From Nitrososphaerota archaeon (GTDB lineage Archaea > Thermoproteota > EX4484-205 > JAAOZP01): a stretch of DNA of 64,000 nt. The position numbers were made by a program, and so were the translations under genes. The notes under the pieces are model-generated. The model worked only from the letters and a program-made list of their open reading frames with translations, ran no database searches and had not been told where the DNA came from. This document shows, one piece after another, positions 1-64,000 of this stretch. The stretch covers positions 11,228-75,227 of the forward strand of contig JAAOZP010000009.1 in NCBI GenBank assembly GCA_011605725.1, written 5' to 3'. The number at the start of each line of letters is the position of its first letter. Within the stretch, counting starts at the first letter, position 1.

Positions 1-3000
1 GCTAGTTGCAAGGAGCTCAGCCTGCTCCTCTTCACAAACACGACTTTCTGGGTTAGGCTTCGTAAGGATGAAAGGCTTGTGGCCGAGCTCTTCATGCCGA
101 GGGTTCTAAGCCTCCCATTCCCGTTCTCCCTGCAGTGGTGGCGCGGCTTCGCCCTTGGCCTCATCAATAGGAGCCAGAGGATAATGGTGAACATTATGAT
201 GCTCAGCATGGTTGCGATGGTTCCGAGAGAACTGATGCCAGTCATAGCGGTTGCACTAGGTTTCATGAAGGCGTGCCAAGTCTACAACCAGAGGGGCGAG
301 ATCTTCAACGCAACCATGGCGTTGGGGAACCTGATGAGCATGGGACTCATATACCGCGGCATGGCTGACGGCTATAGGCTTCAGAATAAGAATGGTTTCG
401 CAGCCGTGTGCAACAACCTTTCTCAAACATTCCTGGAGAAAGCCAGGGAGGTTGCCAGCGACCTTGGCCTCAGGCTAATCTTGGATGTTTCCCTAGAGGA
501 CTTTAAGGTAGCCTTAGGGTTTAGGAGGGCGAGCGAGTTTGAGCAGGGTTATGCTGCGGGCAGAATCGTAGGCGCGATGGTTGAGGCAGCATCCTACGCA
601 GCCACCTACGCAACAATCTACCACGAGTTTTCAACAGCCAGGGACATGCTTAACGCAGCGGGGCAAGCCGGAGAATTCTCCGCGGCAGAAGTGTTGAAGA
701 GGTTTGGGCAGGGGCTCTACGCGTGGATAACCCCCGCGATATGGGACCTCGCCGAAACAGGGATAAAACTCGGAGTGTGGGTTAAGGGCAAACTCAGCCT
801 GCCTGATGTTTCAAAGCTCATCCTGGCAGACCGTTTCAGCAACGAATTCGGCGAGACTGTTGGAAAAGCATTCCGGAGCCTCCCGGACGGAGGGGAGCCT
901 GAGGATATTGCGAAAGGGGTTTCAAACATTGTCGACAAGGCTACTCTCGACAGTGATGTTCCTGAAAGCGTTGGGTCAAGAATACTTGACATCCTGAGCA
1001 GAATCAGCAGGGAGTATGTTGGTGAAAAAGACTGGGGGGAGAAGTCTTACCGGACCCTGAAAATCATGGTTGAAGCATGGAAGAGGGTTAGCGAGCTTGA
1101 AGCGTGGAAGAAAGGGGGTGAGCCTGGGAAGCTTCTGATGGACTGGATGGACGGTACTAGTAACGGGAAAGGTGGAGAGATGGTTACTGTTCTAAGGGGG
1201 CTGGCTCAGCTGGGTGACGGTGAGCTTGAAAGCGTAGGAAGAGCTTTAACCAGGGATGGAGACGATTCTGAGAATGGGCTTATGCTTTTCAAAACTTACC
1301 TCGGCGCTAGGGATGATTATGGCAGGGAGATTGCTGACGCCTTCTTAAACAGCATCTCTAAGCATCCTGAGCTGTTAAGCCTCTGGAGCGGAGCCGTGGA
1401 GGACAGGGCCGCAATATTCATCGGAGCATCCCATGAACAGGATAGGATATCTTTACCGGAGGGTATTCGCGAGAGTGTTTACCGTGTCATCATACAGGAT
1501 TCCGAAGGCGAGAACATCCTGATAGACGACTTCAGAAGGATCGGCAGCGGGCAGGAGACTATCCGCTTCTCCTCCGAGGATACTGCCGGCAGGATAAGGA
1601 AGGGCCAAGAATACCTGGTTATTCTTAAGACTGCAACCCCAGGGGACTTTCTCGAGAAATACCCGTCGAGGTTCGTTAAGGCTACTGGGGGAAACGCCTA
1701 CTTGATGGATACTGAGAAAAGCAGGGTCGTTGAAGGACTGGTTGGGGAGCTGGACGAGTATGGAGGCTTCGCCTTCATCAGGTTTATGGTTACAGATGCT
1801 GACGGAAAACAGGTTGAGCTCAGGCTAACCCAGGGAGGGAGGCTGATGCTGATCTCCGGCGAAGGGAGAACCATGATAGGCGGGGTTGAGTTGAAAACCG
1901 TTTGGGACGATGCCGGAGGCGAGGTGGCTAGGCTCCTGTTCCTGCAGGAGGAGGGCCTAGACAGGTACGGCGGGATAATTGTTCTAAACAGGAGGCTTCC
2001 CTTGAGACCCGTGTTGTTCCTGGGCAACGAGGAGCACATTATAGAGATAGAGCTAGGCCAGAAATACCTTGACGTAAGCGGGATGCTTAAGAGAATCATA
2101 GGCGGCGAAGAATATTCGAGGCTCAGCGGAGAAATGAGCAGCGGGGACGCGGTTCTTGGAGTAGCTTACCTTAAGCAGGATGGCGGAGTAGATTCAGCGT
2201 GGACCCGGAGCGCTGACGCGGAGTTCAAGATTAAGGAGGCGGAGGATGTGCTCGGCCTAATTATTGTAAGGAAGAACGGTCTTAGCGCGGTGAGCCTCGA
2301 CGAGAGTGTTAGAGCAGAGCTTTCCGGCGAATCCCTGAAGTTCCATGGTGTCAAGGGGATGAGCGGGGGCGCCGCATTCAGGGTGAGTGAAGCCCGCTTC
2401 AGGGAGCTCAGCGGGTATGGTCCGATTCTCGAGATTACTCTGCCGAGCGGCGAGGCTATTCTGTTCCGCGTTGACGTGGGTGGAGACGGTAAAACAGTAT
2501 ACTCGAAGCTAGCCTTAGCAGTGGAACGGTATGCGCCTGAGATAAACCCGGTTGAATACTACGGCGAGCTCAAGTTTAAACTGAGCGAGGGTGGCCAAAC
2601 TTTCGAGTATACTCTAAGGGACTTGATGGTCGTCGAGTATGAGGACAGCAGGGGCATTCATAGAAGCGTAGTTGGCTTAAGTGAGCCTCTTCCGGATAAA
2701 GTATTGAAGGAACCTCAGCATGTTGCTGCGAAGCTATTTACTAAGTCATTTTTGGAGAAGCAGGGATACAATATTTTAGAAGAAGAAAAACATCTTGAAT
2801 GGTGGGATGAGGATGTGTTCTTCGATTTCCACGTGGAAACACCCGATATGAAAATAGCGATAGTTGAATGCAAGCATGGTGACGAAACTGTTAGTAAGAT
2901 AAAGCAGGCGGATAAGTATTTTGAAATTGCTAGGGGAAAAGGCTGGAAACTGATTTACAGCTTCCTGCATGCTCCCCAGACCCCTCAGGCCGAGGAATTG

Positions 3001-3081
3001 CTTAATCACTTGGTCGAGCTTATGAGGCAGTACCCAGACACAGTAGAGGTTTTTATAAGTGGAGAGAAATATGGAGGGTAG
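1..3081 (+). CDS. Large hypothetical protein (>1000 aa, 5'-partial). No recognisable domains except a C-terminal PD-(D/E)xK restriction-endonuclease-like motif. No Walker A motif.
   Basis: The ORF is open from nt 1 in frame with the listed 79..3081 ORF, so the gene probably begins upstream of the window. C-terminal segment VFFDFHVETPDMKIAIVECKHG shows a hydrophobic-D ... hydrophobic-ExK pattern with about 15 aa spacing, typical of the PD-(D/E)xK nuclease fold. GGDGKT is not a canonical P-loop. Confidence 0.6.
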   Translation, partial: ASCKELSLLLFTNTTFWVRLRKDERLVAELFMPRVLSLPFPFSLQWWRGFALGLINRSQRIMVNIMMLSMVAMVPRELMPVIAVALGFMKACQVYNQRGEIFNATMALGNLMSMGLIYRGMADGYRLQNKNGFAAVCNNLSQTFLEKAREVASDLGLRLILDVSLEDFKVALGFRRASEFEQGYAAGRIVGAMVEAASYAATYATIYHEFSTARDMLNAAGQAGEFSAAEVLKRFGQGLYAWITPAIWDLAETGIKLGVWVKGKLSLPDVSKLILADRFSNEFGETVGKAFRSLPDGGEPEDIAKGVSNIVDKATLDSDVPESVGSRILDILSRISREYVGEKDWGEKSYRTLKIMVEAWKRVSELEAWKKGGEPGKLLMDWMDGTSNGKGGEMVTVLRGLAQLGDGELESVGRALTRDGDDSENGLMLFKTYLGARDDYGREIADAFLNSISKHPELLSLWSGAVEDRAAIFIGASHEQDRISLPEGIRESVYRVIIQDSEGENILIDDFRRIGSGQETIRFSSEDTAGRIRKGQEYLVILKTATPGDFLEKYPSRFVKATGGNAYLMDTEKSRVVEGLVGELDEYGGFAFIRFMVTDADGKQVELRLTQGGRLMLISGEGRTMIGGVELKTVWDDAGGEVARLLFLQEEGLDRYGGIIVLNRRLPLRPVLFLGNEEHIIEIELGQKYLDVSGMLKRIIGGEEYSRLSGEMSSGDAVLGVAYLKQDGGVDSAWTRSADAEFKIKEAEDVLGLIIVRKNGLSAVSLDESVRAELSGESLKFHGVKGMSGGAAFRVSEARFRELSGYGPILEITLPSGEAILFRVDVGGDGKTVYSKLALAVERYAPEINPVEYYGELKFKLSEGGQTFEYTLRDLMVVEYEDSRGIHRSVVGLSEPLPDKVLKEPQHVAAKLFTKSFLEKQGYNILEEEKHLEWWDEDVFFDFHVETPDMKIAIVECKHGDETVSKIKQADKYFEIARGKGWKLIYSFLHAPQTPQAEELLNHLVELMRQYPDTVEVFISGEKYGG

Positions 3082-3087
3082 AGAAGA

Positions 3088-3675
3088 ATGACGGAGTATT
3101 GGATAGTGGTCAAGCCTGCGCCTAAAACTCCAAGAAAGATAAGGGAGAGGTTGAAACACATATCGATGTCAGCGGTAGGATCTTGGCGCATGAAAAGTAA
3201 GGGATTGAAGTATATTCCTGCTATCATCGATTCCGCTTACGCTTGGGGGGAGAAGGAGGTTGAGGAGGCTAAGAAGGACCCGGTCGTCTCCTACCTAATG
3301 GGTAAGGTGGAGGTCATGATTAAGAAGTGCCGAGACAACATAAGAGCCAACCCCAAAACGCTTGGGCCAGATTTCAAGATTTTCTGGCCCGTGGAAGTTC
3401 TAGACCTTGAGGAGGTTAGGAAAGAACTGGAGATACTATTAACGAGAGAACTGTTTTCAAAGGATAATCCTGAAGATAGACGGATAGCGGAGGAAGATAT
3501 TAAAAGAACTGATCTGGCTATTGGGGAGGAAGGGATGAAGTCTGAACAACGTATCGACTCTCGCATCGATTTCTTTAATAGGAATATGAGGAAATGGGGT
3601 GAGTTCTTTAAGGAGGTTTATGAGGTCTATAAGCAGTATAATGTTAAAATGTGGCTTCACATAGAGGGAGTGTAA
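3088..3675 (+). CDS. Hypothetical 195-aa protein, translationally coupled to the upstream large gene
   Basis: ATG lies 7 nt after the upstream stop, with a GGAG-like motif just upstream. Visibly AT-richer than gene 1. No recognisable motifs. Confidence 0.5.
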   Translation: MTEYWIVVKPAPKTPRKIRERLKHISMSAVGSWRMKSKGLKYIPAIIDSAYAWGEKEVEEAKKDPVVSYLMGKVEVMIKKCRDNIRANPKTLGPDFKIFWPVEVLDLEEVRKELEILLTRELFSKDNPEDRRIAEEDIKRTDLAIGEEGMKSEQRIDSRIDFFNRNMRKWGEFFKEVYEVYKQYNVKMWLHIEGV

Positions 3676-3690
3676 GCGCGCGCTGAAATC

Positions 3691-3712
3691 CATTATCTTT
3701 CTTTTCCTTTAA
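3691..3712 (+). terminator. T-rich tract after the 195-aa gene, archaeal oligo-T terminator-like
   Basis: The sequence atctttcttttcctttaacc begins 16 nt after the stop codon. Confidence 0.3.
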
Positions 3713-3742
3713 CCTTAATAAAATGCTAGATGTGTCCCATCC

Positions 3743-4379
3743 TTAGATTAATAATAAGAAAATTGGTACTGGTACTTTAAGATAGCTTCTCTTTACTTCA
3801 AGCGAGTCTTTAGTCAGTAATAAGCCTTTAGAAGATTTACCTCCTTTTTGAAAATCTATAATACTGAAACCATTTTCACTGCTAACCTTTGACTGATATT
3901 TAACCTCTATTGGTGAGTAATGGTCACCCATCTTAAGAACAGAATCGAGTTCACGTTTTCTTTGACTTCGCCAATAGAATAACAAAACAGTATAGTCGAA
4001 TTGTGTAGATGGGTAATAGCTGAAAAGTAATCTAATTAGGTGATTAGCTATAACCGATTCTGTTATTTTTCCGGGTTCTTCTTGCTTCTTCAGATATTGT
4101 AGGGTTTCATCATACGGTTCTCTGCCTAGAGCCCATGATCGTAAAGCATGAAAAATAAACGGGTCTTCAAAGTGAAACTTTTTTCTTTCTAAATGCAGGA
4201 ACATCTCTATTTCGATCTAACTCATAGATCATACTAATAGCGAAGCTGTTTCTAAGAAAATCCACATAAGACAATACAGTGTGATGCAATCCTATTTCAG
4301 TTCCTTCACCTAAGGTATTAAAGCCAACGGGTGATGTTAAAGTTTCATCTAGCCTCTTGACGATCTGCCGTATAAACAT
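3743..4379 (-). pseudogene. N-terminally truncated and frameshifted remnant of an AAA-ATPase/DUF4143 family gene (C-terminal DUF4143 part only)
   Basis: Two overlapping minus-strand ORFs in different frames (4167..4379 and 3743..4204). The C-terminal piece has LLFYWRS...GDHYSPIEVKYQSK, matching the DUF4143 restriction-endonuclease-like signature. No P-loop domain is present. The region is AT-rich. Confidence 0.55.
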
Positions 4380-4432
4380 CTCATTACCTTGCCATTTCTG
4401 AATGTCTTTAAATAATTATTCTAAATATGTTT

Positions 4433-5164
4433 TTATCCAGATACTCTTCTAGCCTTCTTCCTACCAGTCTTCCTCGGAGCGATCAAGCCAACCTTAGCAC
4501 CAGGCGGAGCATTACGACTAACAGACGAAGGACCCCCCACATGCTGATGCCTTCCCCCGCCGAATTTGTGATACACACTTATCATTGCTACTCCTCTTAC
4601 TATTGGGTAGTGTCTTCCTTTGCTTTTCATGAGTTTGCGTTTTGTTCCCGCTTTGAGGAATGGTTTTTCTGTTCTTCCTCCTCCTGCTATTACTCCGATT
4701 GTTCCGAGGGAGTTTGCGTCTACGATGAATGTTCTTGCTTTAGGGTCTTGTAGTATGGCTGTTCCGTTTGTTTTTCCGATTAAGACTGCGTAGTTGCCTG
4801 AGGCTCTGAAGAGTGCTCCGCCGTCTGAGGGTTTTCGTTCAATGTTTGAAAGCATTATTCCTTCTGGCGCTTCGCTGAGCGGGATTATGTTTCCTACTGC
4901 TAGTGGGCTTCCTGGTCCTATTGATATTCTTTGGCCGACGTACATTGATTCTACTGCAACCGTGTAGAAGGTTTTTCCGTTGTCGAGCCTGATTTCTGCT
5001 AGGGGTGCTCCTCTTCCCGGGTCGTGGTGTAGTGCGACAAGGGTTCCTTCGAGTCTTTCTCCTTTTGCTAGTGTTGGGTATTTGGCTGGTGCGACTCTTC
5101 TGTGGGTTGGGGCCATGAAGTTTGGTGATGCGCCGCGCCTCCTTACTATTGGCCTCTTGCCCAT
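4433..5164 (-). CDS. rpl2: 50S ribosomal protein L2 (uL2)
   Basis: N-terminus MGKRPIVRRRG and the conserved core GRNAPPGAKVGLIAPRKTG. Last gene of the L3 operon. Confidence 0.9.
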   Translation of the reverse strand: MGKRPIVRRRGASPNFMAPTHRRVAPAKYPTLAKGERLEGTLVALHHDPGRGAPLAEIRLDNGKTFYTVAVESMYVGQRISIGPGSPLAVGNIIPLSEAPEGIMLSNIERKPSDGGALFRASGNYAVLIGKTNGTAILQDPKARTFIVDANSLGTIGVIAGGGRTEKPFLKAGTKRKLMKSKGRHYPIVRGVAMISVYHKFGGGRHQHVGGPSSVSRNAPPGAKVGLIAPRKTGRKKARRVSG

Positions 5165-5180
5165 TTAGCCATCATCCTCC

Positions 5181-5441
5181 TTAAACTATTTTAAGCTTGC
5201 TTGCAAGGTCCATTGCGCTGTATTCTTTAGCTAGTTTGACCACGGCTTTCTTCTCTCCAGATATGCTTCTTATGATGTTGACTTTTTCAACCTTAACGTT
5301 GAAAGTCTTCTCAACAGCCTCTTTAACACTGTTTTTATCCGCTTTGGGGTCAACTATGAATATCAGCTTGTTCTCCTTCTCGATGAGTCTGAAGGATTTT
5401 TCCGTTGAAACCGGCCTGATTATGACGCTATTTTGAGACAT
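5181..5441 (-). CDS. rpl23: 50S ribosomal protein L23 (uL23)
   Basis: 86 aa, uL23-like sequence, positioned between L4 and L2. Confidence 0.85.
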   Translation of the reverse strand: MSQNSVIIRPVSTEKSFRLIEKENKLIFIVDPKADKNSVKEAVEKTFNVKVEKVNIIRSISGEKKAVVKLAKEYSAMDLASKLKIV

Positions 5442-6228
5442 ATTTTCTCACCTTTTCAACAATGTTTTCAAGGGCTGGGAGTGTCCATATTGTTAGTCTC
5501 CCCGGGGCTCCTCCGGGTGCGAGATCCATTACTGAAAGCTTCTCCGGTGTTCTGACGTCTACCCCGGGTATTCCTGAGGCTGCTTTAACAACGCTGGCCT
5601 TATTGTTTGAAACTATTATCAAGGGGCCGATTCTCCTTCTTAACCTCCTCCCCCTCCACTTTGATTTCCCACATCTAACTCTCGGCCTGCCGTAGATTCT
5701 TTCAAGCTCCTGCTCTAAACCTATTTTCTCAAGGAGCTTAAGTAGTTCACGTGTCTTAGAAATGTTTTCAAACTCTTTCGTGAAGACTATTGGGATGCTT
5801 GCTGAGCCAGGTCTGTGGCCTCTTTTCTCAACAACCTCCTTCTTGAAGACTGCTGATAATGCTGAAACAAAGGCCTTCCTATACTCCTTCCTGTTTATCT
5901 CCTTCCTTATCTTCTTCTCGACGCGCGGCGGATGTGTAACCCTGCCTTTAACAGTCATCGGGGCGAACCTGGCGACTCCTCTCTCGGTCCTGGGTACTCT
6001 AGCTATGCCGTAGCCGACTCCCCAGCTTTCAGCAGTGGTTCTCTTACCTGCCATCGGGTCCCTGCCCTGCGGCTGGAGCCTCCTAGACTGCTGGGCTAGG
6101 AAGGCTCTCCTTATCAAAAAATCCTCTACTTCAAACATTGTTATGAATGATGGGAGTGATGCTTCCCCGTCTTCCTCGCCGTCAGCCTTGAGAACCCTTA
6201 TCTTCACTTCCTCCTGCATGCTCATCAT
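5428..6228 (-). CDS. rpl4: 50S ribosomal protein L4 (uL4/L1e)
   Basis: L4 signature GKRTTAESWGVGYGIARVPRT, with operon context. Confidence 0.9.
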   Translation of the reverse strand: MMSMQEEVKIRVLKADGEEDGEASLPSFITMFEVEDFLIRRAFLAQQSRRLQPQGRDPMAGKRTTAESWGVGYGIARVPRTERGVARFAPMTVKGRVTHPPRVEKKIRKEINRKEYRKAFVSALSAVFKKEVVEKRGHRPGSASIPIVFTKEFENISKTRELLKLLEKIGLEQELERIYGRPRVRCGKSKWRGRRLRRRIGPLIIVSNNKASVVKAASGIPGVDVRTPEKLSVMDLAPGGAPGRLTIWTLPALENIVEKVRKYVSK

Positions 6229-7235
6229 ACTGCTACAGGCCTCCTTATGTTGACGTATGTTAAGACAGGTGGCTGCTTAGGCTTAACGTCATGCTTTCTC
6301 GCTGAAACCCTTATTTTAACAAGCCTCTTGGGGGTGCCTGGGACACTGCCGTTTAAGATGACTGCTTGACTCTTTATCACACCATACTTGTGGAACCCTC
6401 CGGCAGGATTAATCTCGCCAGGGTTTTCAACAATCTTTAGAACCTGCAGGTTTCTAACCATTCTCTGCATGTATCCCGTTTGACCAGGCCTTGGCACAGT
6501 GTACATTACTCCAGCGGGTTTCCACGGTCCCAGTGTAGCTATGCCTCTTCTCGTCTTGTTACTCTTCCTGTCGAGAATCTTAACCCGAAACCTTTTCACA
6601 ACACCCTGAAAACCCTTCCCCTTGGTTACTGCGAAAACATCCACGTAAGCCCCCTCCTCCAGAACATTCTTCGCGTAAACCTCTCTGCCGAGTAGGGACA
6701 TGGCGTAGCTGATCCTCTCACTCATGCTTCCGCCTCCGACACCTATTTCGAAAACCTCAGGCGTCTTCTTCCCTAAGCCGGCGAGATGTGGCTGCGTCGC
6801 CACTATGACCCTGACCTCTCTTGTCTTCTCAGCAATACCTTCTGGAGCACGTGGCTCCGCCGCCTCCTCACTTTTGCCCAGCGTGTTTATCCTCCTCTTA
6901 AGGTTCTCAGGAAGGTTTTTAGCCCATCCTTCCCAAATAACTCTTAAACCCTGTGGACTGTTGCCGTAGAGCCTTACTCCAACGATGCTTAACGGCGGTG
7001 TTTCAATAATCGTGATCGGGGTGAAAACCTCCTTCCCCTTGAAAGGAGAGGACTCGGAGGTGTCTATCGTGAAGCCGTGCGTCATACCTACTCGGTAGCC
7101 GGCGAAGCCTAGAAGCCTTGTTTCACCGTCAACCTCCGGCCAGAACCTTATCCGGGGGGTTAGCCTTTTAAACCGTGCTCTAGGACGGAACGCGAGCGAA
7201 CCGTGTCTCGGAGCACTTTGCTTCCTATGACCCAT
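6225..7235 (-). CDS. rpl3: 50S ribosomal protein L3 (uL3)
   Basis: N-terminus MGHRKQSAPRHGSLAFRPRARF. 336 aa. First gene of the operon. Confidence 0.9.
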   Translation of the reverse strand: MGHRKQSAPRHGSLAFRPRARFKRLTPRIRFWPEVDGETRLLGFAGYRVGMTHGFTIDTSESSPFKGKEVFTPITIIETPPLSIVGVRLYGNSPQGLRVIWEGWAKNLPENLKRRINTLGKSEEAAEPRAPEGIAEKTREVRVIVATQPHLAGLGKKTPEVFEIGVGGGSMSERISYAMSLLGREVYAKNVLEEGAYVDVFAVTKGKGFQGVVKRFRVKILDRKSNKTRRGIATLGPWKPAGVMYTVPRPGQTGYMQRMVRNLQVLKIVENPGEINPAGGFHKYGVIKSQAVILNGSVPGTPKRLVKIRVSARKHDVKPKQPPVLTYVNIRRPVAV

Positions 7236-7350
7236 CTCGGTAATCCCCTTTTAATCAGCGTGGTTGTCAAAGGAATGAGCGACCCGTTTTAACCTTTTCC
7301 CTTTGCAGAATGAAACCTGTTGGAGGCTTTTTCCCATTGTAAACCCGTGT

Positions 7351-8226
7351 CTACCAGTATCCTCTTGCTAAAGAAGTAACCAGCGGGAGAGTTATGTAGA
7401 CGGCTTCCTCAGTACGCACTGTTTCAACACCCTGCTCCCCCACGGTGTTTACGATTATGTTGAAAACATCCTCAGCCCTCAACCCTTCCCTAGCCAGTAT
7501 CTCCCTGAGACCCATTGAAGGCGAGCCGAATGCAACCATTATCCTCCTTCCCCCGGAGAAAAGCCTCCTAAGCTCACCTATCCTCCTCCAAACAGGCTCG
7601 CCATACTTTGAAGTCCCTATTTTAACAGCGTCAAGGCTCTTCAGGAGTTCTCCAAGCGTCTTCCTGGGTGTTGAAACCCGGTAGCCCAGGTAGAACGGTG
7701 ACTCCCCTGGGCTGACTATGCTGGCGGAGAGCCCCAAAGGGTTTTCAACCCTAGCTAGGACAACGCTGCCAACTCTGGCTTCAAGCGGCGGCTGGGGGAC
7801 TGGTGCCGTCAGGGTCTTCTCAAGCCCGGCTTCGAGAACAAGCCTGCCGCGCTCAGCCCTAACCACGGCGGCAAGCCTGAAGCTCCCGGGCTTAACATGC
7901 TTAAGGGAAGCGGGCACAGTGTGCGAGGGTATTTTCAAAGGGGGGAGGAGGCCGGCGAACCTAAGCTCCTCCTGCTTCTTGAAGACGAGTCTCCTCAAGT
8001 ACTGGGGGATAACCATGTAGTGGAGGAGCTTTGAGAAAACCCTTTGGTTGCGGAGCGACTCGGAATCATGATCGTCAAGATAGATAATGATCTCGTCGAC
8101 CATGAATATTGCTGCAGCCCTTCCAACGAGCCCGGCTCTGAATGTTTTAATCCTCAGATCCTCTGAAACGCCTATGACGGATGCTGGAAGCAGTATTGAA
8201 ACCTGCAATCCTCCTCTATGAGGCAT
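7351..8226 (-). CDS. SPOUT-superfamily RNA methyltransferase-like protein (COG2106/DUF171 family)
   Basis: N-terminal LPASVIGVSEDLRIKTFRAGLVGRAAAIFMVDEIIIY matches the DUF171 family pattern. The family is often found upstream of rpl3 in archaea. Confidence 0.6.
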   Translation of the reverse strand: MPHRGGLQVSILLPASVIGVSEDLRIKTFRAGLVGRAAAIFMVDEIIIYLDDHDSESLRNQRVFSKLLHYMVIPQYLRRLVFKKQEELRFAGLLPPLKIPSHTVPASLKHVKPGSFRLAAVVRAERGRLVLEAGLEKTLTAPVPQPPLEARVGSVVLARVENPLGLSASIVSPGESPFYLGYRVSTPRKTLGELLKSLDAVKIGTSKYGEPVWRRIGELRRLFSGGRRIMVAFGSPSMGLREILAREGLRAEDVFNIIVNTVGEQGVETVRTEEAVYITLPLVTSLARGYW

Positions 8227-8258
8227 GCTGCCCCGGTCCTATTATGAGTTTCTGAAGA

Positions 8259-8660
8259 CTACTCGAGCTCAGACATTCTCTCTGAAAGGATTTCTGAAAG
8301 AGGCTTCCTCTCCCTCCCGTCTGCAACCATTATTCGCGACTCGTACCTAACGGGGATCCCCAGGTATCTTAGAAACCTGTAGAGGTCCCCGGCGTCAACA
8401 GCCCCGTCCACATAGCCCTTCTTAACAAGCGCGTAGAGCAGGAGCTTCGCCCTCTTGGTTTCCTCAGGGAAATCATGCTCCGCGAGGGACAGTATCTCCC
8501 TACCCTTATCATCCAGGAGGCTTAAAACTGTTTTATCCACGTCGTCAAACGTTCTCTGAGGAGTAGTCTCCCTGCTTTTCTCACTGCTCTTAGCAAGCCT
8601 GTTCATCAAGCGTTTCCTCTTCTCCTCCAGGATGCGCTCCAGCTCCTTGTCTTCAGACAA
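8259..8660 (-). CDS. Hypothetical protein. The N-terminal 25 aa resemble the PDCD5-like DNA-binding protein at 32494..32805.
   Basis: MSEDKELERILEEKRKRL aligns with MSEDEEIARILEQRRRQM of the PDCD5 homolog. The remainder is unrelated. Confidence 0.45.
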   Translation of the reverse strand: MSEDKELERILEEKRKRLMNRLAKSSEKSRETTPQRTFDDVDKTVLSLLDDKGREILSLAEHDFPEETKRAKLLLYALVKKGYVDGAVDAGDLYRFLRYLGIPVRYESRIMVADGRERKPLSEILSERMSELE

Positions 8661-8760
8661 TAATCACCACGTTGAAGAAACGGTTTTAAAACAGCTTTTA
8701 AACGTTACCCGGGTGAAAAAAGCTTATCTAATTTAAACTAGGAGGGAAATAATGCTGTCC

Positions 8761-8844
8761 GCCGGGGTGGCAGAGTGGTAATGCGCTGGCCTTGAGAGCC
8801 AGTGGCCCATGCGGGCCGCAGGGGTTCAAATCCCTTCCCCGGCG
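8761..8844 (+). tRNA. tRNA-Ser (anticodon UGA), type II with long variable arm
   Basis: Hand-folded cloverleaf. Acceptor GCCGGGG/CCCCGGC, 3-bp D stem, anticodon stem CTGGC/GCCAG with loop CTTGAGA. Variable arm GGCCCATGCGGGCC, T arm GGGGTTCAAATCCC, discriminator G. CCA is not encoded. Confidence 0.8.
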
Positions 8845-9005
8845 CTTTCCAGCCGAAACATCCTCTCCAGTATGCGTGACGCTGCATCGCGAGTAAACGC
8901 TTAAAACGCGTATTTTCGCGGCATTTTCGTGAAAATCGTTAAGCTCATTATGCGCGCTCAAGCACTTGTCGTCGAAGCATCAGAGCAGGGCTTTAACGGA
9001 TCCGT

Positions 9006-9485
9006 TTAAAGGTGGAAGACTACCCCTCCGTTTTCAGCGGATCGCCTAGCAAGGATTAGCGTCTTGACTATCTCCAGCGTCTCCTCAGGCGGGAACGGGG
9101 GCTGCATGGTTTCAACCATTCTCAGGAATGCGCGAAGCATGTTAGAGCAGAAGTAGTCGCTGTCTTCAACCCTAACCTCCCTCCACCCCCTTGTCCCGTA
9201 GAGGCTCATATGGAAGAGGTAGTGGATATTCCTGTAGACTGTCAGCACGAATCTCCTCCCGTCTCTCATCGTTACGACCACGATGTCCCTCCCTTCTTCG
9301 CCAACATTACGCACGCTTTCCACGCCTCCTCCCACGCAGACGTAAAGCTGCTCCAAGGCGTGGACACCGTAGAAAACAAGGTCCCCGCTGCAGACGCTGC
9401 TGCCAGTAAGTATTTCCCCAAGGCTTTCTTTTTCAGCGAGAAATTCCTCAACCTCCCTAGCGTAGCGGAGGGCGGAGCAAGACAT
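9006..9485 (-). CDS. Hypothetical protein, possibly part of a decayed region
   Basis: 159-aa ORF with no recognisable motifs. Lies in a zone of overlapping ORFs on both strands. Confidence 0.3.
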   Translation of the reverse strand: MSCSALRYAREVEEFLAEKESLGEILTGSSVCSGDLVFYGVHALEQLYVCVGGGVESVRNVGEEGRDIVVVTMRDGRRFVLTVYRNIHYLFHMSLYGTRGWREVRVEDSDYFCSNMLRAFLRMVETMQPPFPPEETLEIVKTLILARRSAENGGVVFHL

Positions 9486-9495
9486 GAAGGGAGCA

Positions 9496-9723
9496 TTATG
9501 CTTCCTCGCCGTCTCCGACCTCCTGCTTAGTTACGAACGGTATTTTATTTAAGTCCCCTATCGTCTTAATGTCGCCAGGTTTAAGGCCGGCGCGCGTGCA
9601 GCGCGAATCAGTCGAGTGGCAGTACCATATGATTAGCTTCATCCACAGGCTTGAGAAAACCATGGGGAGGCAGCACCCTGTTGGAATGACTGTCCCCTGG
9701 GCTCCGGGGAGGCCTGGCGGCAA
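9496..9723 (-). pseudogene. Fragment resembling the N-terminal motif of phenylacetate-CoA ligase (PaaK/F390 synthetase family)
   Basis: GLKPGDIKTIGDLNKIPFVTKQE aligns with the PaaK consensus G-V-KP-D-DI-R-S-L-D-DL-x-K-L-PF-T-TK-D/E. The ORF stops right after the motif, and the following ORF is in another frame without PaaK signatures. Confidence 0.3.
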
Positions 9724-10254
9724 TGAAGAACTTTTCAGAAGCCCGGCGGAATGGGTTTCTCCAAACCCTGCTGCCCGAAACGGCTACAGCTACAAGTATG
9801 ACCCGCCCCCGGCTGACGGCGGGAAGATTGTTCTCCTGGACACAGACCACCTATAACACTGTATTCATGGATCCTTACGACAGCGGTTACACCGCGGGCG
9901 GGCTCACAGGCCTAGGGTTGAAAAGACGCTGGAAGGATTGGCCAAAGATGGGAGCCAGTTCGGAGAGCAATGGGCTGCATACGCATGCTTGCGGGAGAAA
10001 TTGAACCTCGCAGGGCTCACCCCCGCCCGGGGCTTTCTCAAACAGGCTATTGCCTAGCGAGCCCGGGAGAAGAATACGTGGTTTACATTCCGAGGGAATA
10101 CCCTTCAACCATATGGGTAGACCTTTCGGGGGCGAGGGGGAGCCTCAGGGCTGAATGGCTCAACCCGGTCACGGGGGAAACAGTCGGCGAGGAGAAGGTT
10201 GAAGGCGGGGATACAAGGGTCTCAAAACCTCGTTCATGTAGGAGGCGGTTCTAA
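9569..10254 (+). pseudogene. Frameshifted pseudogene, possibly of a glycoside-hydrolase-like (DUF4038-type) family
   Basis: Three consecutive plus-strand ORFs in three different frames (9569..9856, 9723..10004, 9970..10254). The last ends with YVVYIPREYPSTIWVDLSGARGSLRAEWLNPVTGE. The family assignment is from memory of the typical C-terminus. Confidence 0.4.
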
Positions 10255-10700
10255 TAGTTAGAAGCATTTAAAAATAAACCGTCAGCCAGCGGGCTCTCAG
10301 GAAGCCCGGGTTCGAAAAGCTCCTCGTCGCTGCTCTCCAAGACTTCGTACGCGTCCTTCTCACAGCCCTCCCACGGCTCCCCCACGTACTTATCAGCATA
10401 CTTCTCCACAACGCTCGCCCTAACCCTTAGGACAAACTCATCCCCCTCAGTGTTGCTGAACCAGGCGGATAAGCCCTCCCCCTCTTTTAAGGCAACGCTG
10501 CAGCCGACAACAGTCTTCAAACCGTCGACGACGCATAGGAAGGGCTTTCTCCATCGCGTAGTGACTTCACAGGCAACAGGCTTGCCGATAGTATTCTCAG
10601 CCTTTAAACCCATCTTCAAGCCTAAAACCAGAAACGGTCCTAAATGACCGTGCAGGCTAACAGCCTTCTCTAAAAGATCACGTGGAATACGGGTTGTCAC
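10251..10700 (-). CDS. FmdE-family domain protein
   Basis: HGHLGPFLVLGLKMG is the hallmark motif of the FmdE/FwdE domain. Confidence 0.6.
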   Translation of the reverse strand: MTTRIPRDLLEKAVSLHGHLGPFLVLGLKMGLKAENTIGKPVACEVTTRWRKPFLCVVDGLKTVVGCSVALKEGEGLSAWFSNTEGDEFVLRVRASVVEKYADKYVGEPWEGCEKDAYEVLESSDEELFEPGLPESPLADGLFLNASNY

Positions 10701-11255
10701 CTACGTGACCCCCTGTTTACGCAGACCCCTAGCCTCCAGGCTTAAAACCAGCGACACACCCATCACCCATCCGACTACGCCGCCAGCCATGTGCAGCAAA
10801 ACCCAGCCGAGAACCCCGCCCCACTTGACTAGCTGCGGAGCAGCCATGAAGAACACTCCTATTATGAAGCCTGCTACCGCGGCTGAAGCAGTTGAAGCAA
10901 CCAGTAGAAACACGGCTCCGACGCGTTTCCTCTCGAAACAGTTCCCGTAGCGGAAAGCCCAGGTTAAAACGTCGAAAACCACGCTGGCTGCCGTGAAGCC
11001 CAGGAAATGCGTTGCACTGGGCCTGAAAACGAAATTCAGGATTGTTGCCACTAAACCCACTGTGCTCGCTGTCCCAAGCTTCCTTACCCACCAGAGTGCC
11101 AGAATCAGGGATGCGAAGCCAATCATGTCGCAGAAAACAGGAATGCCGAACATTGTAAATACTATGGGGGAAACCGTTGCGTTCAACACACCCCAGAGCG
11201 CTGCGAAAAGCGCTATGGAGGCGACGTCGCGGATATTGAAGTAAGCCATCTCCAA
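10701..11255 (-). CDS. Integral membrane protein with 5-6 TM helices, possibly an ECF-type S component-like transporter
   Basis: Highly hydrophobic 184-aa ORF immediately upstream of the FmdE-like gene on the same strand. The overlapping alternative-frame ORF 10729..11259 is not hydrophobic and is judged spurious. Confidence 0.5.
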   Translation of the reverse strand: MEMAYFNIRDVASIALFAALWGVLNATVSPIVFTMFGIPVFCDMIGFASLILALWWVRKLGTASTVGLVATILNFVFRPSATHFLGFTAASVVFDVLTWAFRYGNCFERKRVGAVFLLVASTASAAVAGFIIGVFFMAAPQLVKWGGVLGWVLLHMAGGVVGWVMGVSLVLSLEARGLRKQGVT

Positions 11256-11627
11256 CCACCAGTATTACTTTTTCCCGTTTCAGTAATACCTATATAAAGC
11301 TTGCGAGGAATCATGCTGGCAACCGTTAATGAAACATACGTTGAGACTAGGTTTTATTGCAAAAGCCTATGTAAAAAGCATGTCCCAACAGAGTGGATAT
11401 GAAAGCCTGAGGAGGTTTACAAAAGCATCCAAGCGCCTTGGCTGGAGAACCCTTCTAGTTCAAGGGGAATCATCAGCGTTTAAAGTTGAGACATAACGCC
11501 GCAGCCTCTTAACATCACTAGGAGAACCTTTCCCTCAAACATGCCGTGTTTTCAAAAAAATCTACACGTGTTCTGCAACGTCTGAAACAGTTAAACGTCG
11601 CATGTTTAAGGAGGTGTATGCGGGGGA

Positions 11628-11645
11628 AAAGGTTTAAAAAAGTAC
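11628..11645 (+). promoter_or_regulatory. BRE/TATA-like element (AAAGGTTTAAAAAAGT) about 25-35 nt upstream of the dtxR start
   Basis: The A/T-rich box is at the position expected for a leaderless archaeal transcript starting near 11665-11670. Confidence 0.35.
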
Positions 11646-11669
11646 GAGCAGTCGTAATTTGAAACCGAG

Positions 11670-12350
11670 TTGCCGGATAAAGCAGGAAGCCAAGTTACTC
11701 CAGCTGTCGAAGAATACTTGGAATGCATATACAGGCTTCAGGAGAAGGAGGGAGTAGCCAGGACCAGCAGCCTCGTTAGAAACCTGAAGGTAGCCCCCGG
11801 CACGGTTACTAACACGGTGGAGCGGCTTGAGAAAGAGGGCTTCGTGAAACACTCCTCCTACAGGGGTGTTAAGCTTACTGAGAAGGGTCTCAGAATAGCC
11901 CTTCAAGTGGTCAGGAGACACAGGCTGTCGGAAAGGCTTCTAGTGGATATTCTGAAAATGGACTGGGACAGGGTTCACGAGACAGCTTGCAGGCTGGAGC
12001 ACAGTTTAACCGAGGAGGTGGTTAAGCATTTGGAGAAAGCCTTAAACTATCCGAAGACCTGTCCGCATGGAAACCCTATTCCCAATGAGCAGGGAAAGGT
12101 TTTCGAGGAGGAAACAAGGCTACTTTCCGAGCTTTCCGAGGGCGAGCAAGGAGTAATCGTTAAAGTGGTTGACGAGAAGCCTGAGCTCCTTATACGCTTA
12201 AAGAAGCTTAGAATGGTTCCGGGAACTGTTGTGAGGATTGTTGAGAAGCCAGCGTCAGACAAGCAGGTCGGAGTTGAGGTTGAAGGAGAGAAGGGGATGC
12301 TGAGTCTCAGCCTAGCCTCGCTGATACGTGTGAGGGGAGTTGTGAAATGA
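11670..12350 (+). CDS. DtxR/MntR-family metal-dependent transcriptional repressor with C-terminal FeoA-like domain
   Basis: N-terminus has the family wHTH motif EEYLECIYRL. The metal-binding region has HETACRLEH. TTG start. Confidence 0.85.
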   Translation: MPDKAGSQVTPAVEEYLECIYRLQEKEGVARTSSLVRNLKVAPGTVTNTVERLEKEGFVKHSSYRGVKLTEKGLRIALQVVRRHRLSERLLVDILKMDWDRVHETACRLEHSLTEEVVKHLEKALNYPKTCPHGNPIPNEQGKVFEEETRLLSELSEGEQGVIVKVVDEKPELLIRLKKLRMVPGTVVRIVEKPASDKQVGVEVEGEKGMLSLSLASLIRVRGVVK

Positions 12351-12643
12351 GCACTACCGTTGAAACTGGGGGACGCGAAGTACCCTTGGCAATGTTGAGG
12401 GACGGGGAGACTGGGATTGTTGTCTCAGTGAAATCAGGGTACGGGGGAGCATGGGGGCTTAAGAAGAGGCTTATGGACATGGGCATAACTCCGGGAACAA
12501 GGATCACGGTTGTTAAGTCAGCCCCGTTCCACGGGCCGATGGAGATCCTCGTCAGAGGGTATAGGCTTGCCATAGGCAGGGGGATGGCTGAGAGAATCTT
12601 CGTGCGGGTGGAGGAGACGCAGGCCGGCTGCAGGGAGTCTTAA
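12347..12643 (+). CDS. feoA: Ferrous iron transport protein A (FeoA)
   Basis: 98-aa SH3-like FeoA, overlapping the dtxR stop. LRDGETGIVVSV...GITPGTRITVV. Confidence 0.8.
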   Translation: MSTTVETGGREVPLAMLRDGETGIVVSVKSGYGGAWGLKKRLMDMGITPGTRITVVKSAPFHGPMEILVRGYRLAIGRGMAERIFVRVEETQAGCRES

Positions 12644-12656
12644 AGGGGAAACAGGT

Positions 12657-14600
12657 TTGAACGGGAGGAGGCTGGTTATAGCTCTCGCGGGAAACGCGAA
12701 CGTCGGCAAATCAGTAATATTCAACTACTTAACCAGGCTGCACCAGCATATTGGCAACTGGCCGGGGAAGACTGTTGAGAAGGCGGAGGGGACGCTTCAC
12801 TTTAAAGGGTACACGATTGACGTTGTCGACCTCCCCGGCATATACTCGCTCTCCACATACTCTATAGAGGAGTCCATTTCGAGAAGGTTTATCGCTGTCG
12901 ATAAGCCTGACGTGGTGATAAACGTTATCGACGCTTCTGTTCTTGAAAGAAACCTGTTCTTCACCCTGCAGCTCATGGAGCTGGAGACACCGATGGTCAT
13001 CGCCCTAAACCAGATGGATGTTGCAAGTAGGAAGGGCATCCAGATAGATGTGGAGAAGCTTGAGGAGATTCTGGGCGTTCCAGTTGTTCCGACAATCGCG
13101 GTTAAGGGGGTTGGAATCTTCAAACTGCTGGAGAAAGCTGTTGAAATATTCGAGGGGAAACTTAGTGCGAAGCCTAAACCGGTTAAATACGGGGAGGAGG
13201 TTGAGCAGAGAATAGAGAGGATTGCTGAAGCAGTTAGAGACAGCGGCCTCCCGTATCCGGCTAGATACGTAGCGATAAAGCTCCTTGAAGGCGACAGGGA
13301 GATTCAGGAGGAGGTTGAAAAAGCGGATCCTCAGGCAGCGGCTCTCGCGAGAAGACTCGGCGAGGAGCTTGAAAAGCTTCACGGCCACTCCTGCCCAACC
13401 CTGATAACTTCTGAACGCTACCAGGCTGCTAACTGCATAGCTAGAGAGGTTCAGAGGCTCATCCCGCCGGTGAAGCCGACTCTAGGCGAGAAGCTTCACA
13501 ACGTAACTACGCATAGGGTTGCCGGATACCTTGTAATGGCTGCAACACTGCTCTCAATGTTTCTCTTCGTCTTCGCCGTGGGAAACATTCTCTCAGAGTT
13601 TTTAAGCAGTCTTCTCTACGGTTTAAAACCGTTTTTCGAAGGGTTTTTCGGAACAGGGTTTCTCGCCCAACTCTTCTGGGGGGGTGTTGTCGAAGGACTG
13701 ATAGCCGGGGCAACGATAGCACTGCCCTACGTAATCCCTTTCTACCTAGTTCTCTACTTCCTTGAGGACTCCGGATACTTGAGCCGCATAGCCTTTCTCA
13801 TGGACAGCATAATGCACAGGATGGGGCTTCACGGGAAAGCCTTCATACCTCTGCTACTAGGATACGGCTGCAATGTTCCCGCATGCCTAGGGTGCAGAAT
13901 AATGGAAACCCAGAGGGAGAGGCTTATCGCAGCCTTCGTCACAACCCTGGTGCCCTGTGCTGCAAGAACAGTCATAATACTCGGCTTAGTTGGAAGGTTC
14001 ATAGGAATACAGTGGGCCCTGGTGCTCTACGTGTTCGACTTGCTGATAATCTTCCTCCTAGGAAGGCTTGCCTTCAAAATACTGCCCGGCGAGCCAACGG
14101 GGCTTATAATGGAGATGCCTGACTATAGGCTGCCACATCTCAGGACTGTTTTAAGCCAAACATGGTTCAGGCTCCTCGAATTCCTTAAAATAGCCTTCCC
14201 GCTGATAATCGTGTCAACACTCACGGTTAAGCTTCTAGAGGCTCTTGGCATGCTGAGCTTTTTCACAAGTCTGCTGGCCCCCGTCACAGTAGGCTGGCTC
14301 GGCCTTCCCGTGGAAACAGGCGTAACACTCTTGTTCGGAGTTTTGAGAAAAGAGCTTGCGCTCATAATGCTCACCACCCTGCTTGGCACCACAGACCTGT
14401 CTCAAGCACTGACACCGGTTCAAATGACGGTTTTCACGATCGTCAGCATGTTCTACATTCCCTGCGTGGCGACGATCGCAACCCTAGTGATGGAGTTCGG
14501 CTGGAGGAAAGCCCTAGTCATAACTGTTTCAGAGGTTTTTCTCGCCCTCGTCCTAGGCGGGCTCGCCCTGAGAATACTGGTGCTCACAGGATTAAGATAA
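12657..14600 (+). CDS. feoB: Ferrous iron transport protein B (FeoB)
   Basis: N-terminal G-domain with IALAGNANVGKSVIFN and DLPGIYSL, followed by a polytopic membrane domain. 647 aa. Confidence 0.9.
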   Translation: MNGRRLVIALAGNANVGKSVIFNYLTRLHQHIGNWPGKTVEKAEGTLHFKGYTIDVVDLPGIYSLSTYSIEESISRRFIAVDKPDVVINVIDASVLERNLFFTLQLMELETPMVIALNQMDVASRKGIQIDVEKLEEILGVPVVPTIAVKGVGIFKLLEKAVEIFEGKLSAKPKPVKYGEEVEQRIERIAEAVRDSGLPYPARYVAIKLLEGDREIQEEVEKADPQAAALARRLGEELEKLHGHSCPTLITSERYQAANCIAREVQRLIPPVKPTLGEKLHNVTTHRVAGYLVMAATLLSMFLFVFAVGNILSEFLSSLLYGLKPFFEGFFGTGFLAQLFWGGVVEGLIAGATIALPYVIPFYLVLYFLEDSGYLSRIAFLMDSIMHRMGLHGKAFIPLLLGYGCNVPACLGCRIMETQRERLIAAFVTTLVPCAARTVIILGLVGRFIGIQWALVLYVFDLLIIFLLGRLAFKILPGEPTGLIMEMPDYRLPHLRTVLSQTWFRLLEFLKIAFPLIIVSTLTVKLLEALGMLSFFTSLLAPVTVGWLGLPVETGVTLLFGVLRKELALIMLTTLLGTTDLSQALTPVQMTVFTIVSMFYIPCVATIATLVMEFGWRKALVITVSEVFLALVLGGLALRILVLTGLR

Positions 14601-14690
14601 AAGGGAAAACATGGATCAGAAGGGCTTGTCAAGCGTTCTCTGAGCGCACGGGGGGAAATATTTATCCCTTCCCAAGCCTACTTCTTAAAC

Positions 14691-15128
14691 GTGAAGCCCT
14701 GTCCCGGGAAGTATGACTATCCTGAGCACACTTCAGACGTGTATGTTCAAGCATACGGGAGAAGCCTGGAGGAGGCTTTCGAGAACGCTGCACTAGGATT
14801 AACGGGGGTCGTAACAGACGTTTCAAGAATAAGGCCTGAGCAGACTTTTGAGGAGACTGTTGAAGCCGAGGATTTGCAGATGCTTCTCTACAAGTGGCTG
14901 GAAGCAATACTTGTCAGGCTTGACGCTGAGCAAATGGTTTTCTCAGTCTTCAACGTGAAGATAGAGAGGGAGAACGGTAAGTATGTTCTCAAAGCCGTGA
15001 TGAAGGGTGAAAGATTCAATCCTGAATTGCATACGAGTGGGACGCAGGTGAAGGCAGTTACTCTTCACGATATGGAGATTGATAAATCACCGTCTGGAGC
15101 CAGGGTTAAGGTATTGCTAGACATATAG
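14691..15128 (+). CDS. Archease
   Basis: YDYPEHTSDVYVQAYGRSLEEAFENAALGL matches the archease N-terminal signature. Confidence 0.85.
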   Translation: MKPCPGKYDYPEHTSDVYVQAYGRSLEEAFENAALGLTGVVTDVSRIRPEQTFEETVEAEDLQMLLYKWLEAILVRLDAEQMVFSVFNVKIERENGKYVLKAVMKGERFNPELHTSGTQVKAVTLHDMEIDKSPSGARVKVLLDI

Positions 15129-15682
15129 GGTCTGACCTTAAGCGCGCGTAGCCAGCTATGCGCTACAGCTGCGTTTTAAAACTAAACTTTATTTCTAATG
15201 CTTTACTGTTTTATTTAAGAAAAAAGTTTAACGTTGGGCTTCCTACATAAGTCTGTCAAGTATATAGTAGAATGCTGTCGAAAACACTTCTATCAATAGT
15301 ACTGCGAGTATGGAGCCTGATATTCGCCCGTCATAATGTAAGTTATGAGTAAAGCAACGGGGTCAACAACTAGCCTGTATACTAACGTTTTTACGAGGCT
15401 TTTCTTTCGTGAACGGTGAATTGGCGGGGCATACTGCACCACCAGGCTTGCACCGATAATTCAAAGCATATGCTTAAAAGCTTTTACATTTTATATTATT
15501 GTTCATCCTAAATGATAACATCGCTTCCCGCAACCGTAACATCCTAGTTAACGTTCACCCTATCTTTACGCTTGAAACGGTGAAAGTTTTCTACAGCAGG
15601 AAGCCTTATACTGCCGTGAGCATTTATAGCGCATAGTCTTCATCTACACGGGTCCACGCATGTCTGCTTGATTCGTGTCGGC

Positions 15683-15913
15683 TTAACCACCAGGTATCTG
15701 AGACATGTATCTCTTAGCAGCCATCCTAACGTCTTCCGCGCGAATCGTTTTCCTCTTAGCGAAGACTGCGAGCTGTGCCGCGTCTCTGGCGATTCTCGTA
15801 CCTATGTCTTCAAGTATTCTAGATAGTTCTTCAGCAGCTTCTTCGCTTACTCTTTCTCCTCCGGATTTCCGGAGAATCCTGTACATCGCCGCTAGGGACA
15901 ATTCCTCCGACAT
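15683..15913 (-). CDS. Archaeal histone (HMf-like histone fold)
   Basis: LPLAAMYRILRKSGGERVSEEAAEELSRILEDIGTRIARDAAQLAVFAKRKTIRAEDVRMAA aligns along its full length with archaeal histone folds. Confidence 0.85.
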   Translation of the reverse strand: MSEELSLAAMYRILRKSGGERVSEEAAEELSRILEDIGTRIARDAAQLAVFAKRKTIRAEDVRMAAKRYMSQIPGG

Positions 15914-16246
15914 TTAAATTACCCTCATTTGGGTTGAATCAACTGATTAATAAGTCTTTTTAGGGGAAAAGGTTAAATTTTTTGACTAAAATCGATAAAG
16001 TCTTAAGAATCAGCCTAATCCCAGCTGAAAAGCTGTTTTAATGGGGTTTTTAAGCACCTCGGGTGCTGGGAAACCCGAGCATCACGCTTAAAAAGCTTTC
16101 GGCTCCGCAAAGGTTTCAGCCGTATGCGAAACAGACTGGACAATTGTTCCTGCTCATAGGGACGCTTGGACACCGTTAGCTGACTTTTAAGCCTCAGCCT
16201 GAATTTTCCGGCAGCATTGAAAACAATCGTAAAAGGCTGTGTTTAA

Positions 16247-16480
16247 ACGAACAAGGGTAAAGATTTATGTTGCACCTCTTGGGCATGGCTGAAGGCGACT
16301 GAAAGAGTACTGGTGTTCGCAGCACACCCGGATGACGAGCTGGTGGAAGCAGGAGGCACGATATGCAGACTGCGCAGGGAGGATTGTGCAGTCAGGGTTA
16401 TGCTTTTCTCAAGAGGGGGAGGAGGCCTTGCGGCCAGTGGAACCTGGAAGCCTTTAGTCAGCGTTGCATGGAGGCATTAG
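16247..16480 (+). pseudogene. Short fragment of a PIG-L/LmbE-family deacetylase (N-terminal AHPDDE motif only)
   Basis: In-frame stretch RVLVFAAHPDDELVEAGGTICRL, then a stop at 16478-16480. No ATG is present and only about 50 codons are open. Confidence 0.4.
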
Positions 16481-16635
16481 CAGATATTCACGGCGGCCGT
16501 CTTGACAGCGTTTAGACTCGTCTAAACGGGTGGAAAGCAGCATTTTCCCCGGCTTAGCGTCACGGCCATTATCAAGGGGAGAATACTTTTTTAAGGAAGA
16601 AAACGATGAACTCCGTTTACGAAGGGTAGTGGAGA

Positions 16636-19600
16636 ATGCTCCAGAATGAGATTGCAAAACTGTTCGACGGCGAGTACGAGATGCAGTTGCTTGAGAACAA
16701 GGTGTTGGAATTCTGGGAGGAGAACCAGATACCTGAGAAACTCAGGAAGCTGAGGCTAGAGAGAAACATAGGGAAACTTGGATACGTTGAGGGGCCGCCG
16801 ACTCTAAACGGTCGCTGCCATGTGGGGCATTCATGGGGCCGGGCGATAAAGGATTTATGGTACAGGTGGAGGTCGATGCAGGGTTATTACGTGCTTTTCA
16901 GAGCAGGCTGGGATACGCAGGGATTACCAGTTGAGATCGAGGCTGAGAAGGAGCTTGGCTTCTCGAACAAGAGGGAGGCTCTTGAAAGGCTTGGCGAGGA
17001 AAGGTTTGTCGCCGAGATTAAGAAGATTCTGAAGAAGTATCATGATGACTGGAGAAGGGTTGACAGGAGGTTCGGCATGTTCATGGACTATGAGAAGGAG
17101 TATCTGACTTACAGGGACGAGTATATTGAGAGAGAGTGGAAGTATCTTGAAAAGGCTTATGAACAGGGGCTCCTCGGAAAGGGTTACAGGGTTGTAGCTT
17201 ACTGTCCGAGCTGCCAGACTTCTCTGAGCAACGCTGAAGTTGGCCTGGAGTACAGCATGGTTGAGGACCCGTCTGTATACTTTAAGGTTAGGCTTGAAAC
17301 AGGAGAATATGTTTTAGTATGGACTACAATGCCTTTCACAATTGTTACTGACGAGCTTCTAGCAGTAAACCCTGAGGCGGAGTATGCGAGGGTCAGGGTT
17401 GGAGGAGAGGAATGGATAATGGTTGAAGGCCTTGTTGAAACGCTCATGAATAGGCTTGGAATATCCGACTACACGGTTGAGGAGACCTTCCCAGGGTCTG
17501 AGCTTGAGGGTAAGAAGTATGTTTATCCACTGCTGGATGAGGTTCCATATCAGAGGAGGCTCGAGCAGGAGGACAGCAGGATACATAGAATAGTTACTGC
17601 GGATTTCGTCGACGTCACCACGGGGACGGGAGTAGTCCACTTGGCGCCTGCTAACGGTGAGGAGGATTTCGATGTAGCGCAGAGGATGAGGATACCTGTT
17701 TTCTCACCTTTCGACGATGAGGCCAGGTTCACTGAGGATGCAGGCTTCTTCAAAGGGCTTTTCGCAAGAGACGCAGACCAAGTTGTCCTAGATGTTTTAA
17801 ACAGGAAGGGCCTCTTAGTCAAGGCGGAGAGAATTGTCCACGAATACCCGTTATGCTGGAGGTCTAAGCATAGACTACTATGGCTTGCGAGGACAGAATA
17901 CTTCTACTGGCTTGACAGGATTATCGATAAACTATTGGAAGCAGCGTCTAAAGTAGAGTATTTCTATAATCCTCCTAAAAACAGGTTTTTATCCTTTCTA
18001 AAGGAGGGGAAGCCTTGGTGCATATCTAGGGAGAGGGTCTGGGGGACACCGCTGCCGATATTCGTCTGCGAGAAGTGCGGTAGGGAGGAGCTTCTTGCTT
18101 CGAGGAAGAAGATCGTTGAACGTGCTGTAAGCCTACCAGACGGGGAGAGCTTTGAGCTTCATAAGCCTTGGATAGACAAGGTAAAGGTCAGGTGTGTTTG
18201 CGGAGGAATCATGCATAGAGTTCCATTTGTTCTCGACACTTGGCATAATAGTGGGGCTGCACCATACGCTAGTTTGACTGATGAAGAGTTCGAAGAATTC
18301 GTACCTGTAGATTTCCTAGTTGAATCCATAGACCAGACCCGTGGATGGGCATGGTCGCTGCTGGCTGAAAACGTAATCTTGAGGAATAAGGCGGAAGCAC
18401 CCTACAAGGCGTTCCTGTTCTATGGTCAAGTTCTGGATGAGAATGGTAATAAGATGAGCAAGAGCCTTGGCAACGTTATAAACACTGAAGACGTGGTGAC
18501 AAAGTATTCAGCCGACCTCTGCAGGTTCTACCTTCTTTGGAAGACGAACCCGCTTGAAAACATTAACTTCAGCTTTAAAGAGATGATGGAGAGACCATTC
18601 CAGGTTTTAAACACGTTCTTCAACCTGGGGAAGCTGCTTAAACAGAACGCTGAGTACGACGGGTTCAACTATGACGCGTACAGCCTTGAATGGGCTTTGA
18701 AGAAGGGGGTTGTTAAAGACTCGGAGAAATGGCTTCTCTCATGTCTCCAGAGGCTTGTGGAAAAAGTGACAGAAGGCTTTGAAAACATGAGGATACACGA
18801 GTCTGCAAGAGCCCTGGAGAAATTCATCGTTGAAACGCTTAGCAGACAATACGTACCCATGGTTAGGAAGGATCTGTGGAGCGACGCGCCGGAGGACCTT
18901 GAGCGGAGAATGACGATATACGCTGTACTCTTCCATGTGTTGAACATTGTTAACAGGCTTATGAATCCGTTGACGCCTTTCCTTGCTGAAGCCATGCATC
19001 AAGGGGTTGTTAGAAGGTTCAGTAGGAACACGGCTGAGTCCATTAACCTTGAGCAATGGCCAGCCCCCGACAGGAGCCTTCTAAACGATAAGCTTGAGAA
19101 GGATTTCGAAAGGATTGATGAAGTGGTCAGCATGGTGAACTGGGCCAGGATGAAGGCTGGGGTGAAAAGAAGATGGCCGCTGAAAAGAGCAATACTTGTT
19201 CTTAACGAAGAGTATTCTGAAAGTGTCGGTAGAAACATGAATCTGTTCCGCGAGATGATTAACGTTAAAGAGGTTTCTTTGAAAAACAGCCTGGAGGAAG
19301 CGGGTGTCAAGACAAGGGTAAGAATAAACTATTCTACAGCGGGTCCAAAGTTCAGGGGTAAAGCTGGAAAAATAGCCAGCCTTGTTTCAACAAGGCCTGA
19401 GGAAGTAAGGAGAAGCATCGAGAAAGAGGGAAGATACGTTGTTGAAGCAGACGGAGAAACCTTTGAACTGATTGCCGGAGACCTTATTTTCGACCAGGAG
19501 CCGCCTGCGAACCATGTGTTAGCCACAGGTAAACCAGGCTGCGTGATACTGGATACGGTAAGAACTCCCGAGCTTGTTGCAGAAGGATACATGAGAGATG

Positions 19601-19845
19601 TTGCAAGAAGAATACAGGCGTATAGGAAGGAACTCGGCTTAAACCCGACGGATATTCTGAGAAGCGTAACCGTATACGGCGTCGGCGAGGAAGGGTACGA
19701 GAGGCTTAGGCCTCTGTTAACAGAGCTTTCAAACCTGGTTAGAGCTGAGAAGGTGGAGGTTAAGAAAGAACCGCCGGCTGACGTGAGCATATTAAAGGAG
19801 TATGACATTGAGGGAGAAAAAATCTACGTGAAAATAGTTAAGTAG
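16636..19845 (+). CDS. ileS: Isoleucyl-tRNA synthetase
   Basis: 1069 aa, class I aaRS with PTLNGRCHVGHSWG (HIGH), KMSKSLGNVI (KMSKS) and an editing-domain-sized insertion. Confidence 0.9.
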   Translation: MLQNEIAKLFDGEYEMQLLENKVLEFWEENQIPEKLRKLRLERNIGKLGYVEGPPTLNGRCHVGHSWGRAIKDLWYRWRSMQGYYVLFRAGWDTQGLPVEIEAEKELGFSNKREALERLGEERFVAEIKKILKKYHDDWRRVDRRFGMFMDYEKEYLTYRDEYIEREWKYLEKAYEQGLLGKGYRVVAYCPSCQTSLSNAEVGLEYSMVEDPSVYFKVRLETGEYVLVWTTMPFTIVTDELLAVNPEAEYARVRVGGEEWIMVEGLVETLMNRLGISDYTVEETFPGSELEGKKYVYPLLDEVPYQRRLEQEDSRIHRIVTADFVDVTTGTGVVHLAPANGEEDFDVAQRMRIPVFSPFDDEARFTEDAGFFKGLFARDADQVVLDVLNRKGLLVKAERIVHEYPLCWRSKHRLLWLARTEYFYWLDRIIDKLLEAASKVEYFYNPPKNRFLSFLKEGKPWCISRERVWGTPLPIFVCEKCGREELLASRKKIVERAVSLPDGESFELHKPWIDKVKVRCVCGGIMHRVPFVLDTWHNSGAAPYASLTDEEFEEFVPVDFLVESIDQTRGWAWSLLAENVILRNKAEAPYKAFLFYGQVLDENGNKMSKSLGNVINTEDVVTKYSADLCRFYLLWKTNPLENINFSFKEMMERPFQVLNTFFNLGKLLKQNAEYDGFNYDAYSLEWALKKGVVKDSEKWLLSCLQRLVEKVTEGFENMRIHESARALEKFIVETLSRQYVPMVRKDLWSDAPEDLERRMTIYAVLFHVLNIVNRLMNPLTPFLAEAMHQGVVRRFSRNTAESINLEQWPAPDRSLLNDKLEKDFERIDEVVSMVNWARMKAGVKRRWPLKRAILVLNEEYSESVGRNMNLFREMINVKEVSLKNSLEEAGVKTRVRINYSTAGPKFRGKAGKIASLVSTRPEEVRRSIEKEGRYVVEADGETFELIAGDLIFDQEPPANHVLATGKPGCVILDTVRTPELVAEGYMRDVARRIQAYRKELGLNPTDILRSVTVYGVGEEGYERLRPLLTELSNLVRAEKVEVKKEPPADVSILKEYDIEGEKIYVKIVK

Positions 19846-19909
19846 GAAAACAAGTTTAAAAACATGCTTTCAAAAAGGTTTATTTTCCCCTTTCATGAAG
19901 CCTTTCCAA

Positions 19910-20002
19910 GCTCCGGTGGTGTAGCCCGGTAAGCATACCGGCCTTTCGAGTACATGAGTTGAAGACAGCCGGGGGTCGCGGGTTCAAATCCCGCCCGGAG
20001 CA
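19910..20002 (+). tRNA. tRNA-Glu (anticodon UUC) with an 18-nt intron at canonical position 37/38 (about 19949..19966)
   Basis: Exons give GCTCCGGTGGTGTAGCCCGGTAAGCATACCGGCCTTTCGA|GCCGGGGGTCGCGGGTTCAAATCCCGCCCGGAGCA, a 75-nt cloverleaf very similar to known archaeal tRNA-Glu. The intron contains GAAG, which can pair with the anticodon. Confidence 0.8.
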
Positions 20003-20244
20003 CTATTAACTTGAAATCCGTATAATGCTTGGGTCAAGTTTTGTTCCGAAGCGCTGCAAGTTTAACCTATAAATGAATTTGCAAATGGTGTTCCTGTTTG
20101 CACCGGTAGGTTAGCATGCGAATTATTAGCGTGCGTAATGTTGCAGCGTCCTCCGGGAGACATTATTCTGACAATCCGCCAAGAGGCTCGCGCGCTATAC
20201 TTAAACATTAAAAATCCTAAGCAGTCAATCGGCGGGCTGCTCGT

Positions 20245-22452
20245 TCAAGTCTTTCTACCCGCTTGTAGTATCTTGCCTATCAGCGACTCGGCGGAGGAAA
20301 AGGTTTGGATGGTTTCTCCTTTCAGCGCCATCGGAAAAGCCCAGATGACCAGGTTACTGTAGTAATCACTCCCCCAAACGGGTCCACCGTCTTCTGCACT
20401 AATGAGGCAGTATTGATTCCAAGGGGTTCGATGTCTCAGAGCAATACTCTCGTAAATGCGGCGAACAATTTCTAAACCTGTCTCCGTGCGACCAGCATAG
20501 ATCATCGTCATCGCGACACATATGCTTTCGCCTACAAATATCTCTGAAGAATGGGTCTTACCTGAGGTATCCCGCTTTCCATCAGGTAGACAACCGTTAA
20601 CAATGCCGCAGTCAGTTGCTTTAAAGTTTAAAGCCTCCACTGAATCTAGAGCGCTCATCGCGTGTTCTGAGAGAAAAATGCCGTCGAGCCCCACGATCCT
20701 TGTGCACCATTCTCCCATCAACTGGTTCGCCAAACAAACCTCGGATACGCGTTTCCCCTCAGGGTCGTTATAAAGACGGTAATACCGGCCGTTCCAAAGC
20801 TTTTCCTCAAAGGCTCTTCTCCCCTGGTCAAACCATACGCGGCAGTCTTTTGCAAAAGCCATGTCGCCAACTTTTTTCGCCATGTCTTCCGCGATTTTGA
20901 GAGTGGCAAGCCAGATTCCTGCTACGTATGCTGATGTGCCATGCCAGGGCCATATGTCGTAGAACTGGTTAGCAGGCCAGTCTTCGCCTTGAGGAGCATG
21001 GGGATGCTCGTTGACGAGGCCATCAGCATCCGTGTCCAAACCTTTTGCAAAGTAGATAGCATCCTTAACTGAAGGGAAGAATCTTCGCAGAAAAGCCTCG
21101 TCACCGGTTCGACAGTAATATCGGTAAACCGTCTGCACGTATTCGGACGAGTTGAGCGGATGCTGACAATAATAATGGGGTCTTGTAAAACCGATGGGTT
21201 TACCGAAGGAGAATGGGATTTCCCCTGTTTTTAATTGGTAGTGTGCAAAGCCGTTTAGGGTTGTCAACTCTAATTCAGGAAAGAAGAATAATATTGGGAA
21301 ATGGCCGTGGAACCGGCAGACGATGGTTTCAGTTATAGGGCAACCGGTAAAGCTTTCACTATGGGTGAAAAAGCCCATTGGACCCCACCAATCATCCGGT
21401 CTATCACTGTAAATCCATATAGTGTTCTTTGCAAGACTGTAGAGACTGTTGATTAAGGCGTCCTTAAGCCATAATGGCAGCTCAGACCGGTAGATAACTT
21501 CTTGCCATGCAAGGCTACGTCGAAGCATGTCATCAGAGTTCGCAGCGACGAAACGTGCCACGTCAGCGGGACTTTTGAATCTTGTTAAGTACCGGTGTTC
21601 ATGGGGCATACCGTCACTGTCGCGGAAGTAGGGATAAAACCAGGCTAAGACGAAGTTCACATTCGTCTCAGCTCCAGGCATGATTTTGAAATCAAGTGCT
21701 AGGGTTGCACCTGGATGCGTGGCGGAGGCTCTCTGCATCTCCCTGTTAAGGCTTGTCCAAGGAGCTGCTTCTGTTCCGAGCGCTGCTCCATGTTTAACAG
21801 CTGTCCTTGGATGAATAACGCCGATAGCATAGCCTACTTCTTTTCCATGTTTAACTTCAACACCAGCCAGATTATCCTCCTTATCTGTTAATTCAATTCT
21901 GGTAAACGTTTCGCCTTCATGCGGTGTTGGACCAGGAAAGATTAACGCTAAGCAGCCGGATAAAGGCTTCTCTCCCGTGTTCGTCAACCATGTCTTGAAG
22001 ACTATTGCCGGCGTGTTAGACGTTTCAACGTCTCCCGGCACAAAAGGAGTGAAGGCGCGGAGACTAACTTCCAACGGCAGGTCGAGGACGTATTGTAAAT
22101 CTGCAAAAGGATAATGCCCCCAGTAGCATATGTCGGAAACACCTTTTAAACCTTCAGGCGGCTTTAGTGTCAAGACGCGGATCTCCGAATCCAAGACAAG
22201 TGCTAAAAATGGTGAGTTCAACTCGCGGGGTTTTGGCCAAGTGTTAAAAATCGTGCATTTTCCTAAGGTTCCGTCCGTGTTAAGACTAATGTATCCGGTT
22301 CCTAATCCACCCAGTGGCATACCCTCTACAGCTCTGCCTCCTCGGTAAACAACTCCAGCGACTGAATGGGTGAAACCGTCTGCAGAAAATTCCATGAACC
22401 GGCATTCCGGCAGTTCCTTTGGGAATAATAGTTTTCCACGCATTTCTTTCAT
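20245..22452 (-). CDS. Glycoside hydrolase family 116-like (GBA2/SSO1353-type beta-glycosidase)
   Basis: N-terminal GMPLGGLGTGYISLNTDG matches the GBA2/GH116 N-terminal domain motif G-[IM]-PLGG-[IL]-GTG. 735 aa. Confidence 0.7.
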   Translation of the reverse strand: MKEMRGKLLFPKELPECRFMEFSADGFTHSVAGVVYRGGRAVEGMPLGGLGTGYISLNTDGTLGKCTIFNTWPKPRELNSPFLALVLDSEIRVLTLKPPEGLKGVSDICYWGHYPFADLQYVLDLPLEVSLRAFTPFVPGDVETSNTPAIVFKTWLTNTGEKPLSGCLALIFPGPTPHEGETFTRIELTDKEDNLAGVEVKHGKEVGYAIGVIHPRTAVKHGAALGTEAAPWTSLNREMQRASATHPGATLALDFKIMPGAETNVNFVLAWFYPYFRDSDGMPHEHRYLTRFKSPADVARFVAANSDDMLRRSLAWQEVIYRSELPLWLKDALINSLYSLAKNTIWIYSDRPDDWWGPMGFFTHSESFTGCPITETIVCRFHGHFPILFFFPELELTTLNGFAHYQLKTGEIPFSFGKPIGFTRPHYYCQHPLNSSEYVQTVYRYYCRTGDEAFLRRFFPSVKDAIYFAKGLDTDADGLVNEHPHAPQGEDWPANQFYDIWPWHGTSAYVAGIWLATLKIAEDMAKKVGDMAFAKDCRVWFDQGRRAFEEKLWNGRYYRLYNDPEGKRVSEVCLANQLMGEWCTRIVGLDGIFLSEHAMSALDSVEALNFKATDCGIVNGCLPDGKRDTSGKTHSSEIFVGESICVAMTMIYAGRTETGLEIVRRIYESIALRHRTPWNQYCLISAEDGGPVWGSDYYSNLVIWAFPMALKGETIQTFSSAESLIGKILQAGRKT

Positions 22453-23008
22453 AACCTCTTCCTCCTAAACTGTTTACTAATCAAATGGAGACTGGCTTCT
22501 TTAAACTTTGCTGAAGCCCTTTGAACGTGTGTTAATGAAGTATTCATAATGCTAAATTGGTAAAATAATTTAATAATTAAACATTTAGCTGAGAGGAGGG
22601 TTAATTCACACGCCTCTTCTTCACAGCTACGCGTAGCCAAGTCTCTGGATGGAAAGATGTATGGTATGTTACTGGCGTGTTAAAGCCAATGCTGCTTTGA
22701 ATCGGATAGTCAACCCCGTATGTCGATCATAAGTGTTAACTATTTTCAACAGTAGCACAACCCGCCGGATTCTTCCATCCTAATGTTTAAGCTTTTTAGA
22801 GAATTGGCTTTGACGAGAAGCAGACCTCAGGCGCCTGCAGACTATTTCAAAACAGCATACGGCTCTGCTGGGGAAATCCAGGCTTTGAAACACGTACCGC
22901 ATTAGCTGGTCTCTATAACCGTAAGTGGAGACAGATAAAAAGCGTCTCTGGACTTCAGACAGCGTGCGAGAAGGAAGTTCCTCACAATGATTTATTTTTC
23001 CAGAGAGG

Positions 23009-23093
23009 TGCGGAGGGTGGGATTTGAACCCACGAACCCCTTCGGGACGAGGTCCTAAGCCTCGCGCGATTGACCAGGCTACGCGACCTCCGC
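23009..23093 (-). tRNA. tRNA-Leu (anticodon UAG), type II
   Basis: The reverse complement folds with acceptor GCGGAGG/CCTCCGC, anticodon stem CGAGG/CCTCG, loop CTTAGGA, long variable arm, T arm GTGGGTTCAAATCCCAC and discriminator A. Confidence 0.8.
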
Positions 23094-23173
23094 TGGTTAG
23101 ATTTCCATCAGGCTTCCGGATATAAGTGTTTTTCAGCAAGTTTTTAATTCCAGTAGGCTGTATCTTAGACGGG

Positions 23174-24208
23174 ATGAGAAGCATATTCTTCAGGAATGGG
23201 GTGGTTTACGCGCTTGATTCCTCTAAACTGCCTTACAGAGAGAGTTGGCTTAGGCTTACGAATGCCCGTCAAGTGGCTTCTGCAATAAGGAAAATGCAGA
23301 TCAGGGGAGCTCCGTTAATCGGGGTTGCTGCAGCCTACGGCCTTGCCTTAGAGGCTCTAAGATACAGGGGGAGTGATGTTGAAAAACTGAGAAACAGGGT
23401 ATTGAAAGCCTCGGAGGAGCTTAGGCTCGCTAGGCCTACTGGAAGGAATCTGGGCTGGGCGATAGACAGGTGTCTTCAAGCAGTGAGGGAAGAAGAAACA
23501 GTAAGCGGTTTAAGAAGAAGACTTCTCGAGGAGGCTAATAGTATTGCTGACGAGGATGTTGAGACCAACCTTAAGATCGCCAGGAATGGTTTGGAATTGG
23601 TTAGGGATGGTGACAGGATTCTTACGCATTGCAACACAGGTGGCCTAGGTACTGTAGAGTATGGTACTGCTCTTGGAATAATAAGGCTAGCGTGGGAAAA
23701 GGGAAGAAGGATTTCAGTACTGGCTACTGAAACCAGGCCGTTGCTCCAGGGTGCGAGGCTTACTGCTTGGGAGCTTAAGAAATACGGGGTTCCTTTTAAA
23801 CTGATATGTGACTCCATGGCTGGATACGTTATGTCTAGAGGCATGGTTGACAAGGTTCTCGTTGGTGCGGACAGGATTCTTGTAACAGGCCATGTTGCGA
23901 ACAAGATTGGGACCCTTACACTAGCGGTTCTGGCGAAGCACTACAACGTGCCTTTTTACGTTGCAGCACCATTATCAACTTTCGACCTTACGACTAAGCC
24001 TGAGGATATTCCTATTGAGGAAAGAGACTCTGTGGAAGTCACTCATTTTCTCAGCAGGCTTATCACTGTTGAAGGAGTTGAAGTCATTAACCCCGCGTTC
24101 GACATCACGCCTCCTGAACTAATCTCAGGGATAGTTACTGAGAAGGGAGTGATCCAGCCTCCTTATGAAACCAATATTCCTAAAGCCTTCTCGGAGAAGG
24201 GTCGCTAG
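23174..24208 (+). CDS. MtnA/aIF-2B family protein (S-methyl-5-thioribose-1-phosphate isomerase-like)
   Basis: IRGAPLIGVAAAYGLAL and GHVANKIGT motifs. The ORF could also start at 23126, but the start at MRSIFFRNG matches the family N-terminus. Confidence 0.75.
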   Translation: MRSIFFRNGVVYALDSSKLPYRESWLRLTNARQVASAIRKMQIRGAPLIGVAAAYGLALEALRYRGSDVEKLRNRVLKASEELRLARPTGRNLGWAIDRCLQAVREEETVSGLRRRLLEEANSIADEDVETNLKIARNGLELVRDGDRILTHCNTGGLGTVEYGTALGIIRLAWEKGRRISVLATETRPLLQGARLTAWELKKYGVPFKLICDSMAGYVMSRGMVDKVLVGADRILVTGHVANKIGTLTLAVLAKHYNVPFYVAAPLSTFDLTTKPEDIPIEERDSVEVTHFLSRLITVEGVEVINPAFDITPPELISGIVTEKGVIQPPYETNIPKAFSEKGR

Positions 24209-24213
24209 CCTCC

Positions 24214-25761
24214 CTATGCTTGTTCCGCGAGAAGCTGGAAAAGGGGCTTGAGGTGACGGTAAAGAGAAACGTAGAGGCGGTATTGTTTATCGTAGAGTTT
24301 TGAAGCCCAAGGATCCGGGTTTGAAGAATCACCATACTTAACTGTCTCAGCACACGCCTGATTCAGATCCATCCATAGGCCGCAGGCAATCCCAGCCAGT
24401 AGGCAGGAGCCGAAGCAAACATCGTTCGGCTGGGCAGCGCTCACAACGGTTTCTGAGAGAACACTGGCCAGTATTTCTCTCCAGAGGCTGCTTCCTGAGC
24501 CTCCTCCTCTGAAAACCAGTTTTTCAGGCTTTAACCCGAGGCCTGTTAAAACCTCTTTACAATCCCTGAACGCGAACGCCACGCCTTCTAAGACAGCCCT
24601 AACCATGTGAGTCTTATCATGCGCCAGGTTTAAACCGAAGAAGACGCCTCTTGCAGCAGGGTCGTTGTGAGGAGTCCTTTCTCCTATCAAGTACGGGAGG
24701 AAAACAAGTCCTTCCGAACCCGGGGGCGGCTTAGCAGCCTCCAGGGTTAAAAGATCGTACGCATCTATCCCGCAGATTTCTGAGAGAAGTTTCTCCTCTT
24801 TCCCAAGAGCATCTCTAAACCATCTTAGGGATAAGCCTGCTGAGAGCGTTGAGCCTTGAACAACCCACATGTCTGGAGCAGCATGGCAGAAAGTATTCGT
24901 CCGACCCATCTTGTCCACCACTGGTCTAGCCGTTGGGCTTAGAACCTGGCCTCCAGTACCTATGTTCACCGACCAGACTCCTTCACGCACTACGCCGCAG
25001 CCGAGCGCCCCAACCATAGAGTCTCCGCCGCCTGTTGCCACAATCGTTCCAGGCCTTAAGCCCAATGTCTCCGCCGCCTGTCTACTAAGTTCCCCAGCAG
25101 CCTCATGCGAACCCTTAATCTCTGGAAGAGCGTCCAGCTCTATGCCTACGATTGACGCTATTTCCTGAGACCATTGTCTTCTACGTATGTCGAGAAGCAG
25201 TGATCCTGAAGCATCGCTGAAATCAGTGCAGACAACATCAGTCAGCCTCATCCTAATGTAATCCTTTGGAAATAGAAGTGTTTTCACAGCCTCCGCGATC
25301 CTCGGCTCATTCTGCCTAACCCATAGGAAGCTTACAGCGGCGAAGCCCGTGGACGCCCTGTTTCCAGTTATCTCTATCAATGCTTCTGCTCCAAGCTCAT
25401 TCTCAATCTGAATGCGTTGGCTCCTAGTTCTATTGTCAGACCATATTATCGCGGGTCTCAAAACTTCTCCGTAACTGTCTAGAAGAACCATTCCATGCAT
25501 CTGGCCGGAGACACAGATGCTTGAAACAGAGTCCCCGTTGAACCCAGTTCTACTGAGAAGCTCGTGAACAGCCTCCTTTACGCTATGCCACCATACAGCA
25601 GGATCCTGCTCGCACCATCCTGGATGAGGAGACTTAATCGGATATGGCCTACTGGCGTTCAAAACTACTGAACCATTGCTGTCGACAAGCATAGCCTTAA
25701 CGCTTGACGTTCCAAGATCAAGCCCGAGCACAAGAGGAGGCTCCACGCGCCCCATCATCAT
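24214..25761 (-). CDS. FGGY-family carbohydrate kinase (xylulokinase-like)
   Basis: N-terminal LVLGLDLGTSSVKAMLVD. 515 aa. FGGY architecture. Confidence 0.8.
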   Translation of the reverse strand: MMMGRVEPPLVLGLDLGTSSVKAMLVDSNGSVVLNASRPYPIKSPHPGWCEQDPAVWWHSVKEAVHELLSRTGFNGDSVSSICVSGQMHGMVLLDSYGEVLRPAIIWSDNRTRSQRIQIENELGAEALIEITGNRASTGFAAVSFLWVRQNEPRIAEAVKTLLFPKDYIRMRLTDVVCTDFSDASGSLLLDIRRRQWSQEIASIVGIELDALPEIKGSHEAAGELSRQAAETLGLRPGTIVATGGGDSMVGALGCGVVREGVWSVNIGTGGQVLSPTARPVVDKMGRTNTFCHAAPDMWVVQGSTLSAGLSLRWFRDALGKEEKLLSEICGIDAYDLLTLEAAKPPPGSEGLVFLPYLIGERTPHNDPAARGVFFGLNLAHDKTHMVRAVLEGVAFAFRDCKEVLTGLGLKPEKLVFRGGGSGSSLWREILASVLSETVVSAAQPNDVCFGSCLLAGIACGLWMDLNQACAETVKYGDSSNPDPWASKLYDKQYRLYVSLYRHLKPLFQLLAEQA

Positions 25762-25998
25762 TATTTATGACATACTAATCTTATATAAAGTTAGCAACGT
25801 CAAAACTCTGAGGGTAAGGATGCTTCATGCGTCGACTGAGGAGAGCCCCGTGCTCTTCTAAGGGCTGATGGTTGCAGCGGGAACCCGGTCTGGCAAAACC
25901 AGATGAAGAGAAGCAAGTCGACTAGCTGCAAACCTAAAACACCGAGTTAATCATAAAATAATGATTCTTCCACAGGTAATTAGAAAAACGGCGATGAA

Positions 25999-26072
25999 TG
26001 GGCCGAGCCGGACTCGAACCGGCAGCCTCCTGCGCGTCAGGCAGGTGTCCTAGCCATTTAGACGATCGGCCC
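25999..26072 (-). tRNA. tRNA-Val (anticodon GAC)
   Basis: The reverse complement is GGGCCGATCGTCTAAATGGCTAGGACACCTGCCTGACGCGCAGGAGGCTGCCGGTTCGAGTCCGGCTCGGCCCA. Anticodon loop CTGACGC, discriminator A. Confidence 0.85.
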
Positions 26073-26574
26073 TATATCCTAATCCTGTTATTAACAGGAG
26101 AGTCATGTTTTAAAGTTTTCCCGTGGGAAGCCCGGGATTTTGAAAGCCCACCGGCAAATTTGAGCTCAATCAACCGTATCGAACCGCTATTTTAAGATCC
26201 CTCTAGTGTAATCGCTTGAAACTTGGAAGTGTTAGCGCGTTACAACGTGTTGAGAGGGTTAGGCGTGTCTTAAATGGGATAATAAGGATGAGAATAACTT
26301 TCAACACGTTTATCTAATGGGGAATCTCAATAAGCAGCCAGCTGCGACTTTGAAACAGGGAGCATCATTCATAATTAAACCCGCTCTGAGGCTCCCGTAT
26401 TGTCCAAATTAACTTAAGGATAGGCCTCCACCGGTGCCGACTCCATTAGGGAGAAGCAGGTGTGAGAGTGAAACTCATAGTGCGCTTGAATACGGGCGTG
26501 CACTAATAGTAAGCGGCCTGAGAGTTCCTACACGGTTTTTCTGGGAAAAGTTTTCAATCCTAAGCTTTTTGCTG

Positions 26575-26883
26575 CTACTCGAAGAGCGCGCCTAGTCCAG
26601 CCATTTCCTCAGCCGGCTTCTTCTCCTCCTTCTTCTCCTCCTTCTTCTCAGCCGGTGCCTGCTGGGCTGCTGGCGTAGCTGGGGCTACTGGACCTATTGC
26701 CAGCGGAGTTGATAATACTTCATCAATATTCACTTTCGAGAGCGAGGAAACCAGTACTTTTATCCTGGCTTCATCAGGCTCTATGCCTGCTGCCCTCATT
26801 ATGGCTTTTATCCTTTCCTCTGTAATCTCCTGCTTTGCGGAATGCAGGAGCAGTGCCGCATGGATGTATTCAGACATCAGCAT
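26575..26883 (-). CDS. rpl12: 50S ribosomal stalk protein P1 (L12e)
   Basis: Ala/Pro hinge, then the EEKKEEKK acidic tail, ending GLGALFE. Confidence 0.9.
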
Positions 26884-27021
26884 CCACCTCAGAATTTTCT
26901 GAGCATTCTTACGCAGGGTGTTTTTAAGCTTTTATCCGCTCTTTCAACATACCTTTAAACCTGCTTAAACGTTCTTTAGAAGACAAGCTCCTTAGTGATA
27001 CCGTGTCATGGGCTTCTGAGC

Positions 27022-27870
27022 CTAGGCTTTTTCAAGAACTGATTCAAGCCGGCTTGCCTCTGCTCTCGCTGTCTGCAGCATTATTCTAACCGTGTTTTCA
27101 TCATAGTACTGTGCTTTAAGGCTTAGTGTAACGGCCTTGGAAAAGGCTTCTCTAAGCATTATTCTAAGAGATTCAGGCGTCGGGAAGAACGTTGCAACAG
27201 ACAGTTTTAAAGCGTTTTCAACACTCTTTGAGAATCCATTCGCAATGTCCTCAAAAGTTATTGAGAGAACTTCCTCACTATATACTATGCCATCGTGAAT
27301 CGCGGCGTATGATTTTATGAATGCTTCAACAGGCCTTATGTTAAGCTTCGAGAGGACGGAGGCCAGTTGAGGCGTAACCACGTCCCCCGGCTTCGCTACG
27401 ACAGTGTCTTTCGTTACCCATATGCTTCCGGTTTCAATCCTCGTCGGTAGGCCTACCTCGTTGAGAGAAGAGATCACTGGGCCAGCTGGAAGACCGGTGT
27501 TTCCAGCGGGAACAACTATCTCCCTGTCAACAACATCCCCAGCGTTAAGAGGCAGTCTTATCGAATATTTCTTAAGCTCCTGTTGTAGCTCATACGGATT
27601 CACGTTTGAAACAATCAGCATTACTGAACCCTTGGAAGCATACTTCTTTAAGAACTCTCTTAACGCTTGCGAACTTGTTTTCTCAGCAGCCTTCTGTAGA
27701 AGCGTCGTCTTAACATGTTTCAGAATAGCTTTCCCCCTTAGTCTTCTCCTAGCCTCGTTTATCGTTATGGATTTAACCCTGAAAGTGTTGACAAGCATAA
27801 CCGTCTTGCTCGACTCTATCAGGCGGAGAATCTCGTCTACTACTCTTGCCTTGAGAACCTGCTGGCTCAA
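27022..27870 (-). CDS. rpl10: 50S ribosomal protein uL10 (P0)
   Basis: 282 aa, positioned between L1 and P1. P0-like sequence. Confidence 0.85.
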   Translation of the reverse strand: MSQQVLKARVVDEILRLIESSKTVMLVNTFRVKSITINEARRRLRGKAILKHVKTTLLQKAAEKTSSQALREFLKKYASKGSVMLIVSNVNPYELQQELKKYSIRLPLNAGDVVDREIVVPAGNTGLPAGPVISSLNEVGLPTRIETGSIWVTKDTVVAKPGDVVTPQLASVLSKLNIRPVEAFIKSYAAIHDGIVYSEEVLSITFEDIANGFSKSVENALKLSVATFFPTPESLRIMLREAFSKAVTLSLKAQYYDENTVRIMLQTARAEASRLESVLEKA

Positions 27871-28553
27871 GCCTTAGCCTCCCTCGATGCTTTAACGATC
27901 CTACCCATGGTTGTCTTAAACCCTACGTATCTTATTGATGCTGAACGCGGGAGTCTTCTTTCAACCACCGATAAGACTGCACTAGCGTTCTCCAGAAGCT
28001 GTTGAACAGTCATTTCCTCATGCCCTATTTTACATGAGACGGCGAGGCTGGATTTAAGCACAAGCCTCACGCTTCTCCTAAGCCTTTCAACAATCGGTGT
28101 TATCGACGAGGCTGGCGGAACCGGTGTTGGCATCTTGTTCTTAGGTCCGAGGAACTGGCCGAGCACCCTGCCGACCAGAGGCATGAGCGGTGCTTCAGCT
28201 ATGAAGAAATCGTAGGATTGCGCAATCTTCCTGCAGTTCTTCTTCTTACCGGCCATGCTGCTTAAAGAGTCTCTCGAAAGAACGTCCAGCCCAAGGCTTT
28301 TTGCTTCAATAGTCAAGGAGCCGTCTGTGAAGACGCATATTTTAGGCTGCGATTTATAAGGGCTGTGTGGAAGTTCCACGAGCTCTGTAAACCTTTGATC
28401 CGGCTTAGACAGGTCCACGCCGGCTAGGCACACGACTATTTCAACACTCTGCCGAAACTTCCTGGGCCTATTGTTCTCTGGTGAAAGAGCTTTTCTTAAA
28501 GCGTTTTCCAGCGAACTCTTGCTGACCGAGAGCGCTACCGACATTCTACGCAC
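27867..28553 (-). CDS. rpl1: 50S ribosomal protein L1 (uL1)
   Basis: 228 aa L1 fold sequence. Standard L11-L1-L10-L12 order. Confidence 0.85.
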   Translation of the reverse strand: MRRMSVALSVSKSSLENALRKALSPENNRPRKFRQSVEIVVCLAGVDLSKPDQRFTELVELPHSPYKSQPKICVFTDGSLTIEAKSLGLDVLSRDSLSSMAGKKKNCRKIAQSYDFFIAEAPLMPLVGRVLGQFLGPKNKMPTPVPPASSITPIVERLRRSVRLVLKSSLAVSCKIGHEEMTVQQLLENASAVLSVVERRLPRSASIRYVGFKTTMGRIVKASREAKA

Positions 28554-29055
28554 CCTCCCTGCTTAAAACCTCATCGTACTCTCCTTTTTCAAGCATGCTG
28601 ATAACTTCCTTCGGAGGCTTAGAGTCAACAGTTACACCCATGCTTTGACAAGTCCCCAAAACCTCCTTCACAACCCCCTTAAGCGTCTTAGAATAGGTAT
28701 CGTTCATCTTCATCTTAGCTATTTTAACGACTGCTTGGAAACTCAGGTTTCCCTTAGCCTCCTTGCCGGGTGCTCCAGACCCTTTGTCTATCCCAGCCTC
28801 CTTAGCTATCAGAGCTGAGGTTGTGGGGGTTTTAAGAGTTACCGTGAACTGCTTCGTATCGGTGTCAACCTCAATCTCAACCGGGACCTTCATCCCCTTA
28901 AAATCCTTAGTGGCTTCGTTTATCTTAGCCACTACTGCCCCAACGTTAACACCTAAAGGGCCTATGGCTGGGCCTAGGGGTGGTCCCGGCGAAGCATTAC
29001 CGCCCTCCACTATTAGGCTGAGAGTCTTCTTAGCCAGTTTTACACACCTTTTCAA
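28546..29055 (-). CDS. rpl11: 50S ribosomal protein L11 (uL11)
   Basis: VEGGNASPGPPLGPAIGPLGVNVGAVV is the uL11 signature. Confidence 0.9.
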   Translation of the reverse strand: MKRCVKLAKKTLSLIVEGGNASPGPPLGPAIGPLGVNVGAVVAKINEATKDFKGMKVPVEIEVDTDTKQFTVTLKTPTTSALIAKEAGIDKGSGAPGKEAKGNLSFQAVVKIAKMKMNDTYSKTLKGVVKEVLGTCQSMGVTVDSKPPKEVISMLEKGEYDEVLSREGA

Positions 29056-29117
29056 CGTGAGGCCTCTTGCAAGCCTTAAAAATATTTCTTAAGCAATCCA
29101 GGCCCTTAGGAATGGGT

Positions 29118-29606
29118 TTAAAGCTTAGCCTGGCCTTCTTCAACAACCCTTACGCTGTCCATTTTAAGCGTTATTGGAAACGGGGCCACTGCACCGTCAA
29201 GCTCCACTGTAACCTCGTTCCTCTCAGGATTGACTTCTAAAACCCTTGCGCGGTTCTTTTTAAGCAGGCCTCCGACTATTTCAACAATATCTCCAACTTT
29301 AATCTCGGTGGCGACTGGTTTCTCCTCAAAATACTTTCTAAGATCGTTAATGCTTAAACTGCCCTGAACCCTTCTTTTAACATGCTTAATATCCCTTATC
29401 GCCTCCTCAACCGGAAAGGGGGAGTCGGCCTCGATGTAAATATAGCCCTTTAAACCAGGCAGCACTATTACGGAGTGAATCGGAAGACCCTCAGCTTCAC
29501 ACCTGTTCTTGATCATGAGGGCTGAAGACATTTCTTGGCCTATGGAGGTCCTCACGAGGAAAAACTTCGGCTCAGCAGTCTTATCCCTGCTCATCCTGTT
29601 CAGCAA
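29118..29606 (-). CDS. spt5: Transcription elongation factor Spt5 (NusG)
   Basis: NGN domain plus a KOW motif, KVGDIVEIVGGLLKKNRARV. Upstream of rpl11, as usual. Confidence 0.85.
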   Translation of the reverse strand: MLNRMSRDKTAEPKFFLVRTSIGQEMSSALMIKNRCEAEGLPIHSVIVLPGLKGYIYIEADSPFPVEEAIRDIKHVKRRVQGSLSINDLRKYFEEKPVATEIKVGDIVEIVGGLLKKNRARVLEVNPERNEVTVELDGAVAPFPITLKMDSVRVVEEGQAKL

Positions 29607-29610
29607 CCCC

Positions 29611-29796
29611 TTATCTGAGTTTCACACCCGTTAGCTGAAGGAGTGAGGCAACAATGTGTACAACGAAAGCCATTCCCCCGACTACGAGGATTCCGATTAA
29701 GAAGATCTTTAGTGATAGCTTCAGCTCTGACCCGTCGGGTTTCTCGCTGAGCTTCAACACTCTAATTATGGTTCTAACCCTGTCTGTAAGACCCAT
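29611..29796 (-). CDS. secE: Protein translocase subunit SecE (Sec61 gamma)
   Basis: Single C-terminal TM helix, IFLIGILVVGGMAFVVHIV. The ORF is open to 29850, but the internal Met gives the usual ~60 aa size. Confidence 0.7.
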   Translation of the reverse strand: MGLTDRVRTIIRVLKLSEKPDGSELKLSLKIFLIGILVVGGMAFVVHIVASLLQLTGVKLR

Positions 29797-29842
29797 ACCC
29801 GGTTTCCAACTGGAAAACAGGAATATATTCTTTTCCCCCGGA

Positions 29843-30751
29843 TTAGACAAGCATCATTAGGCTGTTAACGTATTCCTTAGGGTTGAACCTTTTAAGATCA
29901 GAGTATTTCTGCCCAGTTCCCACGTATATGACTGGCTTCTTGGATGTGAAGGATACTGAGAGCGCTGCTCCCCCCTTAACGTCAGCGTCGAACTTGGCCA
30001 GTATTACCGCGTCGAAGCCGACATGACTGTTGAAGTCGGCAGCCTGGTTCCAAGCATCGTTCCCAGTTAACGCGTCTACTACAAGTATCGTGTACGAGGG
30101 TTCAACAACCCTCTTAATCTTTCTAAGCTCATCCATGAGGTTTACGTCAGTATGCATTCTTCCAGCCGTGTCTATAAGGACAGCATCTATCCCCCTTCTT
30201 AAGGCTTGTTGAACTGCTTCGAAGCCTACGCTCGCAGGGTCTGAACCATACTCTTTAAAAACCATCGGCAGCCCAAGCGCCTTAGCATGCTGACCGAGTT
30301 GCTCCACAGCTCCAGCTCTGAAAGTGTCGCTGCAAGCCAGAAGGACGCTTAAACCATTCTCTTTAAACATGTGTGCAACCTTGGCTATTGTCGTTGTTTT
30401 CCCAACACCATTGACACCTATGAAAAGAAGCTTAAAGGGCTTCGGTGATCTCCGGGCTTCCTCGACAAGGTCGATTTGAGAATTGCCCAACGTTTTCAGG
30501 AGGAAGAGCGTCAACTCTTGTTCTACAAGCTTCTTCACAGCATCCCTGTCGAAAATAGGGGTTCTCCGCCCTTCAAGGGTTTCAGCAATAGTCTTCTTCA
30601 ACTCGTCGACAAGCGGGAGAGCCACGTCGCAGAGCACTAGTTTAAGCCCATAATCGTCAAGAACCTCTTCAATCTTCTCCCGGCTGAGCGGTCTTGTTGA
30701 AACAGCTTCCACGAGGGATTTGAAAAGCTCGCCTACCTTCATAAGGAGCAC
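29843..30751 (-). CDS. ftsY: Signal recognition particle receptor FtsY
   Basis: SRP GTPase motifs LLFIGVNGVGKTTTIAK, DTFRAGA and ILVVDALTGNDA. Confidence 0.9.
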   Translation of the reverse strand: MLLMKVGELFKSLVEAVSTRPLSREKIEEVLDDYGLKLVLCDVALPLVDELKKTIAETLEGRRTPIFDRDAVKKLVEQELTLFLLKTLGNSQIDLVEEARRSPKPFKLLFIGVNGVGKTTTIAKVAHMFKENGLSVLLACSDTFRAGAVEQLGQHAKALGLPMVFKEYGSDPASVGFEAVQQALRRGIDAVLIDTAGRMHTDVNLMDELRKIKRVVEPSYTILVVDALTGNDAWNQAADFNSHVGFDAVILAKFDADVKGGAALSVSFTSKKPVIYVGTGQKYSDLKRFNPKEYVNSLMMLV

Positions 30752-31167
30752 TATTTCTTAAGCTTCTCGTAGAGCAGTTGAATCCTGCTCCTGCTCTCTT
30801 CTATCTTAGCCTGAAGACTACTCATCTGGGTCTCTATGGATCCACGCGCATCATTAAGCTCGCTTAACCTTTTTTCAACCATTTTAAGAGTCTCCTCCAG
30901 GCTTCTCTCAATAAGTATTCCCGATCCGGTGTTAACGAGAAACCTGTTAGTATCTTTCAAAACTGCTTTACCGTAGACTCCTCCACCTATGTCTAGAAAA
31001 AGCTCAACACCTTCACCGGCTTTAGAAATCTCCTCGAGAGCGGATTTAGAAACCTGAAGGTCGTTTATAGATGCTACTACAAGCTGGTATCTTGACCTAA
31101 GCTCCTCCATGATTGTTTCGAATGATCTGAGCTCCGTTATGGCTTTCCTAAGCTCCTCCTCGCTCAT
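30751..31167 (-). CDS. pfdA: Prefoldin subunit alpha
   Basis: 138-aa coiled-coil protein in the conserved rplX-pfdA-ftsY arrangement. Confidence 0.75.
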   Translation of the reverse strand: MSEEELRKAITELRSFETIMEELRSRYQLVVASINDLQVSKSALEEISKAGEGVELFLDIGGGVYGKAVLKDTNRFLVNTGSGILIERSLEETLKMVEKRLSELNDARGSIETQMSSLQAKIEESRSRIQLLYEKLKK

Positions 31168-31354
31168 CGGTTTCAGTCTTAACCTCCTCTAGGCTGAGTA
31201 TTTTAATATTCTCCCTTTTAACACGGTGTCTACTCCCTATCAGAGAGTAGGCCTTCTCAAGAGCGGTCTTCTCCTTAGAAGCATCCACGCTTATGAAGAA
31301 AGGGATCTCCCTCAAAGGTTTTCGAAATGCTCCTTTAACTTTGAACACTGGCAT
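31148..31354 (-). CDS. rplX: 50S ribosomal protein LX (eL20/L18Ae)
   Basis: MPVFKVKGAFRKPLREIPF fits the LX N-terminus. Conserved position upstream of pfdA. Confidence 0.7.
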   Translation of the reverse strand: MPVFKVKGAFRKPLREIPFFISVDASKEKTALEKAYSLIGSRHRVKRENIKILSLEEVKTETDERGGA

Positions 31355-31378
31355 GCCTGAGCCTGGAGACGGGGCTTA

Positions 31379-32047
31379 TTAAAAATTTTTCAGCGCCAGC
31401 GATATGCTCATAAGCTCAGCCCCGGTTGTAGACTCTCCCACAAGCACCCCATACGGGCTTGCGAGCATGCCGAGCCTTATGAAAGCCAGCCCGTCGTTCA
31501 CCGACACTGTGTAAACCCTGAGCTTTAAAACGTCTTCTAGAAGCTTCTTCTCTCTGTCTGACAGTATCTTGGAGGCGAAGCACAGTTCCTCTCCAGGCAC
31601 TGCAAGAGCCCCTATAGCGACATAGTTGGCAAGTCTTGCGAAATCATAGTCGACCCCAAGGAAGTCAGCTATCGCTCTGGCCTCATTCGCGGGGACTCTC
31701 GTCGAGAAAAGCGCTCCCTTATTCGAGAGAATCATCATGTTTCCCCATGCTTTAAGCCTGCTTTCAACCCTCATGATCTCCTTACCAAGCGTCTCCAGCT
31801 CTCTTAGCTCCTCATCCTCAACAGTGTCCGGGGCGATTATGAAGCTCGAGTTCACCGCTATCATCGATGAAACGGCATGAACACCACCTATGTTTGTCAC
31901 CGCTATCGAGCCGACTTTTAGAAAATCCCTAAGCCTCTTTAGGAAGCCCTGCGGAGCATTCTTGTTAACTACAGCATTAACTCCAAAGACCTTCGAGTAG
32001 GCCCCTATGAAGGGTGTTTTCCAGATTGATGCTCTGGCTACTTCCAT
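31379..32047 (-). CDS. eif6: Translation initiation factor 6 (aIF6)
   Basis: 222 aa with pentameric-repeat-like sequence and FIGAYSKVFGV. Conserved position between rpl31e and rplX. Confidence 0.8.
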   Translation of the reverse strand: MEVARASIWKTPFIGAYSKVFGVNAVVNKNAPQGFLKRLRDFLKVGSIAVTNIGGVHAVSSMIAVNSSFIIAPDTVEDEELRELETLGKEIMRVESRLKAWGNMMILSNKGALFSTRVPANEARAIADFLGVDYDFARLANYVAIGALAVPGEELCFASKILSDREKKLLEDVLKLRVYTVSVNDGLAFIRLGMLASPYGVLVGESTTGAELMSISLALKNF

Positions 32048-32050
32048 GAC

Positions 32051-32320
32051 TTATCGCTGCTCTGAAGCGGGGAGCCTTAGAACAACCTCATCCTCTTCAA
32101 CGACCGCGAGAACTCTCATACGACTCTTCAAAACTTTCCCAAGGTTGGAGTGAATATACTCGTTCAAATCATTCCCAATAACTATTCTCTTACCTTTAAA
32201 AGCCTTTGAAGCCTTCTCCCTGAGCTTGCGGATTGCTACTTCACGCCTATCCGGAAAAGGCGCATTCTTAACCCTTGAAAGATTTATTGAAAGAATGGTC
32301 TCCTGAGTCTTACTGCTCAT
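32051..32320 (-). CDS. rpl31e: 50S ribosomal protein L31e
   Basis: The 89-aa sequence fits eL31. Confidence 0.85.
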   Translation of the reverse strand: MSSKTQETILSINLSRVKNAPFPDRREVAIRKLREKASKAFKGKRIVIGNDLNEYIHSNLGKVLKSRMRVLAVVEEDEVVLRLPASEQR

Positions 32321-32331
32321 CTCAAACCACC

Positions 32332-32493
32332 TTAAAGCTTGATCCTGCTTCTTCTCCAGTTTCTCCAGCGATGTGTAAACCTTACTTTCCCACGTGTCTT
32401 AGCTATGACCCATGTTGGCACGGAGTAGGCTCTCTTCAACTCAGCCTGCAGGCGAAGCTTCTTGCCAACAGTCTTGCTCCTAGCCAGCTCCAC
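32332..32493 (-). CDS. rpl39e: 50S ribosomal protein L39e (53 aa, GTG start), absent from the ORF track
   Basis: Hand translation of the minus strand gives (M)ELARSKTVGKKLRLQAELKRAYSVPTWVIAKTRGKVRFTHRWRNWRRSRIKL*, a clear eL39 match. Its GTG directly follows the TGA of the upstream PDCD5-like gene. Confidence 0.8.
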   Translation of the reverse strand: MELARSKTVGKKLRLQAELKRAYSVPTWVIAKTRGKVRFTHRWRNWRRSRIKL

Positions 32494-32805
32494 TCACCTC
32501 AACCCTCTTTTCGAAGACAAGTATATTCTCTCCAGGATCTCCTTCAGATACTCGTCTTCAACCGGTATTTTAAGCTTGCCCTGCTGCGCTAAGGCTATAA
32601 GGTATTTCTCAACCTGCTCTGCAAGCTGTGGCTTAACCAGCCTTAGATTATTCAAACGGCTCCTCGCCTCAGGCGTGAAAACAATCCTGCTTAAAGTCTT
32701 TATGACCGTCTGCTCCTCTTGCCTACGCTTGCTTTCCTCAAGATCCTTCTCCATCTGTCTGCGCCGCTGTTCAAGTATTCTTGCAATCTCCTCGTCCTCA
32801 CTCAT
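32494..32805 (-). CDS. PDCD5-like dsDNA-binding protein
   Basis: FTPEARSRLNNLRLVKPQLAEQVEKYLIALAQQGKL matches the PDCD5 dsDNA-binding domain consensus. Conserved neighbour of rps19e and rpl39e. Confidence 0.8.
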   Translation of the reverse strand: MSEDEEIARILEQRRRQMEKDLEESKRRQEEQTVIKTLSRIVFTPEARSRLNNLRLVKPQLAEQVEKYLIALAQQGKLKIPVEDEYLKEILERIYLSSKRGLR

Positions 32806-32813
32806 TTTCCCAA

Positions 32814-33242
32814 CTACCCTTTTCCAGCAATCTCGCGGGACAGCTTGTCTAGGAGGGAAACACCCTTCGGCGTCAATCCCCTGCCCTTGTTCGACCTACT
32901 TACTAGACCTGCTGCCTCAAGCTGCTGAAGGATCCTTCTGATTATTGCTCCACCAGCCCTAACCTTATGCGCCCTCCTCATAGGGTATTTCTTCCTACCG
33001 CCGTACGCCTTTCTAAGTCTTGAAACACCCATCGGACCCTTCACGTAAAGCCTTCTAAGTATTGAGGCGGCTCTGACATACCACCAGTCTAAGCGATCCG
33101 GAGGCCTCTCCCGGTGGCTGCCCGTTTTAACGAAAAGAGCCCACCTAGGGGGACTTACCTCCTTAACGTTCTCACTAAGGTATTCTGCAATCCTCTCTAT
33201 CAGCATGTCAGCCGGAACCGCTTTAACATGTACAGCCTCCAA
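32814..33242 (-). CDS. rps19e: 30S ribosomal protein S19e
   Basis: The 142-aa sequence fits eS19 (WWYVRAASILRRLY). Confidence 0.9.
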   Translation of the reverse strand: MEAVHVKAVPADMLIERIAEYLSENVKEVSPPRWALFVKTGSHRERPPDRLDWWYVRAASILRRLYVKGPMGVSRLRKAYGGRKKYPMRRAHKVRAGGAIIRRILQQLEAAGLVSRSNKGRGLTPKGVSLLDKLSREIAGKG

Positions 33243-33304
33243 CAGTCTTCAGTCTCCGCTTAGAGGCAAAGGTTTTATAAGGTTTAGCGTGGGGAGGCCT
33301 ATGG

Positions 33305-33985
33305 ATGAAGAGTCTCGTATGCTTTTTCGACGCGAGCCTTGAGCTTGTTCCAAGAGAGCTAGCTGCCCATCCGCAGGTTGTTAAAAACGCTGCTAAAAAG
33401 GGGAAAAACCCGTTGGAAACGATGCTTGAAAAAAGCATCCATCATAAGGCGATTCTGAGGCTTGAAAACAGGGAGAAAAGAGGCAGGCCGGATATTCTGC
33501 ATACCTGTCTTAAAATAGTTTCAGACTCCCCCGTATATAGGGCTGGGAAGCTGAGGGTTGTGGTGCACACCGTAGGCGGGAAATGGATTGTTCCAATAGG
33601 GAGAATAAGGTTTCCAGTGACCTACGGGAACTTCATAGGGTTGATGGAAAAGCTTCTCTCAGAAGGCAGAATCCTAGACCCTAGTGGGAGAATCCTTATT
33701 GAAACAGTGTCGAAAAAGGATGCTTTAAGGGTTTTAGACGAATATCCTCGCAGGATACTCTTCACTCATGTTGGCAGGAGAGTTGAGGTTAGAGATTATG
33801 TTGAAAGCGTTTCAAAAGACGGTGTCCCAGCATGCTTTTTCATAGGTGCATACCCGAGGGGAAGACCCTCTGAAGAAATATGGAGCATGACTGGGGAGAA
33901 GATTTCAGTTTACGACGGGGTTTTAGCAGCCTGGACGGTGACAGCTTGGCTTACTTACGAGATATTCCGGCTAAATCCTTGCTAG
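33305..33985 (+). CDS. nep1: Ribosomal RNA small subunit methyltransferase Nep1 (EMG1, SPOUT)
   Basis: RGRPDILHTCLKIVSDSPV...VVVHTVGGKWIV follows the Nep1 family pattern. Confidence 0.8.
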   Translation: MKSLVCFFDASLELVPRELAAHPQVVKNAAKKGKNPLETMLEKSIHHKAILRLENREKRGRPDILHTCLKIVSDSPVYRAGKLRVVVHTVGGKWIVPIGRIRFPVTYGNFIGLMEKLLSEGRILDPSGRILIETVSKKDALRVLDEYPRRILFTHVGRRVEVRDYVESVSKDGVPACFFIGAYPRGRPSEEIWSMTGEKISVYDGVLAAWTVTAWLTYEIFRLNPC

Positions 33986-34392
33986 TATATGAAGACTCTT
34001 GACGCAATAACCCTGTCGTAAACCTCGTCCAACTCCCTTACTTCAGAGAATAATCCTGAAAGCTCGGCGATTCTCTGTGCTAAAAGATGGTAGCAAGCAT
34101 ATGCTTCTCCAGTCATAACGTAGTAGAAGAAATCCTTGCAGGAACAATACTTTACCAATGGGATAACAAGATACTCCTCCTCCCTGCCTACGATAATCCA
34201 CCTAACCCTGTTTGAGGGCTGCAGAACATACTTCTTCACTCTTTTTAAGGCTACTGTCCTTAATGCTTTCCTGCCTCTTTCGCCGAAAACGCTGATAATC
34301 TTCTCCTCACACTCGCGCGTCACACCCTGAGTCTTAAGAGTAATTGCTATTTCCTCAGGTATGCTGTCAGCGTTATCCTTATCTTTAATCAT
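33982..34392 (-). CDS. SWIM-type zinc-finger protein
   Basis: CSCKDFFYYVMTGEAYACYH follows the SWIM pattern CxCx(n)CxH. Confidence 0.5.
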   Translation of the reverse strand: MIKDKDNADSIPEEIAITLKTQGVTRECEEKIISVFGERGRKALRTVALKRVKKYVLQPSNRVRWIIVGREEEYLVIPLVKYCSCKDFFYYVMTGEAYACYHLLAQRIAELSGLFSEVRELDEVYDRVIASRVFIY

Positions 34393-34409
34393 CCTCTCAT
34401 TACCTAGGC

Positions 34410-35156
34410 TTGAACACGCAGACAGGATTTAAGCTTATTAAAGGGGAGCCGGCGCTGCTAGCTGGAGAAACACTCGTTATCGCAGACACACACATAGGTT
34501 ACGAGGGTGAGATACGGCTTAAGGGGATTAAGCTTCCAAGCCTAACCAGGAGCATCCTTACGCGTATTCTAAACCTGGCTGAGAAAACATCTGCTACAAG
34601 ACTGCTGATCCTTGGAGACTTGAAACACACTGTCTACGGGCCCAGGGGGCTCGAGTGGATGGAGATCCCGGAGTTCATGCGGAGAATCGCCACCAGGTTT
34701 GAATGGGTTGGTGTCGTTCCTGGAAATCACGACGGGGATCTTTACACCGTCCTGCCTGAGGAAGTTGAGCTAATGGATTCTGACGGAGTCCTGCTCAACG
34801 GGATTCTCTTCACGCATGGTCATAAGAGGATTGATAATGTTCTCGACAAGAAAGGTTGGAGCAATGTTAGGAAAATTGTAGTTGGACATTTCCACCCGGC
34901 TGTAGAGCTTCTCGACGACCTAGGATACAGATACGTGATTCCGGTCTGGATTAGGGGTTTACTGAAGAACAGTGTTGAAATATTTTTTATGCCGGCTTTC
35001 AACAAGAACATTGGGAAACTTATAGTTAACAATCCTGAGAGAATGTCTGATGAGTTAAAAGGTTTCTTAAAAACAGGTTCAATTAATCTTAAAGAGGCTG
35101 AGGCATACAGCCTTGACCTAGTCCTCATAGGGAGAATCGGTGAAATAGAGACATAA
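34410..35156 (+). CDS. Metallophosphoesterase (ICC-like phosphoesterase, COG1407 type)
   Basis: Calcineurin-like motifs IADTHIG, ILGDLKH and GNHD. Confidence 0.75.
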   Translation: MNTQTGFKLIKGEPALLAGETLVIADTHIGYEGEIRLKGIKLPSLTRSILTRILNLAEKTSATRLLILGDLKHTVYGPRGLEWMEIPEFMRRIATRFEWVGVVPGNHDGDLYTVLPEEVELMDSDGVLLNGILFTHGHKRIDNVLDKKGWSNVRKIVVGHFHPAVELLDDLGYRYVIPVWIRGLLKNSVEIFFMPAFNKNIGKLIVNNPERMSDELKGFLKTGSINLKEAEAYSLDLVLIGRIGEIET

Positions 35157-35289
35157 ATATACGCGTCGGTTTTCCTTCTAGAGTAGGATCCTGCTGTCTA
35201 GCGCGCTGTTTTCACAGTATTCTTTCGAAAACGTTGAATACTTTAATACTGTTGAGAAAAACTTATATCAAGACTTTAAACATAATCCT

Positions 35290-36309
35290 GTGAGTTTGAA
35301 TACTCGGATCCAGAAAATAGTGTTTATAATGGGTCTAATACTATTCTCAACGGGGGTCTTTATTACGATGGGTATTCCGGAGGACGCCGGCTGGAAGCAT
35401 AGGAGCAAAACATTGATTGAAGGAAAAACTATAAGTGTTTCAGCTGGATGGAAATCTGACAGCAGGAAACTCATCGAAGAGGTTCTAAAAGTTGAAGCCC
35501 CTCTGAAATACGATGTATGTTGGGGAGCCACGCCGCTCTTCTTCGGAGAGGAAAAAGACTTCATGATAACTGGGGGGGCAGTTGAGCAATCATCTCCTAG
35601 AAAGCCTTTCAACCTATATGTTCTCGACCGTGTAAACCTCAACCTGTGGGAAGCAGGATTACCCTACAGGGCTTACTACGAGGAGAAGGGTAAGACTTCA
35701 GTCAACTTCACCTTCACAATAGCATCGAAGGAAAATTTGCCTGACGCAATCTATTTTATCGTGGAGGAGCATGATCCAGGAGTAGAGCCAATAGTCCTTG
35801 TCAGCTCGACGATCAGCTGGACCGAGAAATCTTCGAAAACAGATTGCACTGGATACGTAGCGTTCACGCCTCAGGTTTTAATCGGAGAGGCTAAGGATTT
35901 CATGCTTAAGGGTAACGCTACAGAGGAGAACGGAAACAGGTTCAACTTCTACGTTATGGAGTATTCTAACTATTGGGAATGGCTTGCAGGTAAAAACTAT
36001 ACGGCCATGCTTGAGCGGGAGGACGTGAACTTTTTAAGCTTCAACATTTCGCTTGCAGAAGATCAAGTGAGCCCGGCGTTCAGCGTGTGTTTTGTTGTTG
36101 AAAATACCTTAAAAGATGTGGATGAAAAAATCATTATTAATGCGACGTTAGAATGGCAGGAGAAAACAACTGTTTCACCAGTCCCCGGTGGAAAAATAAT
36201 TGGCATCATCATGGCAAGCATGGGCCTTATCATGATAGTTACTGGAATTGCTCCGGTAGTATTTAAACATGGAGGAAATCTCTTCGACAACATGGGAAAT
36301 AATGTATAG
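35290..36309 (+). CDS. Membrane-anchored protein with two tandemly duplicated extracytoplasmic domains (unknown family)
   Basis: N-terminal TM (IVFIMGLILFSTGVFITMGI) and C-terminal TM (IIGIIMASMGLIMIVTGIAPVVF). Two homologous internal repeats of about 125 aa (GEEKDFMITGGAVEQS...FNLYVLD versus GEAKDFMLKGNATEENGNRFNFYVMEY). AT-rich region. Confidence 0.6.
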   Translation: MSLNTRIQKIVFIMGLILFSTGVFITMGIPEDAGWKHRSKTLIEGKTISVSAGWKSDSRKLIEEVLKVEAPLKYDVCWGATPLFFGEEKDFMITGGAVEQSSPRKPFNLYVLDRVNLNLWEAGLPYRAYYEEKGKTSVNFTFTIASKENLPDAIYFIVEEHDPGVEPIVLVSSTISWTEKSSKTDCTGYVAFTPQVLIGEAKDFMLKGNATEENGNRFNFYVMEYSNYWEWLAGKNYTAMLEREDVNFLSFNISLAEDQVSPAFSVCFVVENTLKDVDEKIIINATLEWQEKTTVSPVPGGKIIGIIMASMGLIMIVTGIAPVVFKHGGNLFDNMGNNV

Positions 36310-36581
36310 AATAGGCCCATGAAAGCATGAGAGAAGAGCATGTGTAGAGTTGGGTTCACGCGATTTAGCTACGTGACGTGTTTATGATACGTATTGATAC
36401 CAGTAGAAAAGCGCGGCGCTTAAACCGGTTTTCTTAAAGTACGTGTTTCCTACTGGTTTAGACTTGATCCTTGAAGCATTAGAATGTTCAAAAGCTGTTT
36501 ACGCGCACATTTAGATGGTAACACTTGACTGGTTGGTCGTTGAAGTTTTAAAAATGTTCTCGTAAGGTTTAAAAGCTAAAA

Positions 36582-37583
36582 ATGTTTTTCAATTTCATGA
36601 AAAACGGGGTCGTTTTCTCCACGGCCTTGGACGACAATTTCTTAGAGGTTTTAAGCGGGGAAATGCCTTTTAAAAACGAGGTTGTTGCGATAAAGCTCCA
36701 CATGGGTGAGCCCAGGAATAGGAACCATTTGAAGGCCGAGGAGGTTAAGAGGTTTGTCGATTTGTTGAAGCGAATGGGCTGCAAGCCATTTCTTTTCGAC
36801 ACGACTGTTTCTTATGCTGGCAAGAGGAATAGTGTGGAGGGCTATTTTGAAGTAGCTGCTGTAAACGGCTTCACAGATGCTTTCATGGAGTGTCCAATAG
36901 TGATCGGCGATGAAGAGCATGAAGCGGTGAAAGGCAGGCTTGAATACCGGGTTGCTAAGAAACTTTGCGGTGTCTCCGTCCTAGTCTTGACTCATGTTAA
37001 GGGTCATCCCTGTTCCGGCATAGGTGCTGCTATAAAGAACTTGGGAATGGGAGCAATGACCAAGAAAACTAAGTCAGAAATCCATGAAGGCGGTAAACCA
37101 GTCTACGTCGGGGGCTGCGAGGTTTGCGGCGTCTGTGTCGAGAACTGTCCTATAGGTGTTATGAAGCTTGACGAAGATGAGAAAAGGCCGAAACCCTCTT
37201 TAACAGACTGCTTAGGATGCTCTAACTGTACGATAGTTTGTCCCAGAGGAGCCTTGAAGCCGCGAGTAGCTGCTTTTGACTTTCTGCTGGCGGAGGCCGC
37301 TAAGGCAGCGATTTCAAAATTTAAGAAGGTTTATTTCGTGAATTTTCTACAAAGGATGACGAGGTTTTGCGATTGTTTCGACGAGCCGTTGGAGCCAGTT
37401 ATCGCTGACATAGGTATTCTCGCAGGCGGCGATATTCTTGCTGTTGAGAAAGCGACTCACGATTTAATTGTTAAAAAGGAAGGCAGAGATGTTTTCAAGG
37501 AGTTGAACAAGAAGTCTTTTAGAGAACAGTTGAAGGCTGCAGAACAAGTTTTCCTTGGTAAGCGAAATGATGGAGAAACTTAA
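36582..37583 (+). CDS. DUF362-domain iron-sulfur protein with 2x[4Fe-4S] ferredoxin motif
   Basis: CEVCGVCVENCP and CLGCSNCTIVCP ferredoxin-type cysteine clusters within a DUF362-like frame. Confidence 0.65.
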   Translation: MFFNFMKNGVVFSTALDDNFLEVLSGEMPFKNEVVAIKLHMGEPRNRNHLKAEEVKRFVDLLKRMGCKPFLFDTTVSYAGKRNSVEGYFEVAAVNGFTDAFMECPIVIGDEEHEAVKGRLEYRVAKKLCGVSVLVLTHVKGHPCSGIGAAIKNLGMGAMTKKTKSEIHEGGKPVYVGGCEVCGVCVENCPIGVMKLDEDEKRPKPSLTDCLGCSNCTIVCPRGALKPRVAAFDFLLAEAAKAAISKFKKVYFVNFLQRMTRFCDCFDEPLEPVIADIGILAGGDILAVEKATHDLIVKKEGRDVFKELNKKSFREQLKAAEQVFLGKRNDGET

Positions 37584-37597
37584 TACTAATGATTTTC

Positions 37598-38386
37598 TTA
37601 ATAGAAGTACTCCGGCTTCTTCCTTCCCTCAGTTAATTCATACTGCCTAGCTGCCTCCTCCATCAGCCTGTCGAAGTCCCTACTGGTCTTTTCAATATCT
37701 TTAAGGTCAAGGTCTATTTTTAACATTTTAACCAGCTTCTCGAGAATAGCGTGAATACTTCTAGGATATATGTTGGCAAAGGGTGGAGCATGTCCCCATA
37801 GGCTTATAGCATCAATGCTTTTTCTCTGACAGGCGAGCACGAGAAGCGAGTGGATGCCTACTGGTGCGGGCTGCCTACTGCTTCCATACGTCACATATCC
37901 TACTCTGTATTCTTTCAACTCGTCTTTTAACCTGGGGTTTCCAACTACCGCCTCCACCGTCTGCTCTTCATGTGAAATTTCTGGAGTAACTACTCCGCCG
38001 ATTATGTACATTCTCCTCACCCTGCAAAAACTTGCTAAATCAACTATTTCCTCAGCGTATTCGTTAGGCTTGAAATTAGGCTCGTCGGCAAGCAGAAGCA
38101 TCAAATCGTTTCCTCCAGCCGTATTCTTACAGTAGAATAACTCTGTGGAAGGCCATTCTATCCTTCTTATAATACCCTCTTCAATCCATCCTAATGGCCG
38201 AGAGTTTTGAAGAATGTAGAAATCGTCCGGAACCATTTCGCCGAACTTTCTTGCCCCCAGCTTCCTTACTAGGTAGCTTACACTTCCGCTTGAAATTCTT
38301 CCAGCATCAGCCCAACCTCTAAACCCGAGTATGAACATTGGTTCTGTAAGTATAGGCTGCTCGTAAATATTGAATCTCCCCCTCAT
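37598..38386 (-). CDS. PAC2-family protein (proteasome assembly chaperone-like, COG1938)
   Basis: FILGFRGWADAGRIS... pattern near the N-terminus. The ORF is open to 38500, but the internal Met matches the family size. Confidence 0.55.
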   Translation of the reverse strand: MRGRFNIYEQPILTEPMFILGFRGWADAGRISSGSVSYLVRKLGARKFGEMVPDDFYILQNSRPLGWIEEGIIRRIEWPSTELFYCKNTAGGNDLMLLLADEPNFKPNEYAEEIVDLASFCRVRRMYIIGGVVTPEISHEEQTVEAVVGNPRLKDELKEYRVGYVTYGSSRQPAPVGIHSLLVLACQRKSIDAISLWGHAPPFANIYPRSIHAILEKLVKMLKIDLDLKDIEKTSRDFDRLMEEAARQYELTEGRKKPEYFY

Positions 38387-38896
38387 TCTATCTCCTAAGG
38401 TTTTGAACCCGTGGGAGGATTTAAACCTATTAAGCGAGCGACCAGCGCGGGGACTGCAAAATGACGTCGACGACGTGTCTTCTCCAACCCTCATTAACAC
38501 CGTTTTCCTTTCAATATTCGAGCAGAAGCGCTTGGTCTCTCATTCCAGCAGCAGATATTGTTATTCATCCCCATACATGGGCATGCCTAAATTATTAGTA
38601 GAACTCTGGCTATCTTACCCTCAGGTATTCCCACCCCCTGGCCGCTTCCTTCTCCCTCGTTAAAAATCGTTACCCACACCGGAGAGTTACGCAGTGTTCA
38701 AGGTGCGCGGGCTATCTCCACTAGCCTTAAATTCCAAGAGTCTAAGTCCTTCTGCCACGCCTGTCGTTAGGTCTGTTTAACGTCAACGGGTGTAAATCCA
38801 TGGGGGCGTGCTTCTCAATTACAGAACGTAAGTCCTTCCAGGGAAAAATGGCTGGGTAAAACGTCTTCCCTCGGATTTTTCCACGATGGCTTCAGG

Positions 38897-38911
38897 CTGG
38901 CGGAAAAAGGT
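38897..38911 (+). promoter_or_regulatory. BRE/TATA-like box (AAAGGTTATATAGGT) about 27 nt upstream of the rps19 start
   Basis: Positioned as expected for a leaderless transcript of the S19 operon. Confidence 0.35.
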
Positions 38912-38937
38912 TATATAGGTTGCTTCGATAAAATGCT

Positions 38938-39354
38938 TTGGACATGTCCATCGTTCAGACATATAGGGGCAAGACTCTCGAGGAGCTGAACAGCCTTTCG
39001 ATGAACGAGCTGATGAGGCTTCTCCCAGCCAGGATTAGGAGAAGCCTTAAGAGAGGACTTCACCCTGAGACTCGGAAGCTCCTCGAGAAGATCAGGAAGG
39101 TTAAGGCTGAGATGGCTCGAACCGGGGTTCAGCCCAGGAGGATAAGAACTCACAGGAGGGATATGCCTATTCTCCCGGAGATGGTTGGGTTAACCATTGA
39201 GGTCCATAACGGTAAGGACTTCATACCTGTCGAAATCACTCTGGATAAGGTGGGCCACTACTTGGGTGAGTTTGCAATAACCAACAAGAGGGTTGTTCAC
39301 GGTAAGCCTGGAGTCGGAGCTAGCAAGGCTTCTACTTACGTGCCTTTGAAGTAA
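38938..39354 (+). CDS. rps19: 30S ribosomal protein S19 (uS19)
   Basis: [33 protein letters not shown] is the uS19 core. Confidence 0.9.
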
Positions 39355-39387
39355 GAAAAATAAAAAGGATTAGGGAAAGAATTGGCC

Positions 39388-39618
39388 TTACTGCTTCTTA
39401 GGCTGCTCCTTCCAAACATACGTTATTCTATCGTCTATCACCAGGTATTCTCCACTGTCCTTGACTGATACCATGGGTTTCTTCAATATTGTAGCAATCT
39501 TTCTAAGTCCTTCAAGCGACTTGACGTGTGCAACGTATCCTTCAGGAGTCTTCTCAAGCTTATCCACGTTCACTGCTCTACGTATGCTGGGCTCGGCTTC
39601 AGCCGCCTCCTTGCTCAT
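39388..39618 (-). CDS. Hypothetical 76-aa protein encoded antisense within the rps19-rpl22 spacer
   Basis: Clean 76-aa ORF with balanced composition in a 367-nt gap that is normally absent between these two r-protein genes. No recognisable motif. Confidence 0.35.
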   Translation of the reverse strand: MSKEAAEAEPSIRRAVNVDKLEKTPEGYVAHVKSLEGLRKIATILKKPMVSVKDSGEYLVIDDRITYVWKEQPKKQ

Positions 39619-39721
39619 TTTCTATCGCTAAAGCTGCTTTATCCTAGGATTTAAGCATTGCCTATAACGGGCAAAATATTTAATAATTGGTGCATATTCC
39701 TGTCCTGCTTCCACAGCCAAG

Positions 39722-40198
39722 GTGTTGAGTTTGCCAAGCTTTAAGTACAGTTTGGTTGAGGTGGACAGGGCCCGTTCGGCTAAGGCCAGCCTTAGAGAGG
39801 TTAGAGTATCGCCTAAACACTCGGTTGAGCTGGCCAGGTTTATAAAGGGTTTAAGGATCCCGGAGGCCAGGGAAAGGCTGGAGGCGGTTGTGGAGAAAAA
39901 GCTCCCTGTCCCGTTTAAAAGGTACAGGAAGAAGGTTCCTCATAGAAGGGGGGTTTTAAAAGCTGACTCCGGAAGGTATCCTGTTAAAGCAGCCAGGTTC
40001 TTACTAAGGCTGCTGGCGCAGCTTGAGGCTAATGCTGAGTTTAAAGGATTATCGCCGGAGAGGATGAGGATAACCGGTGTCGTTGTCCATCGTGGGAGAA
40101 AGCTGAAAAGATATACGCCTAGAGCCTTCGGAAGGGCTACACCGAGGTTTGAAACCCTTACTCACGTGGAGGCCTTGGCTGTGGAGGAGGCTGGTTGA
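39722..40198 (+). CDS. rpl22: 50S ribosomal protein L22 (uL22)
   Basis: AKASLREVRVSPKHSVELARFIKG plus the beta-hairpin region. Confidence 0.9.
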   Translation: MLSLPSFKYSLVEVDRARSAKASLREVRVSPKHSVELARFIKGLRIPEARERLEAVVEKKLPVPFKRYRKKVPHRRGVLKADSGRYPVKAARFLLRLLAQLEANAEFKGLSPERMRITGVVVHRGRKLKRYTPRAFGRATPRFETLTHVEALAVEEAG

Positions 40199-40199
40199 A

Positions 40200-40850
40200 A
40201 TGTCTGCTAGGCGGAAAACGATTTTCTACAAGAGGGTTCTTGAATTCGGAAAGCTGCATCAGAAGATCGACGACTTTCTAAAAGAGTACTTGAAGGAAGC
40301 TGGTTACAATGGTGTTAGACTGTTGAACGTCCCAATGGGTCTGGTGGTTACAATATACACTAGTAAGCCGGGTGCCGTCATAGGGCCGGATGGGAGAAAC
40401 ATAAGGGAGCTTCAAAACATGCTTCAGAAAAATTTTGGTCTTGAGAATCCTCAGGTTAATGTGGCTGAAGTTGAGAACCCTGATCTTGAGCCTCAACTGG
40501 TTGCGCAAATGATATGCAGGGCTTTAGAGCGGGGTGTTAAATACCGTAGGGCTGCTAGGGTTGCTCTCCGCAGGATAGTTGCAGCCGGTGCCGTTGGTTG
40601 CGAGATAAGGATAGCCGGTAAGCTGGCGACTGACAGAAGCAGGTTTGAAAAGTTTACATATGGTTATCTGCCTGCGGCTGGAGACCCAGCTATGAAGTAT
40701 GTTAAAACCGGGAAGGCGAGTGTGCTTTTGCCTCAGGGCCTAATAGGGGTCAAGGTTAAGATTCTCTGTAAAGCATCCTTCCCGGATGAGGTTCAGATAA
40801 TAGGGGTTCAGAAGGAGGCTGCTGAAGTTGGCGAGGCTAAAGGCGAGTGA
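40200..40850 (+). CDS. rps3: 30S ribosomal protein S3 (uS3)
   Basis: KH domain and the S3 C-terminal domain. Start set at MSARRK after the L22 stop; the ORF track extends it to 40149. Confidence 0.9.
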   Translation: MSARRKTIFYKRVLEFGKLHQKIDDFLKEYLKEAGYNGVRLLNVPMGLVVTIYTSKPGAVIGPDGRNIRELQNMLQKNFGLENPQVNVAEVENPDLEPQLVAQMICRALERGVKYRRAARVALRRIVAAGAVGCEIRIAGKLATDRSRFEKFTYGYLPAAGDPAMKYVKTGKASVLLPQGLIGVKVKILCKASFPDEVQIIGVQKEAAEVGEAKGE

Positions 40851-41040
40851 AGTAAGGGCGATGTCTAGGGAGGAACGGCTTAAAAGGCTCCAGGAGCTTA
40901 GAAGCGAACTTATGATGGCGAGGATGAGAGCTGCCTCAGGGCTGGAGGAGAACACTAAGATGGTTAGAGAACTGAAGCGTGCTATAGCAAGAATACTTAC
41001 TGTTGAAAAGGAGGAGGGGAGAATTGAGAGCTCCAAGTAA
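40828..41040 (+). CDS. rpl29: 50S ribosomal protein L29 (uL29)
   Basis: 70 aa, with MARLKASEVRAMSREERLKRLQELRSEL. Confidence 0.9.
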   Translation: MARLKASEVRAMSREERLKRLQELRSELMMARMRAASGLEENTKMVRELKRAIARILTVEKEEGRIESSK

Positions 41041-41293
41041 CCTTGCGTATCACGAGTTGAATGGTCTGCATGTTAGGGTTGTGGATTTGAGCAGCGGGTC
41101 GACTGTTGCTTCGGGCAGGGTTGTCTGGGAAACGAAGAACACTTTCACCATACTGTCTGAAAGAGGCAGGTGTCTAACAATACCTAAGCATAACAAGAGA
41201 TTCTTTTTCAGACTTGGCGACACGGATGTTGCTATAAATGGAGACTCGATTGCCTTCAGACCTGAAGAAAGAACTGGGAGGGTTGACCCATGA
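41003..41293 (+). CDS. rnp1: Ribonuclease P protein component 1 (Rpp29/Pop4)
   Basis: LNGLHVRVVDLSSGSTVASGRVVWETKNTFTI...IPKHNKRFFFRLGD fits Rpp29. Conserved position between rpl29 and rps17. Confidence 0.8.
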   Translation: MKRRRGELRAPSNLAYHELNGLHVRVVDLSSGSTVASGRVVWETKNTFTILSERGRCLTIPKHNKRFFFRLGDTDVAINGDSIAFRPEERTGRVDP

Positions 41294-41613
41294 GCTTTCT
41301 TAAGGGTCTCAATATTTCTCCACCTGAGACCGAGTGCAGTGACAGGAAGTGTCCGTTTCACGGTGAAGTTAGGATCAGGGGAAGTGTTTTTGAGGGCGTT
41401 GTTGTTTCTGACCGAATGAAGAACACGGTGATCGTCATGAGAGAATACTTGCAGTATGTTCCGAAGTATAAGCGTTACATGAGGAAGAGGAGCAGAATAC
41501 CTTCTCACAATCCTCCGTGCATCGCTGCTAGAACAGGGGATAAAGTTATAATAGGTGAGAGTAGACCTTTAAGCAAGACGGTGCATTTCGTAGTGCTGGG
41601 TAAGGTGAAGTAG
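41290..41613 (+). CDS. rps17: 30S ribosomal protein S17 (uS17)
   Basis: The 107-aa sequence fits uS17 (GVVVSDRMKNTVIV). Confidence 0.9.
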   Translation: MSFLKGLNISPPETECSDRKCPFHGEVRIRGSVFEGVVVSDRMKNTVIVMREYLQYVPKYKRYMRKRSRIPSHNPPCIAARTGDKVIIGESRPLSKTVHFVVLGKVK

Positions 41614-41614
41614 C

Positions 41615-42052
41615 ATGGCGGTGAAGAAATCCAGAGCAGTTTCTGCAAAAGGCATTTTAGAGTATAGGCTGAGAGGCTCTAGGGGTCTTCCTGTTGGCGC
41701 GAGCCTCGTCTGTGCGGACAATTCCGGCGCTAAGCTTCTAAGGATTGTTCAAGTAGCTAAGTCTGGAGGACGTCTTAGACGTCTACCCTCAGCTAAGGTG
41801 GGTGATCTAGTAACGGTCTCCGTTAAAAAGGGTACTCCTGACCTTAAGAACAAGCTTATGAAGGCGATAATAGTTAGACAGCGTTTCCCAATCAGGAGAA
41901 GAGACGGGTTAAGGGTTGTTTTCGAGGATAATGCTGCCGTGCTTATGACGCCTGAGGGAGACTTGAAGGGTACTGAGGTTAAGGGCCCGGTTGCAAAAGA
42001 GGCTGTGGACCTATGGCCTAAGCTTTCAGCACTAGCCTCGTCAGTGGTGTGA
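41615..42052 (+). CDS. rpl14: 50S ribosomal protein L14 (uL14)
   Basis: The 145-aa sequence fits uL14 (VCADNSGAKLLRIVQV). Confidence 0.9.
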   Translation: MAVKKSRAVSAKGILEYRLRGSRGLPVGASLVCADNSGAKLLRIVQVAKSGGRLRRLPSAKVGDLVTVSVKKGTPDLKNKLMKAIIVRQRFPIRRRDGLRVVFEDNAAVLMTPEGDLKGTEVKGPVAKEAVDLWPKLSALASSVV

Positions 42053-42405
42053 ACGGTATGAACGAGAGACACTTAGCATATAAGGCTTCCTCCGTTCATC
42101 TGAGTCGTGAGCTTAGAAGTAAGTATGGTTTCAGGAGCCTGCCCATCAGAGCCGGAGACAGGGTTCTTATAATCAGAGGAGACTATAAGGGTGTTGAAGG
42201 CGATGTTAGCAGAGTTGACAGGGCGAGGGGGCGTGTCTACGTTTCAGGAGTATACCGTGAGAATGCTCGTGGCGAGCAGCGCTTAATACCAATACCGTTA
42301 AGCTCAGTGATACTCGTAAAGATTGAGGATAAGGATGAGTGGAGGCGGCGCTTGATAGAGAGGAAGCTTAAGCCAGTTAAGGAGGCATCGGAAAATGGCT
42401 CGTAA
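42049..42405 (+). CDS. rpl24: 50S ribosomal protein L24 (uL24)
   Basis: KOW motif AGDRVLIIRGDYKGVEG. Confidence 0.9.
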   Translation: MNGMNERHLAYKASSVHLSRELRSKYGFRSLPIRAGDRVLIIRGDYKGVEGDVSRVDRARGRVYVSGVYRENARGEQRLIPIPLSSVILVKIEDKDEWRRRLIERKLKPVKEASENGS

Positions 42406-43117
42406 AGGTGGCTCTAAGAGCTTAAAGAGGTTTGCTGCCCCGCCTGTAATGCAGGTTTCCAGCGTTAAGGAGAGAAAGTTCGTCACCAGGCCTGAGCCTG
42501 GTCCACATAGTCTCAAGATGTCAATACCCTTGCAGGTTCTCGTCAGAGACATCTTGAAAATGGCTGAGACAGGTAGGGAGGCGAAATATGTGATAAGCCA
42601 CTCGATGGTTCTCGTAGACGGGGTTGTGAGGACTTCCCACAAGTTTCCAGTGGGGCTTATGGATGTTGTCAGCGTGAGAGAGCTGGGTAAACACTTCAGG
42701 ATTCTGGTTAACGAAAAGGGTGAGCTAATCCCGGTTGAAATCCCGCAGGAGGAGGCTTCCATGAAAATATGCAGGATTAACAAGAAATATCTTTACAGGG
42801 GCAGGCTGAGGCTTGCGACTGAGGATGGGCGATCCTTTGAAACGGAAGACTGGTCTCTGAACGTAGGCGGCTCGCTTCTTGTAAAGATTCCGGAAGGAAC
42901 TGTTCTAGACAAGGCTCCTCTATGTGAAGGCGTTATTGGATATGTTTTCATGGGTAAGCACACGGGTGCCGTCGGCACCGTTAGAAAAGTCTCTGAATCA
43001 AGCCTGCTTAGAGAAAGTACTGTTACGCTTTCAGTTGCAGACGGGAGTGAAATAAGCACTGTTAAGGATTACGTTATGGTTGTCGGGAGGGATAAGCCTT
43101 GGTTGAAACTGTTTTAG
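42395..43117 (+). CDS. rps4e: 30S ribosomal protein S4e
   Basis: KSLKRFAAPPV...RPEPGPHSL matches the eS4 N-terminus. Confidence 0.9.
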   Translation: MARKGGSKSLKRFAAPPVMQVSSVKERKFVTRPEPGPHSLKMSIPLQVLVRDILKMAETGREAKYVISHSMVLVDGVVRTSHKFPVGLMDVVSVRELGKHFRILVNEKGELIPVEIPQEEASMKICRINKKYLYRGRLRLATEDGRSFETEDWSLNVGGSLLVKIPEGTVLDKAPLCEGVIGYVFMGKHTGAVGTVRKVSESSLLRESTVTLSVADGSEISTVKDYVMVVGRDKPWLKLF

Positions 43118-43638
43118 AGGAGAAAAAGGCTCAGGCGAATCCTATGAGGCGAATAATGATCGAGAAGGTTGTGGTCAACATTTGTCCTGGGAAGCCGGGT
43201 GAACCCTTGGAGAAGGCTAAGCAGGTTTTAACGCTTTTAACCGGTATGAAGCCTGCTGAGAGAAGAGCTAGGAAAACAATAAAGGAGTTTGGCGTCAGAA
43301 GGCGTGAAGCCATCGCTGCGATAGTGACTCTAAGGGGTAGCAGGGCAGAGGAGTTTCTCGAAAAGGCTTTCACAGCAATCGGCAGGAAGGTGAAGGCATC
43401 CAGCTTCCAGAACGGTGTCTTCAGCTTCGGCGTGAGAGAGCATATTCAGTTTCCAGGGGTTAAGTATGATCCTAAGATAGGCGTGCTAGGTATGGATATA
43501 TGTGTCAAGCTTTGCAGGCCAGGGTTCCGTGTAATGTATAGGAGGCGCAGGAGAAGCACTGTAGGCAAGTCTCATAGAATAACTAGGGAGGAGGCGATTA
43601 ACTTTATGAAGGAGCGGTTCAGCCTGGAGGTTGTCTGA
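43099..43638 (+). CDS. rpl5: 50S ribosomal protein L5 (uL5)
   Basis: [15 protein letters not shown]... is the uL5 N-terminus. Confidence 0.9.
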
Positions 43639-43639
43639 A

Positions 43640-43801
43640 ATGGCTCGTCAAACTCCGAAGAAGAGAACGTTCGGCAAGGGCTCGAGGCCCTGTGTGAGAT
43701 GCGGCTCATACGGGCCGATAATCCGGCAATACGGCTTAAACTATTGTAGACACTGCTTCAGGGAGGTTGCTCCACTGCTGGGCTTCAGGAAGTATAATTA
43801 G
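43640..43801 (+). CDS. rps14: 30S ribosomal protein S14 type Z (uS14), absent from the ORF track (<60 aa)
   Basis: Hand translation gives [53 protein letters not shown], with the four-Cys zinc ribbon typical of uS14. Confidence 0.9.
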
Positions 43802-43812
43802 GTGTTACATGA

Positions 43813-44205
43813 ATGACTCTTAATGATCCTCTGGCCAACGCGTTAACGGCTCTTCAAAACGCTGACCTGCGTAGAAAGAAAGAGTGCATAATATCTCCTG
43901 CTTCTAACCTTATAGGGCACGTGCTTAAGATTCTTCAGCAATCCGGGTACATAGGCGAGTTCGAATTCATAGACGATGGTAAAGCAGGCTTCTTCAGGGT
44001 TCAGCTTGTGGGGAGGATTAACAAGTGTAGGGCGATTAAGCCCAGGTTTCCAGCATCCTACCGTGATATTGAGAAGTTTGAAAAAATGTTTCTCCCAGCC
44101 TACAATGTTGGGCTTCTAATCGTTTCAACACCCCAGGGCTTAATGACTCATACTGAGGCTAAGAGCAGGAAGATTGGAGGAAGGTTGATCGCATATGTCT
44201 ACTAG
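43813..44205 (+). CDS. rps8: 30S ribosomal protein S8 (uS8)
   Basis: The 130-aa sequence fits uS8 ([17 protein letters not shown]). Confidence 0.9.
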
Positions 44206-44764
44206 CAATATAGAGTCTGCTGTTCATGTTGCTACTGTGAAAGTGCCTGAAAACGTGAAGATAAGCCTCCAGTATTCAACTGTGACTGTTGAGGGGCCTC
44301 TTGGAAGGCTTTCCAGAGACTTTTCCCACACCGGTTTAAAGCTTACTCTAGAGGGAGACGTTCTTAAGGTTTTCAGCGTCAACAAAGGGAGAAGGTTTAA
44401 AGCGAGGGTTGGAACTGTTGCAAAATTGATTAAGAACATGTTTGAAGGCGTTCTCCACGGCTATATCGTTAGATTGAAGATTGTCTATTCTCACTTTCCC
44501 GTCACAGTTAAGTATGACAAGCCTACTGGAACGGTTTCTATACATAATTTCATGGGTGAGAAGTCTCCCCGACTCTTCAAAATACCTTTTCCAAACGTTG
44601 ACATTCACGTTTCGGGTCAAGACATTACTGTCACAGGACTAGACAAGAACGAGGTTACTCAGGTTGCTGCAATGTTCGAATTAGCAACCAAGATTAAGGA
44701 TAAGGATCCAAGAGTTTACATCGACGGCATATACGTTGTGGAGAAAGGATTATGGAGGAAGTGA
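44195..44764 (+). CDS. rpl6: 50S ribosomal protein L6 (uL6)
   Basis: 189 aa with the two-domain L6 pattern. Confidence 0.9.
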
Positions 44765-45180
44765 ATATGTCTGCCGAAATAAAGAAGCTTCTCTCCGCTA
44801 GGAGGAGACGGAAAGAAACAAAACCATCGTTCGTCAGGCAGGAGAGCTGGAGATACACTAGGCTTAGTGAAAACTGGCGTAGACCAAGAGGAAAGGACAG
44901 TAAAATGAGGCTTAGTGCAAAAGGCTGGCCTAAGACAGTCAACATCGGTTACGGCACACCAAGGCGGTCGAGAGGCCTCCACCCTTCAGGCTTAAGACCC
45001 ATCCTTATCTCATCTAGACGCGACTTGGAGAAAGCAGGTTCTCCCAATGGTAAAATACTTGTATTCTCCTCTAGGCTTGGCAGAAGGCTGAGGGAGGCTC
45101 TTGCCAAGGAGGCCTCCTCCAAGGGCTTCATTATCGCGAACTATGAGAGGAAGGTTATTGAGAAGGCTGAGGAGGGTTAA
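44752..45180 (+). CDS. rpl32e: 50S ribosomal protein L32e
   Basis: WRRPRGKDSKMR...GYGTPRRSRGLHPSG fits eL32. Confidence 0.9.
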   Translation: MEEVNMSAEIKKLLSARRRRKETKPSFVRQESWRYTRLSENWRRPRGKDSKMRLSAKGWPKTVNIGYGTPRRSRGLHPSGLRPILISSRRDLEKAGSPNGKILVFSSRLGRRLREALAKEASSKGFIIANYERKVIEKAEEG

Positions 45181-45183
45181 TAG

Positions 45184-45615
45184 TTGAGTGTTAAGACTGT
45201 CAGAAGACTGGCTGCTGACATCTTGAAAGTCGGGGAGTCGAGAATCTGGATAGACCCTGCAAGGATTGAAGAAGTTGAGGACGCTGTTACAAGGGCTGAC
45301 GTGAGGAGGCTTATTAAAAGCGGCGTGGTAAGGGAGAGGCCGCCGTCAACCCCGAGCAGGGGGAGGGTTAGGGCGAGAAGCGGGAGAAGAGGCCCGGGAA
45401 GCAGGAAGGGGGCAAAGGGTGCTAGAATGACTGTGACATGGGTTGAGAAGGTCAGGGCTCAGAGAAGGCTTCTCAAACAGCTCCGGGACAAAGGCGTTAT
45501 TTCAAGAAGGCTCTACAGGAGGCTCTACCTAATGGTTAAGGGCGGTGCTTTCTCTAGCAGAAGGGTTTTGATGAATTATGTTGCTTCGCTGAAAGAAAGG
45601 GGTGAGGCTGTTTAA
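45184..45615 (+). CDS. rpl19e: 50S ribosomal protein L19e
   Basis: VKTVRRLAADILKVGESRIWIDP fits eL19. Apparent TTG start. Confidence 0.85.
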   Translation: MSVKTVRRLAADILKVGESRIWIDPARIEEVEDAVTRADVRRLIKSGVVRERPPSTPSRGRVRARSGRRGPGSRKGAKGARMTVTWVEKVRAQRRLLKQLRDKGVISRRLYRRLYLMVKGGAFSSRRVLMNYVASLKERGEAV

Positions 45616-46190
45616 TGGCTAGGTCAGCATCCTACAGGGTGAAGTTTAAGCGTCGCAGGAAGGGTCTTACGGACTACTATTTAAGAACAAAGCTTCTCAG
45701 GTCAGGCTTACCTAGAGTGGTCGTAAGGGTTTCAAACAAGCATGTGCGCGTGGCGGTTGTTTCAAGCAGGCTCGGCGGGGACGTTGTTATTGCCCATGCT
45801 TTCTCACAGGAGCTTAAGAAATTCGGCTGGCCTTTCAGCTTCAACAATACTCCGGCAGCCTACTTGACGGCTTACTTAGCTGGATTAAGATGTTTAAAGA
45901 AAAATGTTTCAGAAGGTATTCTAGACGCTGGACTACACAAGCCGACTAAGGGTGGAAGAGTATATGCTGCTTGCAGCGGGCTTCTGGATGCGGGCTTCAA
46001 GTTGAGGGTTGACCCATCTATGCTCCCGGATAAGAGTAGGATAACGGGGGAACACATATCTCGCTTCTTCAAAGAATCAGGGGGAAAAGGTTTTTCAAGG
46101 TATGTGGAAGCCGGTTTGAAGGTTGAGGAGATGCCAAAAATATTTGAAGAGGTTAAAGGCAGGTTGAGGGAGGCTGCTGTAAATGGCTGA
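45615..46190 (+). CDS. rpl18: 50S ribosomal protein L18 (uL18)
   Basis: YRVKFKRRRKGLTDYYLR...PRVVVRVSNKH fits uL18. Confidence 0.9.
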   Translation: MARSASYRVKFKRRRKGLTDYYLRTKLLRSGLPRVVVRVSNKHVRVAVVSSRLGGDVVIAHAFSQELKKFGWPFSFNNTPAAYLTAYLAGLRCLKKNVSEGILDAGLHKPTKGGRVYAACSGLLDAGFKLRVDPSMLPDKSRITGEHISRFFKESGGKGFSRYVEAGLKVEEMPKIFEEVKGRLREAAVNG

Positions 46191-46842
46191 GGACGAGATA
46201 GGGGAGCCTGAGGAAGAAGTCAGAGAGATAACCATCGAAACTCCTTTAATAAGGATGATTAAAGAAGGCAGAGTTTCATCCGTTGAAGACGTTTTCAACA
46301 TGGGTCTGAAGATAAGGGAGCCTGAGGCTATAGACCTTTTGTTACGCAAGATAAGGGAGGAAGTCATATCGATGAGCCCTGTTCAAAAGCAGAGCGATGC
46401 TGGTGAGAAGACTCGTTTCAGAGCACTCGTTGTCGTTGGGGATGAGGATGGTCATGTCGGCATAGGTTCAGCTAAGGCTAAGCAGGTTAGAGACGCGATT
46501 GAAAAGGCCGCTAGGAAGGCTAGGCTAAACATAATACCTGTACCAAGAGGATGCGGCTCGTGGGAGTGTAAATGCGGGGAGCCTCATTCAATACCTTCTA
46601 AAACATTCGGTAAGACTGGAAGTGTTTCTATCGTTCTATTCCCCGGTCCTAAGGGTCTCGGCTTGGTTGTAGGAGACGCTGCGAAACCTGTTTTCAGGCT
46701 CGCCGGGATAAAGGATGTTTGGTCTAAGACTAAGGGCTCCACTTCAACAAGCCACTCCTTCGTGACTGCTGCCTACCTTGCTTTGAAAAGGCTTTTCACA
46801 ACCAGTTTCCTAGCTTCGGAGGCTGCTCGCGTTGAAGTCTGA
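46183..46842 (+). CDS. rps5: 30S ribosomal protein S5 (uS5)
   Basis: FRALVVVGDEDGHVGIGSAKAKQV fits the uS5 dsRBD. Confidence 0.9.
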   Translation: MAEDEIGEPEEEVREITIETPLIRMIKEGRVSSVEDVFNMGLKIREPEAIDLLLRKIREEVISMSPVQKQSDAGEKTRFRALVVVGDEDGHVGIGSAKAKQVRDAIEKAARKARLNIIPVPRGCGSWECKCGEPHSIPSKTFGKTGSVSIVLFPGPKGLGLVVGDAAKPVFRLAGIKDVWSKTKGSTSTSHSFVTAAYLALKRLFTTSFLASEAARVEV

Positions 46843-47323
46843 GGGAAGCCTTCCTCCACTGGCAATAGTCGTTAGGGTAAGGGGATGTGTAAACGTTACT
46901 AAAGATGTTTCCACTACGCTCAGGAAGCTTAGACTCCTCAGGGTGAACTCTTCGACGCTCGTCAGGCTGACTCCCTCAGTGGAAGGCATGCTGAGAAAAG
47001 CGAAGGATTATGTTTTCTGGGGGAGAATAGATAAGAACACGCTTCGCCTACTACTCTTGAAAAGAGGCAGGCTTCCTGGAAACAGGCGTTTAAGCGATGA
47101 GAATATTTCAAAATACACTAGGTACGGGACGCTGGATGAGCTTGTTGAAGCAGTCTGGCTGAGCAGCTCTCCGGCTGAGGCTATTAAACCTGTTAAGCCT
47201 GTTTTCAGGCTTAACCCGCCTAAAGGCGGGTTTAAGAGAAGCGTTAAAAAACCCGTTAAGAAAGGCGGTATACTGGGAGACTGGGGAGATAGGGTAAGCC
47301 GGATTCTGCGGAGAATGGTCTAG
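46832..47323 (+). CDS. rpl30: 50S ribosomal protein L30 (uL30)
   Basis: LAIVVRVRGCVNVTKDVSTTLRKLRLLRVN fits uL30. Confidence 0.9.
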   Translation: MKSEGSLPPLAIVVRVRGCVNVTKDVSTTLRKLRLLRVNSSTLVRLTPSVEGMLRKAKDYVFWGRIDKNTLRLLLLKRGRLPGNRRLSDENISKYTRYGTLDELVEAVWLSSSPAEAIKPVKPVFRLNPPKGGFKRSVKKPVKKGGILGDWGDRVSRILRRMV

Positions 47324-47436
47324 CAGGCTGGGTCTGGCTTGAAAACTTGGCAAGGCTAAGCGTGAAAAGGTTTAAGACTCGCAGTAGTCTTAATGGTAAG
47401 GGTTAAAAAGTCCAGAATACTCTTCTCGCCGAGAAA

Positions 47437-47856
47437 TTGCCGACCAGGTTGAGAAAAGTAAGGAAGATGCGGGGCAGCAGAACCCACGGCTGGGGACAGG
47501 TAGGGCAGCATCGCAAATCAGGATCGAGAGGCGGTGTTGGCAGGGCTGGCAGCATGGGGCACAAGTTTCTAATGTTCTATAAGGAGGAGAAGGAGAAAGG
47601 CTTCGTAAGAAAGGTTCCGAGGGTTGAAGGAGGGAAGATAAACGTTGGGAAGCTGGATGAGCTTTACAGAAGGATGCACGGCAGGGCTCCGGAGGGTGGG
47701 GAAATTCTTGACCTGGCTGCGCTCGGCTATTCTAAGCTTCTCGGTTCTGGAAGTGTTTCCACAGCTTACGTGGTTAAGATTGCCTCTTTTAGCGAGAAGG
47801 CTAGGATGAAGATAGAGGCTAAAGGAGGCAGGATTGTTAAGCCTGGTGAAGCCTAA
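47437..47856 (+). CDS. rpl15: 50S ribosomal protein L15 (uL15)
   Basis: RKMRGSRTHGWGQVGQHRKSGSRGG fits uL15. Confidence 0.9.
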   Translation: MPTRLRKVRKMRGSRTHGWGQVGQHRKSGSRGGVGRAGSMGHKFLMFYKEEKEKGFVRKVPRVEGGKINVGKLDELYRRMHGRAPEGGEILDLAALGYSKLLGSGSVSTAYVVKIASFSEKARMKIEAKGGRIVKPGEA

Positions 47857-49262
47857 TGGGATTCTTGGAAGCCATGGAGAGTATTGAGCCTTACGTTCCA
47901 CAGATAGAGGCGCCGACTAGGAAGGTAGGCTTCACTACCAGGCTGATGTGGACAGGGCTCGTCCTGGCGCTATACTTGGTTATGGGCTATATTCCTCTCT
48001 ACGGGATTGCAACCCAGGGGGCTGATCCTTGGGCGTCATACAGGATCATAATAGGGGGGCAGCAGGGTTCTCTACTCCACCTCGGCATCGGCCCTCTGGT
48101 TACAGGCAGTCTTATAGTGCAGCTTCTAGCCGGATCCGGATTAATCCGGTTCGACCCGGGTTCAGAGTATGACAGAAGGATGCTGCAGGTCGCTACTAAG
48201 CTGGTTACGCTCCTGCTAATCTTTTTCTCAGCAGGCTCAACTGTTTTCAGCGGATCCCTTGGAACACTAGGTCTTAAGGCTGAGATGATAGCTATGACGC
48301 AGCTTTCAATAGCCTCGGTTCTCCTTCTCTTCCTCGACGAGACTCTCCAGAAAGGCTGGGGCCTGGGCAGCGGGATAAGCCTATTCATCTTAGCCGGTGT
48401 TGCTAAGGAAATATGGCTGGGCTGCTTAAACCCTTTTCCAGCGCCTGACGGCTACATGTGGGGAGTACTGCTCTTCTTCCTCCAAAAGTCTTTCTCCCTT
48501 CAAAACCCTCTCTCCGACTTTTTCTACAGGCGTGCTCCAACTGTTCCCACGCTTTTTCAGCTTATTGTGACAATACTGTTCATACTCTTGCTAATCTATC
48601 TTGAAAACGTTAGGATTAACATTCCGATCTCCCACGGCCGTTTCAGAGGCTTCTCCAGAGGCTTCCCCATCAGATTGCTTTACGTTTCAAACATTCCAGT
48701 TATTCTCGCAGCCGCGATCTTCTCGAACATACAGCTGATGGCTAATGTTGCAAGCGGGACTTGGCTGGCTGAAACACCGGTTGCCGACTTCATAGGAAGG
48801 GTTAAAGTGGTTAACAACACGTATGTTCCTGTTTCAGGGCTCGCTTGGCTAGTGAATCCTCCGAGAGGCGTCACGCACGCTGCTGCGGAGCCTCTTCACG
48901 CGTTAGGCTACGTGGTGCTGCTAGCCTTCTTAAGCCTAGGCCTGTCGATGGTTTGGCTCTCCGTGTCAGGTATGGATGCCAAATCAGTTTCCTCTCAGCT
49001 GGTTGACTCAGATATTTTCCTAAGAGGCTTCAGATCCACTCCCGGGGTAATCGAGAGTAAAATAGCTCCCTACATAAACACGGTTGCACTCCTAGGCGGT
49101 TTAACAATCGGGCTTATCGCTGGCGTGGGGGATGTGCTTGCCGTCATAGGCGGGGGAATGGGTGTTCTGCTGGCGGTGGACATTATTCAACAATACTATC
49201 AGTTGATAATGGAGGAGACTATTGAAACCCATCCCGGCCTGCTTAGAATGCTTGGTAAGTAG
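47856..49262 (+). CDS. secY: Protein translocase subunit SecY
   Basis: 468-aa polytopic membrane protein immediately after rpl15. Confidence 0.9.
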   Translation: MGFLEAMESIEPYVPQIEAPTRKVGFTTRLMWTGLVLALYLVMGYIPLYGIATQGADPWASYRIIIGGQQGSLLHLGIGPLVTGSLIVQLLAGSGLIRFDPGSEYDRRMLQVATKLVTLLLIFFSAGSTVFSGSLGTLGLKAEMIAMTQLSIASVLLLFLDETLQKGWGLGSGISLFILAGVAKEIWLGCLNPFPAPDGYMWGVLLFFLQKSFSLQNPLSDFFYRRAPTVPTLFQLIVTILFILLLIYLENVRINIPISHGRFRGFSRGFPIRLLYVSNIPVILAAAIFSNIQLMANVASGTWLAETPVADFIGRVKVVNNTYVPVSGLAWLVNPPRGVTHAAAEPLHALGYVVLLAFLSLGLSMVWLSVSGMDAKSVSSQLVDSDIFLRGFRSTPGVIESKIAPYINTVALLGGLTIGLIAGVGDVLAVIGGGMGVLLAVDIIQQYYQLIMEETIETHPGLLRMLGK

Positions 49263-49363
49263 CCAGAAACATTTATTTAACATCGTTTTTCCCGATGAAT
49301 TAAGCATGGCACGTAAAGCTAGGCGTCTGTCTACGAGTGTTTTAAAACCGTTTACTGTGGAGG

Positions 49364-49822
49364 ATGATGGAATTGTCCGCTAGTGGCGTAGTAATGGTGA
49401 CGCTGGTTTCAGCAGTCGCCTCGCTCCTAGGCCACCTTGTTTTAAAGTTCTTCCTCCACCCTGAGAAAATAAGGTTGAAGACCGAGGAGTTAAAAGCATA
49501 CAGGTTGGAGCGCGCCGCTGCAGTCAAGCTTAAGGATCAGAAGCTTCTTAAAAAGCTCGATAAGCAGAAGGTCTACATGTCTCAAGTCGAGCAGGAAGTC
49601 TCATCCTTCCAGCTTAAAACAATGCTCCTGAACATGGGCATCATGTTTTCAGCATTCTACTTTCTATGGTTCACACTGCCTATGGGAGACATAGCCGGCC
49701 GTTTCTCAGCATCCCTATATGGTGGAAACGAGGAGTTACAGTTGAACTATGGCCTCTGGTACGTCATATCCCTCTCCTTCTTTCTACAGGTCTTCAGGAA
49801 AGCGTTTGAAGCAGGTGGCTGA
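49364..49822 (+). CDS. DUF106-family membrane protein (archaeal YidC/Oxa1/EMC3-like insertase candidate)
   Basis: TM, then coiled coil, then TM hairpin topology. Sits in the secY-cmk neighbourhood where DUF106 is usually encoded. Confidence 0.55.
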   Translation: MMELSASGVVMVTLVSAVASLLGHLVLKFFLHPEKIRLKTEELKAYRLERAAAVKLKDQKLLKKLDKQKVYMSQVEQEVSSFQLKTMLLNMGIMFSAFYFLWFTLPMGDIAGRFSASLYGGNEELQLNYGLWYVISLSFFLQVFRKAFEAGG

Positions 49823-49823
49823 A

Positions 49824-50387
49824 ATGGCGGGGTTAAAGAGGCCTAGAGGACCAATAATAATAGTAACAGGCTTACACGGGGTTGGCAAATCGACTTTCGC
49901 AGCACCACTCGCAAGGGAGTTCAATCTTAAGTATGTTTCAACAGGCTCTGTTTTCCGTTCAATAGCTGAGAAAAAAGGGTTGACGCTCGCCCAGCTTTCA
50001 GAGCTCTGCAAGAAATCCCCAGATTTCGACAAGGAGATTGACAGTGTTACTCTCTCCCTGCTTGACTCTGGCGGAGTTGTTCTAGACAGCCTTCTAGCAG
50101 GATGGTTCGCTAGGAACGTTGAATCCTTCAAAATATATTTGAAGGCTCCTTTCGAGGAAAGGTGTAGGAGGATTGCTGCGAGGGAGAAAAGGCCTCTGGA
50201 AGAAATAGTCTCCGAGACGATCATCAGGGAGGAGTCTGAGAGGAAAAGGTTCGTTGAATACTATGGTTTTAACATCGATGATTTAAGCATCTACGACATT
50301 ATTATTGACACGGGGAGTCTCTCACAGGAATCTGTTGATAGAATACTTAAGTTAGCCGTATCCTCCTATTTAAAGGAGAAATGGTGA
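49824..50387 (+). CDS. cmk: Cytidylate kinase (archaeal type)
   Basis: P-loop IIIVTGLHGVGKST and VSTGSVFRSIAEKKG. The ORF is open upstream to 49749, but the start is set after the DUF106 stop. Confidence 0.75.
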   Translation: MAGLKRPRGPIIIVTGLHGVGKSTFAAPLAREFNLKYVSTGSVFRSIAEKKGLTLAQLSELCKKSPDFDKEIDSVTLSLLDSGGVVLDSLLAGWFARNVESFKIYLKAPFEERCRRIAAREKRPLEEIVSETIIREESERKRFVEYYGFNIDDLSIYDIIIDTGSLSQESVDRILKLAVSSYLKEKW

Positions 50388-50394
50388 TGGGGAA

Positions 50395-50688
50395 ATGCCT
50401 AGAGAAGTGTTACGACCAGGTAGAATATGCGTGATAACCCGTGGCAGGGATAGGGGGAAGAAATGCGTCGTAGTGGGAAGCATCGATGATTCCAGAGTTC
50501 TCGTAACAGGCCCCAAGGAGTTGAACGGTGTTAAGAGGGGTAGAAAGAATATTCTACACCTTCTGCCTCTTGCTGAAAACGTCAGAATAAGGGCGAACTC
50601 TAAAGATGAGACTGTTCTGGCAGCCCTGGAGAAAAGCGGCTTGAAAGAGTTCATGAGGGAGATTATGAGGATTGAGGACGCTTGTTGA
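50395..50688 (+). CDS. rpl14e: 50S ribosomal protein L14e
   Basis: KOW-like [18 protein letters not shown]. Confidence 0.85.
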
Positions 50689-51671
50689 TTTCGTAAGGCT
50701 TCGGACGCTGGTTAAGGAGGAGTGTGAAACCGACGAGAAATACGGAGAGTACCCGGATAGGAGGAGCATTTCCAGGCTTCTGCAGCTGGGGATTGTGAAC
50801 CTGGATAAGCCTCCGGGGCCCTCGAGCCACGACGTGTCTTCAACAGTTAAAAAGATTCTTAACGTTGAGAAGGCTGGGCACGCCGGGACCCTTGAAGCAA
50901 TGGGGAGATCCCGGTGTATCCGGCGTCCTACCGGTATGTCTTAACGACGCCACTAAAACAATAGAATATCTTCACATGATGAGTAAAGAGTATGTGGGAG
51001 TATGCGAGGTCCACGGGGATTTCGAAGAGAAGGCTTTGCAAAGATGGGTTGAGAAGATGACTGGCCCCATATACCAACGTCCTCCAGTGAAATCATCCGT
51101 TAAAAGGTCGTTGCGTCGGAGAATTATTGTAAGGTTTACGGTTGAGGATGTTTCCGACAGGAGGTTCGTTTTCAGAGTTGTAACTGAACCAGGCACGTAT
51201 GTTAGGAAGCTTCTCCACGACCTTGGTCTGCTTCTAGGAACTGGTGCGCATATGGTTGAGCTTAGAAGAGTTAGAGACGGTTTTCTAGACGAGGATTCTT
51301 CAACGACCCTTCTAGAGCTGTACGCTGCTTGGCATCTCTACTCTGAGAAGGGTGATGAAACTCTTGTCAGAAGGTTTGTCAAGCCTGTTGAAGAGGCTTT
51401 CAAAGGTTTCCCTTCAGTATACATTAAGGATAGCGCGGTTGCAGCAGTTGCCCACGGAGCTCCACTCGCGTCCCGGGGTGTTTCAAAAATAGACCACCCG
51501 CTTTCCAAGGGAGACGTGGTATGCATAAAAACCCTGAAGGGGGAATGCGTGGGCTTCGGTACTCTAACCATGAGTTCAGACGAGGTTCTGCAGGCTAAGA
51601 GCGGGATAGTTGTTTCAGTAGAGAGGGTTGTGATGGATAGGAACCTCTATCCAAAGATGTGGGGAGGATAA
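50672..51671 (+). CDS. cbf5: tRNA/rRNA pseudouridine synthase Cbf5, interrupted by a 13-nt BHB-type mRNA intron
   Basis: The N-terminal ORF (50672..50944) and C-terminal ORF (50865..51671) are in different frames. Removing 50895..50907 restores ...[25 protein letters not shown]..., the TruB/Cbf5 catalytic motif. A PUA domain is at the C-terminus. Confidence 0.8.
50895..50907 (+). other. 13-nt intron in cbf5 mRNA with relaxed bulge-helix-bulge (hBH) geometry
   Basis: Outer helix CCGGGA(50883-88)/TCCCGG(50909-14). Central 4-bp helix CCCT(50889-92)/GGGG(50902-05). Both splice sites lie 2 nt beyond the central helix (tg|a and ag|a). Confidence 0.65.
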
Positions 51672-51759
51672 TAGTCTGTTAACCTACCGACTTCTATCCT
51701 CATGTTCAGTACCTTGGCTGACAAAGCTTAAAAACATGTTTCCGTGAAAAATCCTGAAT

Positions 51760-51873
51760 GCCGAGGTGCCCGAACCTGGCTAAGGGGCAAGCCTGGAGCA
51801 TGAAACAGTTAAAGCAGTTTCAGAAAGCTTGTGGCCCTCATGGGCCTTAGGGGTTCAAATCCCCTCCTCGGCG
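51760..51873 (+). tRNA. tRNA-Ser (anticodon GGA), type II, with a 27-nt intron at 37/38 (about 51799..51825)
   Basis: Acceptor GCCGAGG/CCTCGGC, 3-bp D stem, anticodon stem CAAGC/GCTTG enclosing CTGGAG + intron + A. Long variable arm TGGCCCTCATGGGCC, T arm GGGGTTCAAATCCCC, discriminator G. Confidence 0.75.
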
Positions 51874-52321
51874 TTTAAATATTTATATCATTTTTTAAAT
51901 GTGTTAAATCAAGAGTGCTTTAAATAGAGAAGCATAAGATATTTGAGGCGATGTATGAAAAGCCTGAATAATACTTCGGAGGCGGACTAACACTGTGTCA
52001 TCGCTGCCATCATCTCCAGGCCACCGGTCGGATGCTGGTTGGCAGCCGTATCCAGCAAGATTGTAAGCTACAAGTAATCTGTATGGGGAGTTTAAGATTT
52101 ATTGCTGATAACAAGGATTGCAGGTCAGCTTATCACACTTACCAGGGTGGGAAACGGAGGAGGTGGAGAGCGCTTTTAAACAGGTTTCCCCACGCCTCAT
52201 TAGGAGTAGAATGCTGTTTCAGCATCCGAGCGAGAAATCTTCAAGTTTAACCATGTTTCTCAAGGCTGTTCAGGCAATAATGTTTATAACCGGCTCCCGG
52301 GAAGCCTCATTAAGCCTGCTT

Positions 52322-52801
52322 ATGAGCAACAGGGAGTTTAAGGAGATAGTGCGGATCGCCGGCGTGGATTGCGATGGGAAGAGAATGGTATTGGACGGTC
52401 TATCACTGGTTAAAGGCATAGGCTGGTCTACTGCCAGGGCGCTATGCATAGCTCTAAACATACCGATGAACACTAGGCTTGGCTACTTGTCTGAAGAAGA
52501 GGTTTCAAGAATAGAGGCTGCGCTGAACAATCCCAGGTCTCTGAACATACCTGTTTGGATGCTTAACAGGAGAAGGGATCCTGTAACTGGTGAGGATAAG
52601 CACCTTATAACTTCTGACTTGGAGCTTACTCAGAAGATGGATATTGAGAGAATGATGAAGATTAAGTCTTGGAAGGGCGTTAGACATTCCCTCGGTTTAA
52701 AGGTTAGGGGTCAGAGGACTAGGACAACCGGTAGGACCGGTGGGCCAGTTGGTTTTTCAAAAGCCGCTGCTGCAAAACCCTCTGGAAGCGAGAAAAAGTG
52801 A
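52322..52801 (+). CDS. rps13: 30S ribosomal protein S13 (uS13)
   Basis: Start set at MSNREFKEIVRIAGVD, the family N-terminus. The ORF track extends it to 52118. Confidence 0.85.
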   Translation: MSNREFKEIVRIAGVDCDGKRMVLDGLSLVKGIGWSTARALCIALNIPMNTRLGYLSEEEVSRIEAALNNPRSLNIPVWMLNRRRDPVTGEDKHLITSDLELTQKMDIERMMKIKSWKGVRHSLGLKVRGQRTRTTGRTGGPVGFSKAAAAKPSGSEKK

Positions 52802-52807
52802 TGAGAA

Positions 52808-53299
52808 ATGGGTGATCCCCGTAAGATTAGAAGCAAAATCCTGCATCCGAAGCATCCCTGGGTCAAGGAGCGTCTGACAGAAGAGCTTGTACTCGTAGGG
52901 GAGTACGGGTTAAGAAACAAGAGAGAGCTTTGGAGAGCCGCATCCTTCCTGAGAGGCATAAGGGCTTCAGCCCGTTCCTACTTGAGCCTGACGGGTGAGG
53001 AAAGGGTTAAGAGGGAGTCGGAACTCATTTCGAGACTACACAGGCTCGGCCTAGTAAGCAGGGACGCGAAGCTTGACGATGTTCTCTCCCTGACTGTTTC
53101 AAACGTTCTTGAAAGAAGGCTTCAGACGATAGTTTACAGGAAGGGTTTTGCGAAGACTATTCACAGCGCTAGGCAAGCGATAGTTCACGGCAAGATTATG
53201 ATAGGTGATCAGGTTGTAAGGTCTCCCAGCTACTTTGTCACGAGAGACGAGGAGCCTCTTGTAAGGGTTAAGACAGTTGAGGAGAATAAGGCTGTGTAA
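52808..53299 (+). CDS. rps4: 30S ribosomal protein S4 (uS4)
   Basis: GDPRKIRSKILHPKHPW... fits uS4. Confidence 0.9.
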   Translation: MGDPRKIRSKILHPKHPWVKERLTEELVLVGEYGLRNKRELWRAASFLRGIRASARSYLSLTGEERVKRESELISRLHRLGLVSRDAKLDDVLSLTVSNVLERRLQTIVYRKGFAKTIHSARQAIVHGKIMIGDQVVRSPSYFVTRDEEPLVRVKTVEENKAV

Positions 53300-53518
53300 G
53301 CCTTTTCTACCACAGGATTAACCGCTAAAAGCGGTGAATAAAAGGTCTCCAGAATGTTAACCCGGCTGAGGAGGATGGTTTAAAGCGTATAAGGGGGCGT
53401 CACGGCCCTGAGGCGTCGAAAGCAAATCCGACTCAACCATGTCGTTCATAAAGCATTGTTTAAAGTTTTTAAACCTGGGGGGCAGGCTTTAAACTGACGA
53501 GCTCCTGTTTTCGAAAGT

Positions 53519-53914
53519 CTAGAACCTTCTGCCTCTTCTTCCTCCAGGTTTCCTCGTCCCGTCTGTTGGAATAGGCGTAACGTCTTCTATCGCGATTATC
53601 CTTAACCCGGCTCTTGTTAATGCTCTTATAGCTGCCTGAGCCCCCTGCCCAGGGGTTCTCGACTTTATGCCTCCTGGAGCCCTAACCCTCACCTTAATGC
53701 TTGTTATTCCAATCTTCTTCAAGGCTCCAGCCACAGTGTTCGCTGCCATCATGGCCCCGTATGGGCTTCCTCCTAAACGATCCGCCTTAACATGCTGGCC
53801 GGCTGTGGATACTGCAAGGGTTGACGAGCCGCTTGGATCCGTGGCATGCACTATAGTATTGTTGCTGGAGGAGTATATTCGTACGACTGCATACTTACCT
53901 TGCTCAGTGCTCAC
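53519..53914 (-). CDS. rps11: 30S ribosomal protein S11 (uS11), encoded on the opposite strand to its usual operon partners
   Basis: [23 protein letters not shown]...[19 protein letters not shown] fits uS11. A GTG start at 53914 gives 131 aa. The ORF track extends it to 54022. Confidence 0.75.
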
Positions 53915-54028
53915 GCAGCAATCCTGCTTAAGGAGGTTAATAAGCGTTCTCCAAGCGGCTTCTTCAACAGTCCCAGCCTGTGGAAAGCTAACCCTTAAAT
54001 ACCTTCCCCGGAAAAATAGCACGTTAAC

Positions 54029-54715
54029 ATGGATGTAAAGATACTTAGGCTGAGCGACGAGTATCTAGAGGCTAGGCTGGAAGGATGCTCAGAGGCGCTT
54101 GTAAACGCGATTAGAAGAGCTATTCTTGAAGAGGTTCCTACGCTGGCGATTCACGAAGTATTCATATTTGAAAACTCCAGCCCCATGTTCGACGAGGTTC
54201 TTTCCAACAGGCTTGGCCTAATACCCTTAAGAACCCCGCCTGGGAAATACCTGCCGATGGATTCTCAGGAATGCCTGCAGGGCTCTAGTGAGAAGTGTTT
54301 CACATCGCTTAGCATAGATGTTTCCGCCGGCGACTCTCCTTTGACGGTCTACTCTAAGCATCTCGTCTGCAGAGATGAAGAGGTCTACCCTGTCTACAGC
54401 AACATTCCTATAACCAGGCTTCCCCCAGGCGGGAAGCTTAGGCTGGAGGCAATAGCTAGGCTTGGAAGGGGTAAGATGCATGCTAAATGGCAGCCAGCCT
54501 CCCTGGCTACGTACAGCTTCACAGACTCCCCGGATACGTTCATTTTCAAGCTTGAATCAACGGGTTCTCTGCCATCAATAGAGGTCTTCAGACAGGCTCT
54601 GGATATTCTGAGAGATAAGTTTAAAACGCTTCTGGATTCTCTCACGCTTCCTGAGGTTGAAGAGAAGCGTGGCGGCGAGGAGAGTGTTGCTTTCGGTGAG
54701 GAAGGCGGCAGGTGA
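54029..54715 (+). CDS. rpoD: DNA-directed RNA polymerase subunit D (Rpo3)
   Basis: 228 aa; its N-terminal region ([20 protein letters not shown]...[16 protein letters not shown]) resembles RpoD. Position upstream of rpl18e and rpl13. Confidence 0.85.
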
Positions 54716-55001
54716 CTCCAGGTTCTGGAAGAGGGTTGAAAGCCTTTTATCCAGACCTAGGAGCAGGCTGGCTGAGGTTAACGTGGGTAAGATTGCACGT
54801 TTAACCCAGAAGGGCGACCGTGTAGTTGTCCCTGGGAAAGTCTTAGGTAAGGGAGAGATTAACCATAGTGTCACGATTGCTGCTCTCTCGTTCTCCTCGA
54901 CCGCGCTAAGTAAGTTGAGGTCAGCCGGATGCAAGGTTATGCGGCTGGACGAGTTCACCATGGTTGAGCAGAAGGGTTCCGGGGTGAAAATAATTGTCTG
55001 A
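54657..55001 (+). CDS. rpl18e: 50S ribosomal protein L18e
   Basis: RLAEVNVGKIARLTQKGDRVVVPGKVLGKGE fits eL18. The start overlaps the rpoD 3' end by 59 nt. Confidence 0.85.
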   Translation: MKRSVAARRVLLSVRKAAGDSRFWKRVESLLSRPRSRLAEVNVGKIARLTQKGDRVVVPGKVLGKGEINHSVTIAALSFSSTALSKLRSAGCKVMRLDEFTMVEQKGSGVKIIV

Positions 55002-55434
55002 GAAGACTCTTGTGGTTGACGCGACTGACCAGGTTCTCGGAAGAATGTGTTCAATCATAGCTAAGAGGCTTCTTGAAGGATACAGGGTGTACGTGGTTAA
55101 CGTCGAGAAAACGAGAATATCTGGAAGCAAGGACCGCTTCATCAGAGAGTATACGGGCTTCCTCGAGGTGAAGAGTGTTAGAAACCCTAAGCATACGCCT
55201 AGACATCCGAGAAACCCGGTGACCTATGTTAGGAGCGTTATAAAAGGTATGCTTCCGATGGATAAGCCAAAAGGAGTGGAAGCGTTTAGAAGGCTCCGAG
55301 TCTACTGTGGCTGGCCGAGTAGTGTTAAGGGTGAAGTCGTAAAGTTTAAGCATGCTGATGCCTCTAGGCTTGGCAGAAGCTCCTTTACTCTTTCAGATTT
55401 AAAAGGGTTTTTCAGTGTTCCGGAGGCTGATTAG
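54994..55434 (+). CDS. rpl13: 50S ribosomal protein L13 (uL13)
   Basis: VVDATDQVLGRMCSIIAKRLLEG fits uL13. Confidence 0.9.
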   Translation: MSEKTLVVDATDQVLGRMCSIIAKRLLEGYRVYVVNVEKTRISGSKDRFIREYTGFLEVKSVRNPKHTPRHPRNPVTYVRSVIKGMLPMDKPKGVEAFRRLRVYCGWPSSVKGEVVKFKHADASRLGRSSFTLSDLKGFFSVPEAD

Positions 55435-55436
55435 GT

Positions 55437-55850
55437 TTGCCGACTCCTAGAAAACTACCTCTGATTGTAACGGGTTCTGTCAAGAGCTCAGTAGCTAGAG
55501 CTGTTATCAAACAGGGTTCTGGACGCATCATTATAAACGGCTACCCTGCTGAAAACTGGCTTTACAACCCTTACAGGATGCTTGCCTTAACGCCTTTGAA
55601 ACTTCTTCCTGAACAGTTTAAAGATGTTGATGTTGAGGTTAAGGTTGAAGGCGGAGGCCATGCTTCGCAGGCCAGGGCGGTTATGCAGGCTTTAGCCAGA
55701 GGTATTACGCAGTGGACGAGGAGCTCCAGCGTAAGAAATATTTTCAGAATGTTCGACAGGCATCTTCTCTCAGGAGACCCTCGTAGAAAGGAGCCTAAGA
55801 AGTTTGGAGGACCCGGTGCGAGAAGGAGGTTTCAAAAGTCTTACAGGTAG
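55437..55850 (+). CDS. rps9: 30S ribosomal protein S9 (uS9)
   Basis: GGGHASQARAVMQALARGI ... KSYR C-terminus. Confidence 0.9.
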   Translation: MPTPRKLPLIVTGSVKSSVARAVIKQGSGRIIINGYPAENWLYNPYRMLALTPLKLLPEQFKDVDVEVKVEGGGHASQARAVMQALARGITQWTRSSSVRNIFRMFDRHLLSGDPRRKEPKKFGGPGARRRFQKSYR

Positions 55851-55861
55851 GTGATCACGTT

Positions 55862-56086
55862 TTGATGTTTCCAGTCAGATGTTTCACGTGCGGCAAGGTA
55901 ATAGGCCATTTATGGGAGGAGTATCAGAGGAGGGTAGCCTCAGGTGAAGACCCGAAGCACGTGCTCGACTCGCTCAACGTCACAAGGATCTGTTGCAGAC
56001 GAATGTTTATTTCCCACGTGGATTATATTGACGAGCTGCTTTCATACTCGCGAGGATTATCTCTGGAGGGGGACCATAGGCAATGA
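55862..56086 (+). CDS. rpoN: DNA-directed RNA polymerase subunit N (Rpo10)
   Basis: PVRCFTCGKVIG...RICCRRM zinc-binding Rpo10. Confidence 0.9.
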   Translation: MMFPVRCFTCGKVIGHLWEEYQRRVASGEDPKHVLDSLNVTRICCRRMFISHVDYIDELLSYSRGLSLEGDHRQ

Positions 56087-56721
56087 GCAGCAGTGAGAAA
56101 AGCGGGGAAGGATTATTGATTCTGAGAACAGAGTACATTGCCGCAGGCGTCCATATAGGAACCAAGGTTTGCACCGTCTGCATGAGGCGTTTCGTAAGAT
56201 TCACCAGGCCTGACGGGCTGAACCTGATCGAGATCTCCCAGACAGATGAGAAGATCAGGATTGCCGGCAAAGGGTTATCCAGATATGATCCGGGTGACGT
56301 TATAATCGTGTCCGGCAAAGAGTATGGGAGAACACCTGTTCTTAAAATGTGCGAGTACACTGGTTTTAAACCTATTGTTGAAAGGTTTCCGCCAGGGATT
56401 TTCTCCAACCCGAAGTATGAAGGCTATATTTCTCCGAAGATAATTCTTGTTTCAGATCCTAAGGTTGACGAGAAGGCTATTCGAGAAGCAACGCTTATCG
56501 GAATACCTGTGATAGGTATATGTGACACTGACGATTCCTGTTCTTACATAGACCTCATCATTCCAGCTAACAACAAGGGTCGCAGCTCCCTAGCCCTAGT
56601 CTTCTGGCTTCTCACTAGAGAAGTTCTTAGAAACAAGGGAGTGCTCTCTCCAACTGAAAGCATGAGCGAAAACTTTCATGCTTTCGAAACTCAGATGGAA
56701 GAGGCTGCGGAGACAGTCTAA
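56083..56721 (+). CDS. rps2: 30S ribosomal protein S2 (uS2)
   Basis: YIAAGVHIGTKV... fits uS2. Confidence 0.9.
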   Translation: MSSSEKSGEGLLILRTEYIAAGVHIGTKVCTVCMRRFVRFTRPDGLNLIEISQTDEKIRIAGKGLSRYDPGDVIIVSGKEYGRTPVLKMCEYTGFKPIVERFPPGIFSNPKYEGYISPKIILVSDPKVDEKAIREATLIGIPVIGICDTDDSCSYIDLIIPANNKGRSSLALVFWLLTREVLRNKGVLSPTESMSENFHAFETQMEEAAETV

Positions 56722-56722
56722 C

Positions 56723-57568
56723 ATGGTTAGGGTTAGAAAGCCAGCATACGCTGGAAGCTGGTATGAGGGCACTAAGGAAAGTCTCTTAGCGCAGCTTCAT
56801 GGTCTTTTCAAGGGTAGGCTAGGGTACGGAGGCCTCCCGGTTCTGGGGGAGTATGATCCACGGCTGCTTGGCCTGATGGTTCCGCATGCTGGCTACGTTT
56901 ACTCAGGCATGGCCGCCACATGGGCCTATGGCGAGGCTGCTAAGCATGGTCCGAGAGACATTGTGGTGGTAATGGGGCCTGACCACCATATGGCTTCCTC
57001 AGGCTTCGCTACAATGAGCGAGGGCGTGTGGCGTACTCCGCTTGGTGACGTTGAGGTTGACAGGCAGACGGTGAGCCTACTGCTCAGCTCCGCGCCATTC
57101 GTTGAGGATAGTTTTCACGCTCATGCTTTCGAACACTCTGTTGAAATACAGCTTCCGTTTCTCCAGCTTATTTACGGCAGCTCGTTCAAGCTTATCCCGA
57201 TAATAATACATGATTTCAACCTTGACAGGAACATTATGCTTGGAAAAGCGTTATACAAGGCTCTTGAAGGGAAAAAGGCTATCGTGCTTGCAAGCTCAGA
57301 TATGAGCCATTATGTTCCAGCCAGAGAGGCTGAGGAGAATGATATGAAGACTATTAGAGCGATAGAGTCGCTGGATGAAAAGCTGGTTCATTCCGTCGCC
57401 GTCAACTATGAGTCGCTCTGCGGCCTAGGTCCAGTCATAGCTCTAGTCTCATGCGTGAAAGAGATGGGGTGCTCCAGAGCCACCTTGTTAAAATATTACT
57501 CTTCAGGAGAAATTACTGCTGACTACGGTGGTGTAGTGGGATACGCCTCAGTAGCCTTCTTTAAGTGA
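56723..57568 (+). CDS. MEMO1-family protein (UPF0103)
   Basis: KPAYAGSWYEG ... MVPHAGYVYSG ... SSDMSHY motifs. The ORF track extends it to 56678. Confidence 0.8.
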   Translation: MVRVRKPAYAGSWYEGTKESLLAQLHGLFKGRLGYGGLPVLGEYDPRLLGLMVPHAGYVYSGMAATWAYGEAAKHGPRDIVVVMGPDHHMASSGFATMSEGVWRTPLGDVEVDRQTVSLLLSSAPFVEDSFHAHAFEHSVEIQLPFLQLIYGSSFKLIPIIIHDFNLDRNIMLGKALYKALEGKKAIVLASSDMSHYVPAREAEENDMKTIRAIESLDEKLVHSVAVNYESLCGLGPVIALVSCVKEMGCSRATLLKYYSSGEITADYGGVVGYASVAFFK

Positions 57569-57574
57569 ACAGGG

Positions 57575-58531
57575 TTGAAAATAGTTTGTAATGCTCCTGC
57601 TAAGGTAATAATTTCCGGAGAGCACGCTGTAGTATATGGCCACCCTGCCCTAGTGGCCGCGGTCAACGTTTACTCTAAGGTTTCTGTCGAGGCGTTTGAC
57701 GAGATCGGTGCCCACGAAATATTCTCCGAAAAGTATGGGTTTGCGAAGATGATAGGGAGGGCTTTCTCAGGGCCCAGCCAGCTGAAGCCCTTCGCTAGAA
57801 TCATAGATGTTTTCAGGGATTCTGAAGGGTTTAAAGGCAGGCTCAGGGTTCGCATAAGCTCTGAGATTCCCCCCGCTTCAGGAATGGGTTCTTCAGCATC
57901 ATTGTCCGTCGCGCTGGCTAATGCACTGCTTAAACTGGTTTACGATAAGCCTAGTGACGAGAAGGTGTTCAGCCTCGCCATGGAAGGGGAGAGGGTTGCT
58001 CATGTTAACCCGAGTGGCGTGGATGTGGCTGCAGCACTCTGGGGAGGTCTAATCCTGTTCGTTAAGGATAAGGGTGTTGAACGGCTTGAGGCTGGGCAGG
58101 GAGTATTCCTGCTAGCAGACTCAGGCTTGGAGCGGAATACTAAGGATATGATTATGAAGGTGGCTTCGCTCAAAGATAGGGAGCCGGATCTCTTCAACAT
58201 AATAATGGCTTCCGTAAGCAATATCACGCTCAGGATAAGCCGCCTCCTTCAGACGGATATTGCTGAGGCAGGCAGGCTCATGACTCTGAACCATCTCCTC
58301 CTATCCCTAATGGGTGTTTCAAACAGTAGGCTGGACTCGCTGGTGTGGGCGAGCATATCTGCCGGCGCGTACGGCGCTAAGCTAACCGGCGGGGGCGGCG
58401 GTGGATGTGTCCTAGCCCTAGTCGACGAGAAATCCCTGGGCGCTGTTGAAGAGGCCCTACACAATCTGGATGCCCCCACAATGGTTTTAAGAATGGTTGA
58501 GAAAGGAGTTTACTCGGAGGAATTAGAATAG
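57575..58531 (+). CDS. mvk: Mevalonate kinase (GHMP kinase)
   Basis: N-terminal APAKVIISGEHAVVYG and GHMP motif PPASGMGSSAS. Confidence 0.85.
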   Translation: MKIVCNAPAKVIISGEHAVVYGHPALVAAVNVYSKVSVEAFDEIGAHEIFSEKYGFAKMIGRAFSGPSQLKPFARIIDVFRDSEGFKGRLRVRISSEIPPASGMGSSASLSVALANALLKLVYDKPSDEKVFSLAMEGERVAHVNPSGVDVAAALWGGLILFVKDKGVERLEAGQGVFLLADSGLERNTKDMIMKVASLKDREPDLFNIIMASVSNITLRISRLLQTDIAEAGRLMTLNHLLLSLMGVSNSRLDSLVWASISAGAYGAKLTGGGGGGCVLALVDEKSLGAVEEALHNLDAPTMVLRMVEKGVYSEELE

Positions 58532-58679
58532 AAGACTTTTCTGAATCGCAAACCGCGTCTTAGGATTCCGCTTCCCTTCAAAATGCATGGGGTTTCGAAT
58601 ACCCGGCGATATGCAGTAACCAGTATAAATCAGGCTAGGCCTCAGCACCGCGTCCCGCACGATGCGTCACGAGTCTGGT

Positions 58680-61600
58680 TTATGAAGGTGGGGGAGGCGG
58701 CGGTGGAAGTGGTTTAGGCTTTCTTTCAAGCTTAAGTGCAACGAGAACCACTATGGCTGAAACCACTATGATTATAATGCTCAAGATCAGGAACACCTGA
58801 GTGTAATTCTCGTCATAGAGTGCTGTGAGCGTTAAAACAGTCTGTTCACCCGTCATCTGAACAACCACCTCACTATCCTTGGTTTCAACCGCTCCAGTCC
58901 AACGGTTAAACCGATACTTGCCTCCAAGCATTCCGAGAAAGCCTTTCATCGGCTCCTCCAGCGGTGCCCTAACCCTTACCATGTCGCCCTCCTCGTATGT
59001 TCCCGACCCGTTGATCTTCAAACCTACGTTAGAATCAACCGTCATAGTATACGTCTTAATCTGCTCCGGTTTAACGATCTGAACATGCACAATCTTAACA
59101 GCCGTGTTCACGCCATCCGTCGCCTTTATCTGTATTTCATAATCTCCCTCCGGAAACTCGCTTCCCCCAAGCCTTGCGCTAGAAGGATCCATGTATACGC
59201 GCTCTACGAATTCGTCCTCGCTTATCGTTGGGGCGCCCAAGGTTATCCTGTCCTTAGTTATCCTGTTGGCCAGCATCCTCCAGGTCTCCTCACCCCTCCT
59301 CCTTATGAGGACAGTATACCACAGTTGATCACCGTCTGCATCCGTGCCCCTCCAGATTATAGTGTAGTTACGACCAGTACCCAACTTCTTTCCCTCGGGA
59401 GGATAAACGATCTCGAGGACTGGTGCATGGGTTGAAACACTCCTAGTGAACCATACTTTTCCATCAGGGCCAGTAAGCTCTATCCTCCCAAGATTGTCTA
59501 ACCATGGTACTATTCTCACGAACGGGATCGCATCCGTAGGCTTATATCCTCCAGGGTCAGTAAAGTAGTAGAAAGACATGTTATAGGGATACCTTTTGAA
59601 AACAGTACCGTTCTTAAGGTATAGCGTCAGCGAGAAGTTCCCAGTCCCCTCGGGCTCTAGATACGTCCAGCTGTAGTTGTAAAGCCTCTGAAACGGCCTT
59701 CCCAACACCGTTCCGTTCCTGCATATTATCATTGAGATGAGAAGGGCCTCTGGGTCATCCCCGCTGACGCCGGCGACAATCCTCCAAGAGGACCAAGCCC
59801 AGTAACCATCTTTGGCTCCTCCAGCATGATCCATTATGTCGCGCGCTGCTACATAACTTGGGTTAGGCATTCTGATAAAGAATGGTCCAAGCGCGCTATA
59901 GATATCGGTGTTCGCACTGAACTCATAATACTTGAATATCTTTACTATTCCTCCTTTGAACTCGTCGAAATAAACGCATTCCTCAGGCACAACAATAGCA
60001 TACCCATCGTAGATATCGTAAAGCATACCGAAGGTGTGAGAAAGCTCGTGCGCAACCGTTGGGAAGTAGAGATTTTTCGTATGCGTACTATTAACCGCCT
60101 CATCGTACTCTACGAACGCCACATGGAAGCCCTGGTCCCAAAAAGGGCGTGATTCCGCGCCTGGAGAAGCCCACTGCGGCCAGGCATACACTATTCCGAC
60201 ATTGTTGCCGCCTATATCACCATTGGGAACTATGGCTACAACCCTTCCAAACCCTTCCTCCGCAGCCTCCTCAGCCGCAGTGTCAGCGTTCCACCACCCG
60301 ATGTCGCCACTATAGTACAATTCGGTCACGGGGTATGTGCCGTAATAATCTTTAAAGATCCCGCTTAGATATATCTGATAGCGATATACAGGGCGTTGTC
60401 CCCACGGCGTAGATATCCAGTATGCCGGCGTGGCGATTTCCCTAAGGTATTCTGAACGTTGGTCGTGTGTGAACCTACGATCCTCCTCCCAAAGCACCAC
60501 TTTTATACGACGAGCGTAATCATACTCTATCGGATAGATTCCAACCCGAAAGGTCTCGGATACGGTGGTGATGCTTCCCTCATCCCATGTTACTTTCCTA
60601 TGCGGATCGAAGTCAACCCGTACTTGAACGTCTCCGACGGAACTCGGCCTGGGAAGGAAACCGCTCCCCTGGCCCACCTCCTCCATCAGGTAGAGGATGC
60701 CAGTCTCACCGGCTGCGGTAGGGTTGAGCGTTGCCCTACCGTAATAGACCCAATGCGGAGGGTCACCCTCCTTCCTAAGGCCAGCGTAATGCCAATACTC
60801 TACTCCGATGATTGCTGACTCCGCCGAGGGGTCCTTCCAACTGTTTACATTTCCGAGGTCAAGCCTGTATTCCACGTCCATAGGGGAATTGTATTCAAGC
60901 CTGTATTCTAGCTTGAATATCGTCTGCTTACCGGCTATGAGTTTTGACCCGTGCTGCGTCAAAGGTTTCAGGCTGAGTATCTGAAGCTTCGGTATGTTGT
61001 AATAGAAACCTAAGTGGAGCGTGGTGGATTTCTCAACGCCGGACTGCGAGACGCCTCTCACCGTTATAATGTAAGCCTTCACCACGCCTCCGGGCATCGT
61101 AAGGCTTCTCCAATTGACGGTTGCATCCACGGTGAAGCCTAGGCTGAGAGTGAGCTCCGTTTCCAGCCACAGGTTCTCCCGAATCAGGCTTGTAGGGGCT
61201 CTGATACCTGTGCCCTCTACCCACATGGTGACGCCTTCGGGAAGACCACTCTGTTCAAGCCTTATCATCTCGCTGTCGCCGCTTATCTTCCTGAGCCTTA
61301 TTTCATAGCCTGTTTTCGAGACAGTGCTCTCCCCTAGGGCTAGCGGAGTGAGATCGATTTGCAGAGGGAAGCGCCCGATAACTTCAAGAGTATAATCTAT
61401 TTTTTGAGGGGGTGGCGGCGGGGTTGTTGAACCTTTAATCGTTAGCATGTAGTTCTTAGACACTGTCCCTAATCCGTCAAGATAGCTGTCACGAGCCTCG
61501 ACTGTGAAATAGTAGGTTATCGTGGTTCCTGGTTGAGCATTACGCGGGGTGCCAGACAGCGTGAGCGTAGGTCCTCTCATGCTTGAGGGTGATATACCCA

Positions 61601-61865
61601 TCCCTGGAGGAGTATCCCCATATATTCTCCACTGCGTGTATGGCTTATGGTTATCAGGAAAATCTGTGCTGAACACCACGGAGTAAGGTTTCCCCTCTTC
61701 CCCGTCTGGAAGCACGTAGTAAGTCTTACCGCCAATAAGTCTCGTCCCAACTGGCAAAGGGTTTGAGTATACGGCGTATGGGCTGCACAGGACTGTTGTG
61801 AAAGATGTTGAGACGATAAGTAGCAACAATAAGACGCCCTTATTCAAGTTAAGATTCAATCTCAT
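58680..61865 (-). CDS. Large secreted/cell-surface protein with HExxH zinc-metallopeptidase motif, C-terminal TM anchor and poly-Pro tail
   Basis: Signal-peptide-like N-terminus (LLLLLIVSTSFTTVLC). AHELSHTFGMLYDIYDG resembles M6/InhA-type HExxHxxGxxDxYD. C-terminal TM VFLILSIIIIVVSAIVVLVALKL, then KPKPLPPPPPPPS. Confidence 0.6.
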   Translation of the reverse strand: MRLNLNLNKGVLLLLLIVSTSFTTVLCSPYAVYSNPLPVGTRLIGGKTYYVLPDGEEGKPYSVVFSTDFPDNHKPYTQWRIYGDTPPGMGISPSSMRGPTLTLSGTPRNAQPGTTITYYFTVEARDSYLDGLGTVSKNYMLTIKGSTTPPPPPQKIDYTLEVIGRFPLQIDLTPLALGESTVSKTGYEIRLRKISGDSEMIRLEQSGLPEGVTMWVEGTGIRAPTSLIRENLWLETELTLSLGFTVDATVNWRSLTMPGGVVKAYIITVRGVSQSGVEKSTTLHLGFYYNIPKLQILSLKPLTQHGSKLIAGKQTIFKLEYRLEYNSPMDVEYRLDLGNVNSWKDPSAESAIIGVEYWHYAGLRKEGDPPHWVYYGRATLNPTAAGETGILYLMEEVGQGSGFLPRPSSVGDVQVRVDFDPHRKVTWDEGSITTVSETFRVGIYPIEYDYARRIKVVLWEEDRRFTHDQRSEYLREIATPAYWISTPWGQRPVYRYQIYLSGIFKDYYGTYPVTELYYSGDIGWWNADTAAEEAAEEGFGRVVAIVPNGDIGGNNVGIVYAWPQWASPGAESRPFWDQGFHVAFVEYDEAVNSTHTKNLYFPTVAHELSHTFGMLYDIYDGYAIVVPEECVYFDEFKGGIVKIFKYYEFSANTDIYSALGPFFIRMPNPSYVAARDIMDHAGGAKDGYWAWSSWRIVAGVSGDDPEALLISMIICRNGTVLGRPFQRLYNYSWTYLEPEGTGNFSLTLYLKNGTVFKRYPYNMSFYYFTDPGGYKPTDAIPFVRIVPWLDNLGRIELTGPDGKVWFTRSVSTHAPVLEIVYPPEGKKLGTGRNYTIIWRGTDADGDQLWYTVLIRRRGEETWRMLANRITKDRITLGAPTISEDEFVERVYMDPSSARLGGSEFPEGDYEIQIKATDGVNTAVKIVHVQIVKPEQIKTYTMTVDSNVGLKINGSGTYEEGDMVRVRAPLEEPMKGFLGMLGGKYRFNRWTGAVETKDSEVVVQMTGEQTVLTLTALYDENYTQVFLILSIIIIVVSAIVVLVALKLERKPKPLPPPPPPPS

Positions 61866-62047
61866 TTAGTGCATGTATCCACTAGGTGGTCCTATTTATT
61901 TTTTTGGTGATAACGAGTTATTTTAAGGTGTAGGCTTTCTTCCAGCTTTCTATCTAGTTGCTTCTTCCTGCTTAAGATGGGTATGGAGGGAAAAGCATCC
62001 AACCTTCTGAATCGTCTTCCAAAGCTTGGCAACACAGTTAAAAACTC

Positions 62048-63160
62048 TTGAAGAGTCTTCAAACCGTGGCAACGGAGAGCAGGAAGGCTGAGCACATCCG
62101 GATAGCCCTTGAGAGAGACGTGTCCTCAAGGGTCTCCGCCGGGTTCGAGGACGTTGAGCTCATCCACAACGCTGTGTGCGAGATTGATCTTAGCGAAATC
62201 GATACTGGCGTGACGGTGATGGGTAAGAGGCTTAGGCTGCCGCTTATAATAGAGGCTTTAACCGGAGGAACCAGGGAGGCTAAAAGGGTAAACATGGGTT
62301 TGGCTGAGGTTGCTGAAACCGAGGGGATAGGGATCGGCGTCGGAAGCGTTAGGGCTGCTATGGAGGATCCCAGTCTTGCAGACACTTATTCGATAGTCAG
62401 GGACAGGGCTCCGAGAACACTGGTGGTTTCAAACATAGGTGCTGTCCAGGTTGCTAAACATGGTTCAGAGTATGCTTTGAAAACGATGGAGATCGTTGGG
62501 GCTGACGCGCTGGCTATACATTTCAACAAGCTACAGGAGCTGATAATGCCTGAGGGGGAAACATGTTTCAAAGGGGTGGGCAATCATGTGGCGGAACTAT
62601 CCAGGAGGCTTGGGGAGAAGCTTTGCCTCAAGGAGACTGGCGCAGGCTTCAGCGGGGAGGCTGCTAGGCTTGCAGAGTCCTGGGGTGTCAAATGGGTTGA
62701 CGTTGCTGGTGTCGGCGGGACAAGCTGGTATGCTGTAGAATATTATCGTTCAGGAAAACACGACAGTAAGGCTTCTATGCTCGGCAAAAGCCTTTGGGAC
62801 TGGGGAGTTCCCACAGCCGTTAGCATTGTTGAATCAAAAATGTTCACGCGTAGCCTGAGAGTGATAGCGAGCGGCGGCGTCAGGACCGGTGTTGACGCTG
62901 CTAAAGCCATTGCGCTCGGAGCCAGCTGCGTGGGTATCGCTAGACCATTCCTAGTTTCTTTCTCAAAAGGCGGTGTAAATGAGGCTAGGAGGCTGGTTAA
63001 ATCCTTCGAGCTTGCCTTAAGATCCACAATGTTCCTAGTTGGTGCTAGGAGTGTTGAGGAGCTATGTTCAGTACCGTTGGTGGTGAGAGGCAGGACGGCT
63101 GAATGGCTTGAGCAGCGGGGACTGTTGAAAAGACTTCTAAACGGGAGGAGGAGTCCATGA
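62048..63160 (+). CDS. fni: Isopentenyl-diphosphate delta-isomerase type 2 (FMN-dependent)
   Basis: 370-aa TIM-barrel FMN oxidoreductase fold with RKAEHIRIAL ... ASGGVRTGVDAAKAIALGA. Confidence 0.85.
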   Translation: MKSLQTVATESRKAEHIRIALERDVSSRVSAGFEDVELIHNAVCEIDLSEIDTGVTVMGKRLRLPLIIEALTGGTREAKRVNMGLAEVAETEGIGIGVGSVRAAMEDPSLADTYSIVRDRAPRTLVVSNIGAVQVAKHGSEYALKTMEIVGADALAIHFNKLQELIMPEGETCFKGVGNHVAELSRRLGEKLCLKETGAGFSGEAARLAESWGVKWVDVAGVGGTSWYAVEYYRSGKHDSKASMLGKSLWDWGVPTAVSIVESKMFTRSLRVIASGGVRTGVDAAKAIALGASCVGIARPFLVSFSKGGVNEARRLVKSFELALRSTMFLVGARSVEELCSVPLVVRGRTAEWLEQRGLLKRLLNGRRSP

Positions 63161-64000
63161 GCGAGGAGCTCCGCAACCTGATAGAGAGGCTTGCACTGGA
63201 GAACGCTTTAGCCTTTAACGGTGTAGCGAAGGCTGAGGCGGTACTGGGAAAACTTCTCGGGATGAATCCTGACCTGAGGAGCAAGGTTAGAGAACTCATC
63301 CCTATTATTCAAGAGGTCACCGAGAAGGTTAACAGACTTACCGTGGCTGAGCAGGCTGAGATTCTCAAGAGGTTCGGAGGCATCCTGCGCGTCGAGAAGC
63401 CTTCAAAGCAGGAGCTCCCGCTTCTTCCCGAGGCAAGGGATTTCCCCCAAGTAGTATTAAGGTTCGCGCCAAATCCTGATGGTCCCTTAACGCTGGGAAA
63501 CGCGAGACCCGCAGTTCTCTGCGACTATTACGCTAGAAGGATGAATGGAAGGCTTATTCTGAGGTTTGAAGACACGTCTCCGTCGGTCAAGCCTCCTTTG
63601 AAAGAGGCTTACGACTGGATTATTGAAGACTTGGAGTGGCTGGGCATTCATCCGGATGAGGTATACTATCAGTCTGATAGGCTTCAAACATACTACAAGT
63701 ATGCTGAAAAGTTTATTGAGAAGGGCTTCGCATACGTTTGCCTTTGTAAGCCTGAGGAATTCAGAAGTTTCGAAAAAAGGGGCGAGCCGTGTCCGCATAG
63801 GGATCAGGATCCAAGTTTAAGCCTAAGCCTCTGGGAGAAGATGCTGAACGGGGGTCTTAATCCTGGTGAGGCTGTTGTAAGGGTCAAGACTGATATGAAG
63901 CATCCTAATCCTGCGATTAGAGACTGGCCTGCATTAAGAATAGATGTTGCGAAGCATCCTAGGGTCGTGGGTTTCAGAGTCTGGCCGCTCTACAACTGGT
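63157..64000 (+). CDS. gltX: Glutamyl-tRNA synthetase (archaeal/eukaryal type), 3'-partial, with atypical TLGN in place of the HIGH motif
   Basis: The N-terminal extension and the catalytic core opening LRFAPNPDGPLTLGNARPAVL...RFEDTSP are very close to archaeal GluRS, but both His of HIGH are replaced. The ORF continues past the window end. Confidence 0.75.
   Translation, partial: MSEELRNLIERLALENALAFNGVAKAEAVLGKLLGMNPDLRSKVRELIPIIQEVTEKVNRLTVAEQAEILKRFGGILRVEKPSKQELPLLPEARDFPQVVLRFAPNPDGPLTLGNARPAVLCDYYARRMNGRLILRFEDTSPSVKPPLKEAYDWIIEDLEWLGIHPDEVYYQSDRLQTYYKYAEKFIEKGFAYVCLCKPEEFRSFEKRGEPCPHRDQDPSLSLSLWEKMLNGGLNPGEAVVRVKTDMKHPNPAIRDWPALRIDVAKHPRVVGFRVWPLYNW

Follow-up and report, generated by a model that had tools for sequence, protein, structure and literature searches.

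A candidate polymorphic nuclease-toxin and immunity cassette of three genes in Brockarchaeota

The DNA analysed here, a stretch of 64,000 nucleotides (the window), opens with the 3' end of a cassette of three genes that is specific to Brockarchaeota and is, on balance, a new archaeal polymorphic nuclease-toxin/immunity system. Its layout resembles that of bacterial contact-dependent toxin-immunity systems, yet it is built from entirely new parts. The initial annotation had proposed nucleic-acid-targeting defence or mobile-element cargo. The locus is indeed an accessory nuclease locus, but classical intracellular anti-virus defence fits it less well: mosaic cargo exchange, strict pairing of nuclease and partner, partner arrays, an orphan module and avoidance of glycosylation sites (N-x-S/T sequons), all read from sequence, point to an intercellular polymorphic toxin with its immunity protein. 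The features referred to below are the following, with residues numbered as in the window.

1-3081, plus strand: giant gene B, 3' part; 1026 codons, aa 771-1796 of the full protein
163-300, plus: hydrophobic helical hairpin (aa ~55-100), IMVNIMMLSMVAMVP-RE-LMPVIAVALGFMKACQVY
301-558, plus: loop with many sequons (aa ~101-186; N103-A-T and N139-L-S among them), a predicted extracellular, glycosylated segment
559-630, plus: third hydrophobic helix (aa ~187-210), GRIVGAMVEAASYAATYATIY
631-1300, plus: conserved sequon-free all-helical scaffold (aa ~211-430), including the invariant motif of the family
718-747, plus: invariant motif YAWITPAIWD (aa 240-249)
1408-2676, plus: variable beta-rich cargo (aa ~470-892), which moves between scaffolds along with the nuclease
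2689-3066, plus: PD-(D/E)xK nuclease domain (aa ~897-1022), restriction-endonuclease fold
2824-2826 (D942), 2866-2868 (E956) and 2872-2874 (K958), plus: catalytic candidates, along with E929 and with H959, G960, E962 and Q969
2700-3600, plus: exchanged module, nuclease domain and most of partner gene C; lower GC, separate evolutionary history
3073-3077, plus: SD-like GGAGG, read directly, 10 nt ahead of the partner ATG
3088-3675, plus: partner gene C; 195 aa, without signal peptide, alpha/beta fold; predicted cognate immunity/inhibitor protein
3743-4204, minus: DUF4143 remnant; only the C-terminal part of DUF4143 is matched (PF13635, E 9e-10)

Gene organization and distribution

The frame of giant gene B is uninterrupted from nucleotide 1 to the TAG at 3079-3081 (1026 codons). 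As anticipated in the initial annotation, the gene runs on upstream of the window, by about 770 further codons: a relative of 1796 aa (P0001), 98% identical to the window protein at 100% coverage, sets the full length at about 1796 aa. What had been described as a two-gene operon is instead a three-gene unit, whose third gene, A (~410 aa), overlaps the start of the giant gene by 4 nt; at locus L001, A occupies 6752-7984 and B 7981-13371. Gene A and the 5' 770 codons of B both lie upstream of the window. Gene A is found upstream of every paralog. Its product (~400 aa) begins with a signal peptide and has its membrane anchor at the C-terminus. Glycosylation sites and a coiled coil are also present, and the protein is predicted to be a membrane glycoprotein of type I whose coiled coil forms a stalk. 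The large protein of the supposed two-gene system would itself be a surface or membrane protein, bearing a signal peptide and rich in sequons, co-transcribed with this second membrane glycoprotein.

Downstream, the 195-aa ORF said to be coupled to the giant gene is read at 3088-3675. It is preceded by an SD-like GGAGG, as reported, at a spacing of 6 nt (AGAAGA) rather than 7. GC content falls from 0.535 (nt 1-2688) to 0.425 in the nuclease domain, 0.444 in the partner and 0.347 at 3676-4432, in agreement with the lower GC noted for the partner and the AT-rich DNA that follows. The decayed DUF4143 gene recognised in this AT-rich island is likewise present; its ORF is broken up by the L2 gene and a change of frame and is therefore a remnant. 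This remnant is a neighbour but not a conserved part of the system; it was found at no other locus examined.

An exhaustive search of 1.84 billion proteins yielded 55 relatives, only in Brockarchaeota/Thermoproteota metagenome-assembled genomes (MAGs), each genome having at least 3 paralogs; no family member was found on viral contigs. All family sequences come from MAGs, so that fragmentation, frameshifts or chimeric joins may in some cases stem from faulty assembly. The accessory nature of the locus, suspected from the outset, is borne out: it is confined to one lineage, present in several copies, differently arranged in close relatives and in some genomes decayed to pseudogenes, nor is the family a conserved housekeeping one. 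VapBC/PIN-MazE toxin-antitoxin genes lie close to several cassettes.

Giant protein and partner matched nothing in Pfam, PADLOC, PHROG or PDB sequences. In particular, neither B nor C matched any family of PADLOC-DB 2.0 at E <= 1, and Pfam gave no family for A, full-length B or C at E <= 0.1-1. Known trafficking, repeat, pre-toxin and releasing-peptidase domains (T5SS/T6SS/T7SS, RHS, FHA, HINT, PrsW) were absent from A, B and C by Pfam, and no known secretion system is encoded near the cassette; both absences weigh against the polymorphic-toxin reading.

Architecture of the giant protein

The N-terminus of B (MMRRIASILLILILLITENAS) resembles a signal peptide, and B probably bears the N-terminal export signal by which polymorphic toxins are recognised. 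In its ectodomain, sequons are enriched about 3-fold (156 vs 61 in the reverse-motif control). The N-terminal ~850 aa encoded in the window had been called novel; they match no Pfam family but are not featureless, displaying a hairpin, a sequon-rich loop, a third hydrophobic helix, the motif YAWxTPAxWD and a beta-rich region.

Family-averaged Kyte-Doolittle hydropathy of the hairpin peaks at 1.4-1.9 over 45 residues, and is higher in paralogs (2.1-2.3); its bin in the family alignment contains 0 sequons. The hairpin may anchor the protein in the membrane or act as an insertion element. By analogy, a hydrophobic helical hairpin in an all-helical region is reminiscent of toxin translocation domains. 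Sequons are frequent in the following loop (25 vs 4 in the reverse control for family bins aa 92-192; the window protein has them at aa 13, 56, 103 and 139 only). They end at the third helix (hydropathy 1.5 as family mean, 2.1 in paralog L008), with zero from aa 192 on in the family. Hydropathy suggests three membrane helices, namely the hairpin and aa 187-210; AlphaFold gives no usable model for this region (pLDDT 28-55). With the N-terminus outside, three helices would place the nuclease in the cytoplasm, and its export would then need an extra step or a two-helix topology. The three-helix topology and the lack of a usable model both count against the polymorphic-toxin reading.

The helices of the scaffold are predicted with low pLDDT. 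Among close alleles the scaffold is 70-88% identical up to aa ~350-400, and eight columns (G238, Y240, W242, T244, P245, A246, W248 and D249) are invariant in 17 sequences, including paralogs only 20-25% identical. The beta-rich region beyond it is modelled by AF2 as nearly all beta, with pLDDT 70-92.

The restriction-endonuclease-fold motif pointed out at the C-terminus, VFFDFHVE...IAIVECKHG, is present at aa 939-960. It lies within an alpha-beta-beta-beta-alpha-beta core, the hallmark of the PD-(D/E)xK superfamily, in the predicted structure (pLDDT 70-90). D942, E956 and K958, placed on strands 2 and 3 as is usual in that superfamily, are invariant in A5, and the motif recurs in about 38 divergent members, so that conservation of the catalytic residues, on which the original proposal depended, is confirmed; the exceptions are ExE in P0010 and P0072 and QxK in P0011. 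The type I nuclease domain has a signature of its own, E...D...ExKHGxE...Q. Eight divergent C-termini were scanned against Pfam. None matched a Tox-REase family at E <= 10, and 0 of the eight reached the gathering threshold of Tox-REase-2/3/5/7/9 or other curated REase families; the only hits were sub-threshold (UPF0102, PDDEXK_1, DpnII-MboI, FokI_cleav and HSDR_N_2, E 0.05-0.2). Classical polymorphic toxins combine unrelated toxin folds. Here, every cargo has one and the same terminal fold, and this uniformity, together with the lack of a Tox-REase match, was counted against the polymorphic-toxin reading.

Sequon avoidance extends throughout the C-terminal parts. Thirty non-redundant sequences (19,485 aa) contain 6 N-x-S/T, where 68.5 are expected (p = 3e-15) and the reverse control has 71, a depletion of about 12-fold. 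Controls are neutral, with 23 vs 26 (N-x-S/T vs reverse) in cytoplasmic proteins of the same window and 13 vs 8 in partners. Such a sequon-poor cargo fits a segment that would meet the glycosylation enzyme at the outer face while needing to stay unmodified.

Exchange of nuclease and partner as a module

Compared with its closest relative, L002, the window shows 95-100% nucleotide identity up to ~2700, 60-77% over 2700-3600 and 91% at 3597-3696. Synonymous divergence (dS) is 0.03-0.1 upstream and saturated in the module. The module is nearer to that of L015, yet the scaffold of L015 is more distant, which constitutes phylogenetic incongruence. The same mosaic structure is seen among other alleles: with scaffolds 70-88% identical, cargoes are at most 30% identical, whereas in P0034 the scaffold is only 16-46% identical but the cargo 60-80%, and its beta-rich region 50-80%. 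The C-terminal region thus appears to be polymorphic through recombination on a conserved body, as expected of a polymorphic toxin.

Nuclease and partner are strictly paired, each nuclease type having a partner of its own: type 1 for I, type 2 for II and a PQQ beta-propeller/410-aa protein for III. Partner types 1 and 2 have no detectable homology. In L020, a window-like scaffold is joined to the nuclease (type II) and partner (type 2) known from distant paralogs. This strict pairing and shared exchange endorse the view that the small partner is specifically coupled to the nuclease end of the giant gene. Across cassettes, the partner start lies between 6 nt behind the nuclease-gene stop and a 4-nt overlap with it. 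By genomic covariation, the partner qualifies as a putative cognate immunity gene, directly downstream of the toxin and covarying with it. Tandem partner genes occur in L003 (3-4) and L008 (2), and L019 has an extra type 1 partner. L014 is an orphan module, consisting of a frameshifted cargo (aa 423-1025) and a partner, with neither scaffold nor A. Orphan module and partner arrays are both typical of polymorphic toxin loci, though some may be MAG artefacts.

Possible function and comparison with known systems

From this organization we infer how the cassette would act: the nuclease would be toxic and the partner would neutralise it, and the C-terminal half would leave the cell and be delivered to others. 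B (~1800 aa) would be exported by its N-terminal signal peptide and show a glycosylated ectodomain of ~770 aa, and the hairpin would keep it in or at the membrane. Past the hairpin, B would be glycan-free and proceed from the conserved helical scaffold through the exchangeable beta-rich segment to the PD-(D/E)xK nuclease. The nuclease cargo would enter neighbouring cells and cut their DNA. C, presumably cytoplasmic, would specifically neutralise the nuclease from its own module, so that carriers of the matching C are protected. Swapping of cargo-plus-C modules between scaffolds by recombination would generate strain-specific types.

We wondered if the same organization could be explained otherwise. 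In a membrane-anchored abortive-infection or defence system, the ectodomains of A and B would sense a virus or envelope damage, and a cytoplasmic nuclease, kept inactive by C in the manner of an antitoxin, would, once triggered, degrade incoming or host DNA. The three hydrophobic helices, which predict the N-terminus outside and the C-terminus inside, agree with this, as do the coincidence of the sequon switch with exactly the third helix, a cytoplasmic partner inherited together with the nuclease, the toxin-antitoxin genes beside several cassettes and a fast lineage-specific turnover like that of defence genes. However, a permanently cytoplasmic domain should be sequon-neutral, as the controls are (23 vs 26), and not depleted about 12-fold (6 vs 71). 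A receptor-virus arms race also predicts the reverse of a conserved sensor with a hypervariable effector, tandem partners and an orphan cargo-plus-partner typify immunity loci and not antitoxins, and PADLOC and PHROG returned no match. We consider this explanation unlikely.

Secreted nucleases often have a co-encoded inhibitor, as in barnase-barstar and NucA-NuiA. B might accordingly be a surface or secreted nuclease for degradation of extracellular DNA, nutrient scavenging or DNA uptake, with C as a barstar- or NuiA-like inhibitor shielding the producer before export; signal peptide, surface architecture and glycan-free cargo would all allow this. Such a nuclease needs neither a hypervariable cargo strictly co-exchanged with its inhibitor nor additional copies of the inhibitor, several mutually unrelated families of it and 3 or more paralogs in each genome. 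Sequon avoidance is also hard to account for in a part that is simply outside, when the ectodomain of the same protein is sequon-enriched, and this role is improbable. That B is a structural or adhesive envelope protein, its nuclease-like end a non-catalytic binding or anchoring domain and the downstream gene unrelated or chaperone-like, is very improbable indeed. The large, predictedly glycosylated ectodomains of A and B, the adhesion-like coiled-coil stalk of A, the lack of any function assigned by sequence family and the ExE at the third catalytic position of P0010 and P0072 would suit such a protein. E, D and ExK are nevertheless kept through otherwise unalignable sequences, nuclease and partner covary and move as one module, copies turn into pseudogenes in some genomes, and the family is missing outside one lineage.

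Within the toxin/immunity reading, independently arisen archaeal contact-dependent inhibition by staged export is a tentative and rather doubtful elaboration. At rest, the glycosylated N-terminal half of B would be displayed on the cell with stalk protein A, while the glycan-free C-terminal half, beyond the hairpin and third helix, would remain in the cytoplasm with C capping its nuclease. On contact with a neighbour, the C-terminal half would be threaded through the producer membrane into the target; threading of this kind would be the reason why ~800 residues are purged of N-glycosylation sites. It would parallel the secretion arrest of bacterial CdiA, with all parts new. If this is true, avoidance of glycosylation sites could serve as a general sequence signature for finding translocated archaeal toxins.

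Bacterial polymorphic toxins with REase-fold tips include CdiA-CT/CdiI, Rhs and MafB, with families Tox-REase-1 to -10 (Zhang et al. 2012, PMC3482391). Like the cassette, they have a large exported protein whose N-terminal body is conserved and whose C-terminal toxin modules are swapped by recombination, an REase active site of the form D-[EQ]xK, a small cognate gene directly downstream, immunity-gene arrays and orphan modules. Unlike them, the cassette lacks Pfam matches to T5SS, T6SS, T7SS, RHS, FHA, HINT, PrsW and Tox-REase, belongs to an archaeon without outer membrane, and has a mid-protein hydrophobic hairpin and a dedicated membrane glycoprotein, A. Its exchanged unit is large (up to ~600 aa) with one constant terminal fold, and its cargo is purged of N-glycosylation sites, which has no bacterial counterpart.

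Among archaea, VARTIG of Thermococcales comprises a large predicted secreted protein (arCOG07710) with a recombination-hypervariable C-terminal region and variable downstream genes; Makarova et al. (2021) compare its organization to polymorphic toxin systems and found no counterpart outside Thermococcales (PMC8416519). The likeness, a lineage-specific archaeal module around a large predicted secreted protein with hypervariable C-terminus, is organizational only. The variable part of VARTIG is an Ig domain without enzymatic tip, whereas the cassette has a beta-rich segment, a predicted nuclease and a strictly co-varying partner; the sequences are unrelated and the lineage is Brockarchaeota, not Thermococcales. 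Membership in VARTIG was rejected, as B has no Ig or CARDB Pfam match, carries a nuclease tip and occurs in Brockarchaeota.

The nuclease domain has no significant sequence similarity to AF1548, XisH, NucS/EndoMS, SfsA, Can2 or type II restriction enzymes (E 0.05-0.2 with Pfam, 0.14 with a PDB profile), and here it is fused to a surface protein of ~1650 aa instead of being a standalone, repair, restriction or CRISPR enzyme. With colicin E/Im and barnase/barstar the cassette shares, by prediction, an exported nuclease with a closely linked gene for a specific intracellular inhibitor. Unlike colicins, B is not plasmid-borne, has no lysis gene, is membrane- or surface-attached and is about ten times larger, without sequence or fold match to colicin domains or immunity proteins. 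Zorya and Kiwa couple a membrane component to DNA-targeting activity, as is predicted here. The cassette differs from them in having no PADLOC match and in that a single chain is predicted to hold both sensor and nuclease, along with a large glycosylated ectodomain. In B, moreover, the hypervariable part is the effector side, which also avoids glycosylation sites.

Architecture of the cassette

Features at the left end of the window are as follows.
1-3081 (+): 3' part of giant gene B, 1026 codons, TAG at 3079-3081
3088-3675 (+): partner gene C, 195 aa
3743-4204 (-): DUF4143 remnant, only the C-terminal part of DUF4143 matched (E 9e-10)
4167-4379 (-): second ORF of the AT-rich stretch 3676-4432 (GC 0.35)
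4433-5164: ribosomal protein L2 gene

As the initial annotation had read it, the frame of B is open from its stop codon to nt 1. The suggestion that the gene extends upstream of the window is borne out by the closest database protein, P0001 (98% identical, 1796 aa), which is encoded on ENA contig L001 overlapping the first 3.1 kb of the window. The 770 residues missing from the window begin with signal-peptide-like MMRRIASILLILILLITENAS (from P0001) and are rich in N-x-S/T. What had been described as a two-gene operon is preceded by a third gene, A, which overlaps the start of B by 4 nt in L001. Its 410-aa product has a signal peptide, a glycosylation-site-rich ectodomain, a coiled coil of ~85 residues and, at the C-terminus, a membrane anchor followed by a basic tail. 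Every B paralog that could be examined is directly preceded by a homolog of A (24-75% identity). B and C have no match in Pfam, PADLOC, PHROGs and PDB sequences, and nothing was found for A in sequence-database searches (these four being named for B, C and A together).

B and C are separated by 6 nt rather than the 7 nt reported previously, and GGAGG sits 10 nt ahead of the ATG of C. GC content is 0.535 over nt 1-2688, 0.425 in the last 130 codons of B, 0.444 in C, in agreement with the lower GC noted for this gene, and 0.347 in 3676-4432. A frame change and the L2 gene cut short the DUF4143 ORF, which is therefore a remnant, just as a decayed gene had been proposed for the AT-rich island following C. 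The stretch carrying it (3676-4432) is wedged between C and L2, at the junction of an apparent inversion. As a component of the system it was dropped, since it is absent from all other cassette loci. The sole tRNA within 12 kb is located at 8761-8845.

Family-averaged hydropathy reveals a 45-residue hydrophobic hairpin at aa ~55-100 of B (numbered along the window ORF) and a third hydrophobic helix at aa ~187-210. The most conserved element of the family is YAWITPAIWD (aa 240-249). Behind it, a conserved helical region extends to aa ~400; aa ~470-892 are beta-rich and precede the nuclease domain. The conserved membrane-associated scaffold may represent a new protein-translocation device.

AlphaFold2 modelled aa 430-1022 of B with pLDDT 70-92; Foldseek matches of the beta-rich region to WD40 propellers (probability 0.1-0.5) were set aside. 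The C-terminal unit is predicted as alpha-beta-beta-beta-alpha-beta-alpha-beta, in which strand 2 carries FFD942F and strand 3 carries VE956-C-K958, and Foldseek matched it to SfsA of P. furiosus with probability 1.0. In an alignment of 12 type I domains, E929, D942, E956, K958, H959, G960, E962 and Q969 are invariant or nearly so. The D...ExK pair is present in ~38 otherwise very divergent family members, exceptions being ExE in P0010 and P0072 and QxK in P0011. The C-terminal restriction-endonuclease-fold motif recognised by the initial annotation is upheld by this modelled fold, its structural match and the recurring residues, all of which argue for a real nuclease domain. Support at the sequence level is marginal: in eight divergent C-termini, Pfam gave only sub-threshold matches to UPF0102, PDDEXK_1, DpnII-MboI, FokI and HSDR_N (E 0.05-0.2), and a profile match to NucS has E 0.14, with catalytic residues lining up.

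Glycosylation sites and membrane topology

To map glycosylation sites, sequences were anchored on the invariant motif, redundant segments were removed and N-x-S/T was counted against the reversed S/T-x-N.

N-x-S/T and S/T-x-N counts, respectively
Ectodomain (N-terminal part of B, upstream of the window): 156, 61
Hairpin: 1, 0
Loop, aa 92-192: 25, 4
30 non-redundant C-parts (~aa 270 to C-terminus; 19,485 aa): 6, 71
Cytoplasmic-proxy proteins of the window: 23, 26
Partner proteins: 13, 8

Enrichment of N-x-S/T supports a location of ectodomain and loop outside the cell. B was also considered as a purely cytoplasmic defence nuclease; this was dropped because of its signal peptide and glycosylation-site-rich ectodomain. 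In C-parts, 6 N-x-S/T sites compare with 68.5 expected from shuffling (p = 3e-15). Such ~12-fold depletion is not what is expected of a permanently cytoplasmic domain, and we read it as selection for a glycan-free state. Archaeal AglB glycosylates N-x-S/T at the outer face of the membrane, and such selection would be understandable if the C-part were at some time exposed to this oligosaccharyltransferase. The three-helix prediction says otherwise, putting the N-terminus outside the cell and the C-terminus inside, and this contradiction is the chief difficulty. It would be reconciled if the hairpin alone spanned the membrane, leaving the C-terminus of B outside, or if the C-terminal half were held inside and exported later. 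Directional depletion of N-x-S/T, judged by the reversed motif, may be a new bioinformatic marker of protein segments which pass the glycosylating side of an archaeal membrane and yet have to remain glycan-free.

Elsewhere in the window, a 1061-aa ORF with signal-peptide-like start (58680-61865, -) contains 9 N-x-S/T sites vs 4.7 expected. Its product is probably another surface glycoprotein; it is not among the homologs of B and appears to have no relation to that family.

Nuclease-partner pairing and exchange of modules

Coupling of B to a small partner, as originally suggested, is seen across 14 loci, where nuclease type and downstream protein sort together. Type I nuclease is accompanied by type 1 partner in the window, L002, L015, L016 and L003, and type II nuclease by type 2 partner in L005, L006, L008, L010 and L020. 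Type III nuclease is followed by a 364-aa PQQ-like beta-propeller (L017) or a 410-aa protein (L019). In L020 the scaffold is window-like and is joined to a type II nuclease with type 2 partner, as in distant paralogs. Divergent homology of partner types 1 and 2 was rejected (hhalign probability 0.3%). Tandem arrays comprise three to four partner genes in L003 and two in L008, and an additional type 1 partner is present in L019. Right after the L2 operon, L014 carries only a frameshifted cargo (aa 423-1025) with its partner, having neither scaffold nor A; another shortened copy is found in L012 and L013. P0003 was dismissed as an orphan module, since it begins 156 nt from the contig end and is probably just truncated. 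Specificity could be tested on the family's defined set of natural nuclease-partner pairs, in which the partners fall into at least three unrelated families.

Scaffold and cargo differ in their relationships. Seven alleles (P0004, P0031, P0032, P0007, P0009, P0010 and P0011) share 70-88% identity with the window in the scaffold; identity falls from aa ~300 to 470 and is at most 30% beyond. P0034 displays the reversed pattern (scaffold 16-46%, cargo 60-80%). Nucleotide identity between the window and L002 is 95-100% up to nt ~2700, 60-77% from there to ~3600 and 91% at 3597-3696. The replaced stretch corresponds exactly to the nuclease domain plus C and matches the GC step. Here the window is nearer to L015 (74-89%), yet the scaffold of L015 is more distant. 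Synonymous divergence from L002 is saturated in the nuclease and C module, 0.03-0.1 in B aa 250-900 (window 750-2700) and 0.2-0.8 in flanking ribosomal protein genes. The low value in B suggests recent transfer or gene conversion between the window and L002 lineages.

Several copies are rearranged or broken. In P0065 (256 aa), signal peptide and first ~185 ectodomain residues of a paralog are fused straight to a nuclease domain of the window type (…YFDFKTETPDKRIAIVECKHGDEE), either by natural deletion or recombination or as an assembly chimera. In L004 (9213-11641), a B paralog is split into three successive ORFs of 222, 328 and 221 aa, corresponding to the end of the ectodomain, the hairpin/scaffold and the helical region after it; cargo and nuclease are missing. 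It looks like a decaying copy. The QxK allele P0011 (L018, 748-5552) is likewise split, with a 211-aa fragment upstream. In place of a co-directional partner, a convergent gene for 232 aa comes after it and overlaps the end of the allele by 4 nt. The next gene is co-directional and also codes for 232 aa; neither has a Pfam match. Fragments, frameshifts and the chimera-like P0065 may be assembly artefacts.

Resemblance to polymorphic toxins

We take the cassette to function in the manner of polymorphic toxin systems and assign it to no described family. The likeness lies in an exported, displayed body, a recombination-exchangeable cargo tipped with a nuclease, strictly cognate and mutually unrelated partners, and partner arrays with an orphan module. 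Among polymorphic toxins, those with a REase fold and D-[EQ]xK sites form a known class (PMC3482391). Since Pfam detected no known trafficking, repeat, pre-toxin or peptidase domain in the cassette proteins and placed the nuclease domain in no Tox-REase family, we speak of similar working rather than membership. The nearest archaeal analogue, in organisation only, is VARTIG of Thermococcales, for which its authors found no counterpart outside this order (PMC8416519). According to Makarova et al. 2021 (PMC8416519), polymorphic toxin systems of archaea were at that time known from prediction and not from experimental characterisation. The whole analysis is based on MAG sequence and prediction, and toxicity, neutralisation, topology and delivery are inferred from these.

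If true, archaea would have a polymorphic toxin/immunity system of their own, in which no trafficking, repeat or toxin family of the bacterial systems can be recognised. Its host phylum (Brockarchaeota) is uncultured and lives in hot springs, with a barely explored cell biology. Should B instead be a membrane-anchored defence nuclease, which we hold to be rather improbable, a receptor-like protein fused directly to a nuclease would be without precedent as well. Two further rivals, a scavenging nuclease with an inhibitor and a structural protein, are considered less probable still.

Distribution and genomic neighbourhood

An exhaustive HMMER search over 1.84 billion representative proteins retrieved 55 matches, all of them family members or fragments thereof, and profile search of a word-indexed database with alignment A1 added at least three further proteins. 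All relatives of B come from MAGs labelled Brockarchaeota, Thermoproteota or Nitrososphaerota except one, located on a 2.8-kb contig in a bacterial (WOR-3) bin and probably misbinned. Scanned IMG/VR viral contigs contained no B relative, and nothing relevant was found in literature on Brockarchaeota and on YfbM/DUF1877. Single MAGs can hold at least three paralogs, whose scaffolds are just 20-30% identical.

Neighbourhoods were compared in the window (1-8226), L002 (1-11452), L014 (6085-12200), L020 (1-8538) and L015 (1-4469). In the window, cassette and L2-L23-L4-L3 operon converge; elsewhere the cassette follows L2 in the same direction in L002 and L014, precedes the methyltransferase-L3 end of this operon in L020 and precedes the S13 operon (S13-S4-S11) in L015. 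Since context differs between close relatives, the family is accessory, and the alternative of a housekeeping protein in a syntenic core, named beforehand as a refutation, fails.

Relative to the methyltransferase-L3-L4-L23-L2 operon, the cassette thus has three positions, being convergent with it in the window, downstream with the same orientation in L002 and L014, and upstream in L020. Edges of ribosomal-protein operons look like hot spots at which this cassette inserts or is rearranged. L002 and L014, the two loci with the cassette after L2, both have a glycoside hydrolase family 20 gene farther downstream (11600-12550 and 17045-18817, respectively), which marks the ancestral neighbourhood, lost from the window. 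PIN-domain (VapC-like) genes are found a few kb downstream of two cassettes, in L014 (12499-14023), together with a MazE-type antitoxin gene, and in L017 (6720-7387 and 8861-9238). Judged by eye, L010 (6719-7482) and L004 (8222-8897) are similar, and cassettes may be located in small conflict-gene islands.

Follow-up and report, generated by a model that had tools for sequence, protein, structure and literature searches.

How does the cbf5 gene of this archaeon give rise to a complete enzyme when its coding sequence is broken into two reading frames at the very codon of the catalytic aspartate? In the window, that is, the whole 64,000-nucleotide stretch of DNA that was analysed, cbf5 occupies positions 50672..51671 of the + strand, its first exon overlapping the 3' end of an upstream L14e-like gene (50395-50688). 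Frame A opens at 50672 with a TTG start that is kept in 16/16 clade members, runs as far as ...KAGHAGTL, continues past it and meets a stop at 50944; frame B is open to the cbf5 stop at 51669-51671. The original prediction had attributed this interruption to a 13-nt intron of the bulge-helix-bulge (BHB) type. Excision of exactly 50895..50907 (+ strand; AAGCAATGGGGAG) restores GHAGTL|DPGVSG, with the Asp75 codon split G|AT, and leaves exon 1 (50672..50894, +), extending from the TTG start to the Leu74 codon and the G of the Asp75 codon and containing the DKCLD domain and the start of TruB_N, and exon 2 (50908..51671, +), extending from the AT of the Asp75 codon to the TAA stop. The joined segments comprise 987 nt, i.e. 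328 codons plus stop, with no internal stops. The 328-aa product aligns end to end with the Cbf5 proteins of Pyrococcus abyssi and P. furiosus (residues 8-326, E 1e-93 to 1e-90), its catalytic motif falling on aghggtlDpkvsgvlpv of Pyrococcus Cbf5, and its domain architecture is complete (DKCLD, TruB_N, TruB_C_2 and PUA). Homology and domain matches thus identify the host gene as cbf5, encoding the H/ACA pseudouridine synthase. Since full length and an intact catalytic motif are obtained for Cbf5 only by removing 50895-50907, this result was counted as support for an intron. In the window taken alone, removal of 50894-50906 would yield an identical product owing to the flanking Gs; the junction was set at 50895-50907, and not one base earlier, because of relatives in which the last intron base is A.

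These relatives comprise 15 loci from independent metagenome-assembled genomes of different hot springs, all of them GTDB species-representative assemblies and some labelled Candidatus Brockarchaeota, which are 76-98% identical at the protein level. The insert is present in 15/15 of them, at the same site and with the same length of 13 nt, and was also seen in three Brockarchaeota-like loci on separate metagenome contigs. The closest loci, labelled Candidatus Brockarchaeota or Thermoproteota, are colinear with the window at 80-86% nucleotide identity, and by this sequence evidence the host, a hot-spring archaeon, belongs to the Brockarchaeota clade and is not a classical crenarchaeote. In 4 of the 15 relatives (L001, L004, L009 and L013) the intron ends in A (DNA ...GGGGAAATCCC), so that Asp is obtained from the G|..|AT junction only; Asn would result from a frameshift or from excision in a shifted register. 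The 13-nt insert at 50895..50907 and the assembly of the catalytic codon solely by splicing, both part of the original prediction, therefore stand: the joined product matches Pyrococcus Cbf5, the relatives fix the junction, the four loci exclude a shifted one, and the Asp75 codon is always GAU across the clade sequences. Within the intron, the only positions that vary among relatives are 4, 5 and 13, all of them unpaired; the first two correspond to N and R in a GNRA tetraloop and the third lies in the 3' bulge. It had also been anticipated that automated annotation would call the gene a pseudogene, which is not what the public records do: NCBI and JGI call only the exon-2 open reading frame, as a 230-263 aa "Cbf5" that is devoid of the N-terminal third and of the catalytic Asp, and whose start differs in length from one annotation to another. 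A full-length (spliced) Cbf5 more than 50% identical to that of the window was not found in the protein collection.

We then considered the structure of the RNA around the two junctions. The minimum free energy (MFE) and centroid folds of 50870-50930 agree with the RNAalifold consensus of 16 homologous sequences: an outer helix of 9 bp is separated by a 3-nt bulge (AGA) from a helix of 4 bp (CCCU/GGGG), which is closed by a loop of 9 nt. The 5' strand of the outer helix h (50880..50888, +) lies in exon 1 and covers the His-Ala-Gly codons and the A of the Thr codon; it pairs with 50909..50917 (+) in exon 2, which covers the U of the Asp codon, Pro, Gly and the first two bases of Val. Folding extends this helix by a further 5-6 bp (50873-50878 with 50919-50924, +). 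The central helix H is formed by CCCU of exon 1 (50889..50892, +) and GGGG of the intron (50902-50905). The 5' splice-site bulge UG|A (50893..50895, +) is cut at 50894/50895 and the 3' splice-site bulge AG|A (50906..50908, +) at 50907/50908, where base 50907 is G or A in relatives. Both proposed cuts fall between the second and third unpaired nucleotides 3' of the 4-bp helix, and cleavage at such motifs is known to occur between the second and third bulge residues (PMC2738675). The central helix of 4 bp with cuts 2 nt beyond it on both strands, as first described for this locus, was thus recovered in the MFE, centroid and RNAalifold folds alike. The fold of 50870-50930 is better than chance (z = -3.2; 0/200 shuffles as stable), and the exact motif geometry occurs once on the two strands of the 64-kb window, at the cbf5 site, against 0.3 occurrences expected in shuffles; its register there is the one that rebuilds the Asp codon.

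Conservation of this structure was assessed within the clade. The outer helix formed by the exon flanks is paired in 96% of cells over 15 distinct sequences, the changes among relatives being only from G-C to G-U or U-G, and the central CCCU/GGGG helix is invariant in 16/16 sequences. Double compensatory changes were not found within the clade, where the structure is backed by invariance and wobble changes only; covariation is uninformative at this range, since only one base of any variable pair changes, which makes the shuffle control degenerate, and a synonymous-site test was used instead. Among the 16 sequences, 85 four-fold sites have a conserved amino acid; the third base varies in 79 of these (93%), which, with both exons open, indicates strong purifying selection on cbf5. 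The motif-forming codons Gly72, Thr73, Leu74 and Pro76 account for 4 of the 6 invariant sites (hypergeometric P about 7e-6).

The precise class of the motif depends on its 5' side. Thermodynamically, the 5' cut is placed in the 9-nt loop (50893-50901 in the free RNA) with no true bulge, corresponding to a relaxed form, while CCCU/GGGG and the 3' bulge AGA are canonical; the ensemble probability of the central helix is only about 0.6. The intron itself is made up of A (the third nucleotide of the 5' bulge), A-GCAA-U, GGGG (the 3' strand of the central helix) and AG (nucleotides 1-2 of the 3' bulge), and could be read as one leftover bulge nucleotide, followed by a GNRA tetraloop closed by a 1-bp helix and then by four nucleotides of helix strand and two of bulge. 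In 97% of the 108 distinct introns compared, intron nucleotide 2 pairs with the base immediately preceding GGGG, which implies a true 3-nt 5' bulge and a minimal inner helix. Hence the hBH fold originally proposed, with its relaxed 5' site, is seen as claimed, but the comparative data suggest that the motif is probably a minimal complete BHB, in which the 5' bulge is a true one of 3 nt and a lone A-U pair, closing a GNRA tetraloop (GCAA), serves as the inner helix. Nearest-neighbour energies do not support the closing A-U pair (+3.1 kcal/mol; ensemble probability 0.005), and we infer that the A-U/GNRA mini-hairpin may form on the enzyme.

Metagenomes were also scanned with a DNA pattern built from the junctions of the Brockarchaeota and of the loci L024, L038 and L039. 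Among the pattern matches listed, 119 of 120 were cbf5 loci, and the Cbf5 lineages that carry the same intron, at 13-38 nt among these matches, number at least 20, some of them Bathyarchaeota-like. The CCCU/GGGG helix is common to L024, L038, L039, L050 and at least 119 metagenome loci. The junction consensus ACCCUNG|...GGGGAN|AY, with the same phase (G|AY), is also found in L050, a Sulfolobales-like locus with a canonical hBHBh' fold, in L074, a Stygiolobus-like locus with a 22-nt intron, and in L154, an Acidilobales-like locus with a 29-nt intron. The latter two sizes are published ones, the scan having recovered loci that match the published Stygiolobus and Acidilobus/Caldococcus fragments and intron sizes. 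For the published introns, exact junctions were derived from the statements and size table of the 2009 paper together with the metagenome loci matching its fragments. A homologue search with OCR-derived fragments of S. solfataricus and A. pernix returned 19 short fragments and no named Sulfolobus protein; two of its hits, P0124 and P0123, led to L050 and L051. In L051, a BHB insert of 42 nt separates NLD from KPPGP. The shared junction sequence points to either a common origin or a common constraint.

Taken as a whole, these data make it highly likely that the 13 nt constitute an archaeal BHB intron in the cbf5 pre-mRNA, the same in position and phase as that of Sulfolobus and Aeropyrum cbf5. 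According to the mechanism that we propose, the transcript would fold so that the exon-1 Gly-Thr-Leu codons and the exon-2 Asp-Pro-Gly codons build the outer helix, and exon CCCU and intron GGGG would pair as the central helix of 4 bp. EndA, the tRNA splicing endonuclease, would then cut after G50894 and after G50907, and an RtcB-type ligase, with the help of archease, would join the exons. Joining would create the GAU codon for the catalytic Asp75, bring exon 2 into frame and allow synthesis of the 328-aa Cbf5, with GGGACCCUUG|AUCCCGG as the predicted spliced RNA junction. An mRNA left unspliced would give only a 90-aa fragment without the catalytic residue. The intron might conceivably also have a regulatory role.

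Although EndA and RtcB are our presumed agents, the intron could be excised by another structure-specific nuclease, or the RNA cleaved without religation as a decay switch; we regard this as very improbable, if slightly less so than the other alternatives. Neither EndA (tRNA_int_endo) nor RtcB was found among the 51 window open reading frames scanned with Pfam, and the 5' site has the relaxed motif, for which an endonuclease of the (alpha-beta)2 or epsilon2 type is needed. On the other hand, the splicing endonuclease recognises precisely this geometry, and the homologous introns of Sulfolobus and Aeropyrum are cut by this enzyme (PMC2738675). Religation is called for because a cut and unjoined mRNA could not provide active Cbf5, yet exon 2 is under strong selection. 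The window also contains two intron-bearing tRNA genes, both detected by ARAGORN with introns allowed: tRNA-Ser(GGA) (51759..51874, +), directly downstream of cbf5, with a 27-nt anticodon-loop intron, and tRNA-Glu(UUC) (19910..20003, +), with an 18-nt anticodon-loop intron. The former was missed by Rfam at the gathering threshold and by default ARAGORN. That 2 of the 5 tRNA genes of the window carry introns means that the organism should depend on BHB splicing, which implies the existence of an EndA. Of the components sought, the Pfam scan identified archease only (14691..15128, +; PF01951, E 1e-42). Archease is the activator of the RNA ligase RtcB, which joins exons after EndA cleavage. The 1.5-kb gap following the archease gene was considered as a place for RtcB and rejected, as it holds a histone gene. 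When the window was screened for further mRNA introns by combining the motif with fusion of open reading frames, cbf5 ranked first; other hits included sites merely fusing adjacent genes of tight operons (e.g. 50649-50694, L14e with cbf5) and were treated as chance.

The remaining explanations dispense with splicing altogether, and each of them seems to us extremely improbable. A programmed +1 ribosomal frameshift or bypass would read CTT GAA GCA ATG GGG and slip one base to GAT CCC, giving a Cbf5 with EAMG before the Asp. Such a shift has arithmetic on its side, as 13 nt equal 4 codons plus 1, so that slipping by +1 within the insert returns the ribosome to frame B, and the window's own frame B reads GAT at 50907-50909. 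However, (i) the corresponding frame-B codon is AAT (Asn) in L001, L004, L009 and L013, and CAC or TAT in other lineages with the same insert, whose product would lack the catalytic Asp, (ii) the four extra residues would land in the invariant GTLDP motif, (iii) no slippery or shift-prone sequence is evident, (iv) the inserts at the same site elsewhere measure 13-38 nt among the matches listed and include multiples of 3 and in-frame stops (as do those of PMC2738675), and (v) the conserved helix-bulge-helix geometry and the frozen synonymous sites are left unexplained. Equally hard to sustain is a split gene whose two polypeptides would assemble into an active enzyme without splicing: NCBI and JGI do call the exon-2 frame as a stand-alone protein of 230-263 aa, but its start is of unequal length among annotations, an intact GTLD catalytic motif is present in neither frame, and in four relatives neither frame encodes the Asp. 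Finally, an accidental 13-nt insertion, in a cbf5 that is dead or affected by a sequencing or assembly error, as the disrupted frame of the window taken alone might suggest, is no more probable, given the same insert in 15 GTDB species-representative assemblies and three metagenome loci, two open exons in which 79 of 85 four-fold sites vary with the amino acid conserved, and no intact second cbf5 copy close to the clade among the homologues.

Several consequences follow from a BHB intron at this site. Were the intron indeed present in Brockarchaeota, Geoarchaeota and Bathyarchaeota-like lineages, the published scenario, in which the ancestor of Desulfurococcales and Sulfolobales gained the intron once and losses occurred later, would need revision. 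We tentatively suggest, as a possibility somewhat short of even, that the cbf5 Asp-codon intron did not first arise in that ancestor, being instead either ancestral to much of the Thermoproteota/TACK group with many losses or repeatedly re-created at one site, and that the 13-nt form is a minimal natural mRNA substrate of BHB type. The ancestral option would span Brockarchaeota, Geoarchaeota, Bathyarchaeota-like, Thermofilaceae-like and many unnamed lineages; re-creation is conceivable because the coding sequence GGG-ACC-CUN-GAY-CCN already supplies half of a BHB motif. The 13-nt intron, which has next to no inner helix, would be a natural minimal substrate for defining what the archaeal splicing endonuclease needs outside tRNA. 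The bases of the cbf5 motif serve both as catalytic-motif codons and as an RNA processing signal, and thereby offer a clean example of double constraint. At a practical level, annotation systematically gets an essential and near-universal archaeal gene wrong in this clade and, to judge from the metagenome survey, also in many further uncultured lineages, which affects functional inference and the marker-gene alignments that use Cbf5.

An intron in the Asp codon of cbf5 was reportedly described by Watanabe et al. in 2002 and by Yoshinari et al. in 2006. The intron of the window is this known Asp-codon intron (Watanabe 2002; Yokobori 2009), and what is new is the lineage and the size of 13 nt, the shortest example of the type so far. 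For Sulfolobus and Aeropyrum, experiments have demonstrated that cbf5 pre-mRNA is spliced by the splicing endonuclease (PMC2738675; PMC10485636). The original prediction, which placed such introns in Crenarchaeota, was right as regards Sulfolobales and Desulfurococcales, the only orders with published cbf5 introns (16-44 nt), but not as regards Thermoproteales, in which none were found (PMC2738675, Additional file 1), and the present host lies in the Brockarchaeota clade. Compared with the intron of Sulfolobales and Desulfurococcales (Yokobori et al. 2009, PMC2738675), that of the window shares the gene, the Asp-codon site, the phase G|AY, the helix between exon CCCU and intron GGGG, the 3' end GGGGAN and the cut between bulge nucleotides 2 and 3, a likeness checked on L050 and L074 (Sulfolobales-like), on L154 (Acidilobales-like) and on the statements in PMC2738675. 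It differs in size, 13 nt in the Brockarchaeota clade against the published 16-44 bp, which is a descriptive and not a defining feature, and in its inner helix h', which comprises no more than a single A-U pair enclosing a GNRA tetraloop, against 3-13 bp in the longer introns. It also differs in its host, since Sulfolobales and Desulfurococcales are the two orders of presumed intron origin and Brockarchaeota form a separate phylum-level group, basal to Aigarchaeota and Thaumarchaeota (PMC8065059).

More distant parallels can be drawn. The HVO_1309 mRNA of Haloferax volcanii, as cited in PMC10485636, likewise has an intron with a BHB at which the splicing endonuclease cuts; it differs in gene, in lineage (Euryarchaeota) and in its alpha2 endonuclease. 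Archaeal tRNA introns with BHB or relaxed motifs have the same recognition motif and presumably the same enzymes, and 13 nt lies within their range of 11-175 nt (PMC2738675). In contrast to these, the substrate here is an mRNA, what splicing yields is a reading frame with its catalytic codon and not a tRNA body, and the outer helix is built of protein-coding codons, so that RNA structure and protein constrain the same bases. In eukaryotes, HAC1/XBP1 mRNA splicing similarly removes a short intron without the spliceosome, by means of a structure-specific endonuclease and of ligation by tRNA ligase or RtcB, and changes the frame, but it relies on Ire1 and not on EndA/TSEN, is regulated by stress, and shows no homology of intron or host gene with the cbf5 case.

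In the window, inspection of the sequence showed cbf5 (50672-51671, + strand) to be spread over two reading frames: the first, opened by a TTG start at 50672, runs past the junction into 16 further residues and a stop at 50944, and the second carries the continuation of the catalytic motif through to a TAA at 51669-51671. When nucleotides 50895-50907 (AAGCAATGGGGAG) are removed and the flanks joined, 987 nt with a single open frame of 328 codons are obtained. Over residues 8-326 the predicted spliced product matches Cbf5 from Pyrococcus abyssi and P. furiosus, both crystallised (E values of 1e-93 to 1e-90); the catalytic-motif stretch (17 residues) lies opposite Pyrococcus aghggtlDpkvsgvlpv, and the domain set is complete (DKCLD, TruB_N, TruB_C_2, and PUA). 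The original prediction, that a 13-nt insert splits the gene and that its excision rejoins the frames, is thus borne out.

The gene neighbourhood is the usual archaeal one (SecY, EMC3-like protein, cytidylate kinase, L14e, cbf5, tRNA-Ser, S13, S4, S11, RpoD). Unlike in the usual archaeal S13-S4-S11-RpoD cluster, where all genes are co-directional, S11 (53519-54022, -) lies in the opposite orientation to its neighbours S4 (52808-53299, +) and RpoD (54029-54715, +), an inversion probably shared with the close relative L014, since the region is colinear with it. Elsewhere in the window, genes of the S10-type ribosomal protein cluster lie in two separate places, L3-L4-(L23)-L2 at 4433-7235 (-) and S19-L22-S3 at 38938-40850 (+). 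Two ORFs, of about 1000 aa (79-3081, +) and 1061 aa (58680-61865, -), matched nothing in Pfam at E <= 1e-5.

Scanning the GTDB species representatives yielded 15 close loci, several of them labelled Candidatus Brockarchaeota (MAGs DRTY-6.bins.80, GD2_1, JZZ.bins.4, and QC4_43 of De Anda et al.) and the others Thermoproteota or 'Nitrososphaerota'; the window is colinear with three of them (L004, L006, and L014), at 80-86% nucleotide identity. In all 15 relatives, tblastn placed the N- and C-terminal segments of Cbf5 exactly 13 nt apart, the frame changing by +1 at one and the same codon, a shared insert that rules out a sequencing error, one of the two refuting circumstances named beforehand. 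Relative to the window, these inserts differ at intron positions 4, 5, and 13 only. Position 13 is an A in four loci (L001, L004, L009, and L013), whose DNA reads GGGGAA-ATCCC, so that Asp is obtained only from an exon 1 ending in G and an exon 2 starting with AT; the junctions therefore lie between 50894 and 50895 and between 50907 and 50908. Both a +1 frameshift and an excision shifted by one base are ruled out, as each would give AAT (Asn) in these four loci, and the claim that the catalytic Asp codon is made only by splicing is supported.

Decay of cbf5 into a pseudogene is likewise ruled out: the 16 Cbf5 proteins are 76-98% identical, while the third base varies at 79 of 85 four-fold sites with a conserved amino acid, a pattern indicating that both exons are under strong purifying selection. 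Nor did the expected pseudogene call by automated annotation materialise; in a protein search, each of the 13 closest homologues (78-94% identical) is annotated as a protein of 230-263 aa consisting of exon 2 only, and the next ones are full length but only 50% identical.

RNA folding of 50870-50930 gave a minimum free energy (MFE) structure identical to the centroid, with a z-score of -3.2 that none of 200 shuffles equalled. It comprises an outer helix (50880-50888 with 50909-50917, extended by 50873-50878 with 50919-50924), a 3-nt 3' bulge (A50906, G50907, A50908), a 4-bp helix (CCCU 50889-50892 with GGGG 50902-50905), and a 9-nt loop (50893-50901), all on the + strand. RNAalifold, applied to the 16 homologous sequences, independently predicted the same consensus structure, so that the predicted helix-bulge-helix flanks, with each cut 2 nt beyond the 4-bp helix, were recovered by all three approaches. 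Both proposed cuts fall between the second and third unpaired nucleotides 3' of this helix, which is the cleavage rule given for cbf5 introns by Yokobori et al. (PMC2738675). Across both strands of the 64-kb window, the exact motif geometry is present a single time, at the cbf5 site; as about 0.3 occurrences are expected from composition-matched shuffles, the geometry alone is only mildly unlikely. What chance does not explain is that it occupies the only register in which a conserved gene is repaired.

The third base is invariant at only 6 of the 85 four-fold sites, and four of these six are Gly72 (GGG), Thr73 (ACC), Leu74 (CUU), and Pro76 (CCC), precisely those forming the central helix together with the first outer-helix pairs (hypergeometric probability ~7e-6). 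The Asp75 codon is GAU throughout, its U pairing with the A of the Thr codon, and the synonymous sites of Ala71 and Gly77 show C/U variation only, which keeps G-C or G-U pairs. No double compensatory changes were found within the clade (16 sequences), and classical covariation is therefore absent. These frozen synonymous sites and wobble-only changes argue that selection acts on the RNA motif itself.

Among the metagenome matches listed, 108 distinct cbf5 introns were used to compare the inner helix, which lengthens with the intron: 1 bp and a 4-nt loop at 13 nt, up to 3 bp at 16 nt, mostly 4-5 bp at 20 nt, 6 bp at 22 nt, and up to 10-13 bp at 32-37 nt. In 105 of the 108 (97%, versus 37.5% by chance), pairing is possible between intron nucleotide 2 and the base directly 5' of GGGG. 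The Brockarchaeota inner element is A-GCAA-U, with loop variants GAAA and GCGA, all GNRA tetraloops, and only N and R of GNRA vary within the loop; in three other lineages with 13-nt introns the closing pair is G-C, not A-U. The 13-nt intron can accordingly be read as a minimal complete bulge-helix-bulge (BHB), made up of the third 5'-bulge base (1 nt), a single base pair closing a tetraloop (6 nt), the central-helix strand (4 nt), and the first two 3'-bulge bases (2 nt). Neither 11- nor 12-nt cbf5 introns were present among the 120 pattern matches listed, a pattern that allowed both lengths. In the nearest-neighbour model the lone A-U pair carries a penalty of +3.1 kcal/mol and is almost never formed, so that the free RNA is better termed a bulge-helix-loop, or relaxed form. 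The hBH motif originally proposed thus holds for the free-RNA fold, and it is the comparison of 108 introns that instead suggests a minimal complete BHB. Relaxed forms are described in PMC5829648 as cleaved only by (alpha-beta)2 and epsilon2 endonucleases.

Most likely, the tRNA splicing endonuclease EndA would cut the cbf5 pre-mRNA at both bulge positions, and the exons would then be ligated by RtcB with archease, creating the GAU codon and restoring the frame for translation of the 328-aa Cbf5; unspliced mRNA would give a 90-aa fragment. Archease is a cofactor of RtcB, and its gene (14691-15128, +; PF01951, E 1e-42) is present in the window as supporting context, as are anticodon-loop introns in two of its five tRNA genes. 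One, tRNA-Ser(GGA) (51759-51874, +; 27-nt intron), lies 88 nt downstream of cbf5 and was detected by ARAGORN with introns allowed, having been missed by Rfam at the gathering threshold and by default ARAGORN; the other, tRNA-Glu(UUC) (19910-20003, +; 18-nt intron; ARAGORN), folds into an anticodon stem, a helix, and a 3-nt 3' bulge. EndA and RtcB were not found among the window ORFs scanned, and rtcB does not follow archease, 15130-16630 holding a 76-aa histone-fold gene (15683-15913, -) and otherwise no ORF >70 aa. Negative regulation via the cbf5 intron was proposed by Watanabe et al. (cited in PMC2738675); any regulatory role would be speculative.

Beyond the 15 relatives, the genome scan turned up inserts sharing this codon and phase in three further lineages: one of 16 nt in L024 (labelled Thermoproteota), one of 26 nt in L038 (labelled Candidatus Geoarchaeota), and one of 22 nt in L039 (from a Guaymas MAG). 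With a DNA pattern derived from the genome-scan junctions, at least 120 metagenome stretches were matched, and 119 of the 120 listed are cbf5 with an Asp-codon intron of 13-38 nt. Grouping them at 65% protein identity gives at least 20 clusters, group labels being best named hits rather than phylogeny. The biggest group among the matches listed comes from sediment metagenomes (introns of 18-21 nt), and its nearest named relatives (~70% identity) are full-length Candidatus Bathyarchaeota proteins, which implies a patchy intron distribution within that group. Another group has 72% identity to a Thermofilaceae-labelled protein, and three further lineages with 13-nt introns are found among the matches listed (L161; L061/L079/L112). 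The sequences suggest that the Asp-codon intron is far more widespread than its published Sulfolobales/Desulfurococcales range. It may be old and lost many times; alternatively, it may have recurred at this codon, which is conceivable because the exon half of the motif is already present in the coding sequence GGG ACC CUN GAY CCN.

A separate oddity concerns L051 (JGI metagenome 3300041075, contig Ga0452204_043989), whose cbf5 lacks the Asp-codon insert and has a 42-nt in-frame insert with stop codons (1432-1473) between NLD and KPPGP. This folds into a near-canonical BHB (4-bp helix CUGG/CCAG, 3-nt bulges AUA and AAA, inner helix GCUUGU/ACAAGC), in which cleavage 2 nt 3' of the helix would yield the junction GAU|AAA; this second cbf5 intron position was not found in the literature searched. 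The same gene is frame-shifted near 1865 by a 5-nt tandem duplication (AACTA), which may be assembly error or decay. The Sulfolobales-like contig L050 (1.4 kb) has a second frame break in cbf5 downstream of the intron (880-930), which probably reflects misassembly.

Published cbf5 introns are substrates of the splicing endonuclease, which cuts them at a BHB-like motif; they are known from Sulfolobales and from most Desulfurococcales, and from none of the Thermoproteales, Thaumarchaeota, and Korarchaeum examined (PMC2738675); of the comparison originally drawn with crenarchaeal orders, Desulfurococcales therefore stands and Thermoproteales does not. A 2023 review confines the intron to a small group of related archaea (PMC10485636), introns and cbf5 both go unmentioned in the Brockarchaeota paper, and no cbf5 intron in this lineage or of 13 nt was reported in the literature searched. 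The finding is real, and its interpretation is supported once minor points are corrected. It matters in practice for annotation, and it offers a lead on how the only archaeal mRNA intron to have been well studied evolved. Three metagenome loci link it to the published introns. L050 has 72% identity to a S. solfataricus fragment, reads CTA G|AGCCCCTTTAATGGGGCGGGGAG|AC CCC, and folds as a canonical hBHBh'; L074 matches the published Stygiolobus azoricus fragment (22-nt insert) and L154 the Acidilobus/'Caldococcus' fragments (29 nt), both inserts having the published sizes under the junction definition used here. As in the window, exon 1 ends in ACCCUNG, the intron in GGGGAN, and exon 2 begins with AY. 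Because position, phase, and junction consensus are common to all three, the window intron is the known cbf5 intron. Whereas those published measure 16-44 bp and belong to Sulfolobales and Desulfurococcales, that of the window measures 13 nt and belongs to the Brockarchaeota clade; what is new is the host, at the phylum level, the shortest size yet, and a near-absent inner helix.
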